Origin: a virus
IMG/VR virus record: IMGVR_UViG_3300020473_000024
Span: 1-64,000 of that record
Length of the DNA: 64,000 nt
Reading direction: 5' to 3' (one strand)
Below the pieces are notes generated by a model. The model made no database searches. It saw only the letters and a program-made list of their open reading frames with translations, and was not told the origin of the DNA. Shown here one piece after another: positions 1-64,000 of the stretch (positions within the stretch are counted from its first letter, which is position 1; each line of letters opens with the position of its first letter). Made by a program: the position numbers and the translations under genes.

Positions 1-89
1 CCTGACGCATGGCAAACAACCTCTTTGTCCATCTCTCAAAGTGAGTTTGCTTCCTTTGCTGAAGGGAGAGTGGTTGTCGAGGAGGTGTA

Positions 90-896
90 ATGATACCTAC
101 AAAAAGAGACTTTTCCACAGACGCTTTAGACAAGCTTTTGTGGCAATTCCAAGATAAAAACACTATAGAGACCTTCCTTGAAGCTCTTTGTGATCAATTA
201 GGGATAGTCCAAGAGGATCTATTCAATATAGTTGAAAACTTTAGTATAGAGGATGGTTATGATTACTTGCTAGATATGGTGGGTAAGATTGTAGGAGCTA
301 AGAGACTGGGAAGACCAGATGAAGAGTATAGGGATGCTATTAAACTAAAGATCCTTTTCAACACTTCTAATGGTACTCCTAATAAAATCTTAGAGGCTCT
401 GGCAACCGCTACAACAGCGACAGAAGTGGATATGTGGGAACACTACCCTTTGGCTTGCACTTACTATACAAACGGGGATTCTGTTCCCTCTAACTTAGTT
501 AAAGCTATCAAGTCAGCCTCCCCAGCCACTTGTAACGTTGTGATATATACAGATCCAGAAGAAAACTCTCTAATTCCTTCGGAGTTGGACGTAGATCTAT
601 TGCTCCTTATTGATCATGAAGGGAATGAGTTCGTTACAAATAACGATGACAATATTGAAGCGGCTAACTTAAATTCAACTCTTAATGAAAACCCTGAGAG
701 AAGTATTCTAAGTGAGTATACTTACGGAGAAGGGAGTGGGGTAGACAGATCAACCAAAGATGGTTTAGGAATACTTGTGGAAGTGGCAAGAGAAGGAAGC
801 CAGTATTCACAAGAGCAATTACAATTAATAGGTTCATCTAATAACTGGTGGATAACGATGAACTACACAGTTCCAAATATGTTAAGTGGAGTATAA
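90..896 (+). CDS. baseplate wedge protein (DUF2612-like)
   Basis: LDMVGKIVGAKR..DEEYRDAIKLKI..N.SNGT motif typical of myovirus baseplate proteins; upstream of tail fibre genes. Confidence 0.75.
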   Translation: MIPTKRDFSTDALDKLLWQFQDKNTIETFLEALCDQLGIVQEDLFNIVENFSIEDGYDYLLDMVGKIVGAKRLGRPDEEYRDAIKLKILFNTSNGTPNKILEALATATTATEVDMWEHYPLACTYYTNGDSVPSNLVKAIKSASPATCNVVIYTDPEENSLIPSELDVDLLLLIDHEGNEFVTNNDDNIEAANLNSTLNENPERSILSEYTYGEGSGVDRSTKDGLGILVEVAREGSQYSQEQLQLIGSSNNWWITMNYTVPNMLSGV

Positions 897-897
897 T

Positions 898-2811
898 ATG
901 ACAATAACAGATCAATTCCAACAAGCGGCAGATAAAGCCACTAATGCCAGTGAAATAGCTCACGATTGGGCGAACGGAGACGAGAACACAGAGATCCCTA
1001 CTGAGAGTGGCTCACTACCATCAATTAAGAAGTACATGAAAGACAATACTACAGATGTTTTCGCCCGTATGCCAATCACGGCTGATAGTCTTGTTGACTT
1101 GCTTAATATGCCATTTATCGACGGGCGCACTTATTCTAATAATGGTTTTTATCCAGACTCAGCAGTCGGTGGTGGAACATGGAAAGCTGTTTCGAATGCT
1201 GACTTAACTCAAAATAACGGTGGTACGTTTGTATCCGTTGCGGCATTGCAGGCGTGGTATGATGCCGCTGTTGCGGACGGGGGTGTTACTACTGCTAATT
1301 TGCAAGCTAATTTAAGTACGCTGTTCGCGGCTGGAACAGGTACGGGCGATGCTTTTGTTCGGGAAAAATCAGCAGAGGTAAAGGTTAGCCAGTACGGGGC
1401 TACTGGATCCAACCCTGAGTCGGACAAAATAGCTTGCATAGCCTGCGTAGCTTCAAAAAAAGATGTGCATTTCGATATAAAAGAAATAACCATTCCGACA
1501 TTATCAAATGGCGAGTCTCTTTTTCAGCTAGATAGCACTTATAAAAATATCAAGCACAGAGGTCCATGTAGATTTATAACTGATGGAGTTCTGGGTCGGT
1601 ATAACTTTTTGTACGAGCCAAAAGGCTGCGAAGATATAACTGTAGAAGATATACAAGGCGAGGATACGGTAAATAAATCGGAGGTAATGACTGCTCAGGG
1701 TGGGTTAGTGTTCTGCCGAGTTAATGATATTGCATCAGGAGACCGAGGATGTGTTCGTTTTCGCATGGTAAGACCAGCTATGTTTGGTGGAGGCGCTATT
1801 TTTCAGCCGATTGGCGCAACAAACGGAACAGACGCCCTAGAGTGCTCAATAATAGACGGGCACGCGGAAGATACGTATTACGCTATTAACTGCGCTGCAT
1901 CTGGCACTGGATTAAAAGCAAATATAAAATGCGTTAATGTTAAGAGGGCGTACTTTCCTTATGATGTTAGCAATCAAGATGTGATTATTGATTCCGAGAA
2001 TCCAGCATCATCTAACGCTCACTTTCTTTTTAAAACATACGACCCATTAAAGGGTCTTCGTGATATTACAGCTGTACTACGGATAAAAGGAGATACATCT
2101 GCTGGCTTAGGGCGGCTTGTTTTTGAGCATCAAGATGAGGCTACCGATAGTTCTATTATAGAAAACATAGATGTTACATTGTTTGATGAAAGGACGCTTG
2201 ATACAGAATCGGTATTTTTCCGCTCATACGCTAACCCAACCACGGTTAGGGCAGCAACTAATTGTGTATGGAGAAATATTACTATAAGGGGGTCTGCTAA
2301 TGGCTTGTACTTTTTCAGTAAGTCTACTAGACCTGTTGTCCTTGAATGGCTAGCAAGTGATCCAAAGGATGGCAGCTACGTAGGAGTTCAAGATCTTTTT
2401 TCATATAAAAAAATGTTTCTCAATAGCACATACTCAGAAGTGCTATTTAGGCAAGGCGTTGATTACTACACCAGCTTTGCAGAAGGTGTTAGTGGCACTG
2501 GATTAGATTACCTTTTCCCCTTGGGGAGAATGTTAAAAACAACCGCAGATACTAGCGTTACGGCTCGCTTTAAGTTAACCTTATTTCAGGGTTCTGAATC
2601 ATCAATGAGCAATCACACTTGTTATGAATTTGATGCGTTGTGTAGATATTCTGGCGGCACTGTTTCAATAACAAAAAGTGCTGACAGAAACCTTTTAAGT
2701 AATGCAACACCTATAACAGCAACAGTCACAGCATCTGGCGATGGGATAAGATTTCAGTCGCCTGTATTGGGTTCAAACCAGTTTCTTGTAATAACAGCGT
2801 TGCTTATGTAA
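898..2811 (+). CDS. tail spike / receptor-binding protein
   Basis: ATG at 898 after GGAG; N-terminal TESGSLPSIKK anchor, VSQYGA.G motif, then a beta-rich body. Confidence 0.7.
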   Translation: MTITDQFQQAADKATNASEIAHDWANGDENTEIPTESGSLPSIKKYMKDNTTDVFARMPITADSLVDLLNMPFIDGRTYSNNGFYPDSAVGGGTWKAVSNADLTQNNGGTFVSVAALQAWYDAAVADGGVTTANLQANLSTLFAAGTGTGDAFVREKSAEVKVSQYGATGSNPESDKIACIACVASKKDVHFDIKEITIPTLSNGESLFQLDSTYKNIKHRGPCRFITDGVLGRYNFLYEPKGCEDITVEDIQGEDTVNKSEVMTAQGGLVFCRVNDIASGDRGCVRFRMVRPAMFGGGAIFQPIGATNGTDALECSIIDGHAEDTYYAINCAASGTGLKANIKCVNVKRAYFPYDVSNQDVIIDSENPASSNAHFLFKTYDPLKGLRDITAVLRIKGDTSAGLGRLVFEHQDEATDSSIIENIDVTLFDERTLDTESVFFRSYANPTTVRAATNCVWRNITIRGSANGLYFFSKSTRPVVLEWLASDPKDGSYVGVQDLFSYKKMFLNSTYSEVLFRQGVDYYTSFAEGVSGTGLDYLFPLGRMLKTTADTSVTARFKLTLFQGSESSMSNHTCYEFDALCRYSGGTVSITKSADRNLLSNATPITATVTASGDGIRFQSPVLGSNQFLVITALLM

Positions 2812-2988
2812 CATAAATTATAAGATCTAAACAGAGGAAACATAGTGTCAAAAATCTTTGCACTTTAGCACAAGAGCATAAACAAATGCAAACACTCTAC
2901 TTAGAGCGCGAGAAAAGAAAAGGTCTTTAGCCTTTGAATAATCCAAACCAGTAAGATACACACGTAGTCTTTTACAAAAAGGTGAGAA

Positions 2989-3474
2989 ATGATTGTAACA
3001 AAATACCCAGAGTGGGCTACTGAAGATACAGTAGATCCTACTACAGGGGCAGAAAATAAACTAGAGCCAATAGTAGAATTTAAGCTAGATGGCTTACAAA
3101 AAGGAGAGCCTTTACCAAGGGCTTTCCTTAATTACCAATTTAATCTAATTGACCAGTGGATAAAACAGTTAGATTCTTCTTTAAACTATAGTGTGGTTGC
3201 TCCCGATGGAGATACAACACCAGATGTTGAAGCATATTCAACCCTAGTGTTATCCAACACTAGTGCCACTACGATTACAGATTTCGATACTACTGAAGTA
3301 GAAAGGGAGTTGGTCGTTATAGCTACAAATAGCAATTCAACTATTGAAAATAACACTAACATATCTCTAGAAGGATCTACTAATCTAACTTTAAACACCA
3401 ACGATGTTATCACTCTAAGAAAAATAGAGAGCATAGGAGATGTCTGGATTGAAGTAAGTAGGAGTATCAAGTAA
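2989..3474 (+). CDS. tail fibre-associated structural protein
   Basis: P.WA...G...GEPLPRAFLNYQF N-terminus typical of tail-fibre anchor domains. Confidence 0.6.
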   Translation: MIVTKYPEWATEDTVDPTTGAENKLEPIVEFKLDGLQKGEPLPRAFLNYQFNLIDQWIKQLDSSLNYSVVAPDGDTTPDVEAYSTLVLSNTSATTITDFDTTEVERELVVIATNSNSTIENNTNISLEGSTNLTLNTNDVITLRKIESIGDVWIEVSRSIK

Positions 3475-4388
3475 TGGCTAGAGTACAGGTACAAGATCTT
3501 AATGAAAAGTTGGAGTTAGCTGATATTGACTTCCTGCATATTAAGGACGGTGCTAGTGGTATTGACTATAAGTTTACTTTCAGTAATTTTGAATTACCCA
3601 CTACTAACCCTACTCGACAAACCGTGTCAAATTTAGGGAGTGTTGCTTTTGACAACTTAGTTCCTCTCGTCCGTGGGGGAACTGGATCTTCTACAGCGGC
3701 AGGAGCTAGGACAAACTTAGGGCTTGGCACTGCCGCTACAAAAGACTACGGAAGATCTCTTGGAAATCTAGTAGAGGTAGGCAGTTTTGGGTTAGGTTCA
3801 ACCTCAGACGGGGATAGTTTAAGTGGATCTATCGATTCTTCCTCTATCCCAGCAGGGGACTATAAGGTTTCCAGCAACTCTGGGGTATACCCAGTAGGAG
3901 TATCTACGTCTGGAGTGCTATCTGTTATTCGTTATAATGGAGATGTTATTGTACAAAAATATGCACCTAACAACAGTTTTAGACGATTTGAAAGAACTAT
4001 AGAGGGTGCGGTTGTAGGTGATTGGCGAGAGGTTGCTTTTGCAGGAGAAGATATCACGTTTAGAGATATCATTGGTAGGAATATTGATGCTACTGGATAT
4101 TTGCGTGGTTCAGACCCATCCCTGAAGTCCCGTAAACAAGTAGTGAGTGATATAACTCGTGAAGATTTAGACAGTATTGCTCTCTACTACTTCCGCTGGA
4201 AGGACATGCAAGAGGTTGATGAGTCTATCAGAGGCACTGAAGATATTGGTGTTATGGCTGATGAGGTACAGAGAATATTCCCAGAGTGTGTCACTGTGCG
4301 TAGTAATGGAACACTAGCTGTTGACTACGCTAAGTTCGCTACATGCTTCACTCTAGCAGATTACAAACTCAGGAGAGAGGGTAAATAA
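3474..4388 (+). CDS. tail fibre protein with C-terminal intramolecular chaperone (peptidase S74-like)
   Basis: GGTG..TAAGARTNLGLG repeat; C-terminal SD..LK...IGVMADEVQ..FPE.V...VDY. Confidence 0.8.
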   Translation: MARVQVQDLNEKLELADIDFLHIKDGASGIDYKFTFSNFELPTTNPTRQTVSNLGSVAFDNLVPLVRGGTGSSTAAGARTNLGLGTAATKDYGRSLGNLVEVGSFGLGSTSDGDSLSGSIDSSSIPAGDYKVSSNSGVYPVGVSTSGVLSVIRYNGDVIVQKYAPNNSFRRFERTIEGAVVGDWREVAFAGEDITFRDIIGRNIDATGYLRGSDPSLKSRKQVVSDITREDLDSIALYYFRWKDMQEVDESIRGTEDIGVMADEVQRIFPECVTVRSNGTLAVDYAKFATCFTLADYKLRREGK

Positions 4389-5068
4389 TGGCAATAGGTA
4401 TTCAAACGAGTGTAAGCCCTTATGAAGACTTTGATGATCTGTTTGAGCAAAGGATTTCAGGAGACCCCACAGTAGCAACTACTGGTGTCCAGACCTCTGG
4501 AGGTAGTGATATAAGTAATAGATATGTTCCTCTATCTTTCGGGGGAACAGCTATTGCTAACGACACTGGTGTTCAAAACAGCGCTGGAGATGATTGTCGT
4601 GATTTGTTTGCTGGAATAGGTACAGTTACTAGGGTACAAGCCCCTTGGGATGGATTAGATTACAGTGTAAGCTCCTTAGAGTCTGGATCGTCTACTGCGA
4701 GAGCTATACTAACTTTTTCACTAAATAACGACAAGAGCTTTTTGTTTGATGACTCTGGTAGCTCAACAAACACTATTAGTGGCATTCCAGTGGCTACTGG
4801 GGATTGGCTTGATAGTGGGTCTGTTTCTAGTTATGAGGCGAGAGTAAGCCTAGTATTCGACATAAATAACGGAGGTCAGATAAACAATGAAATGTCCTCT
4901 TTTGTCAGCCTTGGGACGTCTAGATCCTTGGTGATTGACTGTGCTAACAACCTTGGTGTAACACAAAAAGCTGGTACTGCCACTGTAGAAGTAAGACGTT
5001 CTTCTGATAATCAAATTGTTTCGACCAGTACATTTAGTTTTGATGTTAGAGCCGAAGGAACTAGTTAA
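4388..5068 (+). CDS. tail fibre tip/adhesin-like protein
   Basis: Coupled to the fibre gene; internal TGVQ.S.G.D repeats; S/T/G-rich. Confidence 0.55.
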   Translation: MAIGIQTSVSPYEDFDDLFEQRISGDPTVATTGVQTSGGSDISNRYVPLSFGGTAIANDTGVQNSAGDDCRDLFAGIGTVTRVQAPWDGLDYSVSSLESGSSTARAILTFSLNNDKSFLFDDSGSSTNTISGIPVATGDWLDSGSVSSYEARVSLVFDINNGGQINNEMSSFVSLGTSRSLVIDCANNLGVTQKAGTATVEVRRSSDNQIVSTSTFSFDVRAEGTS

Positions 5069-5089
5069 TATTAACATAAGAGGTGAATA

Positions 5090-5362
5090 ATGGTTAGTTG
5101 GTTATTATTTTTAATATTTGCTTTGCTTCAAGTGGCAGATGTACGCACCACTGATAAAGCGATCTTAGAGGGTGCTATCGAAGCTAACCCTGTTGTAAGA
5201 TGGGTCATGGACAAGCTAGGAGACAGGTGGTGGTTGGTTAAACTATTACCTCTGGCTGGTGGGGTGGTGTTATTAGCCCACCAAGCTTGGATGGCTCTCT
5301 TAGTTTTAAATGTAATTTTTGGTTTTGTTGTTTGGCACAACTACAAACTTGGGAGTAAGTAA
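5090..5362 (+). CDS. small membrane protein (DUF5658-like)
   Basis: D..TT...L..GA.EANP motif plus hydrophobic helices. Confidence 0.6.
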   Translation: MVSWLLFLIFALLQVADVRTTDKAILEGAIEANPVVRWVMDKLGDRWWLVKLLPLAGGVVLLAHQAWMALLVLNVIFGFVVWHNYKLGSK

Positions 5363-5679
5363 TGTCAGCAGAGACAGGCATCTTAGCAATTTTAGTTAAG
5401 TACCTGTGGTGGGGAATAACTGCCGTTTTTGGGTTTTTATTCGCTTGGGTATTTAAGCGTATAAATGATACCTACACCAAACAGGAGACAGACGAGAGGA
5501 TCGAGTTAAGTCTCAAAGAGGTGTTAATGACAGTTAAATGGCATGGACAACAAATAGAGAAGCTAAATATCTTACTTGAGAAGATTGTCGATAAAGACAC
5601 TCAGGATGGTAAGGATATGGCGAGTCTGTCCCAGAAAGTAGATAATATTATCGAAAGGATGGATAGAGAGAGTCGCTAA
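5362..5679 (+). CDS. putative holin/antiholin-like membrane protein
   Basis: One N-terminal TM helix, then a coiled coil; upstream of spanins. Confidence 0.45.
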   Translation: MSAETGILAILVKYLWWGITAVFGFLFAWVFKRINDTYTKQETDERIELSLKEVLMTVKWHGQQIEKLNILLEKIVDKDTQDGKDMASLSQKVDNIIERMDRESR

Positions 5680-6269
5680 TGTTCACTCCTCTCTATTATA
5701 TTGTTGTGGGGTGTATCACCACCCTGCTTCAATTAAATTGGAAGAGAAGGATATACTCAGCTATGTTCTTCTTACTTCTGATATTTGCACCTAAACTAAG
5801 GGAATTATATGAAATAGACTACGAAACATTCTACTTATTATTATCTCTCGCTTGGATCTCTGTTGTCTTTATTCTAGAGAAAAATAGAGTGAGGTTATTC
5901 TTTTTCACCGCAGGAGTGGTGGTAGCCTCTCATTTTAGTGTAGATTTAATATTAAGAATTGGCAGTGTTGAGTTAGTTGTTTTTGGACTAATGTGGCACA
6001 CTTATATTGATAGGTGGGTCAGTAGAAATAAGGAGGGGATAAAGAGTGGGTCTTCTAAAGTATTGGAAATGGGGAGTAATGTTATTTTTGCTAACCGTAG
6101 CAGGAACACTATATTACTTGAACCAAAACCTCACCACCTCGTTGAACGAGAAAGAAAAACAGATCGTCAGATTAGAAGAATCGAACAAAAGCTTGCAGAG
6201 TACGATGAAGACGATGCAGGAGAGGTACGAGAATCAATCTCTGAGGCTAGAAAAACTCTCAGGGGATAG
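5679..6269 (+). CDS. multi-pass membrane protein of lysis region
   Basis: TAATG coupling with the previous gene; about 4 hydrophobic segments; 3' part overlaps the i-spanin. Confidence 0.45.
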   Translation: MFTPLYYIVVGCITTLLQLNWKRRIYSAMFFLLLIFAPKLRELYEIDYETFYLLLSLAWISVVFILEKNRVRLFFFTAGVVVASHFSVDLILRIGSVELVVFGLMWHTYIDRWVSRNKEGIKSGSSKVLEMGSNVIFANRSRNTILLEPKPHHLVERERKTDRQIRRIEQKLAEYDEDDAGEVRESISEARKTLRG

Positions 6270-6492
6270 TAGGGTACTACAAGAGACAAATAATCGTCTC
6301 AGGAATGAATTAGGAGGGTATAAAGACCGTGAAAAAGTTGTTCTTGCAAAGCCTGAGCTTATTGAGCGCAGGACTAATGATGCTGTTCATAAGCTCGTGC
6401 GCGAGTATGAGTGCTCCACCTCAACCACAGGTTGTGAAGGAAGTAATAGTGAAACCAGAGAGACCAGCAAAGATAAATCCAATAGAGATTGA
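6046..6492 (+). CDS. inner-membrane spanin (Rz-like)
   Basis: AAGGAGG then GTG; N-terminal TM plus long coiled coil; overlaps a lipoprotein ORF. Confidence 0.8.
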   Translation: MGLLKYWKWGVMLFLLTVAGTLYYLNQNLTTSLNEKEKQIVRLEESNKSLQSTMKTMQERYENQSLRLEKLSGDSRVLQETNNRLRNELGGYKDREKVVLAKPELIERRTNDAVHKLVREYECSTSTTGCEGSNSETRETSKDKSNRD

Positions 6493-6703
6493 TTACCTCA
6501 CAGTTACACAGGGTAATATGGAGGATAAGATCCTCACAGGGTCAGCCTATCAGTGCCTCTCTTGGTCAGATTATTTAACATTAGCACAATGGGAACAAGA
6601 GAAACTACGTTGGATAAGACAGACTAATTTAATATTAGACTACTATGAAAACAGGTTGAAGGAAATAGACAATGGAAAAGAAGCCTCTCCACCAGAAGAT
6701 TAA
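6329..6703 (+). CDS. outer-membrane spanin lipoprotein (Rz1-like)
   Basis: Lipobox-like FISSC followed by a Pro-rich segment; overlaps the i-spanin in another frame. Confidence 0.8.
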   Translation: MKKLFLQSLSLLSAGLMMLFISSCASMSAPPQPQVVKEVIVKPERPAKINPIEIDYLTVTQGNMEDKILTGSAYQCLSWSDYLTLAQWEQEKLRWIRQTNLILDYYENRLKEIDNGKEASPPED

Positions 6704-6914
6704 GGACTACAGGGTAGTGAGTATACTTGCCCTTATCTTTATCTCTTACTTGCTGTATGAGGTTGTTCACTGGACTATGACATCAAATCCGACTGAGCTT
6801 GGTAGTGCGGTTGCAGTGTCAGGTATTATAGCTGGCTTGGTGGGCGCATGGAAGTTCACTCTGGAGTTTGCTAGATCCCGAAGTAATGATAATGGACAAT
6901 CAAGTAGCGAGTAA
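6672..6914 (+). CDS. putative holin (2 TM)
   Basis: 80 aa, two hydrophobic helices, charged termini, end of lysis cluster. Confidence 0.5.
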   Translation: MEKKPLHQKIKDYRVVSILALIFISYLLYEVVHWTMTSNPTELGSAVAVSGIIAGLVGAWKFTLEFARSRSNDNGQSSSE

Positions 6915-6916
6915 AT

Positions 6917-6954
6917 AAAAAGCCCCAATCCGTTAGGAAAGGGGCTTTATTTTT
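6917..6954. terminator. bidirectional intrinsic terminator
   Basis: AAAAAGCCCC...GGGGCTTTATTTT hairpin between convergent operons. Confidence 0.8.
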
Positions 6955-7114
6955 ATTCAATTTCTACGTTATCGGCAAATTCAACAATGAAAATGTAAGT
7001 AGACTCGCCAGTTTGTCTAACTGAGTCTAAACTCACTCTGCCCCCTTGCTCTTGATAAGTCAACAGCTTAGTTGCGAAGTCGTGCAAGGAATAACACTTA
7101 ATCAATTTTTCCAT
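6953..7114 (-). CDS. hypothetical protein (53 aa, not in ORF track)
   Basis: MEKLIKCYSL...VEIE; ATG overlaps the upstream TAA. Confidence 0.55.
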   Translation of the reverse strand: MEKLIKCYSLHDFATKLLTYQEQGGRVSLDSVRQTGESTYIFIVEFADNVEIE

Positions 7115-7473
7115 TAAGCTTCAATCTCTCCTAATTTCTCATAAGCAGACTTTTTCAAATCCCCTTTATTAAGTGACCCGTCTAGCTCCACACCAATCTC
7201 GCTGAAAGCTTCTATGATGGTTGCTTTAGTGCCTCCCTCGATAATATCAATGTATTCTTCTCTATCAAATACACTTTCATCTGGTTCAGTGGTATACTCC
7301 TCTTGCTGAGGTGGTGTCTCTACCTCTTCTACAACACCATTTGTCTTAAAGATAACCAACCCACCATTAATCATAACGGTTTTTTCTAGAATGGTTTCTC
7401 CATTCGCCCCAGCTTCAGCGGCAAGACGCAAAGCGTCTGCCACTCCTTTTCCTTCATATTTCTTCATAATCAC
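7114..7473 (-). CDS. hypothetical protein
   Basis: AAGGAG RBS; acidic linker and C-terminal helical domain. Confidence 0.6.
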   Translation of the reverse strand: MIMKKYEGKGVADALRLAAEAGANGETILEKTVMINGGLVIFKTNGVVEEVETPPQQEEYTTEPDESVFDREEYIDIIEGGTKATIIEAFSEIGVELDGSLNKGDLKKSAYEKLGEIEA

Positions 7474-7657
7474 TCCTTAAATATCTTGTGTACTTGTGTC
7501 ACACCCATTCTCTTGTGTGCCAAACCCCCAGTCTTCTTCATGCACCTGTAAAACCTCCTTTATCGTGCTCGACTACGGGGTGATCTTCTTTAGAGATACC
7601 ATCTCCCCATCCTATTAAAATACCAAAAGCATACTGGTCAGTTTTCATATTGTCTCC

Positions 7658-9346
7658 TTATGCGTGGCAAGCAACACACTCGCCTTTACTGGCTTTTACA
7701 CCAGCTTGACTTCTCTGGTAATACAGGGTAGGAAGATTAGGATCTTCAATAAATTCCTGCGTTACCTCGCTAATCCACTCTTCTTCTTCATCCGCACCGA
7801 AGAAAAGGTTAAGAGATTGTGTCTGGCATAAATTAGGCTGTCTCTGAGAAGCGGCAGTGATGATCGACTTCTGATTTATCTCAAAAGCTGTCTTAAACAC
7901 CTCTTTCTCTTCTTCAGATAACCAGTCTACATGCTGTACACTTCCAGCTTTTTCTTCAATGTCTTTAAGAGTGGTTTCATTGTAAACACCTCTCTCCTTC
8001 ATAACTGACAAGAGGCTAGGGTTTATTCGTCTTACAGTGCCACCAGCGGTGGTCTGGGAGTAGACGTTCATTACAATAGGCTCTATGCCTTGGCTAATAC
8101 TACCCACTAGTAAGGATGTGCTCATGGTGGGAGCTACAGCTGTTCGGTGTGTGTTACGAACACCATATCCTTTACACCACTCTGGTTCACCCCATTCCTT
8201 AGCCATCCATTGTGAAGCTTTTAATGATTCTTGTCGGAGGTGATTAAACACTCTACCATTCCACATCATAGCCTCAAAGCTCTCAAACGGGATTCTGTGC
8301 TCTTGTAAGTAAGTGGCATAGCCTAGCACACCCAAACCGAGTGCTCGACCCTTCTCTGTAAATTTGACAGCTTTCTCCAGCCCTTTAATCTCTCTTGCTT
8401 GACGGATGAAATGCTCTGCAACACAGTCTAAGAAGACAGTGGCTACAAAAACAGCATCCGTATCTTTCCACTCATCCCAATGGAGTAGATTCATAGATGA
8501 AAGAACACAAGTGAAAGAATACTCTTCACTAGAGTGTAGTAATATTTCGGTACATAAGTTGCTTGACTTAACATCTAGTCCAAGATCCTTATACATCTGA
8601 GGTCTAGACTCAGCAACAGTCCAGTCTTTATAAAGATAACCTTTCCCAATAGTAGACCTGATAAAGATAACACGCTGGTAGCGTTTTAAAGCTTCCTTAT
8701 CACCCTTGTTTAACTTATTGATAAAGTCTTTTGTCAATATCCAACCAATGTTACAGTCATCGGGATAGTGAAATAGGTGATCAGCAATTTCCCAGAAATC
8801 TTTATGGTCAATCTCAATGTAGTTGGCAATAGCACCTCTCCGAGAAGACCCTTGAGAGATATTCTGAGCCATTGTAATGTAGTCTTTCAAAACAGGACGT
8901 GTACCACTAGCCTTTCCATCTACACCGAATTTACTACCTCTAGGACGAATATCCCCAAGATAAGCAGAAGTTCCGAAGCCATTCTTAGAGAGGACAGCAT
9001 TCTCTTTCAGGACATCGTAGAACTCATATACACTGTCACCTACATACGTACCAGAGCAACTTACAGGGCATCCTTTGTTAGTACCCATGTTAGATAGTAC
9101 GGGAGTGGCTGGACTAAGCCAACCTTTCCACATAATATCAAAGAACCTTGCCGCCCACTCCTCAGGGTTGTCGGTATAGCTTGCCGCTGTAGTAGCTACT
9201 GTAGTGTATCTGTCTAAAGCTGTCTCACCCTCAGTGAGGTATTTAGCTTTTAATAGTTGGTAGCCAGCCGTTGAATACCACTCAGGGAGAAGACCCTGCT
9301 CTTGTAACATCTTTCGTTCTTTAGATAAATCTTCATACGAACTCAT
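7658..9346 (-). CDS. nrdA: ribonucleotide reductase class I alpha subunit
   Basis: SPATP, PVSC, SSNLCTEI, APTMS, TLYY and C-terminal CVAC motifs; no ATP cone. Confidence 0.95.
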   Translation of the reverse strand: MSSYEDLSKERKMLQEQGLLPEWYSTAGYQLLKAKYLTEGETALDRYTTVATTAASYTDNPEEWAARFFDIMWKGWLSPATPVLSNMGTNKGCPVSCSGTYVGDSVYEFYDVLKENAVLSKNGFGTSAYLGDIRPRGSKFGVDGKASGTRPVLKDYITMAQNISQGSSRRGAIANYIEIDHKDFWEIADHLFHYPDDCNIGWILTKDFINKLNKGDKEALKRYQRVIFIRSTIGKGYLYKDWTVAESRPQMYKDLGLDVKSSNLCTEILLHSSEEYSFTCVLSSMNLLHWDEWKDTDAVFVATVFLDCVAEHFIRQAREIKGLEKAVKFTEKGRALGLGVLGYATYLQEHRIPFESFEAMMWNGRVFNHLRQESLKASQWMAKEWGEPEWCKGYGVRNTHRTAVAPTMSTSLLVGSISQGIEPIVMNVYSQTTAGGTVRRINPSLLSVMKERGVYNETTLKDIEEKAGSVQHVDWLSEEEKEVFKTAFEINQKSIITAASQRQPNLCQTQSLNLFFGADEEEEWISEVTQEFIEDPNLPTLYYQRSQAGVKASKGECVACHA

Positions 9347-10344
9347 TACTCAGAAGTCCTCCAAACAAATTTATTTTCATTATAATTACGAACATACTCA
9401 AAATTACCTGAGTTGAAGAAATCATGGAACTTATAAGCATTAATGTCATCGTAAAACCAATCTGCAATAGGGTTATATTTAGGCTTGTAAATCGCTGGCA
9501 ACCCTAAATTACCTAAGCAAAGATCAATACGATGCTGAACAAAATTGTCCATCTGCTTTTCGGTGATCCCAGAAATCTCTCCTTTTGAAAAGATTTTCTT
9601 TATAATCTCTTGCTCGTGCTCATATATCTTCCTAGCGCATTCTATGATGTAGTCTTCTGTCTCTCTCACCTCTTCAACAGTCATCCAACCAGAGCGCAGG
9701 ATCTCATCTTTCATTAGACGATAAACATAAGCACCATACTCACTGTGTAAATTCTCGTCTTTAACTGAGGCTGTTATGCCAGCATTAACGTTCTTAAGCA
9801 AGTCCTTGCCATTCACTTGGAAATGTCTTAAGAAGGCGAAGTTGCTGTATAGGATTGCGCCCTCCGTCATAGAAAACACCCCTAAGCTTACTAAAGGGTT
9901 TTTATCAGTGACAGCTTTTTCGATGAAATCAATCCTAGCTTTAAGAGCTGGATCATGTTGGTAGCTTGCGTAGTGCTCGTCTGTATTTAGCATTAACGCT
10001 TCGTCTAGTTTACTGTAAAAAACCGCGTGTACACCTAATTCTACATAACTAAACAAACTAGCCACTCGGATTAGTTCAGGGCGAGGACAGATCTTTTGAA
10101 ACTTACCTCCCCAATACTCTCCTCCTACAATAATTTCATAAAGAGTGAAGAGTTTTAACACCTCTTTTACACCATGACTTTCTGCCTCTGTCATATTAAC
10201 TAGCAAGTCTTGGACATCTTTAGATACTTCTACCTCTGAGGCTGTCCATAATATTTTCTGTTGTGCTTCCTCAAATTGGAACACCTCAGGGTAATCAAAT
10301 GTATACGTATCTTTTTTAGTTAAGATACGGGGTTTCTTTGCCAT
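9346..10344 (-). CDS. nrdB: ribonucleotide reductase class I beta subunit
   Basis: E..H...Y, EG..LY..F and DENLH di-metal motifs; C-terminal DFF. Confidence 0.95.
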   Translation of the reverse strand: MAKKPRILTKKDTYTFDYPEVFQFEEAQQKILWTASEVEVSKDVQDLLVNMTEAESHGVKEVLKLFTLYEIIVGGEYWGGKFQKICPRPELIRVASLFSYVELGVHAVFYSKLDEALMLNTDEHYASYQHDPALKARIDFIEKAVTDKNPLVSLGVFSMTEGAILYSNFAFLRHFQVNGKDLLKNVNAGITASVKDENLHSEYGAYVYRLMKDEILRSGWMTVEEVRETEDYIIECARKIYEHEQEIIKKIFSKGEISGITEKQMDNFVQHRIDLCLGNLGLPAIYKPKYNPIADWFYDDINAYKFHDFFNSGNFEYVRNYNENKFVWRTSE

Positions 10345-10352
10345 ATTACTCC

Positions 10353-10706
10353 TTACAAACTATTCTGTGTTTTAAATAATTTCCACTCTCTGTCTTGTCT
10401 TTCCGACCCAAAAAAGCACAGAGCCTCTACAACTGGTTTGTTCTCTTTCTGTGTCGAGTAGGATAAACAGTTAGGGCGGTGGAGCACCACTTTTTCTTCT
10501 ACTTCTTTCTGTGTATTAACACCCATCTGCCAAAGCACTTTATAAATGAAGTCTTGAGGGAGGTTCTTAATAGCTTCCTCCGTGTCAGACTGACCATAGA
10601 AATTATATTCCTGTGCTTCTTCGCGTAAATTTTTGTTCTTTAAAATAAAGCCATACAAGTCTAAACAACTAATTGTACGAAATGATTCAAGCTCGTGAAA
10701 TGCCAT
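10353..10706 (-). CDS. hypothetical protein
   Basis: Coupled ORF in the operon. Confidence 0.6.
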   Translation of the reverse strand: MAFHELESFRTISCLDLYGFILKNKNLREEAQEYNFYGQSDTEEAIKNLPQDFIYKVLWQMGVNTQKEVEEKVVLHRPNCLSYSTQKENKPVVEALCFFGSERQDREWKLFKTQNSL

Positions 10707-11584
10707 TATTGCTCCCCCATAAATTGTTTTTCATTACCCAATTCTAATGCTTTTCGGTATTGCCAGAACGTCTCTGTTACAAAATTACCCCCTGCTGTGT
10801 AGTCATACCAGTCTTTGTCATTAACAACCTTAGCGACATGCTCTGTAGGACTAAAATGAGGTGGATCTTTTTGGTATATGCCACGTAAAGGAAGATTCAA
10901 CATACCGTAGATTTTTAATGCTTTCTCTAAACTATCATCTAGCACACGATAACTAACCTGAGCGCAACAACTGGTAGAAACTTTAATAGCTTCCTGTAAA
11001 GTATAGAAAGGATCGTCAAAATCTACATAAGGCAAGTGATACTCCCCATAACATAGCTTTCTCGGTGAGCTTTGATCAATAGCCTTCTTCATACGCTCTG
11101 CAAGCAACTTAATCTCTGGTTGTGCATCTTTATGACACCTGAGCTTGAAAAAGCTCTCAAACCCTTCTCTCGTTGCTGTAACCACCCCTTTAGTCCACAT
11201 GAATGGCTCTAATAGACGGTTAACAATTTGTTTGTGATATCCCTGTCTATGTAGGATTTCAGCTCGCAGTGCCGCATCACTAGCAGATCCTAACCATTGG
11301 TACTCCCCTTGCCCGAAATCCTTATAGTTAGGAACTTCCTCCTCTGCTTGCATCCCACGTTGGTTCTTACCCCAATGCACTGGCATAGCTGGGTTTGTCC
11401 TCACTTGCTCAATCATTTTTTCAACTGGAACAGCACGAGAACTTTGGAAATTCCTTGAAAATACCCTGTGAGTATTAAACTCTGGCAAGACAAATCGGTG
11501 TAACTCTATTTCTAAAGTAATCAGCTCCTCACCATTCGGAGCTTTACTATGACAAATAACCTTTGCACTTGGTTTATCCATCAC
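10706..11584 (-). CDS. thyX: FAD-dependent thymidylate synthase
   Basis: EFNTHRVFSRNFQSSRA motif; FF.LR....AQPEI. Confidence 0.9.
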   Translation of the reverse strand: MMDKPSAKVICHSKAPNGEELITLEIELHRFVLPEFNTHRVFSRNFQSSRAVPVEKMIEQVRTNPAMPVHWGKNQRGMQAEEEVPNYKDFGQGEYQWLGSASDAALRAEILHRQGYHKQIVNRLLEPFMWTKGVVTATREGFESFFKLRCHKDAQPEIKLLAERMKKAIDQSSPRKLCYGEYHLPYVDFDDPFYTLQEAIKVSTSCCAQVSYRVLDDSLEKALKIYGMLNLPLRGIYQKDPPHFSPTEHVAKVVNDKDWYDYTAGGNFVTETFWQYRKALELGNEKQFMGEQ

Positions 11585-11802
11585 ACCTCCCTTAGATAAT
11601 TCTTAATAGTTTCAAGCCCTGTGATGACCTTGTACTCTGTTGTTACCAAACAAGGCACACCTCTTACTCTAAACTCTTGCACTTGGTCTGGGTGCAAATC
11701 AACATCCACCAACTCAACTTCAATGTTGTGTGCTTCAATCCACTTCTTAAGTTGTTTGCATGGATTACACCAAGACGCACTAAACAGTTTAGATTTCTGC
11801 AA
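11581..11802 (-). CDS. glutaredoxin/thioredoxin-like protein
   Basis: WCNPC active site and cis-Pro GVP. Confidence 0.9.
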   Translation of the reverse strand: MQKSKLFSASWCNPCKQLKKWIEAHNIEVELVDVDLHPDQVQEFRVRGVPCLVTTEYKVITGLETIKNYLREV

Positions 11803-12388
11803 GTCTTTTCTCCTTATTTTTAATGTTTAAATGTGTTTCTAAGATTGGTTCGAGCTTAGGCTCTAGGTAAGTAAATGGCTTCTTGACTTTGTTATTCTCA
11901 TCAAGAAAAACAAGATAGTCTCCTAGCACAACACCTCTTACATCCATTCCACATTCTCGACCAATACGCTCTTCTTCTGTTGCAATCATCTGGTATAGAG
12001 AGCTTTCGTCATGCTTGTATGGAGCACGATTGATATTAACAAACTTAGTGTAGTTGCTCTCAATAACTTCCATAATAGCCTCAGTAATAACAGCGTGTCC
12101 CAGACTTCGGATACCGCTATTAACTAAAGATACTGCTTTTTGGCAAAGATTGTTGTCGGGATCAAGATGCTCTAGGTAAGCCGCAGTGAAAAAGATATCT
12201 GCAAAAGCGTCCAGCACCTCTAAGATATCTTCATCTTCAATAGCTTGGTGAAGCTCTTTAATTTCTTCTTTTACAATTTTTTCTTGGTCTTCGATAGAAG
12301 GGGGCGCACTTCGCGCAATTTGATTCCACTCCACTACTTGCCGAGAAGAATCGGGGAAAAGGATTTGGAAATTAATATTTCCTTGCAT
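11789..12388 (-). CDS. MazG-like NTP pyrophosphohydrolase
   Basis: EEIKEL...EVLDAFAD, SNYTK, KVKK. Confidence 0.8.
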   Translation of the reverse strand: MQGNINFQILFPDSSRQVVEWNQIARSAPPSIEDQEKIVKEEIKELHQAIEDEDILEVLDAFADIFFTAAYLEHLDPDNNLCQKAVSLVNSGIRSLGHAVITEAIMEVIESNYTKFVNINRAPYKHDESSLYQMIATEEERIGRECGMDVRGVVLGDYLVFLDENNKVKKPFTYLEPKLEPILETHLNIKNKEKRLAEI

Positions 12389-12400
12389 ACTACCTCCAGA

Positions 12401-12895
12401 TTATAATTTATACCAAACAAGGTTGAACTCATAAGATTCTACGATAGACTCTGTAATCATCCTCACCTCTTCCCAAACACCACCAGCTCTATCAGAGCCG
12501 ATTTTATATGGGAATCCTAGTGTGACATAAGAAGCACTTCCACGTTCTAGTAGGATGCGGTCTAAAGCCGCAGTTAAAGCTGAGACATAAGCTCCGTAGT
12601 GTAGTTGCCGACCATTCTGTTTAAACCACTCACCGTATATTCCATAGTATTCTTGCCCGTATAGGTTAAATACACCCGATCTTAGATATAGAGGTGCAAA
12701 ACTGAAAGTGCCAAGAGTATCTCCTTTTAAGGCTTTGTCCCACACTGTATCAGCTTCATAAGCTTCGGGAATACGTTCCCTCACTTCCTTTGCAATACCA
12801 CTACCAAAGTTGTTCTGGCAGTTGCAACAATGAAACATATAATCAACGTCACCATTCAAGAAAGCGTCTATTAAATTACCTTGAATTATTTTCAT
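12401..12895 (-). CDS. macrodomain protein (ADP-ribose processing)
   Basis: GNL...HCCNCQNNFGSGIA and PYKIGSDRAGG; start moved to ATG 12895 after GGAGG. Confidence 0.85.
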   Translation of the reverse strand: MKIIQGNLIDAFLNGDVDYMFHCCNCQNNFGSGIAKEVRERIPEAYEADTVWDKALKGDTLGTFSFAPLYLRSGVFNLYGQEYYGIYGEWFKQNGRQLHYGAYVSALTAALDRILLERGSASYVTLGFPYKIGSDRAGGVWEEVRMITESIVESYEFNLVWYKL

Positions 12896-12917
12896 ACTGC
12901 CTCCAAAGACGTATATA

Positions 12918-12946
12918 ATTATAGCATAAAGGGAGGGAGCTGTCAA
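12918..12946 (-). promoter_or_regulatory. sigma70-type promoter
   Basis: TTGACA-17-TATAAT with extended TG. Confidence 0.85.
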
Positions 12947-12969
12947 GCTCCTCTCCTATTTCTTTAAGA

Positions 12970-14172
12970 TTATTCGTAGACAGTGATTGTCTTCTGTTGA
13001 GGAATTACTTCACGTAGGGTGTCTAAGATATAATCATACTCATGTCCGTGATAGCTGTAATAGCTGTATTCAGCGCGATAGATTTTATCACCTAAACGGA
13101 ATACACCGTAACAATACTCAGATCCACCTTCACCGCCACCTTCTTGCTCTAAGTGTTCATAACCACCTAGTTGTTCAAAGATCTCTTCCTCCTTTTGTCG
13201 TTTAGCATCCCAATAAGTATTGACTTCTTTGAGATAGTTAGGATCATCATAAGGGCGTCCACCCCGATCAGGGTATTTTAAACCCACTGAGTCGTCACTA
13301 GCGTCTAAACTGTCTCCCTCACACAATGAGTAAACTAGATCCTTCAAACCATCTCCCATCTCACTTTGGAGACCTAGCTCTAGTGCTTTCTCAAAAGGTG
13401 CTAAATCAACTTTGTTTGACATATTAAATTCCTCCATAATATTTTTAAAATAACTATATTCGGGCTTAATAAAATGTTCTAAGTTAAGAACGATAAACGA
13501 AGTAGCCCATCCCTTCGTCAAACTGGTAATGGTTTTCCGTAGAGACCACTGCCAAGCCCTCCACCAACAAATCTTGCCTTTGCTTGGTATCACCCAGCGC
13601 TCCATAGCAATCACTGTCATCTCCTCTCGGAACATCCTCACTTGTTGCTCAAAAGGAAGAGAATTAAATTTCTCTTTATCAACAAGAACATCTTCACCAT
13701 CCTTGAGTATCTTAGAGTACACTGGATCGTTAGGATATGAAACCACACTATGAAGCCAATCGTGGTCGTAAACGTAGGTTACGTTATCTGTAAAGAAATC
13801 CTCTTTGTTCTGCGACAGAGATAGGAAGTCTTTGTTCCCCAACTCTCCTCTCCAGTGCTGTACCAGAGCATCATATAAAGCTGGTATCAGCTTACAGCCT
13901 TTGCTCTGCATGAGAAGAGCATCTTGCTTGTGTTTCTCCCAAGCATGGTTATCCCAACCCGAGTGAGATAGTTTGATCGTGTAGAGAACATCAGGAGGTG
14001 CGTACCCATCAATATCAGGGATAAGTCTCATAACCTCATTAGGCAGGATATGTACATCTTCTCCATCTCCTTTCATGTAAATAGAGTTTTCTCCATGCCA
14101 CAAATCGAGGTCATTAGGATCACGCCAATCATCCCACCAGTATTTAGCCGCTGTGCTCCCTACAATAATCAT
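12970..14172 (-). CDS. putative nucleotidyltransferase-fold protein fused to an acidic domain
   Basis: N-terminal IVGS...D.D.D; internal in-frame ATG with RBS at 13422. Confidence 0.55.
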   Translation of the reverse strand: MIIVGSTAAKYWWDDWRDPNDLDLWHGENSIYMKGDGEDVHILPNEVMRLIPDIDGYAPPDVLYTIKLSHSGWDNHAWEKHKQDALLMQSKGCKLIPALYDALVQHWRGELGNKDFLSLSQNKEDFFTDNVTYVYDHDWLHSVVSYPNDPVYSKILKDGEDVLVDKEKFNSLPFEQQVRMFREEMTVIAMERWVIPSKGKICWWRAWQWSLRKTITSLTKGWATSFIVLNLEHFIKPEYSYFKNIMEEFNMSNKVDLAPFEKALELGLQSEMGDGLKDLVYSLCEGDSLDASDDSVGLKYPDRGGRPYDDPNYLKEVNTYWDAKRQKEEEIFEQLGGYEHLEQEGGGEGGSEYCYGVFRLGDKIYRAEYSYYSYHGHEYDYILDTLREVIPQQKTITVYE

Positions 14173-14465
14173 ACTGGGTCGTACACCATAACTTTTTTAG
14201 TGGTAGGTCTAACTTCCTTAACAGATCTTAGGTTTTTAGAAATACTATAGCTGTCGTATTCCCACACAACTTTATATGTTTTACCATCTGCTTCAAAAAC
14301 ACCCCACTCTAACTCCGTCCCTTCAATATGCCCTTTATCGAGGTGGTGGTAGTTCTCGATTGAATCCAACCACCAAGGTGACTCGCCCTCAGCCATACTG
14401 ATTAAAGTGGTGTCTATACGCTTACCACTATTTAAAGTTTCAATTAAAATATCTACAGTACCCAT
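14169..14465 (-). CDS. hypothetical protein, paralog of the C-terminal domain of 12970-14172
   Basis: Shared GVF...K.Y....Y.SY....EV.P..K...VY pattern. Confidence 0.65.
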   Translation of the reverse strand: MGTVDILIETLNSGKRIDTTLISMAEGESPWWLDSIENYHHLDKGHIEGTELEWGVFEADGKTYKVVWEYDSYSISKNLRSVKEVRPTTKKVMVYDPV

Positions 14466-15103
14466 TCAACTACCTCCTTTCTGACTTTACTTAAGTATTC
14501 TTCTAATGTTACATCATCACCGTTCCAAATGTCAACTGTGTTTTGTAACAAACCATCTGGAAGGATCACCCGACTATCGATATCACCGTCACTACGCCCT
14601 AGTATCCGAATACCAAGTATATTTTCTTGCCCTAATTTATCAATAGCTGGGATAAGCTCTTCTACAAACCCAAAACTCCCGTCTAGGTACAATCCTCCTT
14701 CCTCTAGTTTGTGTGCTCTACGTAATCCAAAAACATCTTGTCCAAACATAGGTTTCATAACTAACTCTGAGGTGTAAATAATAGCCTCTCTTATAGTGAG
14801 AGGAAAGAAACCTTTCTGGACAGTAGCTCCTTGGTATTTTAAAACCCCAAGAAACTCTCTTAGTCGTGTCGCCTCTTGGTCTGTGATGTTAAATAAAGTG
14901 TTTGGAGTGCTCTTCCTAGATCTGTCTGAATAAATTTTCCAGTAAGTCTGTTCATCTACACCAAACAGAGCCATTGTAGCGGTGTGCAAGCTCTCCTTAC
15001 ATTCTGCTCTTTTGAAAGATAGCACAGTGAGTAGGTGGTCTATAGCTGTGTCTTTACCACAACCCTGTGCTCCTGAGAACACAATTAGCAGTGGATTAGT
15101 CAT
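14453..15103 (-). CDS. deoxynucleoside monophosphate kinase
   Basis: GAQGCGKDT P-loop; RE.....SE..MKP.FG.D.FG. Confidence 0.75.
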   Translation of the reverse strand: MTNPLLIVFSGAQGCGKDTAIDHLLTVLSFKRAECKESLHTATMALFGVDEQTYWKIYSDRSRKSTPNTLFNITDQEATRLREFLGVLKYQGATVQKGFFPLTIREAIIYTSELVMKPMFGQDVFGLRRAHKLEEGGLYLDGSFGFVEELIPAIDKLGQENILGIRILGRSDGDIDSRVILPDGLLQNTVDIWNGDDVTLEEYLSKVRKEVVEWVL

Positions 15104-15296
15104 CCTTCTCCTCCAGCTTCATTAGGATATCATTACCAATAAAACTTAACCAAGTAAGAGTAATAGCAACTGCCCTATATTCGTCTTCTGGGAACAACCA
15201 AAATAAAGTTAGGAAAAACAATCCCCACCAAAAGTATTTAGTTTGTTTAGCGACCCGCTCTCCAAATAACTTCAAAAATAGCTTAAACTTATCCAT
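15096..15296 (-). CDS. small membrane protein
   Basis: Two hydrophobic segments; RBS. Confidence 0.55.
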   Translation of the reverse strand: MDKFKLFLKLFGERVAKQTKYFWWGLFFLTLFWLFPEDEYRAVAITLTWLSFIGNDILMKLEEKDD

Positions 15297-15487
15297 AAAT
15301 ATTCTCCTTTAGTTTTTGTAATGCTGTCCCATCATACTCCCCATCATTCCAGTATTGGAGGAAATAATATTCAGCTTCCCGTCTCACTTGGTGTAACTTC
15401 CCAGCCATGTAGCAAAGACACGGTAGTAGGTATCCTCCTCATCAGAGATCTTTAACAACTCGTACATATCTGGTTTATATTCTGACA

Positions 15488-15763
15488 TTACTCCTCCAAC
15501 AATTTATTTCTTTCTATATCATTTAAAGATAGGTATTGATCTGGTGTAATACCATACCACTCACATACTCGGTTTGCAAGGCTATACCCAGCATACCTTT
15601 CTTTAATAAACACTCCTTCTTTAATCACCACATCAGATAATAACATAAGGGGATTAGATCTTACTTGACCTTCCTCTAGTGCTTTTTGTAGAAAAATCAG
15701 TTCACGATATAAATAGGTAGTAGTTCCTACAGTTAACTTTACGTGGTCTTGATAGTAGTTCAT
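15488..15763 (-). CDS. hypothetical protein
   Basis: ORF in the operon. Confidence 0.55.
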   Translation of the reverse strand: MNYYQDHVKLTVGTTTYLYRELIFLQKALEEGQVRSNPLMLLSDVVIKEGVFIKERYAGYSLANRVCEWYGITPDQYLSLNDIERNKLLEE

Positions 15764-15767
15764 TATA

Positions 15768-16277
15768 TCACTCTATAGTTAATTTAACTAGACCCTCAGA
15801 AAAAGCTAGGAAGAGGAGATCATATTGTTTCCGATATTTAGCAATCCTCCGACTATCTCCATTAACCATACTAAAACTTAAGTTTGAGATTGTGTCTGCT
15901 AGCTTAACTACAAGAGCTTTTTGGTCTGTTTTAATACGTTCAATGTACTCATTATAATCATACCCTTCTTCTTTTGTCACTAGTTGTACACTGGTTATAA
16001 CATCTTCTTCAAAACCTTTTGCTCGAAGAATATCCTCAGTGATATAAGTATCCTCAAGAATATCGTGAAGCCAAGCCACCTGTAGCATTTTAAATAGAGG
16101 TGTGGGGTCATAAGCAATAGAATCACTAAAGTGTTGATCAACCAATCGTTGAACAGTGCAGGCTACATCCGCTAGATGTTCCCCATACTCTAAGTTGCCA
16201 TACTCCTGACCTTGATGGGCTTCTAAAGCCAGCTCTTCAGCCATCTCTAAAGCTATGATTTCCTGTGCTAAATTCAT
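15768..16277 (-). CDS. HD-domain hydrolase, RelA/SpoT-hydrolase (Mesh1/SAH)-like
   Basis: AH.GQ.Y...Y..HL..V, AWLHDILEDT, VKLAD..SN. Confidence 0.8.
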   Translation of the reverse strand: MNLAQEIIALEMAEELALEAHQGQEYGNLEYGEHLADVACTVQRLVDQHFSDSIAYDPTPLFKMLQVAWLHDILEDTYITEDILRAKGFEEDVITSVQLVTKEEGYDYNEYIERIKTDQKALVVKLADTISNLSFSMVNGDSRRIAKYRKQYDLLFLAFSEGLVKLTIE

Positions 16278-16278
16278 A

Positions 16279-16599
16279 CTATCCCTCCATATCATTGTTA
16301 ATTAAACACCCATCGTACATATCTCCTAACTTTTTAGCACAAGGGATTGTCTCTGGGCTATCATCGATCCAAACATCAGCATCCCAGAAGTTCTCTTTTT
16401 GCTTACCACCTGTAAAAATGACATCAATCTTTAGGCTCTCTGCATCCAAAAGGATATCATCATTATACCCATCATTACGATCAGGGCGGTAAGTAACAAA
16501 CTTCACCGAATGCCCTCTATATTCACAGGCTGAGATAAACATCTTCCAAAGCTCTGGATCAGCTGTGAAGGTCTCATCGTAGTCTAGAGCTATCTTCAT
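16279..16599 (-). CDS. HAD-superfamily phosphatase-like protein
   Basis: IALDYDET, VTYR, K and WIDD motifs. Confidence 0.75.
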   Translation of the reverse strand: MKIALDYDETFTADPELWKMFISACEYRGHSVKFVTYRPDRNDGYNDDILLDAESLKIDVIFTGGKQKENFWDADVWIDDSPETIPCAKKLGDMYDGCLINNDMEG

Positions 16600-16601
16600 A
16601 A

Positions 16602-16871
16602 CTACTCCTTGTCCAAATATTTCTCAGGGATAGCCACCATAACACAATTCTGATCACGAGGCAACTCTTTCTGACACTCTTCAATCGTAGGTGCTGTCTT
16701 ATTAATAAGCTGATCCTTACCTAGGTCGTAGTTCCCTGCTCCAAAACCTAGCATACCCCCGAAAACAAGCATAAGACCTAATATGAAAGTAGTTCCATTA
16801 TCCTCTACAGCAGAGACAAATAGAAAGAATAGTCCAATAACAATAACTGCGATACCAAAAACAACTAGCAT
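16602..16871 (-). CDS. membrane protein
   Basis: Two TM helices. Confidence 0.6.
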   Translation of the reverse strand: MLVVFGIAVIVIGLFFLFVSAVEDNGTTFILGLMLVFGGMLGFGAGNYDLGKDQLINKTAPTIEECQKELPRDQNCVMVAIPEKYLDKE

Positions 16872-16882
16872 AGTAATCCTCC

Positions 16883-17113
16883 TTAACTAAAAGATTTTTC
16901 AATAATTCTAATCCGATCCTCTTCTTCCATAACATTAGAAAACGAGTCTGGTTTCTGTTTTGGAGTGGACATAAATTCTGTAATGCTACTGTATTTCATA
17001 CAATCTTCCCGTAGCTCTGTCAGGCAGTGGTTACAGATATAGCCGTGTTCACTTGAGTGGTGATCACACATAATATTTTCACAATCTTTTCTAAAGCATT
17101 CTTTAACAGCCAT
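16883..17113 (-). CDS. Cys/His-rich hypothetical protein
   Basis: C-x4-C-x4-C...C-x2-C. Confidence 0.55.
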   Translation of the reverse strand: MAVKECFRKDCENIMCDHHSSEHGYICNHCLTELREDCMKYSSITEFMSTPKQKPDSFSNVMEEEDRIRIIEKSFS

Positions 17114-17114
17114 A

Positions 17115-17372
17115 TCAACTCTCCTCTTTAACCACTTTTAATTTTCCACATTTAGCGCACTTATACACTATAACATGTTTTTGAACTAAATCAAAACCAT
17201 TCCATCCGTTAGGTCGGATACCTAGCTGTCTCATCTGCTCTAATCGGGATGGGACGACTACGTGTTTATCTAACTTCCATGCATGCCTACACTTCTCTAG
17301 GTAGTAGACGATGCCCCACCCAATAACTGCTACAAGAATGAAATATACAACCAACAATAAAATAAAATCCAT
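17115..17372 (-). CDS. membrane-anchored Zn-ribbon protein
   Basis: N-terminal TM, C.H.W...C.KCG; start after GGAGG. Confidence 0.55.
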   Translation of the reverse strand: MDFILLLVVYFILVAVIGWGIVYYLEKCRHAWKLDKHVVVPSRLEQMRQLGIRPNGWNGFDLVQKHVIVYKCAKCGKLKVVKEES

Positions 17373-17381
17373 ACCCCCTCC

Positions 17382-17448
17382 AGACAATAAAAAAGCTGTG
17401 TACCAAATCAATGATACACAGCTTAATAGCTTATCTTGCGTTTGTCAA
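17382..17448 (-). promoter_or_regulatory. composite promoter/terminator
   Basis: TTGACA-17-TAAGCT with the -10 at the 5' arm of hairpin AGCTGTGTATC...GGTACACAGCTTTTTT. Confidence 0.65.
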
Positions 17449-17470
17449 GAAAAATCCTAGGTGTTTCTTA

Positions 17471-18433
17471 CTACTGCACATTCATCAGTAAGCTCTCTCG
17501 CTTCTCCTTTGTGAACCTATTTTTACGTGCTCTGTTATGTTTCCCACAATCCTGACATTGATATACATCAAACTCACTGACAGAGGTGTATGCTTTCTTA
17601 TCTGTTTCAACAAGACGCGGAGATCCACAGCAAACACAGCGAACATCTTGGTCTTTGTAGTATAGAGCCGCATTAGGATGGCGTCTATCATAAGCGCGTA
17701 ACTTCAAATATACAGCCTCCAACACTTCCACATCAACCACATTGTAATCGATCATTAGTTGCCACGCTTCCATATCCCCATCATAACAATCACGCCACAT
17801 CTTAGCTCCTGTGTGCGGTAGTTTCTGACCCACTTCTAAATAACGAGCAATAGTCTCTAGGCGGTTAGTCGGGAAACGGAAGTTAGCCTTAGCAATATTT
17901 AATGTGTCAATAAGTTTGGTCGGGGAGATTGGATCTAATCCGTGATATACAAACCGAGTATTAGCTGTCTTCCAATCAAATTTAATGTTGTGAGCAATAG
18001 CCCAATCACACTCGGATAGTAGTTTGTGCAGGTCTAGGCACAGCTGATAGTCGTCATAAGGATCTTCCTTGTAGCTGTCATAATGAGGTAAGCCGACACT
18101 GCTAATAGCATCTCCATTCAACCATTTAGCTGAATAAGACATAATAAAACTATTACGATATACAAAATCTTCTTGTATATTCTGTTTATACCTCCCGAAA
18201 CCCATATATAGTTCTGGAGCTGTCTCTAGGTCAAACAAAAGGATCTTAGCTCCTTCTTGTTGTTCCTCTACAGATTGTATAATATCTTCAGATAAATTAC
18301 CATGCTCCCGATAATATTTTAATACATCGTTAACTTGTGTTTTACCCATATTTAAAATGTCTGCAATCTGACGTCCAGACATCCCTTGATCACTCAAGCT
18401 GAGTGCCTTACTGTGCCAATCTTTATATCTCAT
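17471..18433 (-). CDS. DnaQ/RNase H-like 3'-5' exonuclease with N-terminal HTH and C-terminal Zn ribbon
   Basis: DLETAP, HN..FD, YN..DV, CxxC...CxxC. Confidence 0.8.
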   Translation of the reverse strand: MRYKDWHSKALSLSDQGMSGRQIADILNMGKTQVNDVLKYYREHGNLSEDIIQSVEEQQEGAKILLFDLETAPELYMGFGRYKQNIQEDFVYRNSFIMSYSAKWLNGDAISSVGLPHYDSYKEDPYDDYQLCLDLHKLLSECDWAIAHNIKFDWKTANTRFVYHGLDPISPTKLIDTLNIAKANFRFPTNRLETIARYLEVGQKLPHTGAKMWRDCYDGDMEAWQLMIDYNVVDVEVLEAVYLKLRAYDRRHPNAALYYKDQDVRCVCCGSPRLVETDKKAYTSVSEFDVYQCQDCGKHNRARKNRFTKEKRESLLMNVQ

Positions 18434-18678
18434 TACTTCTCCATCTTAACTGTTTCACCACAGAACACAATAGTAGATCCAGCATTCTCAGGTACTTTTA
18501 TACGAAGCTGATTACCAGCTGTATTACCCATCTGATTCCAGTGTTTATTCAAAAAACCACACTTACTAAGGCGCTCTTCCCTTGTCCACTGATTAAGCTC
18601 CTCTGTGGATTTGCACTCCTTGTAGCCCATCCCCATCTGGTATTTTAGTGCTCCTGCGCTTAACTTATCTTTGTGCAT
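18433..18678 (-). CDS. hypothetical protein
   Basis: Coupled ORF. Confidence 0.5.
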   Translation of the reverse strand: MHKDKLSAGALKYQMGMGYKECKSTEELNQWTREERLSKCGFLNKHWNQMGNTAGNQLRIKVPENAGSTIVFCGETVKMEK

Positions 18679-18682
18679 ACTC

Positions 18683-19285
18683 TCAACTATCTCCTAGTAA
18701 CTTCTTATAACAATCCCTTCGCTTGTCTTTATTAGAGATTTCATCTTCTTTAAAGCCAGCTCCTAACAGTTCCTCTTTTTGTTTTTTCACAGGCTGGTTG
18801 GTTTTGGCAATAACCTCTTTATCCAACTTAGCTTCTTCGAAAGAGAGTCCTGTCCTCTGGCTGTGTGTAATTATTGTGTGGCATCCTTTACACACAAGCT
18901 GTAGGTCTTCTTTTTCACAGGCTAAGAGTCTGATTACAAAACCTTCGATATCCTCAAAGTCTCGGAGGCTACCAGCCTCTATCTTATGATCTACTTGGAT
19001 ATCTTTCATGGGGAATGTATTACCACACACTTCACAGTCAGCTCCCCATATTTCTCTTTTACCTTTTTTAGCAGGGTTTTTTATCTTTCTTCTATTCTCC
19101 TTTAAGAACTCGATCTTGACAGGAGATTTGTTCCAACCTCTTCTTAACAACCCCCTGAGCCAAGTAAACCAAGCTGTCTTATTCTTCCATATATCGGGAA
19201 AACTAAGCCAAGGGGTTGGATAATTATTATCACTCAATAGCATCTCCTTCTGTGGATAAATGGACAGTAAAATCAATGGATTCAA
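18683..19285 (-). CDS. HNH endonuclease
   Basis: CEVC...VDH...LQLVCKGCH. Confidence 0.8.
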   Translation of the reverse strand: MNPLILLSIYPQKEMLLSDNNYPTPWLSFPDIWKNKTAWFTWLRGLLRRGWNKSPVKIEFLKENRRKIKNPAKKGKREIWGADCEVCGNTFPMKDIQVDHKIEAGSLRDFEDIEGFVIRLLACEKEDLQLVCKGCHTIITHSQRTGLSFEEAKLDKEVIAKTNQPVKKQKEELLGAGFKEDEISNKDKRRDCYKKLLGDS

Positions 19286-19392
19286 TATCTCCTTCTAACT
19301 CTACTACTAAATGACCTTCTTGGTTTAGCCATAAATCAGAAGCTTTAAATCCCCTTGCTCTAAGATACTTCAACAGCCAAGGGACTCTAACC

Positions 19393-19836
19393 TTATCTTC
19401 CTTCATTCCTTATCTCCTCTCTGATCTGCATTATCAGTTTACCGAGATGGTTTTCTCCTTCACCTGTCCTAAGACAAACACCCCAGTAAATATCCCGCCA
19501 CCAATTACCCTCCTGTATATATTGGTCGCCCGTAGAAATAAGTTTATTCCTTAGAGAGGGGTTTAAAGGGGAGAACTTATAGCGTAACCCATACAACATA
19601 ACATCCTGTTTTATATCCTCCCAATCTTCCCTTAAAGTCAGACTTCTTCCATAAGACTTAAGACCTTTCAAGGGATGCAAACAAACCCCTACTCTTTCAG
19701 AATGATCTTTGGTTTTCATAGCCACATAGAAGTGCTCATTCGTAGGGAAAGAAAGACCTCCTGAAAATTTTAAAGGTCTTTCAAACAAAGCGAAGTTACT
19801 GAGCCAGTTATATTCGTCTCTAAACGTCTCTATCAT
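19393..19836 (-). CDS. NADAR (YbiA/DUF1768) family protein
   Basis: WLSNF, TNEHFY.A.K, DWE..K..VM...L..KF, D.YWG, G.N.LG..IM..R; start moved to 19836. Confidence 0.9.
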   Translation of the reverse strand: MIETFRDEYNWLSNFALFERPLKFSGGLSFPTNEHFYVAMKTKDHSERVGVCLHPLKGLKSYGRSLTLREDWEDIKQDVMLYGLRYKFSPLNPSLRNKLISTGDQYIQEGNWWRDIYWGVCLRTGEGENHLGKLIMQIREEIRNEGR

Positions 19837-20842
19837 ACTCCACTCCCAGATCTTTACACATACTCTCCAATGTGGTAGGATCGTTATAATCACGGTGCAT
19901 ATAAAGAAGTAGGAACATTTCAGAGGCAATATCGAAGTAGTCGGCTACGATCTCTTCTTCAGTATCCCAGTGATTATATGTTACAGGGCTTGGATACCAC
20001 TTCTTATGCATCTTTAAAACAAACTCTAGACAGTCTTTTTTAGTGGTGAGGGGGTCTAGGTCTTTCTTAGCTGTTTTCTCCCCATAACGAGCTTTACAGA
20101 GCTTCCTAGGCAGGATATTATCGGTTTTGTCTCCGATAAGCATTTGAAAGCATAGAGACTTAAAGCCCATAACCCTGATCTTACCTTCTCCATCCACCCA
20201 TATTTTCCCTACTCCTTGTGGGATTAAGTAAGGCTCATCTGCTTTATCCATGTCATAGATACCGCCCTCTGTCTGCCAAGCGTCCTTATCTATTGTAGAT
20301 TGAATAAATTCACCGCTAGAAGCTAAGATGGAAAGTAGGTCATCACCTTCAACTCCGTACTGAGATTCTGAGGGGTAGTATTTGTAGAGGTATTCTTTGA
20401 CTTCTTTGAGGTAGAGGGGGCGAATATCATCCTTTCTGTTACCCTTGTACTCAACTATTGTGGCAACTTTCTTTCTGAAGTTATCTTCACCATCAAACAC
20501 AAGGACAAACTCTTCTGCTTTACAGGCTTCCATTATCCCTTTTATTAATGATTTACATATCTGGTAGGCGTGTTCTACTGGCTCTACTTCACGATCATCT
20601 TCTATTTCAAATTCTTCTAGTCTAAAAGGCTCTTTACCCTGCTCCAGCCTTTCCTTGTTTGTGTCTGCTAACCATCCCCCAGCTTTCTTACTGTGATGTC
20701 CATAAAACTCGGTTCGATTATCAAACTCCTTTTGTCTTCCTGAGGGGATGTGGGTGACAACTATATATCGCCTTTCTATAGCTGAAGCCGCTTTGAATGA
20801 TATGATATCAGCGTCTATAGCTACTTTCTTCGGTAGGTTCAT
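19820..20842 (-). CDS. 5'-3' exonuclease (T7 gp6/FEN-like)
   Basis: IDAD, NFR....YKGNR, EGDD, DKD, GDKTDNI. Confidence 0.9.
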   Translation of the reverse strand: MNLPKKVAIDADIISFKAASAIERRYIVVTHIPSGRQKEFDNRTEFYGHHSKKAGGWLADTNKERLEQGKEPFRLEEFEIEDDREVEPVEHAYQICKSLIKGIMEACKAEEFVLVFDGEDNFRKKVATIVEYKGNRKDDIRPLYLKEVKEYLYKYYPSESQYGVEGDDLLSILASSGEFIQSTIDKDAWQTEGGIYDMDKADEPYLIPQGVGKIWVDGEGKIRVMGFKSLCFQMLIGDKTDNILPRKLCKARYGEKTAKKDLDPLTTKKDCLEFVLKMHKKWYPSPVTYNHWDTEEEIVADYFDIASEMFLLLYMHRDYNDPTTLESMCKDLGVEYDRDV

Positions 20843-20858
20843 TACTTCTCCTGTAACG

Positions 20859-20882
20859 AAAGAAGGGGCAAGAAGCCCCTTT
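20859..20882 (-). terminator. intrinsic terminator
   Basis: AAGGGGC-loop-GCCCCTT hairpin with T tail on the - strand. Confidence 0.65.
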
Positions 20883-20917
20883 AATTAATCAAATTGTAGG
20901 TACACACTGTAGTGTGA

Positions 20918-21193
20918 TTATTCTTGCTCTTGTTCTTTTTTATTTTCTAAGATTTCTCGTGCATGTACTAAGGTCTCCGCTTCCTCATACTTGCGTTTAG
21001 TACTCTGTTCATCATAACAAGCCTTAGCAATCTTATTAAAATCACCAGCTGTGATGTTAAACTTCTGTTTAGCTACATCAGCAATATTTGATTGTAGATC
21101 CTTTAAGGCATCAATCTGAGTTTGAGCGTCTTTCCACTCTTTGATGTTCCCACGGAAACCTTCATCGTTTAAAATATACCCTTGAATATTCAT
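20918..21193 (-). CDS. putative dsDNA-binding protein (T4 DsbA/GapR-like)
   Basis: Small helical protein, I...AK..F.I....FNKIAK..Y. Confidence 0.5.
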   Translation of the reverse strand: MNIQGYILNDEGFRGNIKEWKDAQTQIDALKDLQSNIADVAKQKFNITAGDFNKIAKACYDEQSTKRKYEEAETLVHAREILENKKEQEQE

Positions 21194-21201
21194 ATCTCTC
21201 C

Positions 21202-22605
21202 TTACTTCTGAATGCTAGCGTCAATTTGTAGGTCTTTAGCCGCTTTAGCTGTCATCAGTTGCATAAAGTTATCGACTGTACCTAGAGCATTACCAGCTGT
21301 GCTATCTCCACCTCCAGCAAACACAGTTTGTGGAACATTGATTTGAGAAGCCGCTGAAGCCCATTCTTTGTTAATAGCTACTAGAGCTTCAAGTTTCTGA
21401 GCCAAAGCACCATCAGCCTCTAAGATTACACGTTTCTCATAAGCTTGTGCGTCAGCCGCTACTTGTACTGCTTGTGCATCAATGCGAGCTTTATCTAGAT
21501 TAATCTCAGAGGTTTGTTTAGCAATCTGAGCTTCTTCACGCTGACGTTCTGCTTCGATAAGAGCCAGCTGTTTGCTTGTCTCAGCATTAGTGGTTTTTTC
21601 AATCTGCTCCACTTCTGCTTTAGCTTGACGTTTAGCAATTTCTGTTTTACCAGCTTGAATAGCTAACAGACGTTGTTCTTCTTGCTCTTTACGCTCTTCA
21701 CGAGCTACGATACGACGACTAGCGGCATCTTTACGAGCTTGGATTTGTTGCTCAAACTTATCATCTGGGTCTAAGTCTTCTAAGATTGCACTACCTACTT
21801 TGATACCAAACTGCATAAAATCATGCTGTTCACGAATAGGCATACCATTCTTACCTAACACCTTCTGCATAACAATAACTTCTTGGCTAGTGTCACCTAC
21901 ACTTGAAGTATTTTCAGCACCTTCCGAGTTATTTGCTGTAGCATCGGAAGACACAACACCAGTGTTAATACGCTTCTTAACTTGCTCTACAACAGCACGA
22001 CCTTGTGCGATAGTATCACGGAAATCGGTCTTAAAGTTATCTCGTTCACCACCAGCATAGTATTCTTCCATCGTGTACATGTTAGCAACGCTGTCCATTG
22101 AAGCCACTACAGCTGGTTTCAGTAGTGCAGATACAAGACGCTCAGGACTACGATACATACGAGCCATTTCTAAGAAAGCTTCTTCCTCCTGAGGGATCTC
22201 AAAACGAGTGACTTGCTTGATATGCCCTGTCCAGTTGTCTGCCATACGGACTTTGTGTGGCGCTGATACGCTACTACCATCTGCCTGTGGGTTGTTTGTA
22301 TTAGAAACTGTAATAGCCCAAGGGTATTGATTACTGTAACCAAAACCTTCAAAATACCAACCTGTAGTACAAACAGCTTTCTCACTTCCGAAAACAGTCC
22401 GAACGTGTTGACAGTTACCACCATCGTTGTACTGAAAAGCACCACCTAGTAGCATCACTGCGGATAGAATAGAGGCGATAGAAATACCAACACTCTTAAT
22501 CTTTCGTTCAATACTATTAGCTTCTGTTTTAACAAAGAAGCCTACTGCGACTGAAACTAGAAGTAACAGAACACCCAAAATACCTAAAAACATAATATCC
22601 TCCAT
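21202..22605 (-). CDS. SPFH/band-7 domain membrane protein
   Basis: 2 N-terminal TMs, SPFH-like core, long AE-rich coiled coil. Confidence 0.75.
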   Translation of the reverse strand: MEDIMFLGILGVLLLLVSVAVGFFVKTEANSIERKIKSVGISIASILSAVMLLGGAFQYNDGGNCQHVRTVFGSEKAVCTTGWYFEGFGYSNQYPWAITVSNTNNPQADGSSVSAPHKVRMADNWTGHIKQVTRFEIPQEEEAFLEMARMYRSPERLVSALLKPAVVASMDSVANMYTMEEYYAGGERDNFKTDFRDTIAQGRAVVEQVKKRINTGVVSSDATANNSEGAENTSSVGDTSQEVIVMQKVLGKNGMPIREQHDFMQFGIKVGSAILEDLDPDDKFEQQIQARKDAASRRIVAREERKEQEEQRLLAIQAGKTEIAKRQAKAEVEQIEKTTNAETSKQLALIEAERQREEAQIAKQTSEINLDKARIDAQAVQVAADAQAYEKRVILEADGALAQKLEALVAINKEWASAASQINVPQTVFAGGGDSTAGNALGTVDNFMQLMTAKAAKDLQIDASIQK

Positions 22606-22659
22606 TTTGTATAAGGGGGCTTAACAGCCCCAATAAATTCTTTTAAAATCAACTACTTA

Positions 22660-23265
22660 TCAGAAGGGAATGTCATCATCAAAGTCGCTATCTTGGTCTG
22701 GCTGATTGTTCTGACTAGCCTGAGGGCTACTACTCTGTTGCTGTTGTTGCTGTTGCTGTGGAGCTTGCTCCTGACTACTGAATAGCTCTGGAAGGGCTTC
22801 TTTACCACCAGAGGCATACTTAAATAACACTTCCTCAGCGATTTTCACAGTGTCCTTTGCCAGATCTTCTGGTTTAGCTGTTTTCTTAGCTACTGCCGCC
22901 ACTAACGTTGCCGCATAGCCCATACAGCTTTGGCGCATAATCTGATCCTGATTACCACCTGACTTGCCTTGGTAGCCACCGCCTTTGCCGCCTTTGTTAC
23001 CACCCCGACCTTGATAACCGCCACCGTTTCCACCAGCTTGTTTTTTCTGGACAAGCTCTGGATTGCCTACTAGGTTGCTCCAATCATCAGGGTTATAAGT
23101 GAGTTTGATTGTATCGCCATTGTCAAAGGTTTTTGGTTTTTGCTTAATACCTAAGCTGATATTATTGTGCCAGTTGCCACTATCATCTTTAATATTGAGT
23201 TTATAAAAACCTTGTGGGTTCGGCTCTAATTTAAATACCTGACCCGTTACTGTTACATTTGCCAT
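22660..23265 (-). CDS. ssb: single-stranded DNA-binding protein
   Basis: OB-like N-terminus, Gly/Gln-rich linker, C-terminal DFDDDIPF. Confidence 0.8.
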   Translation of the reverse strand: MANVTVTGQVFKLEPNPQGFYKLNIKDDSGNWHNNISLGIKQKPKTFDNGDTIKLTYNPDDWSNLVGNPELVQKKQAGGNGGGYQGRGGNKGGKGGGYQGKSGGNQDQIMRQSCMGYAATLVAAVAKKTAKPEDLAKDTVKIAEEVLFKYASGGKEALPELFSSQEQAPQQQQQQQQSSSPQASQNNQPDQDSDFDDDIPF

Positions 23266-23270
23266 ACTGA

Positions 23271-23429
23271 TTACTCTCCTTTCTCTTCTTCACGTTTCGT
23301 TTTGTTGTAAGGTCGTTTATAATTACCTCCCTTACCCTTGCCACTGTTGTTAGGATTGCCCCAACGATGAGATAAGAATACTTCTAGGAAGTCCTTTTCT
23401 CGCTGTTTCTTAGTGCTTGTATATGTCAT
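23271..23429 (-). CDS. small basic protein (52 aa, not in ORF track)
   Basis: AGGAGG RBS; MTYTSTKKQREK... Confidence 0.55.
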   Translation of the reverse strand: MTYTSTKKQREKDFLEVFLSHRWGNPNNSGKGKGGNYKRPYNKTKREEEKGE

Positions 23430-23461
23430 TATACCTCCTCTGCTTCAATAAAGTGACAGGT

Positions 23462-23489
23462 AGTATACCACACAATAAACTCCTGTCAA
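23462..23489 (-). promoter_or_regulatory. sigma70-type promoter
   Basis: TTGACA-16-TATACT with extended TG. Confidence 0.7.
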
Positions 23490-23503
23490 CCCCTATTTAT
23501 AAA

Positions 23504-24353
23504 TTAATGGCACTGCGCCCAGTTGCGCCCCAGCTGGTAGCCAGCGGTGAGGTCAACACGTAAGTTATAGAACTTACCTCCTTCTTCGATAGACTTAACT
23601 GCTAACTCTCCAGCTCTGCTGTAGCCACACCACCAAACTCCGTTGGCGTGTCCGATATCACTAAACACCTTCCCTGTAGATTCCTCCATCTGAGCCTTCC
23701 ACTCCTCAGCTTCTTCCTCAGACTTGAATGACTTAATCTTAACGTTACGGGTGTGCTCTTCCATCTGACTTTCATCATGGTAAAATATGATAGCCTCAGC
23801 TTCAAGGTTTTCATCTCTCACCCAACGATCCCAGTAGACAGCGGCACGTTTCATACAGATAACGCCAGCTGATTGGAATAAAGTATTTACTAGGCTGTGT
23901 CTAGAACGAGCCATAAGCTTTCTTCCATCAACACCCACTATAAACTTCTTATCGTTGTCTGTCCAGTGTTTTTCTAATGCTTTCTTTAAAAGAGCAAGAG
24001 GCTTAGAAGCTTCCCAAAATGCGTTGAATACACGTTGAGCATGATCCAAACTCCATCCCATTTGTTTAGCAATCTTAGGTGGTTGAGCACCATAAGAGGA
24101 GCTATACTTTAATACTTTAGCACTATCCCGATCCACCCCCATTTTTTCAGCATTAACAGAATGTATGTCGTGTGGCTTAGGAGATACCAGTGCTTTGGCA
24201 TACTCCTTCCCGTTGTAAGGAAGACAATAGTGAGCCTCTACACGAGCTTCCAAACCATCAGCATCACAACCTATCTGAACACTACCTTTTGGAACACAGA
24301 ACATGCTCCTCATAGGCTCTCCATACAAACTCGTAACACGGGGGATATTTGCA
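23504..24353 (-). CDS. polA: DNA polymerase family A, exon 2 (polymerase motifs A, B, C)
   Basis: DADGLEAR, R..AK...Y...YG, HDE; frame restored by splicing (V-V-A-N-I-P-R). Confidence 0.9.
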
Positions 24354-24361
24354 CTTTATAT

Positions 24362-25261
24362 TCACTCAAAGTCGCTAGCTTTGAGCCGTTCTCGTAAGCA
24401 AGAATGAAAGTATCTCCGAGTTGTTATCTCTTGTATCTTAAGTTCTTTAGAGATGTCTCCAAGAGATTTACCCTCTAGGAACATCCTTACTATAATACAA
24501 CCCAGTTCATCTTTTGTATAACCCAGATCAGTTGCTACTAGAAACCTTCTATTACCTTTGTCTAGATAACATCCTAACAACCTTCTAGCAGAGAAGTAGC
24601 CAATATTCATGGTCTTAGATATCTTCGTTAAAGTAGCACCTAAGGCATACATCTTTCTAACAACATAAGGATCTGTGTTATTGATCTCTTGATTGAATAG
24701 AGACATGTCTTGTTTGCTTATGTAGACTTTTGCAAAATGCCTGTGTCTACCAAGATCCCTAGATATTTTTGCGAAAGAGTACCCCTTTAGTGACTGCTTG
24801 TAAATAAACTCTGCAAGAAAAGAGGAATCTTTAAACCCTAGCGACTCTGCTGTCCTGTCCCTTTTTGAAGAGGAACTCTTACAGTTGGCGACATCTTTCA
24901 ATGTCTCTCCATACCTGTTAACAACCTTGTCTTGCGCCATTGTGTGCAAAGATTGATTACAGAGATTATAGTAGAGAGGGTTATTTGCGGCATCAACTTG
25001 CTCCAACAACTCCACTTCTTTTTTGGCAACAGCTTCTCTACTACCTTTAAAGAGGACTTCAACAGAGAATCTATCTCCTCTAGAGAAATCTTTAAAATAC
25101 TGGACACTGGCAGAGCTAGACCAATATTCTTTATCCTCTCTGTTACACCAAATAATCTCCTCTCCCTCGATAGAGACAATATCACATTCTTGTTTCATAC
25201 CTATGTAATATTTAGGTTTCGCGTCTTCTCTTTTATTAACTAATCTGTATACAATATTCAT
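24362..25261 (-). CDS. intron-encoded GIY-YIG (Seg-like) homing endonuclease
   Basis: IVY...N.......YYIG, YWSSS, E..L, YYN; C-terminal HTH-like repeats. Confidence 0.8.
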   Translation of the reverse strand: MNIVYRLVNKREDAKPKYYIGMKQECDIVSIEGEEIIWCNREDKEYWSSSASVQYFKDFSRGDRFSVEVLFKGSREAVAKKEVELLEQVDAANNPLYYNLCNQSLHTMAQDKVVNRYGETLKDVANCKSSSSKRDRTAESLGFKDSSFLAEFIYKQSLKGYSFAKISRDLGRHRHFAKVYISKQDMSLFNQEINNTDPYVVRKMYALGATLTKISKTMNIGYFSARRLLGCYLDKGNRRFLVATDLGYTKDELGCIIVRMFLEGKSLGDISKELKIQEITTRRYFHSCLRERLKASDFE

Positions 25262-25340
25262 TCTTGCTCCTAACTGCTTACAGTTTCCTGTAAGAATAGA
25301 CTATATCTTTGGTATATTAATAATAAACCGACTTACTATT

Positions 25341-25369
25341 ATTATACCACAGCCTGTTTCGATTGTCAA
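25341..25369 (-). promoter_or_regulatory. promoter inside the intron core for the homing endonuclease
   Basis: Perfect TTGACA-17-TATAAT with extended TG. Confidence 0.8.
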
Positions 25370-25574
25370 TGTTCTATAAGAACAGGAGCTTACAATCTAC
25401 GCCTTACGGCTAGTCGTTGAACCTTCTCCTATTCGGAGCTTGGCGGCTGATCACCCAATCTTCTACATTTTCAGACATTCACGCCTAGGCTTATTTCATC
25501 CTTACGTTGTAGTTGTAGAAGCTCTAAGGGCTTCCCAGCAATTAAAGCTGTTTTTTACGTGAGGCTAGCAATTA

Positions 25575-27199
25575 ACCACACGGTGTTGGAAACGCGATGT
25601 GTTGCACCCGCATGTATCCGCTGACGTAGGCAATCTACCATCATACTCCAGACGTGGATGGGCTAGGAAGCCTGTTCCATTAGGACTTAGTATGCTATTG
25701 CGTCTATGGCGGTAAGTCAACCAATGAACAATATCCTTGACATAAGCATATCTCTTACCCAACAACTCCAAGTTAGGGCAAAGCTTCTCCTTGTCGTCTC
25801 CATCAGTGTAAATAGGCTGTGTAATAACCTTAAGGGGTCGAGAGAGATCGTGGTTTATCAGCTTATCTCTCATCTCCGCAATAGAGTTGACTTTTAAATG
25901 TTCTAATCGGAAAGGCTCTAGAGGACTATCTTTTGTCTCATCTATGTACCTCTCACAACTCTCTAGGAACTTAACACGGTCTAGTTTACGTTTCTTGCTG
26001 TCAAGAGTCAGGTCTTTATCTTTAAACGCAATAGGATTCCACCCCTGCCCTACAAGGTAAGATTTAATATCCCCTTGGTTAGCCAAGCGCATAGGCTCAG
26101 TCATAGGAGGCATTTTCTTATCCTTAAGATCCTTTAAAGCCTGTTCCATCATCTCAGGGGGTAGAGGTTGCATTTCACCTTTCTCCCTGCTCTTCCTAAT
26201 AAAATCTGGCATGTCCTCTGGGTCAGTGATACCAGCTTGTTCACAGTATCTCTCCCCAGCCTTACTAATCGATCCATCTTGTTTAAAAGCTGTCTTAGGA
26301 GGAGCTTTAAACTTAAGTACCTCGTTGTCCACAGGATACCCCAACTTCTCCAACCACGACCAACCATGACTACTAATCTCCCCATTGTCGGTGAAAGGTT
26401 TAGCAGGATAACTAGGCTGTCTACTAGGAGGTAGTGGTCTAGGAGGTAATTTAGGCTCTACAACAGACTCTAATCGTTCCATTTCAGCATTAAGCCACTC
26501 CAAGTTTTCTTTGGCTAGCTGTTGGTCAAAAAAGAAGCCCTTTTCCTCACTACGTGATACTATCTCAGCAATAGCTTTTTCAACCCAATAGGCTTGATCC
26601 CAGTTCCAATTACCTTTCTCTTGGATGAGGTATTGGTAGACTTTCTCGTTTACTTCCACATCTCGAATACAATATTCGAGCATTTCAGGGTGGTATACAG
26701 CAAACTCAGCACCCTTGGGGTCACTGGGTGACACTAATCCCAACTCTTCGGCTTTAGCTCTCCAGTCAATCTTAGGCAATCCTAAAATCTTACCAAAGTC
26801 GTCTATTGAGTGACCCAACCTATCTGGGTTCAATGTTTTAGACAGCACAAGGGTGTCTTCAATAAAACAAGGCGATCCCTCTATTGTGTCCTCTAATGAC
26901 CAATTATTAGCCTCAGCCTCTTTAGGATCACAGGTATCGGCTACTGTGAAACTAATGCCTAGTAGCTTACTACAAGCTCTTAAGTCATAGTTAATTATGT
27001 TGTGACCTATTAGGACAGAACACTTCTTCAAAAACTTGCTGAACATATTCAAAGGGAACTCACACTCAGGGTGATCCCCGAATGTGAAGATCTCCTTCGT
27101 ATCAATATCTTTAGCAACAATACAGTGTATTTCTGTAATAGGATCTTCAACGTTAAGTAAGCCATTACCTTCTATATCAAATACGGCTCTTCTTCCCAT
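25575..27199 (-). CDS. polA: DNA polymerase family A, exon 1 (3'-5' exonuclease and thumb)
   Basis: FDIE, HNIINYD, YCIRDV, NTSRFQHR; ATG 27199 after AAGGAG; spliced product 824 aa. Confidence 0.9.
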
Positions 27200-27209
27200 C
27201 TCAATCTCC

Positions 27210-28847
27210 TTAAAAATCTGCTTCTGCATTCTCAAGCAAACCTGTTGTATCATTCATCTGGAATATATCAGCTATTCCTAGATAACCCCAAGGTCTGTTT
27301 TTAAGAACACTCCATCTCACTCTACCACGGCTCTTGTCTGGCATGATCTCAGGCTCTAGACCTAGTACAATCCACGATAATTGCTCCAGACCTGAAGCTC
27401 CTTTAAGATCTTCTTTTCTAACATTAACCCAGAAAGGCTCATTCTCCTTACCCTTTGGTGGTCTGAAGTCTTGAACAATATTTCGGTTAAGGTGGCTTAC
27501 AGCTATAATCCCTAGGTCATGTGATGCCACATAAGCCGCAAGCTCTACCATCGTTTTCTCTAGAGCGCTACGCTCATCGTTAGTGCCAAGTCCTGTCACT
27601 AGCATAGAGAGGTGGTCTAGGATTATGAAGTCAACATTATAAAGGTAGTGGAAGTTATTAATCTTCTTCATCAAATCTTCTAGAGGAATGCTTCCAAAAT
27701 GATCCAAGAATACAAACTTATCTTCGTCTCTACACCAATCATAAGCCTCTTTAAGCCGTTCATCATCAGCAAAGCTTTTAGGATCTTTCTTAAAGTGGTT
27801 GTAATTGACTTCTAGGTAACGAGCACCCATCCTCTGTAGTGTTTCGTCAGTCTCTTCCTCTAAGAAAATCATCCCCACCTTATGACCTTGCTCCGCTAAA
27901 TGGTAGGCTATCTCAGCTGTAGTGGTTGACTTGCCAGCACCAGAAGGAGCTGTAATAACTGTCAACTCTCTTACACGGAAGCCGTGGATCTTCTCCATAA
28001 GCCGAGGAAATGTAGGAACATAAACACCCTCTTCTCTTTTCCGTGTAAATGCCTCAAAACCAATATCTGAGGCTGTTACTACCTTATCGGCTTGGTACTT
28101 AACCCAACCAAAAGAAAGCATCTTTGTGAGCTTTTCACTGCCTTCTTCGAGGTAAACATCGTTAGGATCTTTCTGGTTAGATTTAGTCCAATCTAAAACA
28201 ACAACATCACTAGATAGGAGACTTGAGGCAACATTATCAGTACACTCCTTACCTCGGACAATGTGCTTTTTCTTCTCTCGCTCTGTTGCGGAGTCATTAT
28301 CAAAAGCTAGACGAATTTCTCCAAATTTAGATATGAAGTCCCCGTTAGCATGGATAGAATCAACTGCATTAGCCGCCCCACAATTTAATCCAACAACGTA
28401 AGGTCTCATCCCTACATATTTAGAAGTTGAATCAGCCCACTCAGCTAAAGCTTGGTAGGAGATAAGGGTGTCTTCCTCTCCTTCTACAATAATCACATTC
28501 TTCATAGGTCTGTCGTTTGTTTCAGCTAGTTGCTGACCAAACAGCTTACAGTTTACACCCACCTTACCTATAGCTGTGATATAATATCTATCCGATTTCT
28601 CTAGTGTAAGATCTTTTTTCTTCCAACCAGACAGCTTATTCTTCTGATCGTAGTAGGGGAAGTATATTGCCTGTGGTGTCTCTCCATCCTCGGAGGATAC
28701 AGACATTCTTACATTAAATTTGGTCGTTGTTTCTTTTGAAATACCTCGGTGGGTGAGGTCTGCGATAGGTAGTTTAGATACACTTTCTACGGTTTCTTTA
28801 GTTCTTGTCACTTTTACACTGCTTCCTTTATTCTTGAAGTACCCCAT
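27210..28847 (-). CDS. DNA primase-helicase (T7 gp4-like)
   Basis: TOPRIM EGEED, AFDND; SF4 APSGAGKST, ILDHL, LKGA..LEQ, LKNR. Confidence 0.92.
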   Translation of the reverse strand: MGYFKNKGSSVKVTRTKETVESVSKLPIADLTHRGISKETTTKFNVRMSVSSEDGETPQAIYFPYYDQKNKLSGWKKKDLTLEKSDRYYITAIGKVGVNCKLFGQQLAETNDRPMKNVIIVEGEEDTLISYQALAEWADSTSKYVGMRPYVVGLNCGAANAVDSIHANGDFISKFGEIRLAFDNDSATEREKKKHIVRGKECTDNVASSLLSSDVVVLDWTKSNQKDPNDVYLEEGSEKLTKMLSFGWVKYQADKVVTASDIGFEAFTRKREEGVYVPTFPRLMEKIHGFRVRELTVITAPSGAGKSTTTAEIAYHLAEQGHKVGMIFLEEETDETLQRMGARYLEVNYNHFKKDPKSFADDERLKEAYDWCRDEDKFVFLDHFGSIPLEDLMKKINNFHYLYNVDFIILDHLSMLVTGLGTNDERSALEKTMVELAAYVASHDLGIIAVSHLNRNIVQDFRPPKGKENEPFWVNVRKEDLKGASGLEQLSWIVLGLEPEIMPDKSRGRVRWSVLKNRPWGYLGIADIFQMNDTTGLLENAEADF

Positions 28848-28976
28848 GTTTCTCTTTAAGCTCCTTATTGATCTCAGCCAACTCTTCTAGCGTCCTCATC
28901 TTTTCTTTTTCAATAATACGGAGATAGTCAGAGAGAACATCCTTTCTGTATTGCAACTCTTTCTTTTTGTTGTGCA

Positions 28977-29285
28977 TTAGCCATCCTCACAAAAGTAGCT
29001 TGAGTAGTCCATCTCTTCAGCGATAAGTCGCTCTATTTCCTGTTGGTCTTCAACACAAAGTAGTGAGTAAAATGTATCCTCTTCCCATTCGGAGAAGTCC
29101 AGTTGTGTGTCATCCTCTCGCTCGACCATAGCACTGATAAAGTCGAAGGTGATAGAACTCTCTGTCTTTAACGTTAATGTTGACTCATCAACAATAGCTG
29201 GATCAAACGAGGTTACAACAACCTCTATTTCAATACTAGAAAAGCCCTCAGTTGAAGGGCTTCCTAATTCTAAATCTAACTTCAT
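28977..29285 (-). CDS. acidic hypothetical protein
   Basis: AAGGAG RBS; D/E-rich. Confidence 0.6.
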   Translation of the reverse strand: MKLDLELGSPSTEGFSSIEIEVVVTSFDPAIVDESTLTLKTESSITFDFISAMVEREDDTQLDFSEWEEDTFYSLLCVEDQQEIERLIAEEMDYSSYFCEDG

Positions 29286-29293
29286 AAAACTCC

Positions 29294-29716
29294 TTACTTT
29301 TCAAAACTGTGAATTAGTTCAGCTTTCTCTTTAAAGTCTTCATTAACTTCCCTTACATCTGCTCTAATGTAGACATAGAGTTTACAAAACCGTTCTGCTA
29401 ATTCTTTCTCCATATCTTCACTGTAGGAAATAGGAGTAAGGGCGTACTTACCTTTACTAACATTAACCAAGACAGCCTTACCCTTATAAAAGTAGAGATC
29501 ATATCTATCCTTACTCTCCTCTTTTTGCTTAGGAGTTATCTCCGCTATCTCTTCATCGCTTAGATTCAGGTTTACAATCTCCCCTGAACTATCACGAGCC
29601 TCCACCTTGTAGTAGGTGAGTCCATCTTTTTCGTAAAGTGTCTTTATAATCTTTACAAACGTATATTCACTTTCTTTCATCGTCTTCTCCCGAACATTGA
29701 TCAATAGAATAAACAC
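29294..29716 (-). CDS. hypothetical protein
   Basis: ORF in the operon (start probably 29680). Confidence 0.55.
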   Translation of the reverse strand: MFILLINVREKTMKESEYTFVKIIKTLYEKDGLTYYKVEARDSSGEIVNLNLSDEEIAEITPKQKEESKDRYDLYFYKGKAVLVNVSKGKYALTPISYSEDMEKELAERFCKLYVYIRADVREVNEDFKEKAELIHSFEK

Positions 29717-29969
29717 TTTCTTTTAGCTTTGTCCTTATGGTGGGAATGGCGTCTAGCTTGATCATCTCCCATTCGCTAGAATAGCCATCGATATCTCGCT
29801 CGATAACCACCTCTGCTCCTTCAAAATCAGTAATGTTAACATAGACGGATGCCTCTGTCAACCAGATCTTTTCAATATACACAAAAGCGCCTAACACACC
29901 TAACGAGAATACGCCTAGTGTGTATAACACCCAGCTAAATAACTTTTCCACGGCACTTCTCCTTATCAA
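29667..29969 (-). CDS. membrane-anchored hypothetical protein
   Basis: N-terminal TM. Confidence 0.55.
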   Translation of the reverse strand: MIRRSAVEKLFSWVLYTLGVFSLGVLGAFVYIEKIWLTEASVYVNITDFEGAEVVIERDIDGYSSEWEMIKLDAIPTIRTKLKESVYSIDQCSGEDDERK

Positions 29970-30144
29970 GAGCGTCTGATAAAAGGTCTACTTGCTCCTG
30001 AAGGATTTCTTTCTCGTGCTCAGACCAAGCCAGCTCTTCTTGTAAGCGAGAAATAGTCTCATCTTTGTTCTGAAGAATATCAACATACAGTTGTGTTAGA
30101 TCAAAATATCTAGACATAACTCCTCCTATTTGTTTATAGCCCAC
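29935..30144 (-). CDS. coiled-coil hypothetical protein
   Basis: AGGAGG before the internal ATG MSRYF. Confidence 0.55.
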   Translation of the reverse strand: MGYKQIGGVMSRYFDLTQLYVDILQNKDETISRLQEELAWSEHEKEILQEQVDLLSDALDKEKCRGKVI

Positions 30145-30187
30145 CCTACATCGAGCCTAGGGTAGGTGAATGTCGTCAACAAACCAT

Positions 30188-30216
30188 AGTGTACAGAAAT
30201 GCTATAATAAATGCAA
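30188..30216 (-). promoter_or_regulatory. sigma70-type promoter
   Basis: TTGCAT-17-TACACT. Confidence 0.55.
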
Positions 30217-30253
30217 CATAATAAAAGAATCTTTTTAATAATCACTCACCATC

Positions 30254-30679
30254 CTAATCGTTGCGGATTTTGTTGGCGTAATCGATTAAGTCCTCGTAGT
30301 CAACAAGCTCCTTGTATTTGTATACATTACTATGACTCTCAAGGTCTTGCTCGTACTTTAATTCTTCTGCCGCTTTTTCAATCACCTTGGCATCATGCTC
30401 GGCTAGGCTGGTTTTTGGTAGGGACACTAAGTACTCACATACGAATGTACTAAATTTAGTAGCTGAACTATCCCCGTACCACATTTCATTACGTATTTTG
30501 TTAAAAACTACCGCCAACTCATCACGCTCGCGTTCTAACTCAGTGAGTTTACTCACTACCTCTGCATTTTTTCGCTCAAGGTCTGCGGTGCGTTGTTGGA
30601 GTTCGACTAGACGATTGGCTACATCGTGCTCGCAGTTAATACGCAACTCATTTATCAATTCTTCCATTGTGTTAGTCAT
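30254..30679 (-). CDS. coiled-coil hypothetical protein
   Basis: GGAG RBS; ERERDELA coiled coil. Confidence 0.6.
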   Translation of the reverse strand: MTNTMEELINELRINCEHDVANRLVELQQRTADLERKNAEVVSKLTELERERDELAVVFNKIRNEMWYGDSSATKFSTFVCEYLVSLPKTSLAEHDAKVIEKAAEELKYEQDLESHSNVYKYKELVDYEDLIDYANKIRND

Positions 30680-30848
30680 TGGTGTTCTCCTGATTTTTTA
30701 TCTTGCATATCTCTAAAGCTGTCTGGTAGTCGTTTAGAGTCATATATGTAGCGCCTAACTTGTTGTCGTAGATAACCAAATCGTCACAAACACAAGTTTC
30801 AGGATGGCAGGAGCAATTATTACCCTTAACTTCGTACCTTTCACTCAT
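30672..30848 (-). CDS. small Cys-rich protein (58 aa, not in ORF track)
   Basis: CSCHPETCVC motif; overlaps both neighbours. Confidence 0.6.
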   Translation of the reverse strand: MSERYEVKGNNCSCHPETCVCDDLVIYDNKLGATYMTLNDYQTALEICKIKNQENTND

Positions 30849-31110
30849 CATCTTGCTCCTTTAGGGTATTCTTGCCCAAAATTTCATCTTTCTCAAGTTG
30901 TCTTATCGCGGTGTCAATAACACTCAACACTTGAGGTCTATAATGTATTTTTGTTAAGTATTTTACTTTTTGTCTTAACTCCTGCACAGCATCAATACGC
31001 GCTTGCTTGATTGCGGCTAGGTGGTCTTTTAGTTCTACCATTTCTTTAACCCAATCGGCATCAACATCATGCGTCATAATAGCTACTGTATGCGTCTTAA
31101 TCTTGCTCAT
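30841..31110 (-). CDS. hypothetical protein
   Basis: GGAG RBS before MSKIKT. Confidence 0.55.
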   Translation of the reverse strand: MSKIKTHTVAIMTHDVDADWVKEMVELKDHLAAIKQARIDAVQELRQKVKYLTKIHYRPQVLSVIDTAIRQLEKDEILGKNTLKEQDDE

Positions 31111-31294
31111 TGGTGTTCTCCATAATCCTGATACAATCATCTAACGCTTTGTTGTATAATTTATCCCCATGCCAAACAGGATTTTTAATGCGTAGCTTGT
31201 TTATCTTCCGTTTGTAGACAAACTTGTAAACTTGTAGCAAAGTCCAGTTAATCATCAGTGTTCTCCTTTGGTTCGCTCGGATCACTATCTCCAC
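31097..31294 (-). CDS. hypothetical protein
   Basis: Coupled ORF (start probably about 31255). Confidence 0.45.
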   Translation of the reverse strand: MEIVIRANQRRTLMINWTLLQVYKFVYKRKINKLRIKNPVWHGDKLYNKALDDCIRIMENTNEQD

Positions 31295-31586
31295 AGTTTA
31301 TACAACAATAACCTCTATTATATAAATGTCCACACTTCCTACATTGATTCGGGTCTGTGTATGCACAGCCTAATTGCGCGAGTTGATCCAATTCCGCAAC
31401 AAGCTCACGCAAGGCGAGGATTTCTTTTAGGTCGTCAACGTTGTGCATATCACGAACCAAATCATAGTCATGTACCATAGGCTTTTGTCTTCCATCACCA
31501 CAATAGTTTAAATTGGGTGATTCGTTGCACCATTCATAAGCACCATCAATAATCTGGCGTAGTTGTTCATCACTAAATTTACCCAT
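31248..31586 (-). CDS. hypothetical protein with C-terminal Zn ribbon
   Basis: CRKCG...CINCG. Confidence 0.6.
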   Translation of the reverse strand: MGKFSDEQLRQIIDGAYEWCNESPNLNYCGDGRQKPMVHDYDLVRDMHNVDDLKEILALRELVAELDQLAQLGCAYTDPNQCRKCGHLYNRGYCCINCGDSDPSEPKENTDD

Positions 31587-31779
31587 CTTCTACTTCCTCC
31601 AGTTCAACACAGCTATGCTTAAAGAAAATGTCCCAATACCCATCTCTATCTTTACAGACAACACAACTTTCGTCAACCCCATCCACTTCCATATAACCAG
31701 AAGCTAAGTAGAAGGATTTACGATCCTCTATCACTTCAGTTGGAGTGAAGACGTGATTTTTAATGACAAGCTGTTGCAC
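31579..31779 (-). CDS. hypothetical protein
   Basis: Coupled ORF. Confidence 0.5.
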   Translation of the reverse strand: MQQLVIKNHVFTPTEVIEDRKSFYLASGYMEVDGVDESCVVCKDRDGYWDIFFKHSCVELEEVEDG

Positions 31780-32063
31780 TACAGTGTTCCTTGCATACTA
31801 ATCTCGGTAGAGTTTACGATACGTGCAAATGTAGCTTCATTCACCCACGTATTAAGTCGAGTGCCAGAGGGTGTTGTAAACACAATACTGTATTTCTTGC
31901 GATTCAAACCCATAATAAGTAGTATAATACACGCTGGGTAGAACAGGATTACCCACAACCCCCAGTACACCCAATGAGGGTAGTGGTTGGAACTTTCAAT
32001 CATGGCTACCTGTTGAGATAGATCCACTTCGTATGAATTATCATCTAAATCTTTAATTTGCAT
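31779..32063 (-). CDS. membrane protein
   Basis: AGGAGG RBS; central TM. Confidence 0.6.
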   Translation of the reverse strand: MQIKDLDDNSYEVDLSQQVAMIESSNHYPHWVYWGLWVILFYPACIILLIMGLNRKKYSIVFTTPSGTRLNTWVNEATFARIVNSTEISMQGTL

Positions 32064-32071
32064 AAGTCCTC

Positions 32072-32323
32072 CTAAAATTCTTCATCTTTTTCAGTGTACT
32101 TGCTCTCAACGTGTTTGTCAAGATACTCTGTAATTATTTTTGCTGACTCGCTATCCCCAAGCATAGCTCGAAGGAGGTGCTTGGATAAGTAGTCACTTTC
32201 CATAATCCGTTGCAGAAGAGGGATGCAAATATCCACCTCATCCATAACACCTTGGGAGGTGTTAGCCTCTCCATAGTTTAAAATATCAGATTTTATCTCC
32301 TTTAGCCGACTCATTGTTATCAC
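32072..32323 (-). CDS. hypothetical protein
   Basis: ORF in the operon. Confidence 0.5.
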   Translation of the reverse strand: MITMSRLKEIKSDILNYGEANTSQGVMDEVDICIPLLQRIMESDYLSKHLLRAMLGDSESAKIITEYLDKHVESKYTEKDEEF

Positions 32324-32549
32324 CTCGCTTCATAAATTCCTCCAATGTCTTAAAAGCTTTCTTCCTACTCGTATCCCTCGGCTGTCTCTTCCAAGCATTG
32401 TATTGTTCTAATGTTACACCATTTTCTGAGGCATATTCCACAATATCATGCCACTGCTTTTGGGCTTCAACAGCGCCCCCATTATCAATGTGGAGGGAAT
32501 ATGTAGCCATCATCCTCTGGATCTGTCTCATAACATGTGTGCTGTGCAT
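32286..32549 (-). CDS. hypothetical protein
   Basis: AAGGAGG RBS. Confidence 0.55.
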   Translation of the reverse strand: MHSTHVMRQIQRMMATYSLHIDNGGAVEAQKQWHDIVEYASENGVTLEQYNAWKRQPRDTSRKKAFKTLEEFMKRGDNNESAKGDKI

Positions 32550-33277
32550 TCATCCTCCTTCATCACCAAGCCATCTTTTAGTAACTGCTTCGCCAATGTT
32601 TTGTAAGTGTATTTGTCAAGAACCTGAGTATTTGCATTTCGTAGAGAGTTTTCAATCTTCTCAAGCAACTCATCTTCTTCGGTGCGGAGTGGACGAAATG
32701 ATTCAGCAAGCCCACTATCGTACTCCAGTTCTGAATAATCCTTATCTCGATATATAGCTCGACAAAGAGCCTCATCATGTCCGACAATAACAACAGGGGC
32801 ACCTGTATTCTTGCACTCAACCGTCGCCCCAACAGGCGGCAACTCACCGCGATTAAACCAATCTCCGTCTGGTTCTTTCGGCTTGTATCGATGGTCGGTA
32901 ATGCGGAAGATTTTGACATCATCCCAACACCAATATCCTACTTCACGAGAACCACAAATTGCCCACCTATCAGTCGAGTAGCAAAACACCGCGACCACCA
33001 AGTAATCAGGCAAATCAGGCTCTTCGCCATTAACCTGATAGTCAACACCCCACTTATAGCCGTTGCACCACCCTAGCTCTTTGGCTACTTGTTCAAATTC
33101 GGTGCGGGTGCAAAAGGTATCACCGCGATTATAAGCTGAACTGGCTTTTTGCGTCCAGTTATATTTACCGCTGTCACTTTTCCATAGGAAATCAAACCCA
33201 CGAATATCAAGATCCGCGTTGCTAGCCAACCCCTTCAAATCCTCAACCGCCTTCTCAATCTTTTCTCGTTCAGTCAT
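32528..33277 (-). CDS. modular hypothetical protein (LPPVG family)
   Basis: W...GELPPVG..VEC module. Confidence 0.65.
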   Translation of the reverse strand: MTEREKIEKAVEDLKGLASNADLDIRGFDFLWKSDSGKYNWTQKASSAYNRGDTFCTRTEFEQVAKELGWCNGYKWGVDYQVNGEEPDLPDYLVVAVFCYSTDRWAICGSREVGYWCWDDVKIFRITDHRYKPKEPDGDWFNRGELPPVGATVECKNTGAPVVIVGHDEALCRAIYRDKDYSELEYDSGLAESFRPLRTEEDELLEKIENSLRNANTQVLDKYTYKTLAKQLLKDGLVMKEDECTAHML

Positions 33278-33287
33278 TGTGTTCTCC

Positions 33288-33668
33288 TTATAACACCAAT
33301 TTACTCATTTCTGAGACAATAAACCACTTAGGTGCTACTAAGATCTGTAACCACTCAATATTAGTGATAACAATAGTAAGTCCTAAACCTATCGCCACTG
33401 CCGAAGCAAGGTTAGCCCCTAGCATATCGTCTGAGCAGTATTCTTCATGCCAACCACCTTTCTTCCAACATTTCCGTAAAATAACTCCACCCACTATAAA
33501 GAAAGGGAGAGATAAAAGGGATAGTAGCAAACTCTCTAGCATAAACCAAGTCATAGCTTGTTGCACAACGTCTGGGATCTGTTCAACAGCCATATCTCCT
33601 GCTTTTCCCAGTCCTTCGATGATCTTTGTTAAGAATTGGTTTAAAGCTTCTTGTAATTTTTCGTTCAT
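33288..33668 (-). CDS. membrane protein
   Basis: EQIPDVV..; two TMs; C-terminal APK. Confidence 0.65.
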   Translation of the reverse strand: MNEKLQEALNQFLTKIIEGLGKAGDMAVEQIPDVVQQAMTWFMLESLLLSLLSLPFFIVGGVILRKCWKKGGWHEEYCSDDMLGANLASAVAIGLGLTIVITNIEWLQILVAPKWFIVSEMSKLVL

Positions 33669-33677
33669 AAGTCCTCC

Positions 33678-34124
33678 TTAAAAATGGTATTCAAACTCAT
33701 CTTGTAGATCTTGGTTATAAAAATTAGTTAGATCGGATCTAACTTCATTAGGATCGTAGATAGGGAGAGGGTAATCTCCCTCTCCTGTCTGGAACTGTTT
33801 TAAGTAGTTTACCATATTACAATATTGATCTTCGTTGGTTACAAACATCCTGCTGAAATCATCTCCCTCTCTTCCAGCATTTTGAATAGCCATAACGGGG
33901 ATACCTTCGAACCACACTGTAGCTAATATCCAAACCCGTCTACCATCGTAACAATGGTTTTTAATATAGCGAATCTCTACCTTTTTGTTAGGGTCTTCGT
34001 AAACTTCCCACTCGTAAGGGTCAAAACTATCGGGAAGGTAGCTGTAGCCATGCCCCGTGAGTACGGTGAAGTGGTGATCAATCTCTTTAGGTGGCATCTC
34101 GTACAATTCGTTAAGTGTATTCAT
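33678..34124 (-). CDS. hypothetical protein
   Basis: YDGRR.W and QNAGREGDD motifs; start after AGGAG. Confidence 0.65.
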   Translation of the reverse strand: MNTLNELYEMPPKEIDHHFTVLTGHGYSYLPDSFDPYEWEVYEDPNKKVEIRYIKNHCYDGRRVWILATVWFEGIPVMAIQNAGREGDDFSRMFVTNEDQYCNMVNYLKQFQTGEGDYPLPIYDPNEVRSDLTNFYNQDLQDEFEYHF

Positions 34125-34171
34125 AACACAATCTCCTGTATAATAAATAATCAATATGTCAATTTGCAACA

Positions 34172-34250
34172 ATAATACCACACCCTCTCAGCCTGTCAAG
34201 TAAAATTTTATAATAAATATTGTTGACAATGTTCTCCTAGTGAGTATTAT
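34172..34250. promoter_or_regulatory. divergent sigma70-type promoter pair
   Basis: Minus TTGACA-16-TATTAT (34172-34199) and plus TTGACA-16-TATTAT (34223-34250) at the strand switch. Confidence 0.75.
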
Positions 34251-34280
34251 ATACCTCTCGATTGTGAGACAACTTAGGAG

Positions 34281-34532
34281 ATGTACATGACTGAACAAAA
34301 ACTACAAACAATTCTATTAGCTATCCAGTGTGTTGGAGAAGGGAAAGACTTACAAGAACATATCGAACAAGTATTGGACAAACACACTGATCCAGAAGAT
34401 GTAGCTGAACTGATTAATTATGTAAAACCTAAACTAGAACAAAACTTACCATTTATGATCCATCATTACTGGTCTGTTGTTTACAACACAGCTGTTGTTT
34501 GGAGAATCGAAAACTCCTCAAACCAATTCTAA
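34281..34532 (+). CDS. hypothetical protein
   Basis: AGGAG RBS. Confidence 0.6.
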   Translation: MYMTEQKLQTILLAIQCVGEGKDLQEHIEQVLDKHTDPEDVAELINYVKPKLEQNLPFMIHHYWSVVYNTAVVWRIENSSNQF

Positions 34533-34721
34533 GACGTTTTCTCCCCTCACCCTAAGCCAACACACAGGGTGGGGGTGGATATCCTCACCACAAGCTTGTT
34601 TAACACCTTAAAATTAACTTAATGGTGTTCTGTTTGGGTAGAAAAACAAAACTAGATCCAGACAGAAAAATTATTAGAAAAAGATCTTGACATAAGGATC
34701 ATTTTCTGATACCCTATTAAT

Positions 34722-34818
34722 TATATATTATATATATATATATATATTAGATCTTTCTTTTTCTTTTATTTATTTTCTTTTTGGTACTTTTTCTTTGTTT
34801 GTTTTTCTTTTTCTTTCT
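34722..34818. repeat. (TA)n run followed by a T-rich tract
   Basis: TATATATA... about 34729-34747, then TTTCTTTT-type repeats. Confidence 0.8.
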
Positions 34819-34828
34819 AGGAGGATTT

Positions 34829-35176
34829 ATGAGTAATATTTTAAAGGCTATCTACCCACCTTTGTTGATAGCTACATTTTTCTTAGTGATGTCTTGTTTT
34901 CACTTAATATTCCTGTTTGGTTATTTTGTGATGGTGCTTGACATCTCTGCTAGATCTAAAGAATACACCTACTTGACAAGGACAGGTGATGTACGCTATG
35001 CTAAAAGAAAGATGAGAGCCAGCTGGTGTGGTAGAACAGCGGCAGTAGCGGCTATTCCAGAGATGCGTGAGTGGTATTATCAGAAGGGTTATCGGTGGTG
35101 GCACATCCTCCCTGAAGGATTCCCTTTGGTGTTCCTAAAACCAGCTTTCTGGAAAACTGTGATTGGGATTAAGTAG
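34829..35176 (+). CDS. hypothetical membrane protein
   Basis: AGGAGG RBS; SWCGR and GYRWWHILP. Confidence 0.65.
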   Translation: MSNILKAIYPPLLIATFFLVMSCFHLIFLFGYFVMVLDISARSKEYTYLTRTGDVRYAKRKMRASWCGRTAAVAAIPEMREWYYQKGYRWWHILPEGFPLVFLKPAFWKTVIGIK

Positions 35177-35187
35177 GAGATATAATT

Positions 35188-35958
35188 ATGCAATATAGTG
35201 GTATAAAAATTCATGTACCAACACCAGAAATCAGCGAGTTGGTGCAACAGAAGTTGTTTGAGGAAGGGTGTCGGTGGTACACTGGAGGCGGTGTGAAACA
35301 TACTTGCTCACATTATCTAATTGTTGATAGTTCTTACACCATCTTTCATTGTGGTGATGACAGGGAGTTTTTTCTTAATAAATCAGAAGAAAAGCAAGTA
35401 CACTACCTTCAAGTGTTGACAGGAGATGACGCTGGAGAATTGTTTACCTATGTAGGTGAGGGTAGGGTTTACTATTATCTAGGCGACTATGCTTATTGGG
35501 TAGGTGGAGGAGAACTTAGAAACACTCACTGGGGCGGCATCCATCGTTTCAGTCAGGTAGAGGCATATCTAATAGATGTTAACGAAAACAGAATAACTGA
35601 GGAGGATAGTTGTATGGGAAGTGAGGTTAATGAAATGCCTGAATTAGAGGCTGGTAAACATGTTGTTAAAATTAGATATAGTTACGAAGATGACGGTAGA
35701 TTTTACTTGGTATTAGAGAACAAAATGGGACAACTTTATGGTAAAGTAATTAATTCTCAGGAGGACTGGACAAGTAATCTTTTTGGTAATGGTTTAATTC
35801 TAGAAGTTCATTCACTGCCCTTATCAGGCTATAATTCTTTCAAGCCAAACAGTTATAACGAATCCACCCTAATCTGGCAACGAAATCCTAATGCAAAGCG
35901 TAAGGCTGAGATTGAGAAACAGATCGAGGAATTACAGAAAGAATTGGAGAGTTTATGA
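35188..35958 (+). CDS. modular hypothetical protein
   Basis: VQ.KLF..G..W N-terminal module; internal RBS+ATG at 35614. Confidence 0.65.
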   Translation: MQYSGIKIHVPTPEISELVQQKLFEEGCRWYTGGGVKHTCSHYLIVDSSYTIFHCGDDREFFLNKSEEKQVHYLQVLTGDDAGELFTYVGEGRVYYYLGDYAYWVGGGELRNTHWGGIHRFSQVEAYLIDVNENRITEEDSCMGSEVNEMPELEAGKHVVKIRYSYEDDGRFYLVLENKMGQLYGKVINSQEDWTSNLFGNGLILEVHSLPLSGYNSFKPNSYNESTLIWQRNPNAKRKAEIEKQIEELQKELESL

Positions 35959-37622
35959 GTGAGTTGATTAATCCTTTCGAGTACCCACCTACAGCACAAC
36001 AAATCGATTGTGTTAATAAGGTGCTGGGTAATCGAGTGGTAAAAATAGACGCGATCGCTGGTTCTGGAAAAACTAGCTCCCTTGAGTTGGTTGCTCATAA
36101 CTTAAAACAAAAGAGTCTCTACCTTACATTCTCCAAAGTTTTGGTTGAAGAGGCTAAAGATAGATTCCCACCTTGGGTGGAGTGCCGTACTATTCACTCT
36201 TTAGCTTTTCGGGCTGAGGGGAGGTTCTATTCTCATAAGCTTAATCGTCCTGACGGGAAGTATAAAAATGTTGCCGCTACAGGCAAGGAGATTGCTGATT
36301 TCTTTAAAATGCGCCCTGTCATGGTGGAAGAAGGGATCATTCTGAGCACAGCGTGGTTAGGTCTTATGGTGAAAAAGACTCTTGCTAAATATGAAGCGAG
36401 TGCTGATGAGTACATCTTAGATAAACACCTCCCTAAAAAGGATATTCAGGATAAGCTCAATACAGTGAAAGCGAAGGTTAAAAATAAAGAGAGTTTGGAT
36501 ATCTTTACAAAGATACATGACGGTATTTTGAAGTATGCTGGACAGTTATGGGAGGAGCGTATAAATCCTGATAGTGACGTGCTTATCACGCATGACACTT
36601 ACGTTAAGATGTTTGCTCTAACACAACCTTATCTAGATTATGATGTTATTTACATTGATGAGGCTCAGGATGTGTCTGAGGTTATGCTGTCTATCGTCAA
36701 GAATCAAGATCATGCTAAACTGGTCTTTGTAGGAGATAGAGACCAGAACATCTACTCTTGGAGGCATAGTATTAATGCTATGGCTGAAGTGGATTGTGTT
36801 CATGGGGAACTCACACAGTCATTCCGATATGGCAAAGAACTTGCTGATATTGCCAGTAAAATTCTCGGTGGTAGAGAAGTGAAAGGGTTTGATAAGGTAG
36901 ACACTAAAGTTGATTTTAGTGGCTTGATTAAGAACGATAAGTACACCAAAATCTTTAGAACCAATGGTGCTCTTCTATCTTCGGCTCTAAAGCTAATCCA
37001 AGAAGGAAAGCGTTTGAACATAGAAACAGACCTCGGTGAGTTTATCGTTATGTTGAAGTCGGCTAAGGCTTTATTCAAAGGAAAGCTCAATCAAGTTAAA
37101 CATGAGGAGATCCTGCCTTATTTGAGCTGGGCTGAGTTTGTAGAAGAGGCTGAAAATGATCCCTCGCTAGAGCGTATTGCGTCTATTGTTGAAGCCAACA
37201 AAGCAGACCACTACTTAGCTGTCCTCCGTAAACATAAGAATGTCACAAATCCTGACATTATTTTTGTAACAGCGCACAAAGCAAAAGGGCGAGAGTTTTC
37301 CAACGTCATACTAGCAGAAGATTTTAACGATGGGTATGAGGATGGTGTTTATAAGGGCTTATCTGAGGAAGAGAAACGTCTACTCTACGTAGCGGCAACA
37401 CGCGCCATTGATAATCTTGAGTACAATGAAGCTGTGGCTAACATCATAGCTGGTATTGAGACAGAGGCTAGTAAAATGTCTCATAATACGCTTCCCGTAG
37501 GTATTACAGTAACGCCAGTGAGTAATTATGACTGGAATCCTTTTAAACTACCTCATCCTAAGGGTGAGATGGCTCAGGATGCTATGGAGAGAGCTTTTTC
37601 GGAAGAAGAATCATTTTTATAA
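35955..37622 (+). CDS. UvrD/Rep-like SF1 helicase
   Basis: AIAGSGKT, IDEAQD, VGD.DQ.IY.WR, LTQSFR, TAHKAKGREF, YVAATRA. Confidence 0.92.
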   Translation: MSELINPFEYPPTAQQIDCVNKVLGNRVVKIDAIAGSGKTSSLELVAHNLKQKSLYLTFSKVLVEEAKDRFPPWVECRTIHSLAFRAEGRFYSHKLNRPDGKYKNVAATGKEIADFFKMRPVMVEEGIILSTAWLGLMVKKTLAKYEASADEYILDKHLPKKDIQDKLNTVKAKVKNKESLDIFTKIHDGILKYAGQLWEERINPDSDVLITHDTYVKMFALTQPYLDYDVIYIDEAQDVSEVMLSIVKNQDHAKLVFVGDRDQNIYSWRHSINAMAEVDCVHGELTQSFRYGKELADIASKILGGREVKGFDKVDTKVDFSGLIKNDKYTKIFRTNGALLSSALKLIQEGKRLNIETDLGEFIVMLKSAKALFKGKLNQVKHEEILPYLSWAEFVEEAENDPSLERIASIVEANKADHYLAVLRKHKNVTNPDIIFVTAHKAKGREFSNVILAEDFNDGYEDGVYKGLSEEEKRLLYVAATRAIDNLEYNEAVANIIAGIETEASKMSHNTLPVGITVTPVSNYDWNPFKLPHPKGEMAQDAMERAFSEEESFL

Positions 37623-37651
37623 CCCTGCACATAATCTTAGGTAGGTGTTTT

Positions 37652-37852
37652 ATGAAAATTATAGATGTTCTTTTAGCTGTGTTCTTTGGTCTTGATGGTG
37701 CAGAAGATGTGGTAACTGCATTGGAATCAGATCCAACCACTGCTTTCATTGATAATAATGTTAATTTATGTGAAAATATTCAAATAGATCTTGACACCGA
37801 GTGTTTGTTTGAATATGATAACTACTCTATTAACTGTGAGGAGGAATTATGA
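37652..37852 (+). CDS. small acidic protein
   Basis: RBS; coupled to the next gene. Confidence 0.45.
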   Translation: MKIIDVLLAVFFGLDGAEDVVTALESDPTTAFIDNNVNLCENIQIDLDTECLFEYDNYSINCEEEL

Positions 37853-38298
37853 GCGATAATACAATTATGTTAATTTTTATAGGGATTTGGGCTGTTAACT
37901 TCCTAATCCCTACTCTAGTGTTTTTAGGAGAAGCTTGGATCAGTTACACTTTCCGAAAAGAAAAAGGAGATCTGTTTACTAAGATCCAGAAATTAAAATA
38001 TAACTTTGTGAGACCGAGGTTTTTTGATAAAGGGGATGCAGGGTTTAGCTGGTTTTTGTTTGACGGAGTTCTAGGCGTTATCTTAATGGCGTTTGCAGGG
38101 GGTATTACAGCAAAAGCTGGTTTCGGATGGATTCTTGTGATAGTTATGCTTGTTGGTATTATCTATATCCCACGCTTTTTGGTTGACATCACTAAATCTC
38201 TTGCCTATAATCGTAAGACAGGCGAGGCTGAACGCCTAGACAAGTTACAGAAAGAGATTGAAGAAATTAAGGCTCGACAAAATGAACGGAGTTATTAA
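37849..38298 (+). CDS. membrane protein
   Basis: Three hydrophobic segments. Confidence 0.65.
   Translation: MSDNTIMLIFIGIWAVNFLIPTLVFLGEAWISYTFRKEKGDLFTKIQKLKYNFVRPRFFDKGDAGFSWFLFDGVLGVILMAFAGGITAKAGFGWILVIVMLVGIIYIPRFLVDITKSLAYNRKTGEAERLDKLQKEIEEIKARQNERSY
38183..38211 (+). promoter_or_regulatory. intragenic sigma70-type promoter
   Basis: Perfect TTGACA-17-TATAAT inside the CDS. Confidence 0.6.
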
Positions 38299-38438
38299 AA
38301 CTAGTTTAGCATTTCTTGGAGGAGCTGTTGTGATATACAGCTTCTATTTATTCTTTAAAATTGTATTGCCTTTCTTACTAATCACTGGTACAGTGGGGTT
38401 GATTGGCTACACGTATTTCAAATACTGGAGGAAATAAT

Positions 38439-39749
38439 ATGGAACTTAAGATGGGAGATTTTATTCGTACATACAAGAAGAGTTACGAAGAAGTGGAGAG
38501 CTTCTGGAAAGCTATTCAAGAAGCTGGTTGTGAGCGAGGTGAAGGGATGGAAGAACTTGAATACTTCGATGATTATGGAGACATCCTCGTATGGGATGAC
38601 GATAATACAACCTATTTTATTGATCAAGACTGTAGAACAGGTCATCGTTATCGTGATGTAACAGATGAGTTCTTTTCAGAAGAAAATACCACCAACTCTG
38701 ACCATGAGGACATGCGTGTAGTGGTTTACTACACAGATGGGTCTAGCTACACTAACAAGCAAGTGGAAGAGGTAGACGTAGACCAGAGTAAGATGTTTAT
38801 TAAAATCGCTCCTCAGGGATCTCTTCTAAGCACTGAGAAACTAGAGGCTGGTGTACAGCTACACAAAAGCATTCAAGAGCTGAGTAAGACTGTTGAGATT
38901 GACTTAGAACATGTTGCTGGTTACTGCGTTATGCGTAAGAAGAGTAAAAATGACATGTGGGCTAAATCCTTCTTTCCATTAAAACCTACTTTCAGTGTAG
39001 AGGCTAGTGTATCTGGTTTGAAAGAGAATAAAGACAAACCTTATATGTTCACTGGGCTTAACAGTGTTTTAGGATTTCCTAAACACGAGCTTCAAGTAAT
39101 TGGTTCTGGTGGAGAAGGGAAGAGTCTTATTGATGAAGCCCTTCTATTAGAAGGTGTGGCTTTCCAAACTTTGATGGATTTAATCAGCAACCCTTCCAAT
39201 TCTACGGGAGCTGGATCTGGATTTAGCCCTAACCTTACGTTAGATAACTATGTTCCAAAGGAAGAGGACATTGTTATTAACGATAAGCTAACTATGGTTG
39301 AATATAAAAAGTGGTGGAAGGTTTGCTTGGATAACGGGTTCACACCAATGTTTAATGAAATCCCTTCTACTAAGAAAAAGTTTGAGGTTACTTGCCTGAG
39401 AGGAGGTAAGATCATGAGTTCAGAGATGAGATATCATACCACCCATCGTGATGTAACACATCTGTTTACAGGGGATTCTGGAGAGGTAGGCACAGATGAA
39501 GGTGTAAAAGCAACAGCTGGTTACACTTTGGCTGATGGCTCAGATAGTGGTGAGTATTATATCGGTGATAAGTTTATTGTCATTGATTCCAGCACCTTCA
39601 GCCTACAAAGTGTTGTCTCTTTATATGGAGATGATAGATCTAGTTGTCCTTTATTCAAACTAGAGGAAGGTCATACAGACCACGACTGTTGTAATGGAGA
39701 TTTAGGGGCTTATGAAGCATGGGAAAACCTAATCCCTCTCACAAAGTAA
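38439..39749 (+). CDS. multi-module hypothetical protein
   Basis: GGAGG RBS; repeated RDVT..F module ends. Confidence 0.65.
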   Translation: MELKMGDFIRTYKKSYEEVESFWKAIQEAGCERGEGMEELEYFDDYGDILVWDDDNTTYFIDQDCRTGHRYRDVTDEFFSEENTTNSDHEDMRVVVYYTDGSSYTNKQVEEVDVDQSKMFIKIAPQGSLLSTEKLEAGVQLHKSIQELSKTVEIDLEHVAGYCVMRKKSKNDMWAKSFFPLKPTFSVEASVSGLKENKDKPYMFTGLNSVLGFPKHELQVIGSGGEGKSLIDEALLLEGVAFQTLMDLISNPSNSTGAGSGFSPNLTLDNYVPKEEDIVINDKLTMVEYKKWWKVCLDNGFTPMFNEIPSTKKKFEVTCLRGGKIMSSEMRYHTTHRDVTHLFTGDSGEVGTDEGVKATAGYTLADGSDSGEYYIGDKFIVIDSSTFSLQSVVSLYGDDRSSCPLFKLEEGHTDHDCCNGDLGAYEAWENLIPLTK

Positions 39750-39765
39750 ATAAGATCTAAATAAT

Positions 39766-39807
39766 AAGCTCATGTCTCTTGACATGGGCTTTTTCTTTAT
39801 GTATGCT
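39766..39807 (+). promoter_or_regulatory. composite terminator/promoter
   Basis: Hairpin AAGCTCATGTC-TCTT-GACATGGGCTTTT containing TTGACA-17-TATGCT. Confidence 0.65.
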
Positions 39808-39924
39808 TTGTGTATATTAATCATCTAGGAGAATACAATGATACAATTTAGTAAAAGATTTTTACCATCTGAAGATATGTTTGTCAAACAGAGTGTTGGG
39901 ATTAAATAATCAGAGGAATAAACT

Positions 39925-40398
39925 ATGAAAGAATATAGTTATGAGATGAGTAAGTATTTACCTGACGATTGTATTATTCGAGCATATTATTCGTCACAGA
40001 TTAATACGAATAAAAAGATAGGAAAGGCTAAAGACTTAGTACGTTGCGGATTAACTTCGTTCAAGATAGTAGATGACAGATTCTCCAACTATAGCAGAGA
40101 TACAGGTGAATCTTGGTATGACAACTTTGAAAAACCTCCTGTCGGGGAAATCTGTGAAGCGTATGTTGATGATGAATGGCAACAGGTTAAAATCATCCAG
40201 CACGATGGTGAGAATGTTGTATTCTCAGTTGACGGTAGAGATGGTGTTGAGTACAGAACATTGGGTTCATTGTTGTTATATCGTCCTGAATCTAAGGATC
40301 TATTTACAAGTTTGCACGATATGTTGGGACAAGAAGGTGTTGAAAATGTGGACATATTGGCTAACAAGATCAACAAGTTGGTCAAGCGGTATTATTAA
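39925..40398 (+). CDS. hypothetical protein (PPVG family)
   Basis: W....EKPPVGEICE module. Confidence 0.6.
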   Translation: MKEYSYEMSKYLPDDCIIRAYYSSQINTNKKIGKAKDLVRCGLTSFKIVDDRFSNYSRDTGESWYDNFEKPPVGEICEAYVDDEWQQVKIIQHDGENVVFSVDGRDGVEYRTLGSLLLYRPESKDLFTSLHDMLGQEGVENVDILANKINKLVKRYY

Positions 40399-40430
40399 GG
40401 AAAAATTACTCTAACTGTGGGAGGTAGTAT

Positions 40431-40652
40431 ATGACTAAAGTGATCAAAGTAGACTTTTTAAACAAATGTAGAGAAGGAGAATATGAGTATTCCCGTTATC
40501 TCTGCCACGTATGTGACAATCGCTATGAATATGACAGTCGTACCGACAAACCAGAGGATAAGATGCCCTACGTTAAGGTGCAACTACCTAAGCTGGGTAA
40601 GACAGTTAATATTTGTAAGTGCTGTGCTAACACACTCCACAGTTTATTCTAA
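40431..40652 (+). CDS. small Zn-finger protein
   Basis: CxxC...CxxC. Confidence 0.6.
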   Translation: MTKVIKVDFLNKCREGEYEYSRYLCHVCDNRYEYDSRTDKPEDKMPYVKVQLPKLGKTVNICKCCANTLHSLF

Positions 40653-40663
40653 CATCCTTTTAC

Positions 40664-40695
40664 AAAGCCCTCTGAATTATCCAAGAGGGCTTTTT
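40664..40695 (+). terminator. intrinsic terminator
   Basis: AAAGCCCTCT...AGAGGGCTTTTT. Confidence 0.8.
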
Positions 40696-41146
40696 AGATC
40701 CAATTCGATTTCTCATTTCAAATAACCTCAAAAATATATAGAAATTTTAGATCTAAACGGTTTTTTCATTTCAAAAAATTTCAAATTTTTATAGAATTTT
40801 CGCATCATTTGGTAAAAATGATCGAGGGGGGAGAGGGTGTAATGTTATAATGTAACGATCTAGAAATTACAGGCAGGGGTGGTGTTTATCTTCTACGGGA
40901 TTCAGTAGCCTTAACCTTCTATAAACAATTATAGAAAACATGGAACACAAAAGCAAGCCCTTTTTAAAATAAATTTTAAATTATTTTTGGTACAATAATT
41001 GCTACGCATACGCGCGTTAAACAAAGGGTATATATATTCCTAAAAGGAATATGTTTATAACAAATAAAATTAAAATTATTGCTTGATCTTTTCTGTGGGG
41101 TTGCTATTCTTTCGGACGTGTTCAACAAAACGTGAATAGGTGACTT

Positions 41147-41455
41147 ATGAAAACACACAAGAATAAGCAAGGCTTCACAGTTGTATCAGACGGACGTAGC
41201 AAGAGAGCAGGACGACCCCCTACAAAGTCTGAAGCGGCTTTACGCCACGTTAAGAAAATGTACGCTAACAAAGAATTTACAAGTGAAGATTTTATAAAGT
41301 CTTACCGCTTGCAACTACAGCAAGGGAAGACGCCTATTAATGTTCAAGCAGGAATGCTACTACGTAGCCTTGCCAAACGTGGGGATCTTGTCTGTCTAGG
41401 TATTAAAGAAACAACTAAACGCGGTAACAATCCAAAAATCTATAAATTAACTTAA
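41147..41455 (+). CDS. basic winged-helix-like early protein
   Basis: GRPP motif, wHTH-like C-terminus; promoter TTGATC-16-TATTCT upstream. Confidence 0.55.
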   Translation: MKTHKNKQGFTVVSDGRSKRAGRPPTKSEAALRHVKKMYANKEFTSEDFIKSYRLQLQQGKTPINVQAGMLLRSLAKRGDLVCLGIKETTKRGNNPKIYKLT

Positions 41456-41522
41456 TTGTAGGTTGACAGCATAACGTTGTATCGCTACGCTCTCACAATA
41501 ATTTTAATTGAATAGGTGATTT

Positions 41523-41843
41523 ATGAATAACTTAAACATCAGTACGGGTGAAGTTAGTTTCTACGGTTTCATGTGCGGCTATCTCGACCGCACCGAAAAC
41601 AGCGACACAGATCAAAGTGTAGAAATATATCACGATGGTTTATTTCATGTGCGTATGTTTGATAATAAAGCGCCCAATGCTGGACGTGGCAAGGGTTTTA
41701 ACGCTGGGTTGGACTGTGGCGCGTTTTGGCTATCATTCGAGCGTCTAACCGATGCGCGAAAACTATATCGAAAACTACGTACTTGCGTTAAACGTAACAA
41801 TGATTATACTAGTATTTTAGCGTTTGATAACGGGGAGGTATAA
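41523..41843 (+). CDS. early hypothetical protein
   Basis: Promoter TTGACA-17-TACGCT and AGGTGA RBS. Confidence 0.65.
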   Translation: MNNLNISTGEVSFYGFMCGYLDRTENSDTDQSVEIYHDGLFHVRMFDNKAPNAGRGKGFNAGLDCGAFWLSFERLTDARKLYRKLRTCVKRNNDYTSILAFDNGEV

Positions 41844-41847
41844 GACA

Positions 41848-42219
41848 ATGATGACGTTACAAGAGGCTTACACAAAACAATCTGAGCTAGAAGATCAGAT
41901 CAAAGAGTTACAATCAGATCTATCTGATATGAAAAACAACCCTCAACTGTGGTGGGATCTAGATGGTCAATATAATGATATGCTAGATGATTGTCATGAT
42001 CCTGTAGAAATAGCAGGTATTGAATTTTCACCAAGCCAGATTTTAGCAGAGTGTGATCCGACTGCTTACCGTTGTTGTTTTTCAGACTATTGTTCCGACT
42101 ATGACGTATATTCAATGCCTGAGTATCAAGATCGTGAAAGTGAACTAGAAGATCTAGAATCCGAGCTAGAAGAGCTAGAAGAAGAGATCGACGAACTAGA
42201 ATCTGAAGAAGAGGCATAA
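41848..42219 (+). CDS. highly acidic early protein (candidate DNA mimic)
   Basis: About 39 D/E versus 5 K/R in 123 aa; GGAGG RBS. Confidence 0.65.
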   Translation: MMTLQEAYTKQSELEDQIKELQSDLSDMKNNPQLWWDLDGQYNDMLDDCHDPVEIAGIEFSPSQILAECDPTAYRCCFSDYCSDYDVYSMPEYQDRESELEDLESELEELEEEIDELESEEEA

Positions 42220-42224
42220 CAACT

Positions 42225-42386
42225 ATGATGTACACTAAAAACCAGATCATCTCTATTGGTGGGATAGAGTTTAAAATAATTGGTTTTGTAAATAGCCATA
42301 CACTAGAGGTGGTTAGCACTGATCCAGTACCTAAGGGATTTAAACCTAAGCCTCAAACTATAGATATAAGTCAGATCGATAAGTAG
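42225..42386 (+). CDS. small hypothetical protein (53 aa, not in ORF track)
   Basis: MMYTKNQIIS...; fills the gap before the terminator. Confidence 0.5.
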   Translation: MMYTKNQIISIGGIEFKIIGFVNSHTLEVVSTDPVPKGFKPKPQTIDISQIDK

Positions 42387-42393
42387 TTTTAAT

Positions 42394-42430
42394 AAAAGGG
42401 TTTGACAGGCTCAAGCCCTTTGTTTAAGAT
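42394..42430 (+). promoter_or_regulatory. composite terminator/promoter
   Basis: AAAAGGGTTTGA...TCAAGCCCTTT hairpin containing TTGACA-17-TAAGAT. Confidence 0.6.
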
Positions 42431-42470
42431 TATTTTAGTATTAAGGTAAACAACCAATAAAGGTGACATT

Positions 42471-42884
42471 ATGAACAAGCAAGATCAGCAAGTGCAGGAT
42501 TATTTGGATAAAATAGGGGTAAAATTCACTTGTGTTTATCAAGGACAGATTATAAAACACGACTGGAACGATCAAAAAGTCAACAGTTATAGGGTGACAT
42601 TCGGTGAATATTTTTATTCATTCTATCAAGGGTTAGGGATAAAAGAAGAGCCAACAGCGGCTAGTGTCCTGTATTGTCTACTATTTGATATTCTTATCGC
42701 TGATTACTCAGTACAGGAATACTTAGATGAGTTTGAAGGCGTAGACGAATACGATCTAACAGTAGCAAGGCAAGAAGAGATAAAAGCATTGATTGAACAA
42801 TGCGGGGACTACCGACTATGTTTAACTGACACTTTCACAACTGATCAGATCGATTATCTACGTGAATTATTAGAGGACTATTAA
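42471..42884 (+). CDS. early hypothetical protein
   Basis: FYQG.G....PT..SVL.CL..D motif. Confidence 0.65.
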   Translation: MNKQDQQVQDYLDKIGVKFTCVYQGQIIKHDWNDQKVNSYRVTFGEYFYSFYQGLGIKEEPTAASVLYCLLFDILIADYSVQEYLDEFEGVDEYDLTVARQEEIKALIEQCGDYRLCLTDTFTTDQIDYLRELLEDY

Positions 42885-42885
42885 G

Positions 42886-43164
42886 ATGCAAATAACACAG
42901 ATGATTAACAGCAACGGCAATCCAGCGGCTAACCAATTTGTAATAAATACGGATAAAGGGCAATACTTTCAAAGCTATGACACGTTAATAGCTTTTAAGC
43001 CTCGCACAGGTGACACGCCTATTATTACAAGCAGTTGGGATCATTCAGCTTCAACACTGAAGCATTTAAAGCTATTTCTAGGAACTAGCTTAAGTAAGAA
43101 GGAATTACAAAAGCGGATTAAATCAGGCGCTTTAATTCTCGACAATGATCTTAAGGTGGAATAA
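42886..43164 (+). CDS. early hypothetical protein
   Basis: ANQFVI...FQSY...IA. Confidence 0.65.
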   Translation: MQITQMINSNGNPAANQFVINTDKGQYFQSYDTLIAFKPRTGDTPIITSSWDHSASTLKHLKLFLGTSLSKKELQKRIKSGALILDNDLKVE

Positions 43165-43421
43165 TGTTTAATTTATTCAAAAGTAAGCCAAATACTAGCC
43201 AAGTAGAACGCAAGTTACAGAGTCAAGAACTCATGCGTAGTAAGCTAGCTATAACACTAATTGAGCTTGAAGCGGTTGCCAGTAATGATCTAATTGATGA
43301 TCTGATGAAGTGTTTAGACATTGTTGGTAATAGCAAGCTGAAACACGGATCTTTTATTTGTGGCGGTTATAATATCGTTGTAAATGAAAATTCAATCAAT
43401 ATCGTTAAAATGACAAATTAG
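43164..43421 (+). CDS. early hypothetical protein
   Basis: TAATG coupling. Confidence 0.55.
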   Translation: MFNLFKSKPNTSQVERKLQSQELMRSKLAITLIELEAVASNDLIDDLMKCLDIVGNSKLKHGSFICGGYNIVVNENSINIVKMTN

Positions 43422-43430
43422 GGTGATACA

Positions 43431-43550
43431 ATGAAAAGAGAAATTTTACACGGTAAAAACTCACGCTTAAGCAAAGCAGAGCGCAAGCGCATCAAACAAC
43501 TACGCCAGCAACGCCAAGCCCCACGGGGTAAACAATGGCAAACTCAATAA
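43431..43550 (+). CDS. small basic early peptide (39 aa, not in ORF track)
   Basis: GGGTGA RBS; MKREILHGKNSRLSKAERKRIKQLR... Confidence 0.6.
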   Translation: MKREILHGKNSRLSKAERKRIKQLRQQRQAPRGKQWQTQ

Positions 43551-43565
43551 TATATGTATATATAT

Positions 43566-43588
43566 AAGCCCCTTAATTGGGGCTTTTT
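43566..43588 (+). terminator. intrinsic terminator
   Basis: AAGCCCC-TTAATT-GGGGCTTTTT. Confidence 0.85.
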
Positions 43589-43890
43589 AGTGCCTACCAG
43601 CTTATATTCCTTTTTAATATAAATACCCCAAAATATAAACTAAAATAGTCTTATACAGGGGTTGACAAATTCAGCATTGAGAGATCTCCCCCTACCCTAT
43701 ACAATGCCCCCACTAAAGATTAAAACCGCTTAGAATGCGTTTGAGAGCGTTTTAGAGCTATATTAGTAAAAGTTATAAAAATAACCGGTTTATTCTTTTT
43801 AATTTTAAAATAATTGCATTATCCCCTTGCATTATTCGATCACCCTACCTATACTTAGCCTACATTCATTAAATAAGTAAGGTAAACATC

Positions 43891-44181
43891 ATGGCTAAAG
43901 CAATACAGGCTCATTTCGGGACAGTTTCTAACGGACTAGGCGTTGAATGGGCTCTACGTGCGGATGGACAATGGTTTTCACGTTATCAAAACAACACACC
44001 GTATGGTGTACAATGGAGCAAATGGGCAAAGGATGATCCAACGTGGGAAACTGGCGGAACTAACGCTTATTCAGGTGAACGGTTTGAATATGACGAGCCT
44101 CGGATTGCTTGCGGCTTTTCTTCACCGTGCGAGCGTATAGACGATGATTTAATCCCGCGTTGGAGATTGCCTAACGATTGA
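43891..44181 (+). CDS. early hypothetical protein
   Basis: Own promoter TTGCAT-17-TATACT; Trp-rich. Confidence 0.65.
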   Translation: MAKAIQAHFGTVSNGLGVEWALRADGQWFSRYQNNTPYGVQWSKWAKDDPTWETGGTNAYSGERFEYDEPRIACGFSSPCERIDDDLIPRWRLPND

Positions 44182-44217
44182 TAACAATCCAACCGATTAG
44201 ACATAACATCAAATCAC

Positions 44218-44240
44218 AGGGGCGCATTAAGCGCCCTTTG
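44218..44240 (+). terminator. intrinsic terminator
   Basis: GGGCGC-ATTAA-GCGCCCTTT. Confidence 0.7.
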
Positions 44241-44533
44241 TCGTTGGTGAAGCGAAAGAAAAACAAAAAGAATAAGCGCAACCAATATCACTCCATGTCT
44301 TTATAGCCTCTCATAGCCCTTCTAAGGGCTTTATTTTTGTGTCCTAGTGCAATCATATAGCCTACTCATTTTACGCCTAGATAATGCGATTCTGTTGATT
44401 AAATAGGCGTAAAATATATATATATACATATGTTATAGGCTTTATGTGAGAGATACTGAGGACTACGGGCGAATGTATGTCGAACAATTCTTTAATATTA
44501 AAATAATTCTAGTAAGTTTAAGATTAAAGAAAG

Positions 44534-44549
44534 TGTTCCACATGGAACA
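44534..44549. other. parS-like palindrome
   Basis: TGTTCCACATGGAACA, 15/16 to the parS variant TGTTCCACGTGGAACA. Confidence 0.6.
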
Positions 44550-44697
44550 TTCTTTTAATATTAAATCAATCAATATATTTAATATTAATCGATAAAATAA
44601 GTTAGCCGATATGACCACCACAAGTGGGAATTTGTGCTAACAGTTGGTTAAATTGACTAATTTAATCAGAGCAAAACAAGCGAATAATTGAGCCTTG

Positions 44698-44725
44698 ATT
44701 GCGTATAATAAGCATTATGTTAAAT
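44698..44725 (+). other. dif-like XerC/XerD recombination site
   Basis: ATTGCGTATAA-TAAGCA-TTATGTTAAAT; 11-6-11 layout with an exact XerD arm. Confidence 0.75.
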
Positions 44726-44814
44726 TTAATATTAAAGCCTTGATATTTTGGAATTATTGAGGTTTGACGCAGGACAGAAGGGGACTGTGTTAAACACCTC
44801 CCACGCCCCTACCT

Positions 44815-44888
44815 AGATATTTATTTCTCAAGGAGGAGATATTTATTTCTCAAGGAGGAGATATTTATTTCTCAAGGAGGAGATATTT
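44815..44888 (+). repeat. 3.4 x 22-bp perfect tandem repeat
   Basis: AGATATTTATTTCTCAAGGAGG at 44815, 44837 and 44859, plus a partial copy at 44881. Confidence 0.95.
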
Positions 44889-45559
44889 TTACAAAGAGAG
44901 GATAAGCTCTAGGAGAGCCTATAACAGCTCGGATATTTTAGGATAGGTGGTAGGAGGATATTTTAATATTAAGCTCTTAGGGAGCTGTACAGAGCATCTG
45001 AGGTGAATATCTTAGGGTATGTGTTGGTTTGTTTGTAGAAGAGGGGAATAAAACAGGAAAAACAGGGATATTCTGTAAACAGAATGAGGGATATTTTGGT
45101 ATGTGATATTTTAGTGGAGCGCCATGTATCATGGCTACTCCAGAGAATATAGAGTCCCTGATATTTCAGTGTTTGTTTTTACTTCTGTTTTCACTGTTAA
45201 GAACAGTGGTTTGTATTGGTATTTCCGATTATAACATTTTATTAACAATTAAAGAAAACACGACACTTACAATTTTTACATGTCTTCATAGATTTACTAT
45301 CTTCTTTTGTTAAAGATTTTATCTTCCCAGAGGGTTTTAACTCCTCTTTTGTTTGTGGTGTAAGACAGCGGTAGCAGATTAACATATCAACTCTCCTCTA
45401 TCAACTCATATACTCTGTCTAGCACTTCCTGATTATCCTCTTGCTCATCCAAAGAAACACCTTCTATCCAGCTCCACTCAATCCCACCTCCCCCAATTTT
45501 AAGGAAGTGGTGTTGTAGGATGTGTTTTAATATATCTGTGTCTGTCATGTTTATTCTCC

Positions 45560-45850
45560 TTAAAACAGTTTAATACTATCAGCCAATCGTTTAAGTTGGT
45601 CTTCCCCTTGTGTATAGAATCTCTGTTTAATCAGATAGCACAACTCAATCTCATCTTCTGGAGATAACCCCTCAAACACCTTCTTTGGATATAAATGTTC
45701 TCCTTTGTTGTCAATGAGGGCAACAATACCGTCAGGGAGGCAAGGATTCTCCAATGAATATCGTTCATAAGTATTATCACGATCTATCGAAGTTAGCTTC
45801 TCTACAATTGTGTCAGGATGATTTATCAGACGTATTAAATGTTCTCTCAT
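45560..45850 (-). CDS. hypothetical protein
   Basis: ORF with RBS. Confidence 0.55.
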   Translation of the reverse strand: MREHLIRLINHPDTIVEKLTSIDRDNTYERYSLENPCLPDGIVALIDNKGEHLYPKKVFEGLSPEDEIELCYLIKQRFYTQGEDQLKRLADSIKLF

Positions 45851-45920
45851 AATTATTTATATCCTTTTATAATGTTAATTCACATTGTTGTGTTGATATA
45901 TTGACAATATAGTGTTTATT

Positions 45921-46214
45921 TCACCAGTTATATTTAACCCAGTTTTTACACCAACCATCAGAATCGGTTATTACAGACAGGGTTAGACAGCTCCTCGCTA
46001 CATTCCCATACCCTGCTTCACCAACATCTCCTACTCTTCTATTCAGGTAAGCATAACCTTCGTACAAGTCAGAGTTTTCCACTTCTTTCATTTTCATAGA
46101 TGACTCAGTTAATTTAACACAAGCAACAACATCTTGTCTAGACTTATCTCCAATCTGCCTCGCATGATGACATGTCAGGCATCTTTGATTAACAGGGTTA
46201 TGCTTCATAATCAT
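45921..46214 (-). CDS. Cys-rich hypothetical protein
   Basis: CLTCHH...C...WC..W. Confidence 0.55.
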   Translation of the reverse strand: MIMKHNPVNQRCLTCHHARQIGDKSRQDVVACVKLTESSMKMKEVENSDLYEGYAYLNRRVGDVGEAGYGNVARSCLTLSVITDSDGWCKNWVKYNW

Positions 46215-46396
46215 TGTCCCCGACCAATTTTAGCTTCAAACTCTTGTTGAGTATCTTTTACATAAACCCAATCCCCGTTTGAAAAGTGAATCTTACTACT
46301 ATCCTCGTTAATTAAGATCAAAGTTACCCCTTTGGTGTTAACCAAAGCTTTTGTCCCACTATCTCGCATAGTTAATTCTATAAACACTATTACCTC

Positions 46397-46630
46397 CTAA
46401 TAAAATGTATTTCTCTGGTTATCCCACATAGGGTTAGAATAAGGATAGACCTGTGGATTGATCATAGGACTAGCTTCTCTTGTTCGCTTTAAATCATCAA
46501 CACCCTTCTTATCTTTTCCTGCTCCATTAAAAGAAGAGAGGAGTGCTACGGCTTCATCCAAACTCTCACACTCCACTGTCATTTCTTTTGATACATCTCC
46601 TGCATATTCGCTAATAGTTAACTTAATCAT
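46397..46630 (-). CDS. hypothetical protein
   Basis: Coupled; N-terminus resembles 46874-47230. Confidence 0.55.
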   Translation of the reverse strand: MIKLTISEYAGDVSKEMTVECESLDEAVALLSSFNGAGKDKKGVDDLKRTREASPMINPQVYPYSNPMWDNQRNTFY

Positions 46631-46842
46631 AACGTAAATTCCTCCATTCGTCTAAGTGCTTTCTCTACACGTTCTTTCTGTTCCTCATAAGTTAGTTCGC
46701 CATTCCCTTCTCTATGTGCTCTACTCCAGTTACAGATAAGATTAACAGCTTCCTGCATCTTAGGATTGTTGCATGTAATAGAATACATTTGTATTGTGTG
46801 GAAGAAACCATGTATGATATTTAATTGCTCTCTTTCAGTCAT
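46627..46842 (-). CDS. hypothetical protein
   Basis: WS.AHR.GNGE motif; GAGGAG RBS. Confidence 0.6.
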   Translation of the reverse strand: MTEREQLNIIHGFFHTIQMYSITCNNPKMQEAVNLICNWSRAHREGNGELTYEEQKERVEKALRRMEEFTL

Positions 46843-46873
46843 TATAACTCCTCTGGTTGTTTGAATAAAGGTG

Positions 46874-47230
46874 TTAAGATCCTCTCGATGCTATTTCTGT
46901 GAATTGTGAAGGAGAGTTGTACGTGTAGCCTTCTTCGAAATAGCGCATCGCACAGTCACTCCCGTAACTATATTTTTCGTCATCATACCAAACTTTAGAT
47001 CCGTAGTGAGTCTCGCCATAGTATTTAGCCCAGTCGGGTGCTCCACTCCAATCAACCAGAGAATGTGACTGAGCTTTTTGATTAGGTATATTGATTAGCT
47101 CTTCCTTATTGCGTTTTTCGTTATTAAAGAACGCATCTGTCAAAGCCAACACTTCTGCTAGCGTAGCATCTTGAATTTCGATGCTGTCAACATACCCATC
47201 ACCTAAATCACTTGTTAATGTAATTTTCAT
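46874..47230 (-). CDS. hypothetical protein
   Basis: DWS.APDWA module. Confidence 0.6.
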   Translation of the reverse strand: MKITLTSDLGDGYVDSIEIQDATLAEVLALTDAFFNNEKRNKEELINIPNQKAQSHSLVDWSGAPDWAKYYGETHYGSKVWYDDEKYSYGSDCAMRYFEEGYTYNSPSQFTEIASRGS

Positions 47231-47234
47231 AATG

Positions 47235-47774
47235 TTATTCTCCCAGTTGCTTCTTAATTTGTTCAGCCTGTTCTGGCGTTACTTCTAGTGTTAGCGTCAC
47301 TTTCTCAGGCTTACGTTCAAATAATACAGTTCCATCACGATCGATAACTTTCATTATATCCCACTCTGATTGATTGAAGTGGGTTAAGTCATCTTCGATT
47401 TCGCACAGCTTGAAGCGAGTAAACAAGCTGAAATCTCTTGAGCCTAGTACATCACCCATGAGTTTACGACTAATCCGAGAATTACGGTGATGCAATCTTA
47501 CGCCATCCCATTTGCGCTTCTTCAAATCACTCTTACTAAATTGCTTTTGTGCCATTCCAATCTTCTCCTTAAATTGTTGCTTGGTGAGCTTAACCGAATT
47601 AGTATTCTCACAATAACAAGTCCAGAAATAACCAAGCGCTGGGCTATATTTTAAGTATGTATCACTACTAGCCCACTCATACTGGATGTCACTTACAGAA
47701 TAATTCTCCCAGATATAGTCCAGCATTTCTTGATCAAAATCATCTGTGTAAAAACTTTCATTAAAGTGATTCAT
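47235..47774 (-). CDS. two-module hypothetical protein
   Basis: Internal RBS+ATG at 47555; WDIMKV...LFER. Confidence 0.6.
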   Translation of the reverse strand: MNHFNESFYTDDFDQEMLDYIWENYSVSDIQYEWASSDTYLKYSPALGYFWTCYCENTNSVKLTKQQFKEKIGMAQKQFSKSDLKKRKWDGVRLHHRNSRISRKLMGDVLGSRDFSLFTRFKLCEIEDDLTHFNQSEWDIMKVIDRDGTVLFERKPEKVTLTLEVTPEQAEQIKKQLGE

Positions 47775-47911
47775 AATTTCTCCTTATTCATTAGACATAA
47801 CCCACTGTTGCCACAGCAAGACTAACAGAATCACACCACAAAGTAAAGACATTTTGATAAGTGGTATGAGAAAAATCTGGATAGCTAAATATAATACATA
47901 TTCTGTCATAC

Positions 47912-48163
47912 TTACCTCTTAGTTCCACATGTATCCGCTAATTTCCTATAGTGTGTTAATAACTCCTCTTCCAACCTTTTCATAGCAACAGCTTTATTTC
48001 TGTGCTGACTACGACTACTATCTTCTTTTACCTCTATCCCTGTCGGTATGTGGATGATATGAACTCCTTTTGCCATGTGAAAACCAAAAGAGCCAGAATA
48101 GAGTGCCCTCCTGTCATAGGAGAATATTCTAATATCATCTATGTTTATGACTGACTCAGACAT
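47912..48163 (-). CDS. peptide chain release factor (RF-1) domain-like protein lacking GGQ
   Basis: V.I.HIPTGI.V.....RSQH.NK..AM..L matches class I RF domain 3. Confidence 0.75.
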   Translation of the reverse strand: MSESVINIDDIRIFSYDRRALYSGSFGFHMAKGVHIIHIPTGIEVKEDSSRSQHRNKAVAMKRLEEELLTHYRKLADTCGTKR

Positions 48164-48483
48164 AATAACCTCTTCTGTTCTTTAATAGCCTCTTCTTCTC
48201 GAACATCTGTTTTGTCTGTATACTGGATATATGCCAACCTACTATCTCCATGTCCACAACAAGCATTCATTATCTCTTTATCTCCATCATTAACAAGAGT
48301 GCCTAAACAGCCATCATGCCCTTCTGGTGTTGGAAACTTTAGACATTCTCTACAGCGTAACCGTTGACCACCGCTGGCTAATAAAGGAGTCCATAACTTC
48401 TCACCTGTCTCTGTTAGTATCCAATACCCATCTTCATAGTGGATAGGATGCCCTAATGTGAACGCTCTCACTGTCATAATCAC
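48145..48483 (-). CDS. Cys/His-rich hypothetical protein
   Basis: C..C...GHDGCLG.L...NACCGHG. Confidence 0.65.
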   Translation of the reverse strand: MIMTVRAFTLGHPIHYEDGYWILTETGEKLWTPLLASGGQRLRCRECLKFPTPEGHDGCLGTLVNDGDKEIMNACCGHGDSRLAYIQYTDKTDVREEEAIKEQKRLLCLSQS

Positions 48484-48692
48484 TCCTTACTAAAATTGCT
48501 TTTTAGAACCCATTCTCCATTGTTCATATTAAACTTCATACCTGTGCTTGGGTCAATAGCAGACCATGAGAGATTGCCTCCTAGAGTTTCTAAATATTGT
48601 AGCAGTCCTTCGGCTTCTTCTGCTGTAACTCTCTCTGCTGTCAACCTCATTGGCTTATACACGAATAGCGTTATATTCATACTACTCACCAT
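48480..48692 (-). CDS. hypothetical protein
   Basis: Coupled ORF. Confidence 0.45.
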   Translation of the reverse strand: MVSSMNITLFVYKPMRLTAERVTAEEAEGLLQYLETLGGNLSWSAIDPSTGMKFNMNNGEWVLKSNFSKE

Positions 48693-48693
48693 C

Positions 48694-49443
48694 CTACTGT
48701 CTATAGTCGGTTAGTGTAAACAGCTTTTCAGTCGCTTTCTTAGCACCTGTATTTTTGGTTAGGCTGGAGTTAACATCTTTCTCCCACACACATACAAAAT
48801 CATCGGGTGCATTATATTCACTGACAAATATTGTGTGACCTTCTGCGTGTTTTTCTCGACACCACTGCCAGAACTCATCATGGTTGAATTTGGTTCTAGC
48901 TTCTCTATACTCTTTCGTTCCGTAGTACGGAATATCACAATACACTAAACTATTTGGTGGTAACTCTAAGTCTAAATAATTACTATGGCAGAATTTAACC
49001 CCCTGTAAATTGACAGATTGTTTAACTACATTTTTATAAGCTTCGTTAGGATAATCTCTAACTTTACCTTGCTTAGTTGTAACAACACCAGCGTAACCAC
49101 CGTCAAAAAATCTACCATTGTAGCTACCATTCACACCAATATAGCCAGTCAGGTACGGTTCTGATATATCACCTTTATAGTACATCTGTCTATGTTTATC
49201 ATAAGTCGGTTTATCTATATGTTCTGGTGGAATCCACCCCTTAGATAACGCATCAAGCATAGCGATAACATAGTAATTGATATCAGCCCCAATCCGCTTA
49301 CCTTCAACCTTGTCAATGACGTTCGCACCACCAACAAACGGCTCAACGTACCACTGGTCAGGCTTCCGATCTTTTAAAATAATCGGCAAAATGTGTTTTG
49401 CGTGTCTAGATTTACTCCCCATGTATTTCATATTATTCACCAT
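48694..49443 (-). CDS. DNA adenine methyltransferase (D12/Dam-like)
   Basis: Y.GSK, EPFVGG, YCDIPY (DPPY variant), SEY. Confidence 0.88.
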   Translation of the reverse strand: MVNNMKYMGSKSRHAKHILPIILKDRKPDQWYVEPFVGGANVIDKVEGKRIGADINYYVIAMLDALSKGWIPPEHIDKPTYDKHRQMYYKGDISEPYLTGYIGVNGSYNGRFFDGGYAGVVTTKQGKVRDYPNEAYKNVVKQSVNLQGVKFCHSNYLDLELPPNSLVYCDIPYYGTKEYREARTKFNHDEFWQWCREKHAEGHTIFVSEYNAPDDFVCVWEKDVNSSLTKNTGAKKATEKLFTLTDYRQ

Positions 49444-49855
49444 ACTTCTGTTTTAGTCGTTCGTATTGTTCGCGTTCGTATTGTTCACGCTTTTGTTTAT
49501 ATTCTTCCTCACGCTTTAGCATAAGTTGTTCTTTTGACTTGCGTTCTTCTTCGTGTTCCCGTTTCTTTTCTTGGTAATACGATTCCATAGCTTCTTCTGA
49601 AACTAGGTGTTCAATAGGGATCATAATCGTTTGACTCTCGCCCTCATACCAAGGCTCTGAAAAATATGCACCAAATTCATAATCACCACACTCTGGATCA
49701 ATATCGGAATCTGGGTACATAAATTCGTAATTATTCAATTTGGGGTATATATCTTTAATACGTTTAGCTAAACGCTCCCCACGTTCACTGATTACGGTTA
49801 ATTGCTGTTTAAGTAATTCTGTATCAATATTCATTTTATTCCTCCATATCAACAA
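49433..49855 (-). CDS. hypothetical protein with C-terminal coiled coil
   Basis: GGAGG RBS; similar to 50134-50661. Confidence 0.6.
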   Translation of the reverse strand: MLIWRNKMNIDTELLKQQLTVISERGERLAKRIKDIYPKLNNYEFMYPDSDIDPECGDYEFGAYFSEPWYEGESQTIMIPIEHLVSEEAMESYYQEKKREHEEERKSKEQLMLKREEEYKQKREQYEREQYERLKQKYGE

Positions 49856-49913
49856 TAACTCTGTCTGGAACTCCCTTCAAAGTCTCCCTAATATCCTCAT
49901 AAATCCCACCCTC

Positions 49914-50150
49914 TCACATCTCTAACCTGCATTGAAAGTCTCCGTGACGTTTTAACTGCTCAACAGTTCTATATCCGCTTTGAACCCAAGAGCACCCGCC
50001 CCATACAGGATCTTTTTGCCAGATAAATAAACTTTCATTAAAATACTTACCATCAGCATAGTAGACTACTTTATCGGGTACATTGTCCCAACGTCTCGAT
50101 TCTTCGTACTCTTTAGACGCTTGGAATAATTCTCTAAGCCCCATTATCAA
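49914..50150 (-). CDS. hypothetical protein
   Basis: AAGGAG RBS. Confidence 0.5.
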   Translation of the reverse strand: MIMGLRELFQASKEYEESRRWDNVPDKVVYYADGKYFNESLFIWQKDPVWGGCSWVQSGYRTVEQLKRHGDFQCRLEM

Positions 50151-50661
50151 TCTCCTTGATTAATTTTTCAATAAACCTTTTCCTCTCTTCGTATAGGTGT
50201 AGGTTGTTTTCTTCCTCTACAGCCTTTACCAACAAACCTAAATCTATGTTGTTATATCTCAAAGCGGATAATGCCGCTATTGCTTCATTGGCTGTTGAGG
50301 CTAGCCAGTTCTTTTCTTCTTCTTGGAGCAAATCTTTGAAGTAGCTATAAACCTCCTCCTCTTCACTCTCTAAAATATGGACAGGTATTTTCAGACTAGC
50401 CTCTTCAGTAAAGTCCTCCCACGGCATGGTGTAAACCCAATCAGCTACAATAATACCACCATCTTCTTGATCTGGATAAAACTCAAAACTAAGTGATCCG
50501 TTAATGAAAGCGTAACAGTCAAACCCAGATAAATATAAGTCAGTGTCTTGTTGTACCTGTCTTAGTATATCCCCGACTTCATTAATTTTGTATACAATAT
50601 CTTCTTTACACTTTGCATAAGATTTTAATGTTTCTCTGATATTCATATTAACCTCACTCAA
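50134..50661 (-). CDS. acidic hypothetical protein
   Basis: ORF in the operon. Confidence 0.6.
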   Translation of the reverse strand: MSEVNMNIRETLKSYAKCKEDIVYKINEVGDILRQVQQDTDLYLSGFDCYAFINGSLSFEFYPDQEDGGIIVADWVYTMPWEDFTEEASLKIPVHILESEEEEVYSYFKDLLQEEEKNWLASTANEAIAALSALRYNNIDLGLLVKAVEEENNLHLYEERKRFIEKLIKEIDNGA

Positions 50662-50929
50662 TATTGATTAGGTCTTTTTTAAGAAACTTACCAACCCTAC
50701 TACTTTTAAGTTTAGCTCCTCCTTCCTCCCACACCCAAAATAGGCAATACATTATACCGAACCACACTAGAGCCAAAAGAGGTGTAACAAAACATATAGT
50801 TAGGTATACTACCTCCAATACATTGATAGATAATTTATCATGGTTATTCCAGAAAGATAATTTCCAACCAATATAAAAAACACAGGTTATATTTAATAAA
50901 ATCCACAACACCAAGAAAAACTTTAACAT
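50654..50929 (-). CDS. membrane protein
   Basis: Two TMs; GGAGG RBS. Confidence 0.55.
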   Translation of the reverse strand: MLKFFLVLWILLNITCVFYIGWKLSFWNNHDKLSINVLEVVYLTICFVTPLLALVWFGIMYCLFWVWEEGGAKLKSSRVGKFLKKDLINIE

Positions 50930-52302
50930 ATCTCCTCCATCTTATCAGCTGATTCCTTGTCGAATCTAAAGTATTTAAAGATAGGGAAATGCAAACTATA
51001 CTTAGGCTCACCTTCTTTAGCATTTTTATTAGAAGATACGCCATTACATTCCCCTGCTACAATCATTCCTTCTAGCTCGCCCTTTTCAGCCATAACCATT
51101 AACAACTCTCTATCATGTTCATGTCTTTCATCTAAAGGGATTCTTAGCTTTGTTTTAGCATCAGTATCCTTATCTTTAAATCCAGAGCCACAGTCAGTTC
51201 GTAGCATACCACACTCGCTCTCTAGAATCAACCCTCCTAACTTATTAGGATTTTTCTTATGAGGATAGTAGCCTACAACACGTAGTGCGAAATCAATCAC
51301 AGCTTTAAATTTAACTTGGTGTTTACTCCGTGTGTCCTCCCAAGGAGCATTTGAGTTTTTAAGAACAATACCTTCAAACCCTTCATCAATGTAAGAGATA
51401 GATAACTCTTTTGCTTCTTCAATACTGCTTACTTCGTGGGTCTCAATACTAGAGATAGAATCACTGCCTATAGAACTCACAATACTTTGTGACAAAGCAA
51501 ATCGCTCGTGATAAGGAACTCCCGAAAAACCTCTGAAGTAGTCTTCATAGTCGATAGCATCCCATACAACAAACTGGATGTTCTTTTCCTCTTCTTCTGA
51601 TAGAGTGCCTTTTAAAGCCTTACCTACAATACCATTACCTGTCTGACGGATCTCTTCTCTATCTCCATCTACATAAATAAGCTCTCCATCAATTACAGTA
51701 TCTGTCCCTATCATACTTAGTTGTTTGCATAAGCTAGGCAGTTCAAACACATTGGCATTCCTACTATAAATGGTCACTTCTCCATCTTTAATCACAGCAA
51801 TACCTCTTACACCGTCAGCTTTCTTCTGTGCAATAGCTGGAAATTTAATATTCTTGATATTAGCTGGTTTACTAGGTCTGGCTAACATTTTAGGAATAGT
51901 CGAAATACAGCCCTCCCAAACACTGTTTGCTGTGCTTTCACTACAACCCACCTCTAAGTCTCTTAGGAGCACACGTCTGTACACTTCCTTATCTTCTAAG
52001 GAGAGTTGGCTAAATACCACTTCTACAAAGTCCGAGGCGGCATGACCTCGTAACTTTTGTTCACACAATACCTTGTTGGTTTCCTTAAGGGCTTCCTCTA
52101 GAGAAATACTACCACTTTGCGGTGTCGGGGAAAGCCAGTCTTGGTTTATTTTTCTAATGTTAAAAGTGTAGCTCACCTTGTCATAAGCCATCTGGAAAAC
52201 AAGCTTAAGAGTATAGTTATGTTTATTGCTATTCAAAATAGCTTCTTTTTCAGTCTTTTTAGTGGTAGCGCTAAGTTTATTTAATACATCTAATGTGTTC
52301 AT
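50923..52302 (-). CDS. lig: ATP-dependent DNA ligase
   Basis: KADGVR, DGEL, EGIVLK, K.K, GSG, FP.F...R.DK. Confidence 0.93.
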   Translation of the reverse strand: MNTLDVLNKLSATTKKTEKEAILNSNKHNYTLKLVFQMAYDKVSYTFNIRKINQDWLSPTPQSGSISLEEALKETNKVLCEQKLRGHAASDFVEVVFSQLSLEDKEVYRRVLLRDLEVGCSESTANSVWEGCISTIPKMLARPSKPANIKNIKFPAIAQKKADGVRGIAVIKDGEVTIYSRNANVFELPSLCKQLSMIGTDTVIDGELIYVDGDREEIRQTGNGIVGKALKGTLSEEEEKNIQFVVWDAIDYEDYFRGFSGVPYHERFALSQSIVSSIGSDSISSIETHEVSSIEEAKELSISYIDEGFEGIVLKNSNAPWEDTRSKHQVKFKAVIDFALRVVGYYPHKKNPNKLGGLILESECGMLRTDCGSGFKDKDTDAKTKLRIPLDERHEHDRELLMVMAEKGELEGMIVAGECNGVSSNKNAKEGEPKYSLHFPIFKYFRFDKESADKMEEIC

Positions 52303-52598
52303 TTACTCTCCTTCCAATTAAGGTATAGCTCTTCAAATTCATCGAAAGATACTAAGCTCTTCCTGTCTCTAGAATCCATATATTCTGTCTGACAGTAAAA
52401 GTATGTTTTCCCAGCTTTACCACTCAGGTTAATGTTTGTAACGTAATAAGGTCTCCATCCTCGAATAGGCTTAGGGCTGAAAGCCTCTAAACCCATATCA
52501 TCAAACATCTCCCTTACTTGGGTAATTTGTTTTTGCTCTAAAGGCGCTAAATCTATAGCTACTTTGTGGTTAAATGTTGCCATACTGCTCCTTAGCAT
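52299..52598 (-). CDS. hypothetical protein
   Basis: AAGGAG RBS before MATFN. Confidence 0.55.
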   Translation of the reverse strand: MLRSSMATFNHKVAIDLAPLEQKQITQVREMFDDMGLEAFSPKPIRGWRPYYVTNINLSGKAGKTYFYCQTEYMDSRDRKSLVSFDEFEELYLNWKESK

Positions 52599-53118
52599 TA
52601 TAAAATCTTGGAAAAGCTATACCAGTGCCGTAGGTGTAAAGGATTCCCGATGGTGTTTCTCTAAACCCATAGCTCCCTAGCTCAATACCGCAAGGGGTTT
52701 CTAAATCAATCCCTTCTAGTGTATCTACTAGTCTAGTACCTCTCACACCTAACTGAGACATAACTCTCTGGGCTATAAGAGCCATCTGCTCTGGATTTTT
52801 TTCACTTAAAACGCTGATAATCTCTAGTTTTAGAAATACCAAGCAAGAATCTTTATTGAGCAAAGGCTCAGGGCGGTAGCAAGGAGCTAAGGACTGGTAG
52901 TTACCAAAACCAAGCTGGTCTTCTTCTAACATCTGGATAAAGCTCTGCTCTGAGCTGGCACAATAGACTAATTCAGGGGAGTGGTGTAGATCAGGAATAC
53001 CTTCTGGCTTGGTATGTTCAGAATATTTTTTCTTTATCACATGGGGAACGTCCACAGGGACAAAACCCTCTAATTGGTAAAGCTCTTTAGCTCTACATAA
53101 GTCTTCTAAGCCTATCAT
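52570..53118 (-). CDS. minimal class II aminoacyl-tRNA synthetase-like (SerRS-like) catalytic domain
   Basis: Motif 1 GFVPVDVP, ASSEQ, motif 2 APCYRPE..FLKLE, IDLE..IELGS, motif 3 GTGIAFPR. Confidence 0.7.
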   Translation of the reverse strand: MIGLEDLCRAKELYQLEGFVPVDVPHVIKKKYSEHTKPEGIPDLHHSPELVYCASSEQSFIQMLEEDQLGFGNYQSLAPCYRPEPLLNKDSCLVFLKLEIISVLSEKNPEQMALIAQRVMSQLGVRGTRLVDTLEGIDLETPCGIELGSYGFRETPSGILYTYGTGIAFPRFYNAKEQYGNI

Positions 53119-53363
53119 TGTCTCACTCCACTTTTAAAAGCTCTTTTGGTGATATCGCTCATAAGCTGTAAGTCCTCTAGCTCCATATTAAAATTATTTT
53201 GGACATAGCTCTCTACAGCACCTAACAGATCAGATAGCTCAACTAGTTCCATGACTTTACTACCTTGGGAATGAGCATCTAACCACTCTTTATACTCTTC
53301 TATGATTTTACTAGGCTCTCCTAACTCACCTTTCGGTATGTTTGTTAAATGATACCCAGCCAT
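53115..53363 (-). CDS. small MazG-like (NTP-PPase fold) protein
   Basis: SKIIEE..E..DA.......ELSDL.GA. Confidence 0.65.
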   Translation of the reverse strand: MAGYHLTNIPKGELGEPSKIIEEYKEWLDAHSQGSKVMELVELSDLLGAVESYVQNNFNMELEDLQLMSDITKRAFKSGVRQ

Positions 53364-53364
53364 A

Positions 53365-53613
53365 TTACCTCCTATCGATTTTATCTTTCATAAAGGTATC
53401 TGTTAATCGGATAATTAGATATACCACAGCTAACCATACCATGTGGAATGGGAATAAAATAAATAGAGGTATTTGCCTAATCTCAGGGAAATCAGAATAC
53501 TTTAGTTCCCAGACAATAACGAAAAACCCTGCGATTAAATAAGCTAACAAAAGTATGTACTCAATCATCCTTCCTCCTTGGTGAAAACACCAGCTGACAA
53601 TCTTTTTCTTCAA
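53365..53613 (-). CDS. membrane protein
   Basis: Two TMs. Confidence 0.5.
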   Translation of the reverse strand: MKKKIVSWCFHQGGRMIEYILLLAYLIAGFFVIVWELKYSDFPEIRQIPLFILFPFHMVWLAVVYLIIRLTDTFMKDKIDRR

Positions 53614-53755
53614 CGACTAAAGACTGGCACTCATTGTCTAACAATGGTTGGCAAACAAGCTTATCTTTAGCACTTTGTGTTACAACAGCATAACGGAGGG
53701 GCGAATCAAGCCCCTCCTTGTTAATGTACACTAATGAGTTCTTAGGATATGCCAT
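53561..53755 (-). CDS. small hypothetical protein
   Basis: MAYPKNSLV...; follows the NAMPT stop. Confidence 0.5.
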   Translation of the reverse strand: MAYPKNSLVYINKEGLDSPLRYAVVTQSAKDKLVCQPLLDNECQSLVVEEKDCQLVFSPRRKDD

Positions 53756-53756
53756 A

Positions 53757-55388
53757 TTACCCCCAAAGACGTTCTCGAATCTCTTGGAAAGATTGTGTGT
53801 TAAAAAGCTCCCCATCTTTAAAGACTGTCTTCAGAAGCCCTTGTTGCTCTTGCTCTCGTGTTTGTTGATCGAAAAGGGCAATATTCCCATTCTCGTCATA
53901 ATCTACACGGAGTAAACCTTTAGCAGACTTTTTAGTACCATCGTCTGTAGCAGGATCTTTAAACAGCTCGTGGGATTGTCCATTCACCTCTGCGTAGGTT
54001 GCCTTTACTGCCATACCAAGAGTATCACGGGTCATGTACTGCATCGTAAAACTACCCACACCAAACACTACATTTGTAGAGGCAAAGCCTTTATCGGCTA
54101 ATCGCTCACAAATCTGCTGGATACGTTCATAGTTCATACTATCCCCGTAGATAAGACCTACACGCTCGTGCAGTACACGATAGCCTTGCTCAGTCTCAGT
54201 ACCACCGAAGATGTCCCACAACACTTCGATTGCACCTTTCACTTCGTGCTCTGCTAACTCTTTTCCAAGAACAGCCTTACCTCTGAAGTTGTTAAGTTCA
54301 AACCACTGTCCGTCTATCTTCACAGCCTCAGGCATCTTAAGAACGTTATTATTGTAGTGATACAAAGCCAAGTCTGCTTCAGTAAATTCCTTGTCACTTG
54401 TTGTGTAGCCAGTAACAATCTTAACAGGATCACCACTATCGGGACGAAATACTGTCTTAGCAATACCCAACTCATTTGGAATACGGTTAAGGATATCCTG
54501 TTTCAATTCAACTACATACTCAGTTAATACCTTCCAAAAATCAAAAGTGTCTGAGATAACTGATACAATACCCGTAGGGTAGTCTTCTGTAATCCACTTA
54601 CGCAACATTTCCAGTTCGCCTCGTACAGCAATACCTGTTGAAGCTAGACTGTGTTCACTCGCTGGAACAGAGGTTGAAATAAATTCATTACTCCAGTGTG
54701 ATTTATAGTAGTTAGCAATAAACTGATTAGCTGGAACTGTGTCACTACCATTACTAGATAGTAAGAATGCACTACTACTCTTAGCGGAATCTTGACGGTT
54801 AGACATCCCACGGAAGCTAAAGTCGTGTAGCTGAAACTCTGTACCGTCAGTAGAGCCTGTTGTGTGAACAGCACACTTATTAACAAGCTTACGGTAGTAC
54901 CAGATTAAGGTTGCTACCGTCTGTGCTTTCCAAGTCTCACAGCTCATAATAGTTTCGACAAAGTTGGTCAACCAAGCGAACTGTGGGATAGTGTTCTGAA
55001 TTGTGTAAGTAGGCACTTTAATAGGTACTACCATACCTTCTGGTAAAGCCTTAACTTCCAAAGGTAGATAACCTAGGCGGTGTAGCTCTCGGAAGTGTTC
55101 TGTCTTCTCGTAAGGCATACCATAAACGTCTTTGTAAAAACCTTGCAAGTATCCTACAGCACTATCTTCAGGCATATTGAAGAAAGTGACTGACATTTCT
55201 GTTAGGAAAAAATCAATAAGCGTGTGTTGCAAGCCGTACACAACGTAGACACCTTCTTTCTCTATCTCTGGGATAGGTAGCCACTTCTCACTACGAGGGG
55301 TCATGTTAGAATAGATCAAGGTTGTTCCATTCTCCATAAAACCTTTATGAGATAGTTTGTAGCTGTCGGTTTGAATCATACCGTTCAT
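53757..55388 (-). CDS. nadV: nicotinamide phosphoribosyltransferase-like (NAMPT/Namat)
   Basis: TDSYKLSH, LHDFSFRG, SVPASEHS, FRPDSGDP, IYGD, GVGS, KKSAKG. Confidence 0.92.
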   Translation of the reverse strand: MNGMIQTDSYKLSHKGFMENGTTLIYSNMTPRSEKWLPIPEIEKEGVYVVYGLQHTLIDFFLTEMSVTFFNMPEDSAVGYLQGFYKDVYGMPYEKTEHFRELHRLGYLPLEVKALPEGMVVPIKVPTYTIQNTIPQFAWLTNFVETIMSCETWKAQTVATLIWYYRKLVNKCAVHTTGSTDGTEFQLHDFSFRGMSNRQDSAKSSSAFLLSSNGSDTVPANQFIANYYKSHWSNEFISTSVPASEHSLASTGIAVRGELEMLRKWITEDYPTGIVSVISDTFDFWKVLTEYVVELKQDILNRIPNELGIAKTVFRPDSGDPVKIVTGYTTSDKEFTEADLALYHYNNNVLKMPEAVKIDGQWFELNNFRGKAVLGKELAEHEVKGAIEVLWDIFGGTETEQGYRVLHERVGLIYGDSMNYERIQQICERLADKGFASTNVVFGVGSFTMQYMTRDTLGMAVKATYAEVNGQSHELFKDPATDDGTKKSAKGLLRVDYDENGNIALFDQQTREQEQQGLLKTVFKDGELFNTQSFQEIRERLWG

Positions 55389-55389
55389 G

Positions 55390-56259
55390 TTATTCTCCTC
55401 CATTAAAATCATCGATATCTTTTAGGCTAATATAATTAGCCACTGTTTGTTCACAATATATATTGTCTACCAAACCTTTGAAGATGTCAAGACCTTTTGA
55501 AAAGATTCCGTGTGTTACGTATAAAGAAACAGAGTTAGCTCCAGCCTCTTTAAGGGCTTCAGCACATTTCAAAAAGGTCATACCTCCATCACAGATATCA
55601 TCGGTAATCAAAATATCTTTCCCCAATACAATCTCAGGACTCTCAAGCTTGAATCCAGTGATCCAGCCCGTAGAAACATCCCGTTCTTTCTCACAAAAAG
55701 TAACAGGCACTTGGAACACAAAACCGTTCTGAAGTGTTTTATCTACAGCTCCTTTATCTGGTGCTACAAACAAACAACTTTCTTTTTTAATCAAGTCAGA
55801 AAGACTTTCATTTCTACGGCAAGTATTAAGTAGACAGTCATATTGGCTAATCTCCTCAATCATATTCCTGACCATCACATCTTCTTTAACCACATCGCTA
55901 TGAAGATCTTTGCACAGTATTTTATCAAAACTCGTTGTCCAAAGACACTGAATAAACACTTGTAAAGGGGCTACCATCCCTTCTTCAAAAGGTCGATCTG
56001 CCCTAGCATGAGGAAAGTAAGGTAGGTTAAGCTTTCGCTCCACAGTGGAAGATATATTAGCCTTTACAAGAATTTCATCTACCACTTCGATTATATTGGA
56101 GTAGCTTGCTACTGGTGTATCTGGGGAGATGGTGAGGCAAACATAATTCTCCAGATTTTCTAAAGCTTCCTTATCGATCTGGATATTAAAACCACCGTCA
56201 CTGAACTCTATAAATTTAGTGGAGATTTCTTTATTATCCCCTATAACCTGAATAGTCAT
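55390..56259 (-). CDS. prs: ribose-phosphate pyrophosphokinase-like (Prs/Adps)
   Basis: FSDG, PYFPHARADR, DLHS, APDKGA, DDICDGGMTF, VTHGIFS. Confidence 0.9.
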   Translation of the reverse strand: MTIQVIGDNKEISTKFIEFSDGGFNIQIDKEALENLENYVCLTISPDTPVASYSNIIEVVDEILVKANISSTVERKLNLPYFPHARADRPFEEGMVAPLQVFIQCLWTTSFDKILCKDLHSDVVKEDVMVRNMIEEISQYDCLLNTCRRNESLSDLIKKESCLFVAPDKGAVDKTLQNGFVFQVPVTFCEKERDVSTGWITGFKLESPEIVLGKDILITDDICDGGMTFLKCAEALKEAGANSVSLYVTHGIFSKGLDIFKGLVDNIYCEQTVANYISLKDIDDFNGGE

Positions 56260-56792
56260 ACATCCTCCAATTTGAGTTTCTTAATAACCTCTTCTCTTTG
56301 CCAAGGCAGATACAAATTATACCAAGGCACTGAATATTGTTTAGCTAGTTGAACAGCTGTATTAGTTCCACCCTCTACTCCATCTTTAGTGGGAGGAGAC
56401 CAGCATATTAACACACGAGAAGGTGTTTGTAAATCATCTCCTAGCACTTGGTAGACATTACGAGCGTGAAACTTTAAAAAAGTTCCCTTTAAATTATCCC
56501 CTAAAGGGTGTACGCTCCTAGCAATATAGATAGCTTCTTCGTAGTTATCGAAAGTAGAAGGATCTACATGGAATCTATCTACACTGAAGCCATTAAAACC
56601 TACCCAAGGGAGGTAAGACCTAAAACTTTGCTCAGATATACCACCTTCTTCGAAAGCTAAGTCGCTCCCATCAGCGCTACCGCTTCTACCCTTATAGCCC
56701 CATCGAGCAAGCTGTACAGCTATCTTTGTTTGTAATTCCATGATCTCTGGTGGAGTTTTTCTACTGCCTACTCCAGTGTAAAATAAATCCAT
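56256..56792 (-). CDS. SLOG/DprA-like nucleotide-binding protein
   Basis: YTGVGSRKTP, RSG.ADG.D.AFE, ARN..QV, GGT.TA. Confidence 0.8.
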   Translation of the reverse strand: MDLFYTGVGSRKTPPEIMELQTKIAVQLARWGYKGRSGSADGSDLAFEEGGISEQSFRSYLPWVGFNGFSVDRFHVDPSTFDNYEEAIYIARSVHPLGDNLKGTFLKFHARNVYQVLGDDLQTPSRVLICWSPPTKDGVEGGTNTAVQLAKQYSVPWYNLYLPWQREEVIKKLKLEDV

Positions 56793-56800
56793 ACCACCTC

Positions 56801-57391
56801 CTAAACTATCCACATCAACCTAGAGGTAAGCCCCATGTTATTCTGGTCAAATTCAAACCAGCTGTAGGCAACACTGTTTGCTGTCGGCTCTAAACTTATA
56901 TCACCACTTTCGTCAATAACCCCTTTAGGGCAACTGACTCTGAACCCGAACTGATACATGGACTTAAGATCCCACTCTTTAGAGTCAAATTTACTAGCCC
57001 TTCCATTACTCTCTATTGTGGTCATCCTATTAAACATAAGTAGATTTGAGCACAAGCTAAGGGCTTTGTCCACAAACTCTTTCGTTAGCTTAAAAGGTGG
57101 GTTAAAGATAATGCACTCAACATCCTCTGGTATATCTTCCAATTCCAGAAAATTCGTCACCTTATCCAGCTTACCTGTATAATCTACCAAATCATACCTG
57201 TACACTTTCTTCCCTTTACTCTCTAAGAAATCGGAGATAGCTCCCAGACCATCACAAGGGTCTAGAAAGACATCAAACTGGTCTATAACTGATCGGTATT
57301 GTTCGTAGAAGGATTCTAAAGCAACAGGAGGGGTGATATAAAGATCGTCCCCTCCTTTGCTCACATCCCTCTTTGTGTTAGGGCTTGCCAT
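56801..57391 (-). CDS. amino-DNA methyltransferase
   Basis: D.Y.TP, LDPCDG.GAI, NPPF. Confidence 0.8.
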   Translation of the reverse strand: MASPNTKRDVSKGGDDLYITPPVALESFYEQYRSVIDQFDVFLDPCDGLGAISDFLESKGKKVYRYDLVDYTGKLDKVTNFLELEDIPEDVECIIFNPPFKLTKEFVDKALSLCSNLLMFNRMTTIESNGRASKFDSKEWDLKSMYQFGFRVSCPKGVIDESGDISLEPTANSVAYSWFEFDQNNMGLTSRLMWIV

Positions 57392-57804
57392 TAGTGGAGC
57401 TGACCTCCTCCATTACCGTTAGGCGTGATGGCTTGCTCCAACTCTGCCAGAAGGTCATCAATAGGCGACTTAATAGCCTCCACTTGAGCGTTAGCTTCAG
57501 ATGTTAAATCAATAGCGTAGTCAAGCTTCTTCGCAGGATCAGTAAGATCTAGCGCGAGTGTGCAGTTAATTACAACAACACCCTCCTCCACATCTTCTTC
57601 AATAACATCGAAAATGAAGTGAATACCCCGAAAGTAAGGCAAGCTCTCACTTTGTTGAAGAGTGTCTTTAGCTACGCTTTCAACCACCTCGGTGAGTTCA
57701 GAGAAGCTCACAGGGCGCTGTGACTCAGTGCGGTTGGAGTTGATTACTTCAACAGCCTTCTGGACTGAACGGCGATCATATACTACTAAAAATTTCTTAA
57801 ACAT
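57391..57804 (-). CDS. hypothetical protein
   Basis: AAGGAG RBS. Confidence 0.6.
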   Translation of the reverse strand: MFKKFLVVYDRRSVQKAVEVINSNRTESQRPVSFSELTEVVESVAKDTLQQSESLPYFRGIHFIFDVIEEDVEEGVVVINCTLALDLTDPAKKLDYAIDLTSEANAQVEAIKSPIDDLLAELEQAITPNGNGGGQLH

Positions 57805-57813
57805 AATATCTCC

Positions 57814-58758
57814 TTAAAATTCTACGTTATATTTACCTACTTGGATAATATTCGGGATATCCAATAAATCCCACATGCGAACAACCTGAGGTCGATCATC
57901 AAACAAAGCAATAACATTATACTTGCCACGAACTTGGTTGTCAAATAATTCATACTTAATAATGTCATCTTTTCGACTGTCTTTGGGAGATCGTTGGTAA
58001 AGATCCCATTTAATACCCAGCCGAGCTAAATCGTCTGTGATAATGTTGTCCTCAATCCACTGTGCAGAGGAATCGTAGCAGACTCCATCCCTGCCAGAAA
58101 AGAATGTAATATGTCCCGTCTTAAGTGCTAGAGCACTCACCATATCGATGACCTCTTGGCGGGGCTTATCTAAATGAACTTTATCCCAATCAAAAGGTTT
58201 CCGAACACCAGTCATATCCGCAACAGTGCCATCTAAGTCCACGATGATAGTATCCTCTAGGAATAGACAATCTTCGTAGGGCTTGATTTTATTTCCACCA
58301 ATAGTACCAAATTGTTGCATAAAACGCTTGTATTGACTCCAAAGAAGACTTTCTGGTAAACCGCCCTCACGCTGTGCATTCCGTTTGACAAGTGTTTCCC
58401 AGCTTTCTTGGAAATATTTATACTCCACTTCATAGCCGTTCTCTTCAGCCCAACTCTCCCATTTACCTCGGATGGCTGGGCTGAGGTTCGTGTCAGAAAT
58501 AATAATGTTATGCTGTAGTACAGAGGCATCAAAAGCCTTTTGATCGACCACTTTTGTAACACGTTTTTCATTACTATTGTTGAACTTGTACTTTGTCCAA
58601 TCCCGAACACCATTGTTAAACAAAGCAAAGCGAATATCATCACGGTTGAGATTGACCCACTTAGGGTCTCCTTGCAGGGCTTGTTCTAAGATATACTCTT
58701 CAGCCCATTTTGTCTTACCAGAGCTGGACGCTCCTACAGTCATAATTAATTTAAGCAT
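57814..58758 (-). CDS. pseT: polynucleotide 5'-kinase / 3'-phosphatase
   Basis: GASSSGKT, NRDDIR, SDTNL; DLDGT, SGR, FDDR. Confidence 0.92.
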   Translation of the reverse strand: MLKLIMTVGASSSGKTKWAEEYILEQALQGDPKWVNLNRDDIRFALFNNGVRDWTKYKFNNSNEKRVTKVVDQKAFDASVLQHNIIISDTNLSPAIRGKWESWAEENGYEVEYKYFQESWETLVKRNAQREGGLPESLLWSQYKRFMQQFGTIGGNKIKPYEDCLFLEDTIIVDLDGTVADMTGVRKPFDWDKVHLDKPRQEVIDMVSALALKTGHITFFSGRDGVCYDSSAQWIEDNIITDDLARLGIKWDLYQRSPKDSRKDDIIKYELFDNQVRGKYNVIALFDDRPQVVRMWDLLDIPNIIQVGKYNVEF

Positions 58759-60053
58759 TAACTAGAATCCTCCATATCAACGTTGTTTTCTCTATAAATG
58801 CCCTCCAAAATTTTAAAAGGGATAGACTTATTCTTATAGAACTTCGGCACTAACGTCTCTCCATCTACACGAATCACAACACCCTCGCTAATGTGGGATG
58901 GGTCTCGATAGTCCTCACAAAGGTTATCTTCACGCTCTGTTAATACGTCTACCACATTCATTAAACTGTCAGAGTCTCCTCGGTAAACAAAAGGCTCTAC
59001 TAGATCAAGAGTAGATTCAATACCACGGTCTTCACACCAACGTTTGAATTGACTTTGTGTTAAATCAATTTCTGTGCCATCGATGGACGTGATTGTCACA
59101 CGATAAGCATAAAACTTATACTCATCTGGGAGGCAGTTATAAGTGTAAGTAATCTCTTTACCATACTTCTTAGTGAACTGCTTATCCTTTAGTTTAGTTA
59201 CGTCATGCGTACCCATAATAGGTTTACCATTAGCAAAGCCTACAATCTCTCCATACACAGTAACACCTCGGTTAAGGAAGGGTTTTAGTTGCTCTAAAAT
59301 CTCAAAGCGGAAGCCTTCATTACCGTGAAATCCTTCTTTATCTTTTTGAGAATTTTTAAGAACAACCCTGCGTGTCCCTGCTACATAATCCCACTCCTGA
59401 GTCTCGAAAATAGGAACAACCTTATTTACAAGACGTTTCCACCAAGGTAATTCTTTCTCAACTAAGGTGTGGCTATAACGAGCCGATGTTCCATGACCTT
59501 TTGCTTGAATACTAATAATAGAGCCAGCTGGAATGCGATCAACATGATACTTGAATTGATCAGTATCAACGTGTTGATGAAATAAAGGTGTTTCTTGCTT
59601 CTTACGCGCTTTTGTCCTTTGATTTGCTTGGGCTTTTTTAGTGCGAGGGTTGATATACTTCTGAGCAATAGGCACTCCATTTAGTTCTTCAAACATCATG
59701 CCTAACTCTAACTTACTGATATCATACCCTGTAAAATGGAAGGACTCTAACCCAGCAAAGTAACCACACGACTTAACACCTAAGAAAGGTTGTGCGCGTA
59801 CCCTGCGGTTATCTTCAAAGAATCCCTTAGCCTTTGGGTTTTTGTTGTTTTCACTGTTACGATACAGCCCATTATCACTAACATAATCGTGAGATAGTTG
59901 AGTCTCAGCTGGGAAGTACACACCTAAGTCTCCCTCTTTAGCTGTCTTGGATACGATAACAGGCTCACCAAGTACATAAGCTACTTGGATGTTATCTGCT
60001 TTTTCAATCTGTTCTGTTTTTGCAATCTTAGCAATAATACCACAGTAGTTCAT
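58758..60053 (-). CDS. RNA ligase (Rnl2/DRB0094-like) with N-terminal OB domain
   Basis: I.KAD.I.V, K.HGTS, YGEIVG, EGVVIR, K.KS..F. Confidence 0.85.
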   Translation of the reverse strand: MNYCGIIAKIAKTEQIEKADNIQVAYVLGEPVIVSKTAKEGDLGVYFPAETQLSHDYVSDNGLYRNSENNKNPKAKGFFEDNRRVRAQPFLGVKSCGYFAGLESFHFTGYDISKLELGMMFEELNGVPIAQKYINPRTKKAQANQRTKARKKQETPLFHQHVDTDQFKYHVDRIPAGSIISIQAKGHGTSARYSHTLVEKELPWWKRLVNKVVPIFETQEWDYVAGTRRVVLKNSQKDKEGFHGNEGFRFEILEQLKPFLNRGVTVYGEIVGFANGKPIMGTHDVTKLKDKQFTKKYGKEITYTYNCLPDEYKFYAYRVTITSIDGTEIDLTQSQFKRWCEDRGIESTLDLVEPFVYRGDSDSLMNVVDVLTEREDNLCEDYRDPSHISEGVVIRVDGETLVPKFYKNKSIPFKILEGIYRENNVDMEDSS

Positions 60054-60072
60054 TAAAATACCTCCTAAATTT

Positions 60073-60127
60073 AGACAATAAAAAGCCATGTACCCAAAAG
60101 GATACACGGCTTAACTAGGATTGTCAA
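60073..60127 (-). promoter_or_regulatory. composite promoter/terminator
   Basis: TTGACA-17-TATCCT inside hairpin AGCCGTGTATCC-TTTT-GGGTACATGGCTTTTT. Confidence 0.65.
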
Positions 60128-60729
60128 CTATTATTTTCTTTTAATTCCTCAGAATCAGATTCTTCTAAGGAGTTCAGCTTATTACGCTTCTCAAGCCTTT
60201 CAACGATTTCCTCAGCGTCCATCCACATATCATGTCCATCTAACACTTTGTCAATCTCTTCTAGTGTTAAAAAGTTATGGTAGTAGTCAAGGTAGCATTT
60301 ACGTAAGTGTTTACGAGAGAAGTCTACTTGTTTATTTAGTTTAGCGCTACTATCTAAGACTCCATAAGTGCTCTCATGTATCATAAGAGAGCTATTAGGG
60401 GCTATAACATGCTGATCTGCCTGTAAGAATAAAGCCCCTGCCGCAGAATAAGCATTACCTTCTAAATATCCTACTGTGGTTGCCTCTGTACCCCGTATGT
60501 TATTAATTAATTGGATAAGAGTATCTAAACGACCTCCTCCAGAGTTGATGTGCATCTTAATAACATCGTTAGGGGTGGCATTTCGATAAATAGTGAAGTC
60601 TTCTCTGTATTCAGAAGGACTTCCTATATCCCCGTCATACTCAACACTGTAAAGGAAAGCATAAGGCGTTTTATTGATTCTTTTAGCCTCTTGTACGCCT
60701 AAGGATAAAATATCCTCCAATTCTTCCAT
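60124..60729 (-). CDS. clpP: ClpP-like protease
   Basis: INSGGG, AYSAA, LMIH, D.W..AEE. Confidence 0.85.
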   Translation of the reverse strand: MEELEDILSLGVQEAKRINKTPYAFLYSVEYDGDIGSPSEYREDFTIYRNATPNDVIKMHINSGGGRLDTLIQLINNIRGTEATTVGYLEGNAYSAAGALFLQADQHVIAPNSSLMIHESTYGVLDSSAKLNKQVDFSRKHLRKCYLDYYHNFLTLEEIDKVLDGHDMWMDAEEIVERLEKRNKLNSLEESDSEELKENNS

Positions 60730-61487
60730 CAGTCCTCCATATAAATATCTGTTATAAACTTAGATAAATCACTACGCATGTTATGACTACTATCCATTTC
60801 AATATAACCCACTGTGTCTCTATATTTACTGAACCTCACACCGTGGTCTTCGTAAGTCACCCTATGCACTAAGTCAGCAAGACCATCTTTTCTGTGTGAT
60901 ACTGAGTACCTTTGTCGAGAATCACCAACAACAACAACCTTACTACCAACACCAGCCCTTTCCATACATAGCTTGAGAGTTTGAGGAGACATTGTTTGTG
61001 CCTCTTCGATTATAATAAGTGTGTCATCTATCGTGCTACCTAAGAGGTAGTTCGGGACGTCTATTACTATGTTAAAGTTAGACATATCATTTTCCAACTT
61101 GTTTGCTGGCATAAACTGAAGGAACAGTTTTTTCATACTTTCAATATGAGCTGTAAGTTTATCTTTTTTATCCCCTGACAAGAACCCAATCTTATCGTCC
61201 CCAGCTTCGGTAGGGTTCTTAATAAGCATCACCTTTCTATAAACCCCTTCCTTATAATCACACAGGGCTTTATAGATAACCGTACTACTTTTACCACAAC
61301 CACTAGGGGCATTAACTATAACAAGCTCTTTATCATTGATAGCTTCCACAATATCTTGTTGCCGACCTTCAGGGCAATACCAAGATAAATCCCAACCTGT
61401 GTTCTTACTTAAGTCTCTCAACTGACCCTCTGCCTCTTTTCTCTTTTGAGTTCTTTTCCTATTTCTACCACCGCTAGGTTTACCCAT
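60729..61487 (-). CDS. phoH: PhoH-like ATPase
   Basis: APSGCGKS, IGFL.G, EEAQ, GD..Q, RS. Confidence 0.88.
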   Translation of the reverse strand: MGKPSGGRNRKRTQKRKEAEGQLRDLSKNTGWDLSWYCPEGRQQDIVEAINDKELVIVNAPSGCGKSSTVIYKALCDYKEGVYRKVMLIKNPTEAGDDKIGFLSGDKKDKLTAHIESMKKLFLQFMPANKLENDMSNFNIVIDVPNYLLGSTIDDTLIIIEEAQTMSPQTLKLCMERAGVGSKVVVVGDSRQRYSVSHRKDGLADLVHRVTYEDHGVRFSKYRDTVGYIEMDSSHNMRSDLSKFITDIYMED

Positions 61488-61494
61488 AAGTCTC

Positions 61495-62070
61495 CTAAAT
61501 ATCTAAGAAAGTAGTGCGTTTACGCAACCAACCATATAAGAAGTGTTCATTTTTCTGATTATCTTCTACCAGACTTAAATAATACTCACCCTGTACAGAG
61601 TTTAACAGGTTAAATAAGATCTTCTCTCCTTCTTGGCTACCTCTTGATTCCAAGAAGTAAGTAAGGGATGCTTTTGTTCGACTCCCCATAACACCATCTA
61701 CAACAATATCGGGATAGTCTCTCTCCTGTCTGTTAAGACCATTTAAACACCTTTGGAGCATCTTAACAGCTGTAGGTGTCCCACAGTTAACCCCAGTATC
61801 AAATACTTCTTTAGTAATAAGTCGAGAGTGAGGGAGGAGTAGGTCGAGATTAGGTTTATAAAAATAAACAGATACATAAATATCTCTAGCTGTAGATAAA
61901 GGCAAATCTTTCATACGCCCTGTGTAACCATACTGCCTTGCGGTTCTTTCGGTTATACCATACTTCGTAGCCCCTCCTGAATCTAAGGGGTCATTAGAAT
62001 ACAAGCCCTCTTTGTCGATAGTTTCATTTACGAAAAGTTGGACAAACTTAGGGGAACTTTTATAAGACAT
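61495..62070 (-). CDS. endolysin, glycoside hydrolase family 108 with PG-binding domain
   Basis: EG.YSNDP.DSGGATKYGIT, FDTGVN.G, DG.MG..T, F.YGW; ATG 62070 after AGGAG. Confidence 0.9.
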   Translation of the reverse strand: MSYKSSPKFVQLFVNETIDKEGLYSNDPLDSGGATKYGITERTARQYGYTGRMKDLPLSTARDIYVSVYFYKPNLDLLLPHSRLITKEVFDTGVNCGTPTAVKMLQRCLNGLNRQERDYPDIVVDGVMGSRTKASLTYFLESRGSQEGEKILFNLLNSVQGEYYLSLVEDNQKNEHFLYGWLRKRTTFLDI

Positions 62071-62116
62071 ATCTTCTCCTGTGAGGTGGATTATACCAGT
62101 ATAAGTATAAGAAGAG

Positions 62117-62193
62117 TGGTGGGTCGAGAGGGATTTGAACCCCCGATCCACTCGTTAAAAGCGAGTTGCCTTACCAGACTTGGCTATCGACCC
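62117..62193 (-). tRNA. tRNA-Lys(TTT)
   Basis: Cloverleaf, ACTCG-CTTTTAA-CGAGT, GTTCAAATC, CCA. Confidence 0.92.
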
Positions 62194-62198
62194 TGATT

Positions 62199-62273
62199 TG
62201 GAGCTTGCTGGGGGTTACGATCCCCCGACCTCTGCTTGGAAGGCAGATATTTTACCAATTAAACTAAGCAAGC
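62199..62273 (-). tRNA. tRNA-Gly(TCC)
   Basis: TCTGC-CTTCCAA-GCAGA, U73, CCA; atypical T loop ATCGTAA. Confidence 0.85.
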
Positions 62274-62278
62274 CAATG

Positions 62279-62355
62279 TGGTGCGCCAAGGCGGTTATGA
62301 TCCGCTCCTACTCCTAGTTATGAGCTAGTTGCTTTCCCGATTAAGCTATTGGCGC
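62279..62355 (-). tRNA. tRNA-Met/Ile2(CAT)
   Basis: CTAG-CTCATAA-CTAG, CCA; atypical T loop ATCATAA. Confidence 0.8.
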
Positions 62356-62360
62356 GAAAA

Positions 62361-62436
62361 TGGTAGTGGTGGCAGGAATCGAACCTGCGACACGTAGATT
62401 ATCGGTCTACTGTTCTACCAGCTGAACTACACCACT
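62361..62436 (-). tRNA. tRNA-Ile(GAT)
   Basis: GTAGA-CCGATAA-TCTAC, GTTCGATTC, CCA; C at position 33. Confidence 0.88.
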
Positions 62437-62440
62437 GGAT

Positions 62441-62517
62441 TGGCTGAGGTGGAGGGATTCGAACCCCCGACCATCTGCTTAGAAGGCAGATGCTCTATCC
62501 AACTGAGCTACACCCCA
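62441..62517 (-). tRNA. tRNA-Arg(TCT)
   Basis: TCTGC-CTTCTAA-GCAGA, GTTCGAATC, GCCA. Confidence 0.92.
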
Positions 62518-63927
62518 TTAAACTAAAAATACTGGATCATACCGAGAATCTAGAACAGTTTCGTACATGATATCCAAAGGACTCACCACCTTAGAAGATA
62601 ACACTGATCTCATAATAGATGGGCTAAATCCACTTACTAAAGCTGTACCATTATCTTGCTTCTGGACAGGGTAGTTCTCTTGTCGAGAGCAGACATTCCA
62701 GAAAATTAAGTCAGGTCTTTTATAACCAGCTTTCTCAAACATCTTATCAATAGTGGCGAAGTTAGTCATCCCACCACAAGCACAATCAAATTCCATGTCA
62801 CTGATGATCATAATCTTATTAGGAAGTTCACTTTGGTCTAAACCATGCTTTACAGCCGATTCCAGTACAAGTTGAAATACAGCGATCAAGTTTGTATTGA
62901 AACCCCAATCCGAGTTGTATAGAGATCGAAGTTTACTATATAGCTTATCTCCTTTAACATTCTGTAAAGAAGGTCTTTCAGAGAAAGTAATAAACTTATT
63001 GTTAAACTTACCTTCGATACGTTCTGATAGATAAAGACCTAAGCTAACAGCAACATCCATAGCCGTTGTACTACCACTAACTTTGATGTGCATACTCCCA
63101 GAGGTGTCAACCACAGGAAGAATGCTAAAACTCTCTCCTTCAAAGTAATCTGGAAGGGCTTCCCACTGTTCGTTCGCGGCTGTTGTATTACCACCTTCTC
63201 GCATACTTTTAATAATATCGTAAGGATATACCGCCCCAGCGTTAATCTTAGCCTCACCTTTACTAAGCTTATCTAAGTAGCTTCTGTAACGATTCTCATC
63301 ATTACGTAAGAAAGATTTTTGATATCGAGCCGAAGCTACTGAAGGTACATGCTCATAGTTGATCTTGTCAAACTCTTTAGCACACATTTTTTGTTCCACA
63401 GTATCGCTCAAGCTAGACAGCATCTTACGGTACTCTTTTGAGCGAAGCCCCATGTGTTTACGTAGCAGTACAGCATAATCTCGTTTAGCTGACTTCTCAC
63501 GAGGACACCATTTAGCGGCTAGCGCACTACCTTCTTTAAGCTTTGAGGCATAAAAAGAAAGCATAGCCTCTTCTAAATCCGTACCAACAAACGTAAACAG
63601 ATTATCATAGCGAGTCAACTCAACAACCTTGTCAAAAAGTTCTGTAGTGTTAAGGTCTTCTGTCAACTCTGGTAGAAGTTTAACAAGGTCTTTAAAAATT
63701 TGTCTTTCACCAGCTCCTTGGCGCACATCACCAGCCCATAAAAGAATACGGGTGGCTAATCCTTTATCCTCATTCCAAGCTCGTACAAACTTGTGATCGA
63801 TATTCTTACCGCGAGAAGCCCCGATAGTAGCGAATAGATCTAAATTAGCGTCTAAGCTCGAAGAATTAGTGATAGCCCCGTTTTCAGTACGAGACATACC
63901 TGTTTGCATAGCATCAAATAATTCCAT
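62518..63927 (-). CDS. DUF2828 / TROVE-vWA (Ro60-like) protein
   Basis: TENGA, D.R.G.GER, AAKW.PR, VPS.A, MIDAS DTSGSM, SDMEFD, FWN, SGFS; start after AGGAGG. Confidence 0.85.
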   Translation of the reverse strand: MELFDAMQTGMSRTENGAITNSSSLDANLDLFATIGASRGKNIDHKFVRAWNEDKGLATRILLWAGDVRQGAGERQIFKDLVKLLPELTEDLNTTELFDKVVELTRYDNLFTFVGTDLEEAMLSFYASKLKEGSALAAKWCPREKSAKRDYAVLLRKHMGLRSKEYRKMLSSLSDTVEQKMCAKEFDKINYEHVPSVASARYQKSFLRNDENRYRSYLDKLSKGEAKINAGAVYPYDIIKSMREGGNTTAANEQWEALPDYFEGESFSILPVVDTSGSMHIKVSGSTTAMDVAVSLGLYLSERIEGKFNNKFITFSERPSLQNVKGDKLYSKLRSLYNSDWGFNTNLIAVFQLVLESAVKHGLDQSELPNKIMIISDMEFDCACGGMTNFATIDKMFEKAGYKRPDLIFWNVCSRQENYPVQKQDNGTALVSGFSPSIMRSVLSSKVVSPLDIMYETVLDSRYDPVFLV

Positions 63928-64000
63928 AAATCCTCCTAAATTCTGAATGTGTTTTGCTTCCATATCGCGGATTTGTTTTGCTGTATACATTCATCCAATT

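Follow-up and report, generated by a model that had tools for sequence, protein, structure and literature searches.

A gene-free gap where two transcription arms converge

The window analyzed here is a stretch of 64,000 nucleotides (positions 1 to 64,000) of IMG/VR record IMGVR_UViG_3300020473_000024, which in full has 85,011 bp and represents an uncultured, marine, lytic-type myovirus of 85 kb. Its genes (RNR, polymerase, primase-helicase, NAMPT, ligases, and tRNAs) are those of a virulent phage. The ORF lists showed a plus-strand arm at 35188-44181 and a minus-strand arm at 45242-66281 which converge, as a preliminary description made from the letters of the window had noticed, on a gene-free gap of 1,060 bp at 44182-45241, bounded by the last plus-strand ORF end (44181) and the last minus-strand ORF end (45242). 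This gap is the largest gene-free stretch of the whole record. Small ORFs that a greedy caller placed inside it were rejected; they are not credible, because a related strain has 10 gaps in 45023-45247. The small ORFs that flank the gap had no Pfam family and only PHROG families of unknown function, and no initiator gene was recognized among these neighbors by either resource. The G+C content is 0.30 across 44482-44844; a divergent region at 34.2-35.2 kb has 34% G+C. Within the gap, we found no Rfam match at E values up to 1 (two weak matches lie outside it, at 43058-43588), no GATC, and no DnaA box even when 1 mismatch was allowed.

Searches for relatives of the locus gave little. Blastn in distant mode with 44200-45400 found no match in 50,697 phage records. 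Relatives of the ligase in IMG/VR and JGI metagenomes reached 37-53% identity only, and L244/L248, at 53%, had only 3 ORFs in common with the phage and no comparable gap; a ligase relative at 72% was on an NCBI contig of 86,216 bp (P0002). No relative was detected with ligase patterns in 185,579 species genomes, and consequently no integrated form of the phage was seen. A six-frame search of the whole record with PF00589, PF02195, PF09397, and PF12375 gave no match, and PF13614 matched only at the P-loop of the primase-helicase, below the cut-off. The earlier observation that the window holds no recognizable ParA/B, Xer, or integrase gene thus extends to the whole 85,011-bp record, in which we also found no Xer activator (FtsK-gamma, DUF3653) and no XafT-like gene.

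Direct reading and counts over the 85,011-bp record showed that all elements of the preliminary description are present where it had placed them. The motif TTAATATTAA occurs nine times in the record, five of them in 44492-44972, and five of the six forward copies of the TTTAATATTAA form are inside the gap. The five palindromes that had been described, TTTAATATTAA(A), are at 44491-44502, 44554-44565, 44578-44588, 44725-44736, and 44962-44972. The GATATT array was equally borne out: between 44742 and 45166, the plus strand carries 10 GATATTT and 1 GATATTC (45067), i.e., 10 of 23 plus-strand copies of GATATTT, and none of the 14 minus-strand copies is located there. Three exact 22-bp tandem units, AGATATTTATTTCTCAAGGAGG, occupy 44815-44888 on the plus strand as an expansion of a GGAGG-AGATATTT motif.

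We compared the record with contigs of sequencing runs X2, X3, and X5; X2 represents the same strain, and the divergence figures come from X5 alone, for which the changes listed appear to be complete except near contig ends. A hypervariable patch at 44445-44481, with 16 substitutions and 1 deletion in 37 bases of X5, all shared by X3, forms the left edge of a better-kept core (44482-44813) that diverges by 4.8% in X5 versus 46% in the adjoining patch. One X2 contig ends at 44467 and another starts at 44454, close to this edge. Contigs of both X3 and X5 skip 44845-44912 and have 23 other letters in its place; the array of three 22-bp direct repeats is therefore strain specific and not conserved.

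A dif-type site with host-type arms

The 28-mer at 44698-44725 (plus strand) is the strongest part of the set of elements described for the gap. It consists of an 11-bp XerC-type arm (ATTGCGTATAA, 44698-44708), a 6-bp spacer (TAAGCA, 44709-44714), and an 11-bp XerD-type arm (TTATGTTAAAT, 44715-44725) with partial dyad symmetry, which is the build that PMC5357621 describes for dif-type cores (two 11-bp arms and a 6-bp central region). All 22 arm bases are identical to the published dif of Idiomarina loihiensis (table in PMC2731167), and the XerD arm, which occurs only once in the 85,011-bp record, is also that of the E. coli and P. aeruginosa dif sites. The pattern ATTGCGTATAA-N6-TTATGTTAAAT was found at no fewer than 120 loci, i.e., at least 120, of GTDB species genomes. 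Among the 122 sites listed with these arms, 57 had the chromosomal spacer TGTATA and were on large contigs of Glaciecola, Idiomarina, Pseudidiomarina, and Marinobacter, and none had TAAGCA, which has only its first and last letters in common with TGTATA. With this private spacer and its place on a phage replicon, the site does not have the properties of a chromosomal dif (spacer TGTATA or close to it, replication terminus, activation by FtsK). Nor, with no relative seen in species genomes, does it have those of an IMEX attachment site (integrated copies, one-sided spacer homology). The arm match points to marine Gammaproteobacteria of the Idiomarina/Glaciecola kind as the likely host group. 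In X5, the spacer carries a G>C change at 44712 and no change is listed in the arms or in the parS-like 16-mer considered below; at 4.8% divergence, 38 unchanged positions have a probability of ∼15% by chance, so conservation among strains is weak evidence.

A dif-type site was present in 4 of 14 related records tested. Pseudomonas phage vB_PsaM_M1, a distant relative with 19 collinear ORFs in common, contains TTCGCATAA-TGGTCA-TTATGTTAAAT in a gene-free gap of 866 bp that occupies the equivalent position between the corresponding gene arms; the XerD arm of this site in full and the innermost 9 bases of its XerC arm are those of the PAO1 dif. The rV5-like coliphages (Vequintavirus) APECc02 (NC_041869.1) and HdK5 (MK373780.1) have both E. 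coli dif arms around the spacer TGGGTA, and in the convergence zone of phiPMW there is a dif-type site at 2 mismatches. No dif-type site was found at up to 3 mismatches in Felix O1, Fifi106, Fifi318, PAK_P3, KLEP7, PWH3a-P1, 1.063.O, Phab24, Shewanella 1/40, and 2L372X, and a reversed-pattern control gave no match in 5 records. The flanks also recur in part. The two best local matches between the gaps of APECc02 and of the phage, the XerD arm and GCCTTGATATTT, are collinear in the two gaps. Four of 25 forward GATATTT copies of APECc02 are in 34916-35255, on the XerD side and on the same strand; in M1, 3 of 19 AGATATT copies form a cluster after the XerD arm, again on the same strand, and phiPMW has one GATATTC. 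The TTTAATATTAA palindrome motif was not found in M1. The idea of a phage-borne FtsK-gamma activator was dropped, as the "DNA translocase FtsK" label of APECc02 gp064, located by the gap of that phage, is unsupported by Pfam. More widely, dif-type sites occur in at least 119 IMG/VR viral contigs, most of them short, and tblastn showed that none of the listed IMG/VR loci with a dif-type site (119) or with the 16-mer (120) is a relative of the phage. Our literature searches found no paper on host-type dif/parS sites in such phages and none on the dif site of rV5-like phages.

A proposed role at the ends of phage DNA

We propose, with a probability of about 0.5, that the gap is a cis-acting DNA-handling region with a XerC/XerD site at the genome ends or their junction, where XerCD would join phage copies. 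Since related phages have the same layout, closure or resolution of the phage DNA is probably left to borrowed host enzymes. The center of the gap would be a working XerC/XerD core site, with arms that copy the dif of the host group and a spacer that is the phage's own. Because the arms copy those of the host dif, host XerC and XerD should be able to bind the site. Tyrosine recombinases need matching spacers, so strand exchange would be expected between one phage copy and another and not, productively, with the host chromosome.

Where the site might act is suggested by the rV5-like phages. The first 459 bases of the HdK5 record equal its last 459, and the dif-type site is inside that repeat. 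By analogy with this short terminal repeat, we infer that the gap of the phage holds the ends or the concatemer junction; that it may contain the physical genome ends was absent from the preliminary description. Each virion DNA would then carry two copies of the site, one per end repeat, and by recombining these, XerCD would circularize the injected linear DNA or resolve multimers, much as Cre-lox does for P1. In P1, recombination between the two copies in the terminal redundancy closes injected linear DNA; P1 encodes its own recombinase, whereas in the phage the enzyme would be the host's. On the XerD side, the GATATTT copies, all on one strand, would be a conserved flank of this junction, perhaps a packaging signal.

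The TerL of the phage is 39-52% identical to those of HdK5, Felix O1, Fifi318, PAK_P3, M1, and phiPMW, which places it among the terminases of a clade that packages with short terminal repeats. Such repeats are described for Fifi106 and Fifi318 (PMC11984208) and for PAK_P3, whose DNA is described as circular 3-10 min post infection (PMC13510664). The IMG/VR record has no end repeat. The X2 contig over 44454-44844 has a depth of 11, compared with 9.4 and 8.8 beside it, a ratio of ∼1.2 and not the 2-fold excess expected of a repeat in virion DNA; the ratios of ∼1.6 in X3 and ∼3 in X5 (1.5-3 overall) could result from several strains sharing the core. In addition, the start of the Fifi318 record, which was set at the predicted end, is 1.3 kb upstream of TerL rather than in a convergent gap, so the ends of the phage could instead be near 66-68.7 kb. 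The ten related records that have no dif-type site and the lack of an encoded Xer activator also count against the proposal.

Of the known systems, the rV5-like coliphages come close: their convergent gene arms likewise leave a zone free of genes, which contains a dif-type site whose two arms match the host and whose spacer does not, followed on its XerD side, on the same strand, by a cluster of GATATTT, and their TerL is 45-52% identical to that of the phage. They differ in their hosts, in the size of the gap (2.6 kb), in the lack of the 16-mer, and in the end repeat visible in HdK5. The cer site of ColE1 and the psi site of pSC101 are likewise XerC/XerD cores with a non-dif spacer within a few hundred non-coding bases of a replicon that is not a chromosome and has no recombinase of its own; PMC5357621 describes host XerCD acting there with PepA and ArgR or ArcA, recombining copy with copy. 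However, cer has an 8-bp spacer and ∼180 bp of PepA/ArgR accessory sequences, while the spacer in the gap has 6 bp, no boxes of that kind were recognized in the phage, and the carrier is a lytic-type phage. The IMEX sites of CTX-phi, VGJ-phi, TLC-phi, the gonococcal island, and gokushoviruses, as presented in PMC5357621, share with the gap a dif-like site on phage DNA for host XerCD; they integrate, with one-sided spacer homology to the host dif and often one degenerate arm, whereas the phage site combines two perfect arms with a foreign spacer, and integrated copies were not found.

The parS-like 16-mer and competing readings

The preliminary description had proposed that host ParB (and SMC) is loaded at a parS-like palindrome and XerCD is brought in by the dif-like site; the replicating phage DNA would thereby be positioned and resolved in the manner of a small chromosome, or else would titrate these factors away from the host chromosome. 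We regard this combined proposal as unlikely, although the palindrome itself is where it was said to be. The 16-mer TGTTCCACATGGAACA (44534-44549) occurs once in the 85,011-bp record, matches at 15 of 16 positions TGTTCCACGTGGAACA, the parS of Idiomarina, Pseudidiomarina, and Marinobacter genomes, and is separated by 148 bases from the dif-like site, as the described distance of ∼150 bp had implied; the 215 bases on the XerC side of that site contain three TTTAATATTAA palindromes in addition to the 16-mer. Several observations favor the earlier proposal. The identical 16-mer occurs three times in phiPMW, with two copies 200-430 bases before the dif-type site, and two perfect parS sites are present in an unrelated phage contig (L018), where one precedes a dif-type site by 77 bases, immediately upstream of the terminase genes. 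In IMG/VR, 63 of the 114 distinct places where the 16-mer occurs lie between genes, though their loci are 87% coding. There is also a precedent in phi29 and Nf, lytic phages without a ParB of their own whose host centromere-type sites are bound by host Spo0J; five parS sites are described for phi29 (PMC2731898), compared with one putative site, changed at its center, in the phage.

This center speaks against ParB. The 16-mer has CACATG where the host parS has CACGTG, a G>A change at the central CG step, which is kept in 8 of 8 parS sites of 5 candidate-host genomes. In the candidate-host order, CACGTG-core parS sites were found in 104 of 151 genomes and the CACATG variant in 8 of 151; four of five variant sites examined are inside ORFs, two of these 25 bases from the end of an ORF of ∼357 aa. 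We therefore read the variant sites as coding and rejected a second centromere type in these genomes. That the same departure from the optimum occurs in two phages of different host orders suggests a binder that prefers A, unlike what a host site for ParB would lead one to expect. The three identical copies in phiPMW indicate that the 16-mer is a real specific site, and its binder need not be ParB. A TerS-like protein of 114 aa (68412-68756 of the record), which has a counterpart in phiPMW and none in M1, is another candidate. Moreover, the 16-mer is missing from M1, APECc02, Felix O1, PAK_P3, and 6 other records, and a dif-type half site accompanies it in only 1 of 120 IMG/VR loci. The co-conservation in relatives that had been put forward as a check was seen for the dif-type site, in M1, phiPMW, HdK5, and APECc02, and for the 16-mer in phiPMW but not in M1 or the rV5-like phages. 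Titration of host factors is improbable as well, since abundant proteins are not titrated by single sites and the phage has one copy. The XerCD half of the earlier proposal is supported, through the arms of the likely host lineages and the recurrence of sites of this build in M1, phiPMW, and the rV5-like phages. Under the proposed role in DNA joining, the 16-mer would be a separate sequence-specific protein site that here also forms a two-way terminator hairpin, with host ParB as one candidate binder.

Alternatively, the gap could be a replication origin in which the 22-bp repeats and GATATTT serve as iterons, the core of 30% G+C unwinds, and the matches to dif and parS are by-products. Direct repeats with 22-bp spacing, motif arrays on one strand, low G+C content, and the largest gene-free stretch of the record would all suit an origin, and PAK_P3 is inferred in PMC13510664 to have a single replication start and circular molecules. 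Yet the 22-bp array is missing from two related strains, the gap has no DnaA box and no recognized initiator gene beside it, the homologous layout in HdK5 corresponds to physical ends, and host-matched dif arms in three phage lineages would be left unexplained. An origin is compatible with our preferred explanation, and as a reading of the gap in its own right we hold it to be quite improbable.

We give very little credence to an ordinary convergent-terminator zone, in which the palindromes are terminator hairpins and the matches to famous sites are due to chance. Terminators are suggested: 9 terminator-like sites are in 43300-45700 versus 1.3 expected. A consensus scan and folding predicted intrinsic terminators at a G+C-rich hairpin at 44220-44236 (-14.9 kcal/mol), likely the terminator of the plus-strand arm, at a second G+C-rich hairpin at 44315-44330 (-8.8 kcal/mol), and at the 16-mer, which folds at -10.7 kcal/mol on both strands and has flanking A and T tracts that give T-rich tails on both sides. 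The scan also identified a hairpin at the right edge of the gap (45191-45209) with a T-rich tail on the plus strand; it was folded on the minus strand (-7.2 kcal/mol), where no U tract follows. However, T-rich tails were found on one side of 14 of the 114 IMG/VR occurrences of the 16-mer and on both sides of none, so conservation of the motif is not accounted for by a terminator role, and the exact 16-mer is present three times in phiPMW. Chance also accounts poorly for the matches. In 300 first-order Markov simulations of the record, which make no correction for the preliminary description having chosen well-known motifs freely, none reached the observed parS-type match (≤1 mismatch), dif-arm match (≤3 mismatches), palindrome cluster, or GATATTT cluster. 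Furthermore, both arms reproduce genuine dif arms exactly, and the site recurs syntenically in M1.

Least credible of all is an IMEX-like element that inserts at the host dif through the dif-like site: viral contigs with dif-type sites are numerous, and filamentous phages and gokushoviruses are described as integrating via Xer at dif (PMC4246890, PMC7062461, PMC5357621), but the spacer has only its end letters in common with TGTATA, the species genomes yielded no ligase relative, the genes are those of a virulent phage, and the same build in the strictly lytic rV5-like phages sits in the end repeat.

The reading that we prefer remains a XerC/XerD site at which phage DNA would be joined to phage DNA. 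A bolder generalization, which we advance only tentatively, is that lytic tailed phages have a widespread and so far undescribed habit of keeping a private-spacer copy of the host dif in the gene-free zone of their DNA ends, for closure or resolution by XerCD without touching the chromosome; in some lineages, the present phage and phiPMW, it would be paired with a phage-specific parS variant (CACATG) through which host ParB, or a mimic of it, organizes or protects the DNA that enters the cell.

The known foreign carriers of Xer sites are plasmids, which resolve their multimers at them, and small integrating phages, whereas circularization and resolution of lytic phage genomes are usually credited to homologous recombination of the end repeats. 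Here, a site with perfect arms and a private spacer is found in large virulent phages of three host groups, in one case inside the end repeat. If our reading is correct, such phages would depend on a housekeeping recombinase of the host to circularize or resolve their genomes, and xerC, xerD, and the site would be host-range or fitness factors in the culturable relatives (rV5-like phages on E. coli; M1 and phiPMW on Pseudomonas). The exact 16-mer common to the phage and phiPMW would represent a second phage DNA signal, mostly intergenic in metagenomic phage contigs. Finally, dif arms could be used to predict the hosts of uncultured phages, which in this case would be marine bacteria of the Idiomarina/Glaciecola kind.

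A gene-free gap at the convergence of two gene blocks

The IMG/VR record, from a marine metagenome, comprises 85,011 bases with no end repeat and is rated 99% complete; the window covers bases 1 to 64000. It carries a myovirus gene set (terminase, portal, protease, major head protein, tail sheath, and tape measure) and replication and nucleotide genes of the virulent type (ribonucleotide reductase, family-A polymerase, T7-like primase-helicase, a second helicase, DNA and RNA ligases, and NAMPT); five tRNAs lie in the window. The list of open reading frames (ORFs) resolves into a + strand structural block that starts at 66.7 kb, spans the record ends, and stops at ~6.9 kb, followed by blocks on the - strand (7.1 to 34.2 kb), the + strand (35.2 to 44.2 kb), and the - strand (45.2 to 66.3 kb). 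The last two converge on a gap of 1,060 bases (44182 to 45241). In a divergent, gene-poor stretch at 34181 to 35188, G+C falls to its lowest value in the window (0.343 for 34 to 35 kb) and cumulative GC skew reaches its minimum; an origin or an early promoter zone may lie here.

Direct reading and whole-record counts found all five elements listed in the preliminary description in place, confirming that observation: the parS-like 16-mer TGTTCCACATGGAACA (44534 to 44549), the sole copy in the record; a 28-base dif-like site (44698 to 44725, + strand); five of the nine record copies of the palindrome TTAATATTAA (within 44492 to 44972); three exact units at 22-base spacing (44815 to 44888, + strand); and a + strand GATATTT array (44742 to 45166) holding 10 of the 23 + strand copies and none of the 14 - strand copies of the record. 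In 300 simulations of the record under a first-order Markov model, the observed values were never reached. Six-frame searches extended the reported lack of a recognizable ParA/B, Xer, or integrase gene to the whole record, which gave no match to a tyrosine recombinase, ParB N-domain, FtsK gamma domain, or DUF3653; a ParA-type model matched only a helicase P-loop, below the cutoff. A DNA methyltransferase gene (phrog_56, E value of 6.5e-37) lies at 48694 to 49443, 3.4 kb from the gap, and GATC, expected 3.8 times, does not occur in the gap.

We compared the gap with contigs of two diverged strains, using the 42 of 206 variant rows listed, which are complete away from piece ends for one strain (run X5). 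This strain showed 14 substitutions and 2 indels (4.8%) over 44482 to 44813 and 4 to 11% divergence in the flanking genes, whereas the 37 bases preceding 44482 had 16 substitutions and a single deletion. The 16-mer and both arms of the dif-like site carried no listed change, and the spacer was changed once (44712), a pattern compatible with constraint, though weak on its own. The 22-base repeats, exact and in place here, were not kept in either diverged strain: over 44845 to 44912 both had 23 other letters and retained one GGAGG-AATATTC-like unit, which makes the array a local expansion. Sequence left of 44212 also differed in both strains, so the ORF at 43891 to 44181 (96 amino acids, without family, preceded by a promoter-like site at 43677 to 43705 and followed by a G+C-rich hairpin at 44220 to 44236) looks like exchangeable cargo at the gap edge.

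The dif-like site and its counterparts in related phages

We searched one genome per species for both arms of the dif-like site with any spacer, obtaining at least 120 loci with 122 sites. Large contigs accounted for many of these sites, in Glaciecola, Idiomarina, Pseudidiomarina, Marinobacter, and uncultured marine Gammaproteobacteria; a further group was of Acinetobacter plasmid type, with different spacers. Among the loci listed, the spacer was TGTATA in 57 of the 122 sites, TATATA in 10, and the phage's TAAGCA in none. Together with the dif published for Idiomarina loihiensis, ATTGCGTATAATGTATATTATGTTAAAT as given in PMC2731167, these sites indicate that the phage site duplicates a real chromosomal dif in both arms, the spacer being the sole difference. 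Both arms also occur, around the spacer TAAGTA (one letter off), in three IMG/VR contigs of another phage (L053, L062, and L065), within a gene-free, A+T-rich stretch of ~900 bases (L062 position 3823, site orientation); these contigs and this phage have no protein in common at an E value of 1e-5.

Pseudomonas phage vB_PsaM_M1 (M1; seawater, 89 kb), the second-best primase-helicase match (45%), shares 19 collinear ORFs and an identical block order with this phage. At the syntenic place, M1 has 866 bases free of genes, flanked by a + block of small genes and by a - block that includes ligase and RNA ligase; this gap contains TTCGCATAA-TGGTCA-TTATGTTAAAT. Compared with the PAO1 dif, GATTCGCATAATGTATATTATGTTAAAT, the M1 arms track the host and the M1 spacer departs. 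In the rV5-like coliphage APECc02, the convergence zone, gene-poor and 2.6 kb long, contains GGTGCGCATAA-TGGGTA-TTATGTTAAAT (E. coli dif, GGTGCGCATAATGTATATTATGTTAAAT; PMC3025954); that of the P. putida phage phiPMW contains a looser match, TCCTATAA-TCTGCA-TTATGTTAAAT. Beside the APECc02 gap, gp064 (1613 to 1876 of locus L262) is annotated "DNA translocase FtsK", but no Pfam model, FtsK_gamma included, matched it above the cutoff. The phiPMW stretch with the dif-type site carries the depositors' label "putative phage specific promoter" at 20944 to 20969 (- strand; L405 6145 to 6170).

Dif-type sites were present in 4 of 14 related records tested. None was found at up to three mismatches in Felix O1, Fifi106, Fifi318, PAK_P3, KLEP7, PWH3a-P1, 1.063.O, Phab24, Shewanella 1/40, or 2L372X, where a lone three-mismatch match stands against two matches of a control pattern. 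The trait is thus patchy, yet of uniform build wherever present. The proposal that the gap recruits host XerCD gains from the recurrence of sites of this build in M1, APECc02, and phiPMW, although 10 of the 14 records lack a site. Very probably (roughly 0.85), the dif-like site is a genuine XerCD site that the phage maintains for recombination between phage copies.

The parS-like 16-mer

The 16-mer matches TGTTCCACGTGGAACA, the parS of Idiomarina, Pseudidiomarina, and Marinobacter genomes, at 15 of 16 positions. It was called a parS-like palindrome and recurs exactly in phiPMW, but its changed base destroys the central CG, intact in all 8 parS sites of five candidate-host genomes, and it is absent from all 10 other records tested (M1, Phab24, Shewanella 1/40, KLEP7, PWH3a-P1, APECc02, Felix O1, PAK_P3, Fifi318, and 2L372X). 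In a sample of 151 genomes of the candidate host order, 104 had CACGTG-core parS and 8 had the variant. Four of five inspected variant sites in such genomes fall within ORFs. In two of these genomes, 25 bases separate the variant from the end of a ~357-amino-acid ORF (L412 positions 471 and 1095; L415 position 3030), suggesting that its bacterial occurrence is partly a conserved coding motif, perhaps likewise in phage contigs.

At least 120 IMG/VR contigs contain the 16-mer, several with two to four copies; a dif-type half site was found in 1 of 120 such loci, among those listed. PhiPMW has three identical copies, two of them 200 to 430 bases before its dif-type site, and no canonical parS. 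We conclude from these occurrences that the 16-mer is itself a site for a specific protein. Its hairpin (-10.7 kcal/mol on each strand), flanked by T-rich tails on both sides, could also act here as a predicted two-way terminator. That role is possible yet not the whole story, given the threefold recurrence in phiPMW, the intergenic bias (63 of 114 distinct IMG/VR occurrences, in loci that are 87% coding), and the rarity of T-rich tails (one side in 14 of the 114, both sides in none).

Host ParB, as originally proposed, is a candidate binder, though less likely than not. An unrelated phage contig (L018) has two perfect parS sites paired with a dif-type site, and phi29 offers a precedent, according to PMC2731898; however, phages of two host orders show the identical departure from the host optimum, which points instead to a binder preferring the variant. 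In L018 (IMG/VR, 24,730 bases, tailed phage), these sites lie at 4856 to 6180; one parS comes 77 bases before the dif-type site, whose spacer is CAACCA, in a region free of genes immediately upstream of the terminase genes. This phage and phiPMW have 16 ORFs in common, 9 without counterpart in M1, among them a 114-residue protein just upstream of TerL.

Possible genome ends and a proposed use of host Xer

The rV5-like phage HdK5 has a linear record whose first 459 bases equal its last 459, and a dif-type site lies inside this repeat. The repeat maps to 3007 to 3466 of the APECc02 locus, with the site at 3270 to 3297, followed on the same strand by four GATATTT copies, one within the repeat (3417) and three shortly beyond it (3570, 3735, and 3750); the 135 kb contain 25 forward copies in all. 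M1 has three AGATATT within 200 bases past the XerD arm (19 forward copies genome-wide), and the GATATTT array of this phage has the same position and orientation as in M1 and APECc02. The top two local matches between this gap and that of APECc02 are the XerD arm and GCCTTGATATTT, in conserved order. TerL is 39 to 52% identical to those of HdK5, Felix O1, Fifi318, PAK_P3, M1, and phiPMW, and short terminal repeats are reported for Fifi106/318 in PMC11984208.

Because the HdK5 repeat holds the site, the arrays match, and TerL relatives use short repeats, the gap may hold genome ends or a concatemer junction, and XerCD acting on both end copies would close or resolve phage DNA. Counting against ends here are the contig-level depth ratio in the same-strain run X2 (1.2 rather than 2) and the Fifi318 record, which, set to its predicted end, begins upstream of TerL, outside any convergent gap. 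We consider the odds that the gap holds genome ends about even. Two X2 contigs meet near a hypervariable patch, one stopping at 44467 and the next beginning at 44454 (14-base overlap); this break may reflect chance at a depth of ~9 or a physical DNA end.

Overall, the interpretation first offered is partly supported. Xer sites on plasmids (cer and psi) and integrating elements are textbook matter (PMC5357621). Among open-access papers and bioRxiv, we found none describing a Xer site in a virulent tailed phage or in its end repeats and none containing the 16-mer. This case is a variant form of the known exploitation of Xer by foreign DNA, and the Xer-site reading is open to direct testing in culturable relatives.

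What the first reader, a model, noticed from the sequence alone, without database searches (positions are those of the whole stretch)
44698..44725. dif-like XerCD site without an integrase
Seen: ATTGCGTATAA-TAAGCA-TTATGTTAAAT. Established: E. coli dif is GGTGCGCATAA-TGTATA-TTATGTTAAAT. The XerD arm is identical, the XerC arm matches 8/11, and the spacer length is right but its sequence differs. Inference: more like a plasmid dimer-resolution site than an attP matched to an E. coli-type dif; it could resolve circular multimers or support a carrier state.
Basis: partly seen in the sequence, partly recalled or inferred. Interest (0 to 1): 0.78.

Follow-up and report, generated by a model that had tools for sequence, protein, structure and literature searches.

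The report
Host-type dif site in marine myovirus
An 85-kb marine tailed phage with no recombinase gene of its own carries one perfect binding site for the bacterial chromosome-untangling enzymes XerC and XerD, so it may borrow them to sort out its own circular DNA, though this is not proven.

Summary
Window 44698-44725 reads ATTGCGTATAA-TAAGCA-TTATGTTAAAT and is far beyond chance. Both 11-bp arms are identical to the chromosomal dif of Idiomarina and many other, mostly marine, Gammaproteobacteria. The 6-bp spacer matched none of the 122 genome sites with these arms that the scan returned.

The carrier is a complete 85-kb, virulent-looking marine myovirus. I found no tyrosine or serine recombinase, ParA/ParB, repressor, plasmid Rep or XafT-like factor. 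The site is single-copy. It lies in the genome's largest non-coding stretch (44182-45130), a convergent, terminator-bounded, repeat-rich island.

One related strain keeps it intact, which is weak evidence of constraint. Sixteen distant relatives lack it, so it is a lineage-specific acquisition. No integrated form was found.

Perfect arms with a non-dif spacer are typical of Xer sites on mobile elements. Best guess (about 0.37): host XerCD recombines two phage copies, resolving or unlinking circular phage DNA. Rivals are dif-directed integration (0.12) and a passenger site (0.3).

IMG/VR holds other integrase-less tailed-phage records with such sites, including a ParA-bearing podovirus-like circle. 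This scan noted similar sites before on other phage DNA. Verdict: new variant of a known kind, function unproven.

The parts
44698..44708 (+). XerC-binding arm ATTGCGTATAA
   Evidence: It is 11/11 identical to the XerC arm of Idiomarina loihiensis dif (PMC2731167) and to 122 genome loci. It is 8/11 to E. coli dif.
44709..44714 (+). 6-bp central region (spacer) TAAGCA
   Evidence: It shares 2 of 6 positions with the canonical TGTATA. It occurs in 0 of 122 genome sites with the same arms. The same spacer with the XerD arm occurs at 23 unrelated metagenome loci, some beside inovirus genes.
44715..44725 (+). XerD-binding arm TTATGTTAAAT
   Evidence: It is 11/11 identical to the E. coli K12 and Idiomarina dif. 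It is the only exact copy in the 85-kb record.
44182..45130 (.). Largest non-coding stretch of the genome, where + strand genes (34.3-44.2 kb) and - strand genes (45.1-66.3 kb) converge; GC 0.35 against 0.40 genome-wide
   Evidence: ORF maps, gap list, GC. No Rfam family reaches threshold.
44220..44330 (+). Two terminator-like hairpins (44220-44236, 44315-44330) ending the + strand gene block
   Evidence: 9 terminator-like sites in 43400-45600 against 1.5 expected.
44532..44551 (.). Palindrome AGTGTTCCACATGGAACATT, terminator-like on both strands; a second X3 variant diverges to the left of 44534
   Evidence: loose end at 44534 in run X3.
44492..44972 (.). Five copies of the 10-bp palindrome TTAATATTAA (starts 44492, 44555, 44579, 44726, 44963); the fourth abuts the XerD arm
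   Evidence: 9 copies in 85 kb, 5 of them here. Also.
44683..44768 (+). Three copies of a 17-nt direct repeat (AATAATTGAGCCTTGAT type) at 44683, 44728 and 44752 that bracket the site
   Evidence: family D2. AGCCTTGAT occurs only at 44691 and 44736 in the genome.
44742..45166 (+). Array of GATATTT-core repeats, all in one orientation, including a 3 x 22-bp tandem at 44815-44888
   Evidence: 10 of the genome's 23 + strand copies lie here, and 0 of 14 - strand copies. family D1. The tandem part is replaced in the X3 strain.
44902..44922 (-). Terminator-like hairpin facing the - strand gene block

Best explanation
The 28 bp are a genuine dif-family recombination site of the mobile-element type: perfect XerC and XerD arms with a private 6-bp spacer. 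The phage encodes no recombinase, so the host's XerC and XerD would bind the two arms. When two phage copies are joined head to tail (a circular dimer, catenane or multimer), two identical sites would synapse and exchange strands across the identical spacers, giving unlinked monomer circles. The spacer differs from chromosomal dif, which keeps the phage site from recombining efficiently with the host chromosome. This would serve circular replicative DNA early in infection, or a plasmid-like carrier state. Shown: the sequence, its uniqueness, its identity to natural dif arms, the lack of a phage recombinase, and the setting in a non-coding, terminator-bounded island. Inferred: binding, recombination, how XerCD is activated (FtsK or accessory factors), and any benefit to the phage.
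For: - Arms: both are 22/22 identical to natural dif sites. In 5 of 5 genomes with these arms the generic dif pattern occurs exactly once, and at 50.0% of the one complete chromosome, so these arms are real XerCD targets in plausible hosts.
- Chance is excluded.
- If the site were a drifting copy of a TGTATA dif, the chance that all 4 changes fell in the spacer is 7e-4.
- Among sites with these arms, contigs of at least 200 kb carry TGTATA or TATATA in 22 of 24 cases. Other spacers sit mainly on plasmids and small contigs. The phage site therefore has the mobile-element signature.
- The site is single-copy, as expected for a resolution site or an attP.
- The phage has no recombinase.
- It lies in a transcriptionally terminated, repeat-rich non-coding island.
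- It is intact in a diverged strain from run X3.
- Database analogues: the dif-like pattern gives at least 119 viral contigs against 1 for the reversed control. Three of 4 complete tailed-phage records with such a site lack PF00589. One is a 38.95-kb circular podovirus-like record with ParA and Ant, the same arms and another private spacer.
- Of the 25 listed weak plasmid matches to the region, 18 fall on the site itself.
Against: - The phage looks virulent. I found no ParA/ParB, plasmid Rep, repressor or XafT-like factor, and a lytic phage that packages from concatemers has no obvious need to make monomers.
- Sixteen distant relatives (MCP 44-59% identical, 8 complete) lack any such site beyond chance level, so it is not needed by the family.
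- Conservation in the X3 strain is weak evidence. The flanking 254 nt differ at only 3.5%, so 28 nt stay unchanged by chance with P = 0.36.
- No cer/psi-like accessory element could be recognised.
- The host is unknown.
- Nothing here shows binding or recombination.
Confidence: 0.37

Rival explanations
1. IMEX-type attachment site. The phage genome circularises and host XerCD integrates it at the chromosomal dif, giving lysogeny without an integrase, as in VGJphi-type filamentous phages, but here for an 85-kb tailed phage.
For: The site is dif-like with bona fide arms, the phage has no integrase, and the arms equal the chromosomal dif of marine Gammaproteobacteria. A review (PMC4246890, passages) states that integration specificity depends on the bases next to the XerC arm. 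The phage shares T with TGTATA, and TA with the TATATA spacers found at 10 of 122 sites. The same spacer with the XerD arm lies beside Zot and inovirus Rep genes in metagenome contigs.
Against: - Only 2 of 6 spacer positions match TGTATA.
- No genome among 401 of the Idiomarina order has a site within 3 mismatches of the phage 28-mer.
- None of the 23 metagenome loci with the 21-mer carries the phage's right-hand flank.
- No joint or loose end at the site appears among those listed for 4 runs (contigs only, 72 loose ends not shown).
- The 120 listed capsid homologues sit on contigs of at most 90.9 kb, none chromosomal.
- Only 1 of 151 genomes of the Glaciecola family has even a 31% capsid match.
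- No repressor or XafT-like factor was found, and the gene content is that of a virulent phage.
Confidence: 0.12
2. Passenger. The site was picked up recently from a plasmid, an IMEX or another phage by recombination. It may still bind XerCD, but it does nothing for this phage.
For: It is absent from 16 distant relatives. It lies in a mosaic, fast-changing non-coding region: 8.8% divergence and a replaced tandem array in the X3 strain, and a second variant that breaks at 44534. Conservation of the 28 nt is not significant at the local rate. No accessory genes were found.
Against: Both arms are still perfect in two strains that differ at 38 positions within 433 nt around the site. No donor-like flank was found in plasmids, phages, viral or metagenome contigs. 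The site sits among ordered repeats rather than in a recognisable insertion.
Confidence: 0.3
3. Not a Xer site in practice. The sequence is part of a phage origin, packaging or regulatory region and is bound by a phage protein, and its likeness to dif is incidental.
For: The region is packed with other repeats: 5 palindromes, about 10 one-way GATATTT repeats and a 17-nt repeat bracketing the site. This looks like an origin or another cis-acting region.
Against: A 22/22 identity to a natural dif arm pair at the right spacing is expected about 1e-7 times per genome. None of the other repeats resembles the arms.
Confidence: 0.1

Closest known systems
Chromosomal dif of Gammaproteobacteria (XerC/XerD/FtsK chromosome dimer resolution), e.g. 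Idiomarina loihiensis dif as listed in PMC2731167
   Same: Both 11-bp arms are identical and the spacer is 6 bp. There is one copy per replicon. The site lies where gene blocks converge.
   Different: The spacer is TAAGCA, not TGTATA. The replicon is an 85-kb phage genome, not a chromosome. Only 3 KOPS-type motifs occur in the genome, too few to show polarity.
Plasmid multimer-resolution sites cer (ColE1) and psi (pSC101), and Acinetobacter plasmid pdif sites (names and properties recalled; pdif-like sites seen)
   Same: A XerC arm, a private spacer and a XerD arm sit on a mobile replicon that relies on host XerCD. The spacer is unrelated to chromosomal dif.
   Different: No about 180-bp accessory region with ArgR/ArcA and PepA sites could be recognised (chance level). 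No plasmid maintenance genes were found. There is a single site, not the paired inverted sites that flank pdif modules.
[quoted passage not shown]
   Same: A dif-like site on a phage that lacks an integrase. Both arms are bona fide, as in the VGJphi class.
   Different: The carrier is a large tailed, virulent-looking phage. No integrated copy, repressor or XafT was found. Only 1-2 bases next to the XerC arm match known host spacers.
IMG/VR record G430: a 38.95-kb circular podovirus-like genome with ParA, Ant and no PF00589
   Same: A tailed-phage genome without an integrase that carries the same arm pair with another non-dif spacer (TATCCA).
   Different: G430 has a partition gene 2.7 kb from the site and an anti-repressor, so a plasmid-prophage life is plausible. 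The window's phage has neither. The two share no genes detected in the 10-kb locus around the G430 site.

Membership tests
dif-family Xer core site (XerC arm - 6 to 8 bp - XerD arm) | 11-bp XerD arm matching the proteobacterial consensus | tested here: met
   11/11 with the E. coli K12 and Idiomarina dif.
dif-family Xer core site (XerC arm - 6 to 8 bp - XerD arm) | 11-bp XerC arm | tested here: met
   11/11 with Idiomarina loihiensis dif and 122 genome loci; 8/11 with E. coli.
dif-family Xer core site (XerC arm - 6 to 8 bp - XerD arm) | Central region of 6-8 bp | tested here: met
   6 bp.
dif-family Xer core site (XerC arm - 6 to 8 bp - XerD arm) | Bound and cleaved by XerC and XerD | not testable with these tools
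   Needs EMSA and cleavage assays.
Chromosomal dif | Lies at the replication terminus of a bacterial chromosome and has the lineage's canonical spacer | tested here: not met
   The replicon is a phage record. The spacer is absent from 122 sites with the same arms and from 401 genomes at up to 3 mismatches.
Plasmid resolution site of cer/psi type | Accessory sequences beside the XerC arm that bind ArgR or ArcA plus PepA | tested here: inconclusive
   One ARG-box-like match lies at 44555-44568, but such matches are at chance level (9 found, 8.09 expected). The consensus was recalled and the host's factors are unknown.
Plasmid resolution site of cer/psi type | Carried by a stably maintained circular replicon (replication and partition functions) | tested here: not met
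   No ParA/ParB or plasmid Rep in 115 Pfam-scanned and 58 PHROG-scanned ORFs.
IMEX (integrative mobile element exploiting Xer) | dif-like attP and no recombinase of its own | tested here: met
IMEX (integrative mobile element exploiting Xer) | Found integrated at a host dif, flanked by hybrid sites | tested here: not met
   Not found in those searched.
IMEX (integrative mobile element exploiting Xer) | Spacer bases next to the exchanging arm match the host dif | tested here: inconclusive
   One base is shared with TGTATA and two with TATATA. The host is unknown.
pdif module (Acinetobacter type) | Two sites in inverted order flanking a gene module | tested here: not met
   There is a single site; the next best candidate has 5 mismatches.

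The most novel reading that the evidence does not exclude
A large, virulent-looking tailed marine phage has captured a host-type Xer site and uses the host's XerCD, with no recombinase of its own, either to persist as a resolvable circular episome (a carrier state without partition genes) or to enter the host dif as an 85-kb tailed IMEX. Together with the other integrase-less tailed-phage records that carry such sites, this would make Xer hijacking a general strategy of tailed phages, not only of filamentous and tailless ones.
Probability: 0.15. Interest if true: 0.85.

Novelty: new variant of a known kind. Interest (0 to 1): 0.55.

Why it matters
In the papers I could search, Xer hijacking is described for filamentous phages, tailless double jelly-roll phages, genomic islands and plasmids. 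In those texts tailed phages appear as integrase-encoding. A working Xer site on a virulent-type myovirus would mean such phages have a circular, host-managed DNA stage, such as a carrier state or pseudolysogeny, which matters for marine phage ecology. It would also give a sequence-based clue to the host: bacteria whose dif carries these arms. Finally, it would add a cheap marker, perfect arms with a private spacer, for finding episomal or Xer-dependent tailed phages in metagenomes.

Tried and rejected
- **10-kb terminal repeat, as in T5.** I tested whether the + strand block 34-44 kb is such a repeat with the site at its inner end. Contig depths are 20.8 left and 21.7 right of the region in X1, and one 39.9-kb contig runs from upstream to 44844. 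There is no sign of double depth. Contigs cannot show ends, so the physical termini stay unknown.
- **Assembly chimera.** Rejected: contigs of three runs cover or bridge the site.
- **Conservation in relatives.**
  - Peptide-seeded searches with the neighbouring 96-aa ORF and the helicase found no relatives in IMG/VR.
  - TerL relatives are fragments, 4-45% complete, that do not reach the region.
  - Closer relatives (MCP 68-93% identical, contigs of 72-87 kb) exist only in collections whose DNA I could not fetch.
- **Donor of the flanks.** No match for 44300-45130 in the phage collection. Plasmids gave only weak hits on the core site.
- **ARG-box scan for a cer-like accessory site.** Chance level.
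- **KOPS polarity.** Only 3 motifs in 85 kb, which is uninformative.
- **XafT-like factor (DUF3653).** None in six frames. The control rang in only 4 of 14 genomes, so this is a weak test.
- **Known RNA in the region.** None reaches threshold.
- **Second dif-like site or pdif-type module.** None.
- **CTXphi-like folded attP.** The inverted repeat I1 (44554-44585 with 44705-44736, 75% complementary) is carried mostly by the TTAATATTAA palindromes, and the phage is double-stranded. Dropped.
- **Runs X3 and X4.** They hold only small shares of the stretch, so I name no habitat beyond the label 'marine metagenome'.
- **Miscalls.** One search was a mistaken call (protein too short). Searches were format errors that I corrected.

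Full report
**Observation.** Window 44698-44725 (+) reads ATTGCGTATAA-TAAGCA-TTATGTTAAAT, exactly as reported.
So the XerD arm is 11/11, the XerC arm 8/11, and the spacer has the right length but another sequence.
- The same table lists the dif of Idiomarina loihiensis. Both of its arms are identical to the phage site, with spacer TGTATA.
- Chance is excluded:
  - No other match within 3 mismatches occurs in the window, and none in 100 shuffles.
  - In the whole 85-kb record the next best arm pair has 5 mismatches, which is shuffle level (1.15). None of 20 block shuffles came within 3 mismatches.
  - Base composition predicts 1.1e-7 exact arm pairs per genome.

**The carrier.** The window is bases 1-64000 of an 85,011-bp IMG/VR virus record that CheckV rates 99% complete.
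- The record is cut inside the tail and baseplate module, so the map is circular or permuted.
- It is a myovirus. It has a tail sheath, tape measure, baseplate, TerL, portal and an HK97-type capsid.
- It also has a DNA polymerase I split by a homing endonuclease, a primase-helicase, RNR, ThyA, a DNA ligase, NAMPT with PRPP kinase, PNK with an RNA ligase, PhoH and five tRNAs.
- The nearest cultured phages are only 42% (ligase) and 51% (TerL) identical. They infect Aeromonas, Vibrio, Klebsiella and relatives.
- The Dam methylase gene resembles those of Vibrio and Shewanella phages.
- The runs that hold the sequence are labelled marine metagenomes. A marine gammaproteobacterial host is therefore likely, but this is inferred.
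- No tyrosine recombinase exists in six frames at E<=1, with 14 of 14 controls ringing.
- Pfam on 115 ORFs and PHROGs on 58 ORFs show no serine recombinase, ParA/ParB, plasmid Rep or CI-type repressor.
- No DUF3653 (XafT) was found.

**Setting of the site.**
- The site lies in the genome's largest non-coding stretch, 44182-45130. There a + strand gene block (34.3-44.2 kb) meets a - strand block (45.1-66.3 kb).
- Terminator-like hairpins are enriched, 9 against 1.5 expected. They bracket the site from both sides at 44220, 44315, 44532 (both strands) and 44902 (-).
- The island holds 5 of the genome's 9 TTAATATTAA palindromes, one abutting the XerD arm.
- A 17-nt repeat occurs in three copies around the site.
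- Ten one-way GATATTT repeats are present, including a 3 x 22-bp tandem.
- This looks like a cis-acting region (an origin or similar), but I could not assign it.
- The site is single-copy.

**Are the arms real Xer targets?**
They include Idiomarina, Pseudidiomarina, Glaciecola, Marinobacter, Nitrosomonas, many gammaproteobacterial MAGs, and Acinetobacter plasmid-like contigs.
- The spacer is TGTATA in 57 of 122 and TATATA in 10. It is TAAGCA in none.
- Of the 24 loci on contigs of at least 200 kb (among the 80 rows that show lengths), 20 have TGTATA and 2 have TATATA. The other two are a Pantoea plasmid and an Acinetobacter supercontig.
- In 5 of 5 such genomes a generic dif pattern occurs exactly once, with none for the reversed control. 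In the one complete chromosome it sits at 50.0% of its length.
- So the arms are those of working chromosomal dif sites, and non-canonical spacers mark plasmid or mobile sites.

**The spacer.**
- The exact 28-mer was not found in IMG/VR or in the JGI metagenome contigs. The window's own record may be hidden from these searches.
- No site within 3 mismatches occurs in 401 genomes of the Idiomarina order.
- A 21-mer (ATAA + spacer + XerD arm) hit 23 metagenome loci of GC 33-67% with varied outer XerC arms.
- I scanned 59 of their 65 ORFs with Pfam, leaving out 6 from L142, which duplicates L137. The neighbours include Zot and an inovirus Rep, ArdA, and the same MazG context in two high-GC contigs.
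- None of these loci is related to this phage, and none carries its right-hand flank.
- If the site had drifted from a TGTATA dif, all 4 changes falling in the spacer has P = 7e-4. So either the arms are under selection or the site came from a mobile element.

**Relatives.**
- Run X3 holds a diverged strain. One 1039-nt contig covers 44212-44844 and 44913-45116, with 47 + 5 differences and 4 gaps, and its tandem array is replaced.
- The listed differences run from 44312 to 44679 and resume at 44737. So 44680-44736, which contains the whole site, is unchanged.
- This is weak evidence. Right of 44491 the local divergence is only 3.5%, so 28 nt stay unchanged by chance with P = 0.36. At the region-wide 8.8% the figure is P = 0.08.
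- Capsid homologues: 395 proteins at E<=1e-20. The 120 listed lie on contigs of at most 90.9 kb, many of 72-87 kb. This fits a family of free phage genomes of about 85 kb.
- I could reach only distant members. From the best 80 of 291 IMG/VR relatives I searched 16 records (MCP 44-59% identical, 8 complete). One gave a 2-mismatch hit with a damaged XerD arm, which is about chance level.
- TerL relatives of 62-77% identity are fragments that do not reach the region.
- The site is therefore a lineage-specific acquisition and not a family trait.

**Integration?**
- None of the 23 metagenome 21-mer loci is a hybrid junction.
- No joint or loose end at the site appears among those listed for four runs. 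These are contigs only, and 72 loose ends were not shown.
- No chromosomal capsid relatives appeared. Only 1 of 151 genomes of the Glaciecola family has a match, at 31% identity.
- The review PMC4246890 (passages) states that ligation needs base pairing at the exchange point. It also states that CTXphi specificity is set by the bases next to the XerC arm.
- The phage shares one such base with TGTATA and two with TATATA. Integration is disfavoured but not excluded.

**Wider context.**
These carry 38 different spacers.
- Many are small high-GC contigs, but several carry tailed-phage packaging genes within 5 kb (I scanned 25 and 47 chosen ORFs).
- Of five such records, four of them at least 90% complete, only one has PF00589.
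- G430 is a 38.95-kb circular podovirus-like genome with ParA and Ant and no integrase. It has the same arms with spacer TATCCA.
- Earlier notes of this scan report dif-like sites in other tailed phages: e1-5932390, e1-6311789 and e1-1398481. They are leads, not evidence, but they agree with what I saw in IMG/VR.
- Three literature searches found no paper on a dif-like site in a virulent tailed phage. PMC12715192 (passages) treats IMEX in inoviruses and DJR phages, and treats tailed phages as Int-encoding. Supplements were not read.

**Verdict.** This is a real dif-family core site of the mobile-element type on a virulent-looking marine myovirus. Its function is unproven.
- Most likely (0.37): host XerCD recombines two phage copies and so resolves or unlinks circular phage DNA.
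- Integration at dif: 0.12.
- Passenger site: 0.30.
- Unrelated cis element: 0.10.

Noticed in passing
window 43695-43767 (core 43721-43760): A non-coding element downstream of a promoter-like site (TTGAGA-17-TACAAT, 10 of 12 consensus positions). It is 40/40 identical to Salmonella phage BD13 and 86-96% identical over 50-72 nt to dozens of T5-like phages. In those phages it lies in the terminal-repeat region, which one record labels as similar to the T5 injection stop signal. The downstream genes are not homologous. It forms a modest hairpin (z = -2.1) and matches no Rfam family.
   Followed up: partly
window 23504-27253: The DNA polymerase I gene is in two pieces (25565-27253 and 23504-24328), separated by a homing-endonuclease-like ORF (24362-25261).
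   Followed up: no
window 44815-44888: A 3 x 22-bp perfect tandem repeat with a Shine-Dalgarno-like AAGGAGGA in each unit. Assemblers break here. In the X3 strain, 68 nt are replaced by 23 other letters.
   Followed up: partly
window 44534: A second variant in run X3 matches only from 44534 rightwards. The palindromic bidirectional terminator therefore looks like a mosaic breakpoint between strains.
   Followed up: no
IMG/VR records G426 (70.7 kb), G428 (34.3 kb), G430 (38.95 kb); loci L177, L154, L202: These are complete tailed-phage records without PF00589 that carry dif-like sites with private spacers. In L177, L154, L171 and L196 the site lies within about 0-3 kb of terminase genes. In L177 it falls inside an ORF that matches a virion structural protein family.
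   Followed up: partly
metagenome loci L136 and L138: The same spacer and XerD arm (ATAA-TAAGCA-TTATGTTAAAT) lie next to a Zot-family ORF and next to an inovirus Rep ORF in unrelated contigs, as expected for integrated filamentous phages.
   Followed up: partly
window 47912-48163: A small ORF of 83 aa has an RF-1 domain (release-factor or ArfB-like peptidyl-tRNA hydrolase). It sits in a block that also holds PNK, an RNA ligase, an RlaP-like nucleotidyltransferase and 5 tRNAs, which suggests a translation or tRNA repair toolkit.
   Followed up: no
window 53757-56259: NAMPT and ribose-phosphate pyrophosphokinase genes lie side by side, a phage NAD salvage module.
   Followed up: no

What the first reader, a model, noticed from the sequence alone, without database searches (positions are those of the whole stretch)
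47912..48163. Standalone release-factor domain with the catalytic GGQ replaced
Seen: DDIRIFSY...SGSFGFHMAKGVHIIHIPTGIEVKEDSSRSQHRNKAVAMKRL aligns with class I RF domain 3 (GGQHVN...AVRITHLPTGI.V.....RSQH.NK..AM..L) but has no GGQ, no codon-reading domain and no long basic ArfB tail. Established: GGQ is essential for peptidyl-tRNA hydrolysis and is methylated by PrmC. Inference: an inactive mimic that blocks ribosome rescue or termination, or decoys PrmC or an RF-targeting defence.
Basis: partly seen in the sequence, partly recalled or inferred. Interest (0 to 1): 0.7.

Follow-up and report, generated by a model that had tools for sequence, protein, structure and literature searches.

The report
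Phage mini release-factor domain lacking GGQ
An uncultured marine phage carries an 83-residue gene that copies only the peptide-releasing domain of bacterial release factors but has lost its catalytic loop; it belongs to a large, conserved and untested phage family that probably binds rather than cuts.

Summary
Window 47912-48163 (minus strand) is an intact 83-aa gene with a Shine-Dalgarno site. It scores above Pfam's cut-off for the RF-1 domain. It folds as RF1/RF2 domain 3 (pLDDT 86.7; TM 0.76 to RF2). It has no GGQ: its only glutamine is Q53 in RSQH. It also has no codon-reading domain and no ArfB-type tail.

It is not a decaying remnant. Of 148 cluster representatives found, 116 carry the domain without GGQ. 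These keep the non-catalytic core (H38, P40, G42, R51, S52, N56, A60, L64) as strongly as true release factors, but lack the whole catalytic segment. They form essentially one, mostly viral, clade.

There is no conserved neighbour gene and no tRNA linkage. One related clade fuses the domain to a ribosomal bL12 fragment. PrmC docking gave only weak support.

The most likely reading is a non-catalytic binder of the translation machinery; its target is untested. My searches found no functional study. This scan has already met the same family on other phage DNA.

The parts
47912..48163 (-). Complete 83-aa gene: a stand-alone bacterial release-factor domain 3 (RF-1 / PF00472) without GGQ
   Evidence: ORF list. 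Pfam 40.5 bits against a cut-off of 35. PHROG 20323 E 1.6e-11. AF2 model pLDDT 86.7. Foldseek top hits are RF2/RF1.
48169..48174 (-). Shine-Dalgarno-like AAGAGG, 5 nt upstream of the ATG at 48163-48161
   Evidence: Read directly from the sequence.
48116..48133 (-). Strand beta1 (residues 11-16, IRIFSY), preceded by the conserved D10
   Evidence: DSSP on the model. D10 is conserved in 85% of GGQ-less and 81% of canonical domains.
48068..48115 (-). Loop of residues 17-32, in place of the catalytic R-S-G-x-G-G-Q-H-V-N-K-T-x-S segment. It contains SGSFGFHM; FGF lies at 48080-48088.
   Evidence: phmmer alignment to RF2. Per-column comparison of 137 GGQ-less with 123 GGQ domains. Mean pLDDT for residues 21-30 is 68.
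48038..48052 (-). HIPTG motif (residues 38-42), at the end of strand beta2 and the turn
   Evidence: In GGQ-less domains: H38 99%, P40 98%, T41 86%, G42 95%. In canonical domains: 100/100/98/100%.
47993..48013 (-). RSQHRNK motif (residues 51-57), at the start of the long helix
   Evidence: In GGQ-less domains: R51 87%, S52 87%, Q53 74%, H54 88%, N56 98%, K/R57 94%.
47927..48007 (-). Long C-terminal helix (residues 53-79). I equate it, from memory, with helix alpha7 of RF domain 3. Only 4 residues follow it.
   Evidence: DSSP on the model. A60 93% and L64 93% conserved.

Best explanation
What it is (high confidence): a complete, selectively maintained phage gene that encodes only domain 3 of a bacterial class I release factor, of the RF1/RF2 type rather than the ArfB type. 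The catalytic GGQ loop and the short helix after it are replaced by a variable G-G/S-[F/W] loop (here SGSFGF). It belongs to a large, mostly viral clade of such proteins.

How it most likely works (inferred, not shown): it does not hydrolyse peptidyl-tRNA. It keeps the fold and the conserved non-catalytic surface of domain 3 (HxPTG, RSQHxN[K/R], the long helix). It uses them as a binding module at the place where domain 3 normally docks, the A-site side of the large ribosomal subunit near the peptidyl-transferase centre. There it would modulate termination or ribosome rescue during infection, rather than catalyse release.

It has no decoding domain and no tail, so its access may be limited to particular ribosome states, for example vacant A sites or 50S-peptidyl-tRNA complexes. 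That last step is speculation.
For: Shown:
- RF-1 membership and fold.
- The catalytic segment is lost, and Q53 is the only Gln.
- 116 of 148 representatives carry the domain without GGQ; 28 have GGQ; 4 are spurious.
- In 137 GGQ-less sequences the core positions are as conserved as in 123 canonical ones (H38 99 vs 100%, P40 98 vs 100%, N56 98 vs 99%, A60 93 vs 95%, L64 93 vs 95%). The retained surface and fold are therefore under selection.
- On 51 core columns with the loop excluded, the GGQ state changes 12 times on a 245-tip tree, against a mean of 80.6 and a minimum of 66 in 200 label shuffles. One clade of 129 tips (123 GGQ-less, support 0.79) includes the query.
- The nearest Atlas clusters have 253, 76, 71 and 108 members and are 66-93% viral.
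- No partner gene is conserved across lineages in the 22 loci clustered. That fits a universal host target.
- Link to the translation machinery: three Otagovirus-type relatives fuse the domain to a fragment of ribosomal protein bL12's C-terminal domain (PF00542: 29.5 and 28.3 bits against a cut-off of 25.9; 24.2 in the third).
- Precedent for inactive bacterial-type RF domains with a binding or structural role on ribosomes: MRPS35, per PMC6514570 (passages).
Against: - No binding was tested.
- PMC7427801 (passages) states that most residues essential for ArfB ribosome binding and hydrolysis are in the C-terminal tail, not the GGQ domain. A tail-less domain may therefore bind the ribosome poorly on its own.
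- A general A-site blocker would also hurt the phage's own translation.
- The bL12 fusion is confined to one clade: 0 of 48 long family members scanned have it, and a profile of the extension finds it only in that clade. Two of those proteins also have a Gln one residue out of register (GGMQ).
- I could not superpose the model on a ribosome-bound RF to test for clashes. Which conserved residues touch rRNA is recalled, not tested.
- The gene itself is not covered by the RNA-library contigs I laid, so expression is not shown.
Confidence: 0.4

Rival explanations
1. A binding module for another component of the translation system, or for some other host factor, rather than the ribosomal A site. 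Candidates are a translational GTPase such as RF3 or EF-G, the acceptor end of a tRNA or peptidyl-tRNA off the ribosome, or the body of host RF1/RF2.
For: - The tail-less domain lacks the elements that anchor ArfB.
- The bL12 C-terminal domain fused to relatives is, from my recall, the part of bL12 that recruits translational GTPases.
- One family member (P0041, 129 aa) is a tandem duplication of the domain, which hints at a dimeric unit that would not fit an A site.
- The family behaves as a solitary accessory gene.
Against: No partner is indicated by any search. What is conserved is exactly what canonical RFs conserve, which is most simply explained by the same docking site.
Confidence: 0.28
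2. A PrmC (HemK) decoy or inhibitor. It occupies the methyltransferase that modifies the GGQ glutamine of host RF1/RF2 and so lowers host termination efficiency.
For: Controlled docking with E. coli PrmC gave 'weak support':
- Median score 0.32 (runs 0.35, 0.32, 0.23) against a best control of 0.02.
- Partner pLDDT at least 70; runs agree in at least 74% of contacts.
- The mark was reached by 58 of 80 solved complexes and 2 of 110 mismatched pairs. At 0.60 or under, it was reached by only 7 of those 80 and by both mismatches.

prmC inactivation reduces RF activity 3- to 4-fold (PMC3152332 passages).
Against: - The tool itself rates such a pass as more often wrong than right.
- An RF1-PrmC complex is solved (2b3t, seen), so the pass may reflect likeness only.
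- E. coli PrmC is a stand-in for an unknown host.
[quoted passage not shown] This protein has neither the other domains nor the Gln.
Confidence: 0.1
3. It still catalyses peptidyl-tRNA hydrolysis, or another hydrolysis, with a non-canonical loop.
For: - A few mini proteins nested in the same clade keep GGQ (P0074 99 aa, P0124 80 aa, L033 73 aa). The scaffold was therefore probably once catalytic, and can presumably reach its substrate without a tail.
- Otagovirus-type relatives have GGMQ.
- From recall: the Gln side chain is less critical for catalysis than the two glycines.
Against: - Here not only Gln but the whole R-S-G-x-G-G-Q-H-V-N-K-T-x-S segment is gone.
- The loop is not conserved across the family beyond a G-G/S-[F/W] preference of 38-51% per column.
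- Bulky aromatics sit where glycines are needed.
- References cited in PMC6514570 (reference list seen) report that GGQ mutations abolish release.
Confidence: 0.1
4. A decaying remnant of a captured release-factor gene with no function.
For: It is small, lacks the catalytic motif, and lies among small genes of unknown function.
Against: - The ORF is intact, has an SD site, and is the same length as its relatives.
- 116 clusters at 50% identity keep the domain, with core conservation equal to canonical RFs.
- Whole-gene dN 0.214 / dS 1.206 in the one related clade pair I could measure (dS is near saturation and the clade is a different one).
- The identical protein was seen on 7 contigs.
Confidence: 0.02

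Closest known systems
Domain 3 (GGQ / peptidyl-hydrolase domain, Pfam PF00472) of bacterial class I release factors RF2 and RF1
   Same: Same fold (three strands plus a long helix; TM 0.76 to 1gqe). Same conserved HxPTG and RSQHxN[K/R] motifs. It is the best sequence relative: the family profile hits RF2 at E 3.2e-21 and RF1 at 1.4e-20.
   Different: No GGQ and no catalytic segment. No domains 1, 2 or 4, so no stop-codon reading. NCBIfam RF1/RF2 equivalog scores are about 35 bits against cut-offs of 370-423.
ArfB (YaeJ) / ICT1 / MTRFR (C12orf65): stand-alone GGQ-domain rescue factors
   Same: A stand-alone RF-type domain without codon recognition.
   Different: Those proteins keep GGQ and need a basic C-terminal tail; this one has neither. 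Sequence similarity is much weaker: ArfB E 5.9e-4 and C12orf65 E 7.3e-10, against 3.2e-21 for RF2. The family therefore derives from the RF1/RF2 type.
PrfH (release factor H, partner of RtcB2)
   Same: A shortened release factor. It is hit by the family profile at E 7e-14 and by Foldseek (9mor).
   Different: The NCBIfam PrfH equivalog scores 35.6 bits against a cut-off of 166.65. From recall, PrfH keeps GGQ and a recognition domain. There is no RtcB here; the phage's RNA ligase is of the Rnl type and lies 10 kb away.
Catalytically inactive RF-type domains: mitochondrial MRPS35 (bacterial type) and Dom34/Pelota (archaeo-eukaryotic type)
   Same: Loss of the catalytic glutamine with retention of the fold and a ribosome-associated, non-hydrolytic role (PMC6514570 passages). 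This is the best functional analogy.
   Different: No direct relationship was tested. Those proteins carry extra domains that place them on the ribosome; this one is the bare domain and is viral.
PHROG 20323 'RF-1 domain peptide chain release factor', and GenBank phage genes labelled 'peptide chain release factor 1' (e.g. Pseudomonas phage VCM prfA)
   Same: The query matches PHROG 20323 over 2-67 of its 73 positions (E 1.6e-11). tblastn finds the Otagovirus genes at 35-39% identity.
   Different: These are automatic labels with no tested function. The Otagovirus proteins are 147-163 aa, have GGMQ, SGMS or GGMT loops, and carry a bL12 C-terminal-domain fragment.

Membership tests
Pfam RF-1 domain (PF00472) | HMM score at or above the gathering cut-off | tested here: met
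   40.5 bits against a cut-off of 35, E 3e-10. Only profile positions 33-74 of 116 are matched.
Pfam RF-1 domain (PF00472) | Domain-3 fold (beta-beta-beta plus a long helix) | tested here: met
   AF2 model pLDDT 86.7 with E11-16, E33-38, E44-47 and H53-79. The top Foldseek hits listed are all RF1, RF2, mtRF1 or PrfH; TM 0.76, probability 1.00.
Class I release factors RF1/RF2 (functional) | Catalytic GGQ motif | tested here: not met
   SGSFGFHM aligns with SGAGGQHV. The only Gln is Q53. The family-wide column comparison agrees.
Class I release factors RF1/RF2 (functional) | Codon-recognition domains, and a full-length equivalog score | tested here: not met
   83 aa with only PF00472. TIGR00019 35.4 bits against 423.25; TIGR00020 35.2 against 370; NF001859 35.7 against 400.
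ArfB / ICT1 | GGQ plus a long basic C-terminal tail | tested here: not met
   No GGQ. The helix ends at residue 79 of 83. The family profile hits ArfB only at E 5.9e-4. No ArfB model appears among the NCBIfam hits at E up to 0.01.
PrfH | Equivalog score (TIGR03072) | tested here: not met
   35.6 bits against a cut-off of 166.65.
PHROG 20323 (phage RF-1 domain proteins) | Profile match over most of the family profile | tested here: met
   E 1.6e-11, 44.9 bits; residues 6-73 on profile positions 2-67 of 73. PHROGs has no curated cut-off.
GGQ-less phage mini-RF clade (defined here and in earlier notes of this scan) | Falls in the mostly GGQ-less clade on a tree built without the loop columns, and keeps the HxPTG and RSQHxN[K/R] core | tested here: met
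   The query lies inside the 129-tip clade (123 GGQ-less; local support 0.79) on 51 core columns. Core conservation is shown. The alignment is short, so resolution is limited.
Known anti-phage defence components (PADLOC) | Match to any PADLOC model | tested here: not met
   0 families at E up to 0.01.

The most novel reading that the evidence does not exclude
GGQ-less mini release-factor domains are a phage-wide class of natural, non-catalytic ligands of the peptidyl-transferase-centre side of the ribosomal A site. They lack decoding domains and tails, so they would act on particular states: vacant A sites, terminating ribosomes after RF departure, or 50S-peptidyl-tRNA complexes. There they would hold back peptide release or rescue, re-tuning host termination and ribosome quality control during infection. 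Lineage-specific add-ons, such as the bL12 fragment in Otagovirus and the position beside an amber-suppressor-type tRNA in T4-like Acinetobacter phages, would direct them to particular tasks.
Probability: 0.3. Interest if true: 0.8.

Novelty: new variant of a known kind. Interest (0 to 1): 0.55.

Why it matters
Release-factor domain 3 is one of the best-studied catalytic modules of translation. A large viral clade that keeps its scaffold but has discarded the catalytic loop would be a natural set of 'dead' release-factor domains, comparable to Dom34/Pelota or MRPS35 but mobile and minimal.

If these proteins bind the ribosome near the peptidyl-transferase centre, they would be a new class of phage-encoded modulators of termination or rescue, and compact tools for trapping such states. 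If they bind something else (PrmC, a GTPase, tRNA), they would reveal an unknown interaction surface of domain 3.

There is also a practical point. [quoted passage not shown]

Tried and rejected
GGQ supplied in trans by the upstream, overlapping gene (48145-48483, which contains ASGGQ):
- GQ is at least 80% conserved among its 76 homologues.
- But only 2 of 80 viral loci of that family have any RF-domain ORF within about 4 kb, and GQ is present in only 34 of 83 ORFs there.
- Rejected as a functional pairing.

tRNA linkage (lead from PMC5966550, and from earlier scan notes):
- A tRNA gene lies within the locus in 1 of 22 GGQ-less loci, against 2 of 80 control loci.
- This genome has 8 tRNAs, no suppressor and no tmRNA. 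It uses all three stop codons: TAA 50, TAG 20, TGA 14 among the 84 ORFs of at least 120 aa.
- Not supported for this phage.

Conserved partner gene: none across lineages. Only the Otagovirus-type loci L001, L004 and L149 share neighbours.

Fused domains: 48 of 48 long members match RF-1. Only one carries another Pfam family, PF18909.

Close relatives for synteny and dN/dS:
- The word-index search found only the protein itself and P0002.
- Viral-contig scans with the protein and with alignment A2 confirmed no relative.
- The metagenome scan's best hit was 45% identical.
- dN/dS for the query's own subclade therefore could not be computed. The Otagovirus pair gave dN 0.214 / dS 1.206. The other two pairs were saturated, and my 'first 62 codons' figures are unreliable because L004 was not trimmed.

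Expression:
- Two metatranscriptome runs hold 100%-identical contigs over 47567-47720 and 48521-48685, in the flanking genes.
- No laid contig covers 47938-48473, so all but the last 26 bases of the mini-RF ORF (47912-47937, reached by one DNA contig) are uncovered. DNA can be present in RNA libraries.
- This is no evidence either way.

Promoter and terminator scan: 34 promoter-like sites against 25.3 +/- 5.4 expected. Nothing convincing next to the gene.

Misleading database hits: the 'Bacteriophage sp.' fecal record MT839396.1 is a bacterial RF2 with GGQ. CAKLQH020000004.1 is a bacterial prfA-hemK locus. Most loci are canonical GGQ-bearing factors.

Upstream neighbour's fold: model pLDDT 90.5. 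No Foldseek match at E up to 0.001 (best 1.5). The best VIA-align Z was 3.0. It remains unidentified.

Literature:
- Searches found no functional study of GGQ-less phage RF domains.
- PMC6514570 has 0 occurrences of 'phage' in its main text.
- PMC8012679 gave nothing on domain-3 contacts.
The supplementary family lists of PMC6514570 could bear on whether this clade was already catalogued.

Full report
THE OBSERVATION

Window 47912..48163 on the minus strand is an 83-codon ORF. An AAGAGG Shine-Dalgarno site sits 5 nt before the ATG.

The ORF lies in a tightly packed, co-directional block of small genes. Its start overlaps the end of the upstream gene by 19 nt. A 41-codon hydrophobic ORF starts 2 nt after its stop.

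The window is part of an 85,011-base virus record rated about 99% complete, with this one RF-1 match. The identical protein is on record from 7 contigs.

IS IT A RELEASE-FACTOR DOMAIN?

Yes, by several independent tests:
- Pfam PF00472 scores 40.5 bits against a cut-off of 35 (E 3e-10). The match covers only profile positions 33-74 of 116, the part after the GGQ region.
- PHROG 20323, a 73-position phage family labelled 'RF-1 domain peptide chain release factor', matches at E 1.6e-11.
- phmmer against PDB sequences gives RF2 at E 8e-6.
- A profile of 40 relatives gives RF2 at E 3.2e-21, RF1 at 1.4e-20, PrfH at 7e-14, C12orf65 at 7.3e-10, and ArfB only at 5.9e-4.
- An AlphaFold2 model built on that alignment is confident (mean pLDDT 86.7). 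It has three strands (11-16, 33-38, 44-47), one long helix (53-79), and a less confident loop at 17-32.
- Foldseek's best matches are RF2 and RF1 domain 3 (1gqe: E 3.4e-5, probability 1.00, TM 0.76 normalised to the query).

The family therefore descends from the RF1/RF2 type of domain 3 rather than the ArfB/ICT1 type.

IS GGQ REALLY GONE?

Yes. phmmer aligns SGSFGFHM with RF2's SGAGGQHV, so GGQ corresponds to FGF. hmmalign puts SGS under GGQ, so the exact register is ambiguous. That does not matter, because the protein's only glutamine is Q53 in RSQH.

No codon-reading domain is present. The RF1, RF2 and PrfH equivalog models of NCBIfam score about 35 bits against cut-offs of 167-423. Only four residues follow the helix, so there is no ArfB-type tail.

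A LARGE, CONSERVED FAMILY, NOT A WRECK

An exhaustive HMMER search of 1.84 billion cluster representatives returned 148 proteins at E up to 0.001. I re-scored them with a profile of the family:
- 116 carry the domain without GGQ (median length 136.5 aa; 28 are 100 aa or shorter).
- 28 carry it with GGQ. Most of these look like fragments of ordinary factors.
- 4 are spurious repeat proteins.

I then compared 137 GGQ-less with 123 GGQ-bearing domains, column by column.
- The core is equally conserved in both sets: D10 85 vs 81%, H38 99 vs 100%, P40 98 vs 100%, G42 95 vs 100%, R51 87 vs 93%, S52 87 vs 92%, N56 98 vs 99%, A60 93 vs 95%, L64 93 vs 95%.
- The whole catalytic segment has no counterpart in the GGQ-less set. 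In canonical domains it reads R69, S52, G86, G69, G97, Q75, N77, T82, S79 (percent conservation). The GGQ-less set has only a loose G-G/S-[F/W] preference there.

I built a tree on the 51 core columns with the loop removed, to avoid circularity.
- The GGQ state changes 12 times on 245 tips, against a mean of 80.6 and a minimum of 66 in 200 label shuffles.
- One clade of 129 tips (123 GGQ-less, local support 0.79) contains the query.
- The alignment is short, so the branching order is not reliable in detail.
- A few mini proteins that keep GGQ (P0074, P0124, L033) are nested in that clade.

The nearest ESM Atlas clusters have 71-253 members and are 66-93% viral.

The only dN/dS I could compute is for a different subclade (Otagovirus-type, L001 against L004): dN 0.214, dS 1.206. 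It is rough, because dS is near saturation.

CONTEXT IN THIS PHAGE

The genome encodes:
- ribonucleotide reductase, DNA polymerase, primase-helicase and a helicase;
- an ATP-dependent DNA ligase and a Dam-type methyltransferase next to the gene;
- NAMPT;
- a polynucleotide kinase-phosphatase and an RNA ligase side by side at 57814-60107;
- PhoH, a ClpP-like protease and a GH108 endolysin;
- eight tRNAs, with no suppressor and no tmRNA.

Its primase-helicase is 40-46% identical to those of phages of Pseudaeromonas, Pseudomonas, Aeromonas, Acinetobacter and Klebsiella. The host is therefore probably a gammaproteobacterium (inference). Public runs that hold the DNA are labelled marine metagenome.

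DOES CONTEXT ACROSS THE FAMILY POINT TO A PARTNER?

No.
- Among the 22 GGQ-less loci clustered (the window included), only the three Otagovirus-type loci share neighbours.
- A tRNA gene lies in 1 of 22 loci, against 2 of 80 control loci. That locus, L030, holds a 78-aa SGARRW protein inside a 7-tRNA array that includes a CUA-anticodon tRNA.
- The upstream gene here contains ASGGQ and belongs to a Cys/His-rich family whose N-terminal GQ is conserved among its closer homologues. However, only 2 of 80 viral loci of that family have an RF-domain gene nearby. I reject a split 'GGQ in trans' arrangement.

One real clue did emerge. The Otagovirus-type relatives (Pseudomonas phage VCM 'prfA', L004, L149) fuse the domain to a fragment of the C-terminal domain of ribosomal protein bL12 (PF00542: 29.5 and 28.3 bits against a cut-off of 25.9; 24.2 in the third). 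This fusion is clade-specific: 0 of 48 other long members have it, and one search agrees. It still ties at least that branch to the ribosome and translation-factor machinery.

MECHANISM

Shown: the fold, the loss of the catalytic segment, selection on the remaining surface, viral distribution, and solitary-gene behaviour.

Inferred: the protein is a non-catalytic binding module. The simplest target is the site where domain 3 normally docks, on the large subunit beside the peptidyl-transferase centre. The precedents are inactive RF-type domains such as MRPS35 and Dom34 (PMC6514570, passages).

Against this: passages of PMC7427801 state that most residues essential for ArfB's ribosome binding lie in its C-terminal tail. 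A bare domain may therefore bind weakly, or only to special ribosome states.

I put 0.4 on the ribosome A-site reading and 0.28 on another partner.

THE PrmC IDEA

The controlled complex prediction with E. coli PrmC gave 'weak support':
- Median score 0.32 (runs 0.35, 0.32, 0.23) against a best control of 0.02.
- Partner pLDDT at least 70; contacts agree in at least 74%.
- The mark was reached by 58 of 80 solved complexes and 2 of 110 mismatched pairs. At 0.60 or under, it was reached by only 7 of those 80 and by both mismatches.

An RF1-PrmC complex is solved (2b3t), so the pass may only reflect likeness, and E. coli is a stand-in host. [quoted passage not shown] Both features are missing here. 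I keep this rival at 0.1.

RESIDUAL CATALYSIS

I rate this at 0.1. The scaffold was probably once catalytic, since GGQ-bearing minis sit in the clade. Here, though, the loop carries aromatics where the glycines should be, and it is not conserved across the family.

WHAT IS KNOWN

Databases already catalogue such genes (PHROG 20323; GenBank labels 'peptide chain release factor 1'). Papers mention them in passing:
[quoted passage not shown] Eight full-text searches found no functional study. The main text of the Burroughs and Aravind survey of release-factor evolution does not mention phages; I could not see its supplements.

Earlier notes of this scan describe the same family on other DNA, mainly 76-78-aa copies in T4-like Acinetobacter phages. 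My locus L030 matches that description.

VERDICT

This is a new member of a large but functionally unstudied phage clade, which I class as a new variant of a known kind: an RF domain 3 turned non-catalytic. It is of moderate to high interest for translation biology, and its target is still open.

Noticed in passing
window 48145-48483 (-): The upstream gene (112 aa) overlaps the mini-RF start by 19 nt. It belongs to an uncharacterised Cys/His-rich phage family: 76 homologues, with C42, C45, EGHDGCL and CCGH invariant. It gave no Pfam, PHROG, NCBIfam or PADLOC hit. Its model is confident (pLDDT 90.5) but has no PDB fold match (Foldseek best E 1.5; VIA best Z 3.0). Its N-terminal [GS][GS]GQ motif is conserved among the closer homologues but is not linked to RF-domain genes (2 of 80 loci).
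   Followed up: yes
window 57814-60107 (-) and 62117-62517 (-): A polynucleotide kinase-phosphatase (PF25109 + AAA_33) sits directly next to an RNA ligase (PF09414), close to a five-tRNA cluster. This is a T4-style RNA/tRNA repair kit. It suggests the phage meets host nucleases that attack the translation apparatus.
   Followed up: partly
L001:3010-3489 (Pseudomonas phage VCM 'prfA'); L004:4001-4489; L149:4998-5441: Otagovirus-type relatives are fusions of an RF-1 domain (loops GGMQ, SGMS or GGMT) with a fragment of the ribosomal protein bL12 C-terminal domain (PF00542). The GenBank label 'peptide chain release factor 1' hides this architecture.
   Followed up: partly
L030:4004-4240, with tRNAs at L030:3218-7274: A 78-aa GGQ-less mini-RF (SGARRW) on a 167,922-base viral contig lies inside an array of 7 tRNA genes. 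One of them has a CUA anticodon (ARAGORN calls it 'Pyl'), i.e. an amber-suppressor type.
   Followed up: partly
P0041 (129 aa): A single protein made of two tandem GGQ-less mini-RF domains, which hints that the functional unit could be a dimer.
   Followed up: no
P0074, P0124, L033:3989-4210, L050/L051:3992-4228: Mini proteins of 73-99 aa that keep GGQ but also lack decoding domains and tails. P0074, P0124 and L033 fall inside the mostly GGQ-less clade. How such minimal GGQ domains would reach a ribosome is unexplained.
   Followed up: partly
L031:3992-4411 (= P0119, 139 aa): A longer, ArfB/PrfH-like factor with GGR in place of GGQ (GPGGRH): a different kind of catalytic-motif variant.
   Followed up: no
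window 53757-56259 (-): A nicotinamide phosphoribosyltransferase (PHROG 448, E 6e-177) sits next to a phosphoribosyl-transferase/PRPP-synthetase-like gene: an NAD-salvage module.
   Followed up: no
L003 (MT839396.1) and L005 (CAKLQH020000004.1): Records filed as phage in the collection are bacterial DNA at these places: an RF2 with GGQ beside housekeeping genes, and a prfA-hemK operon. They inflate apparent 'phage release factor' hits.
   Followed up: yes
window 47784-47909 (-): A 41-codon, strongly hydrophobic ORF starts 2 nt after the mini-RF stop codon. It may be a small membrane peptide, or it may not be a gene.
   Followed up: no
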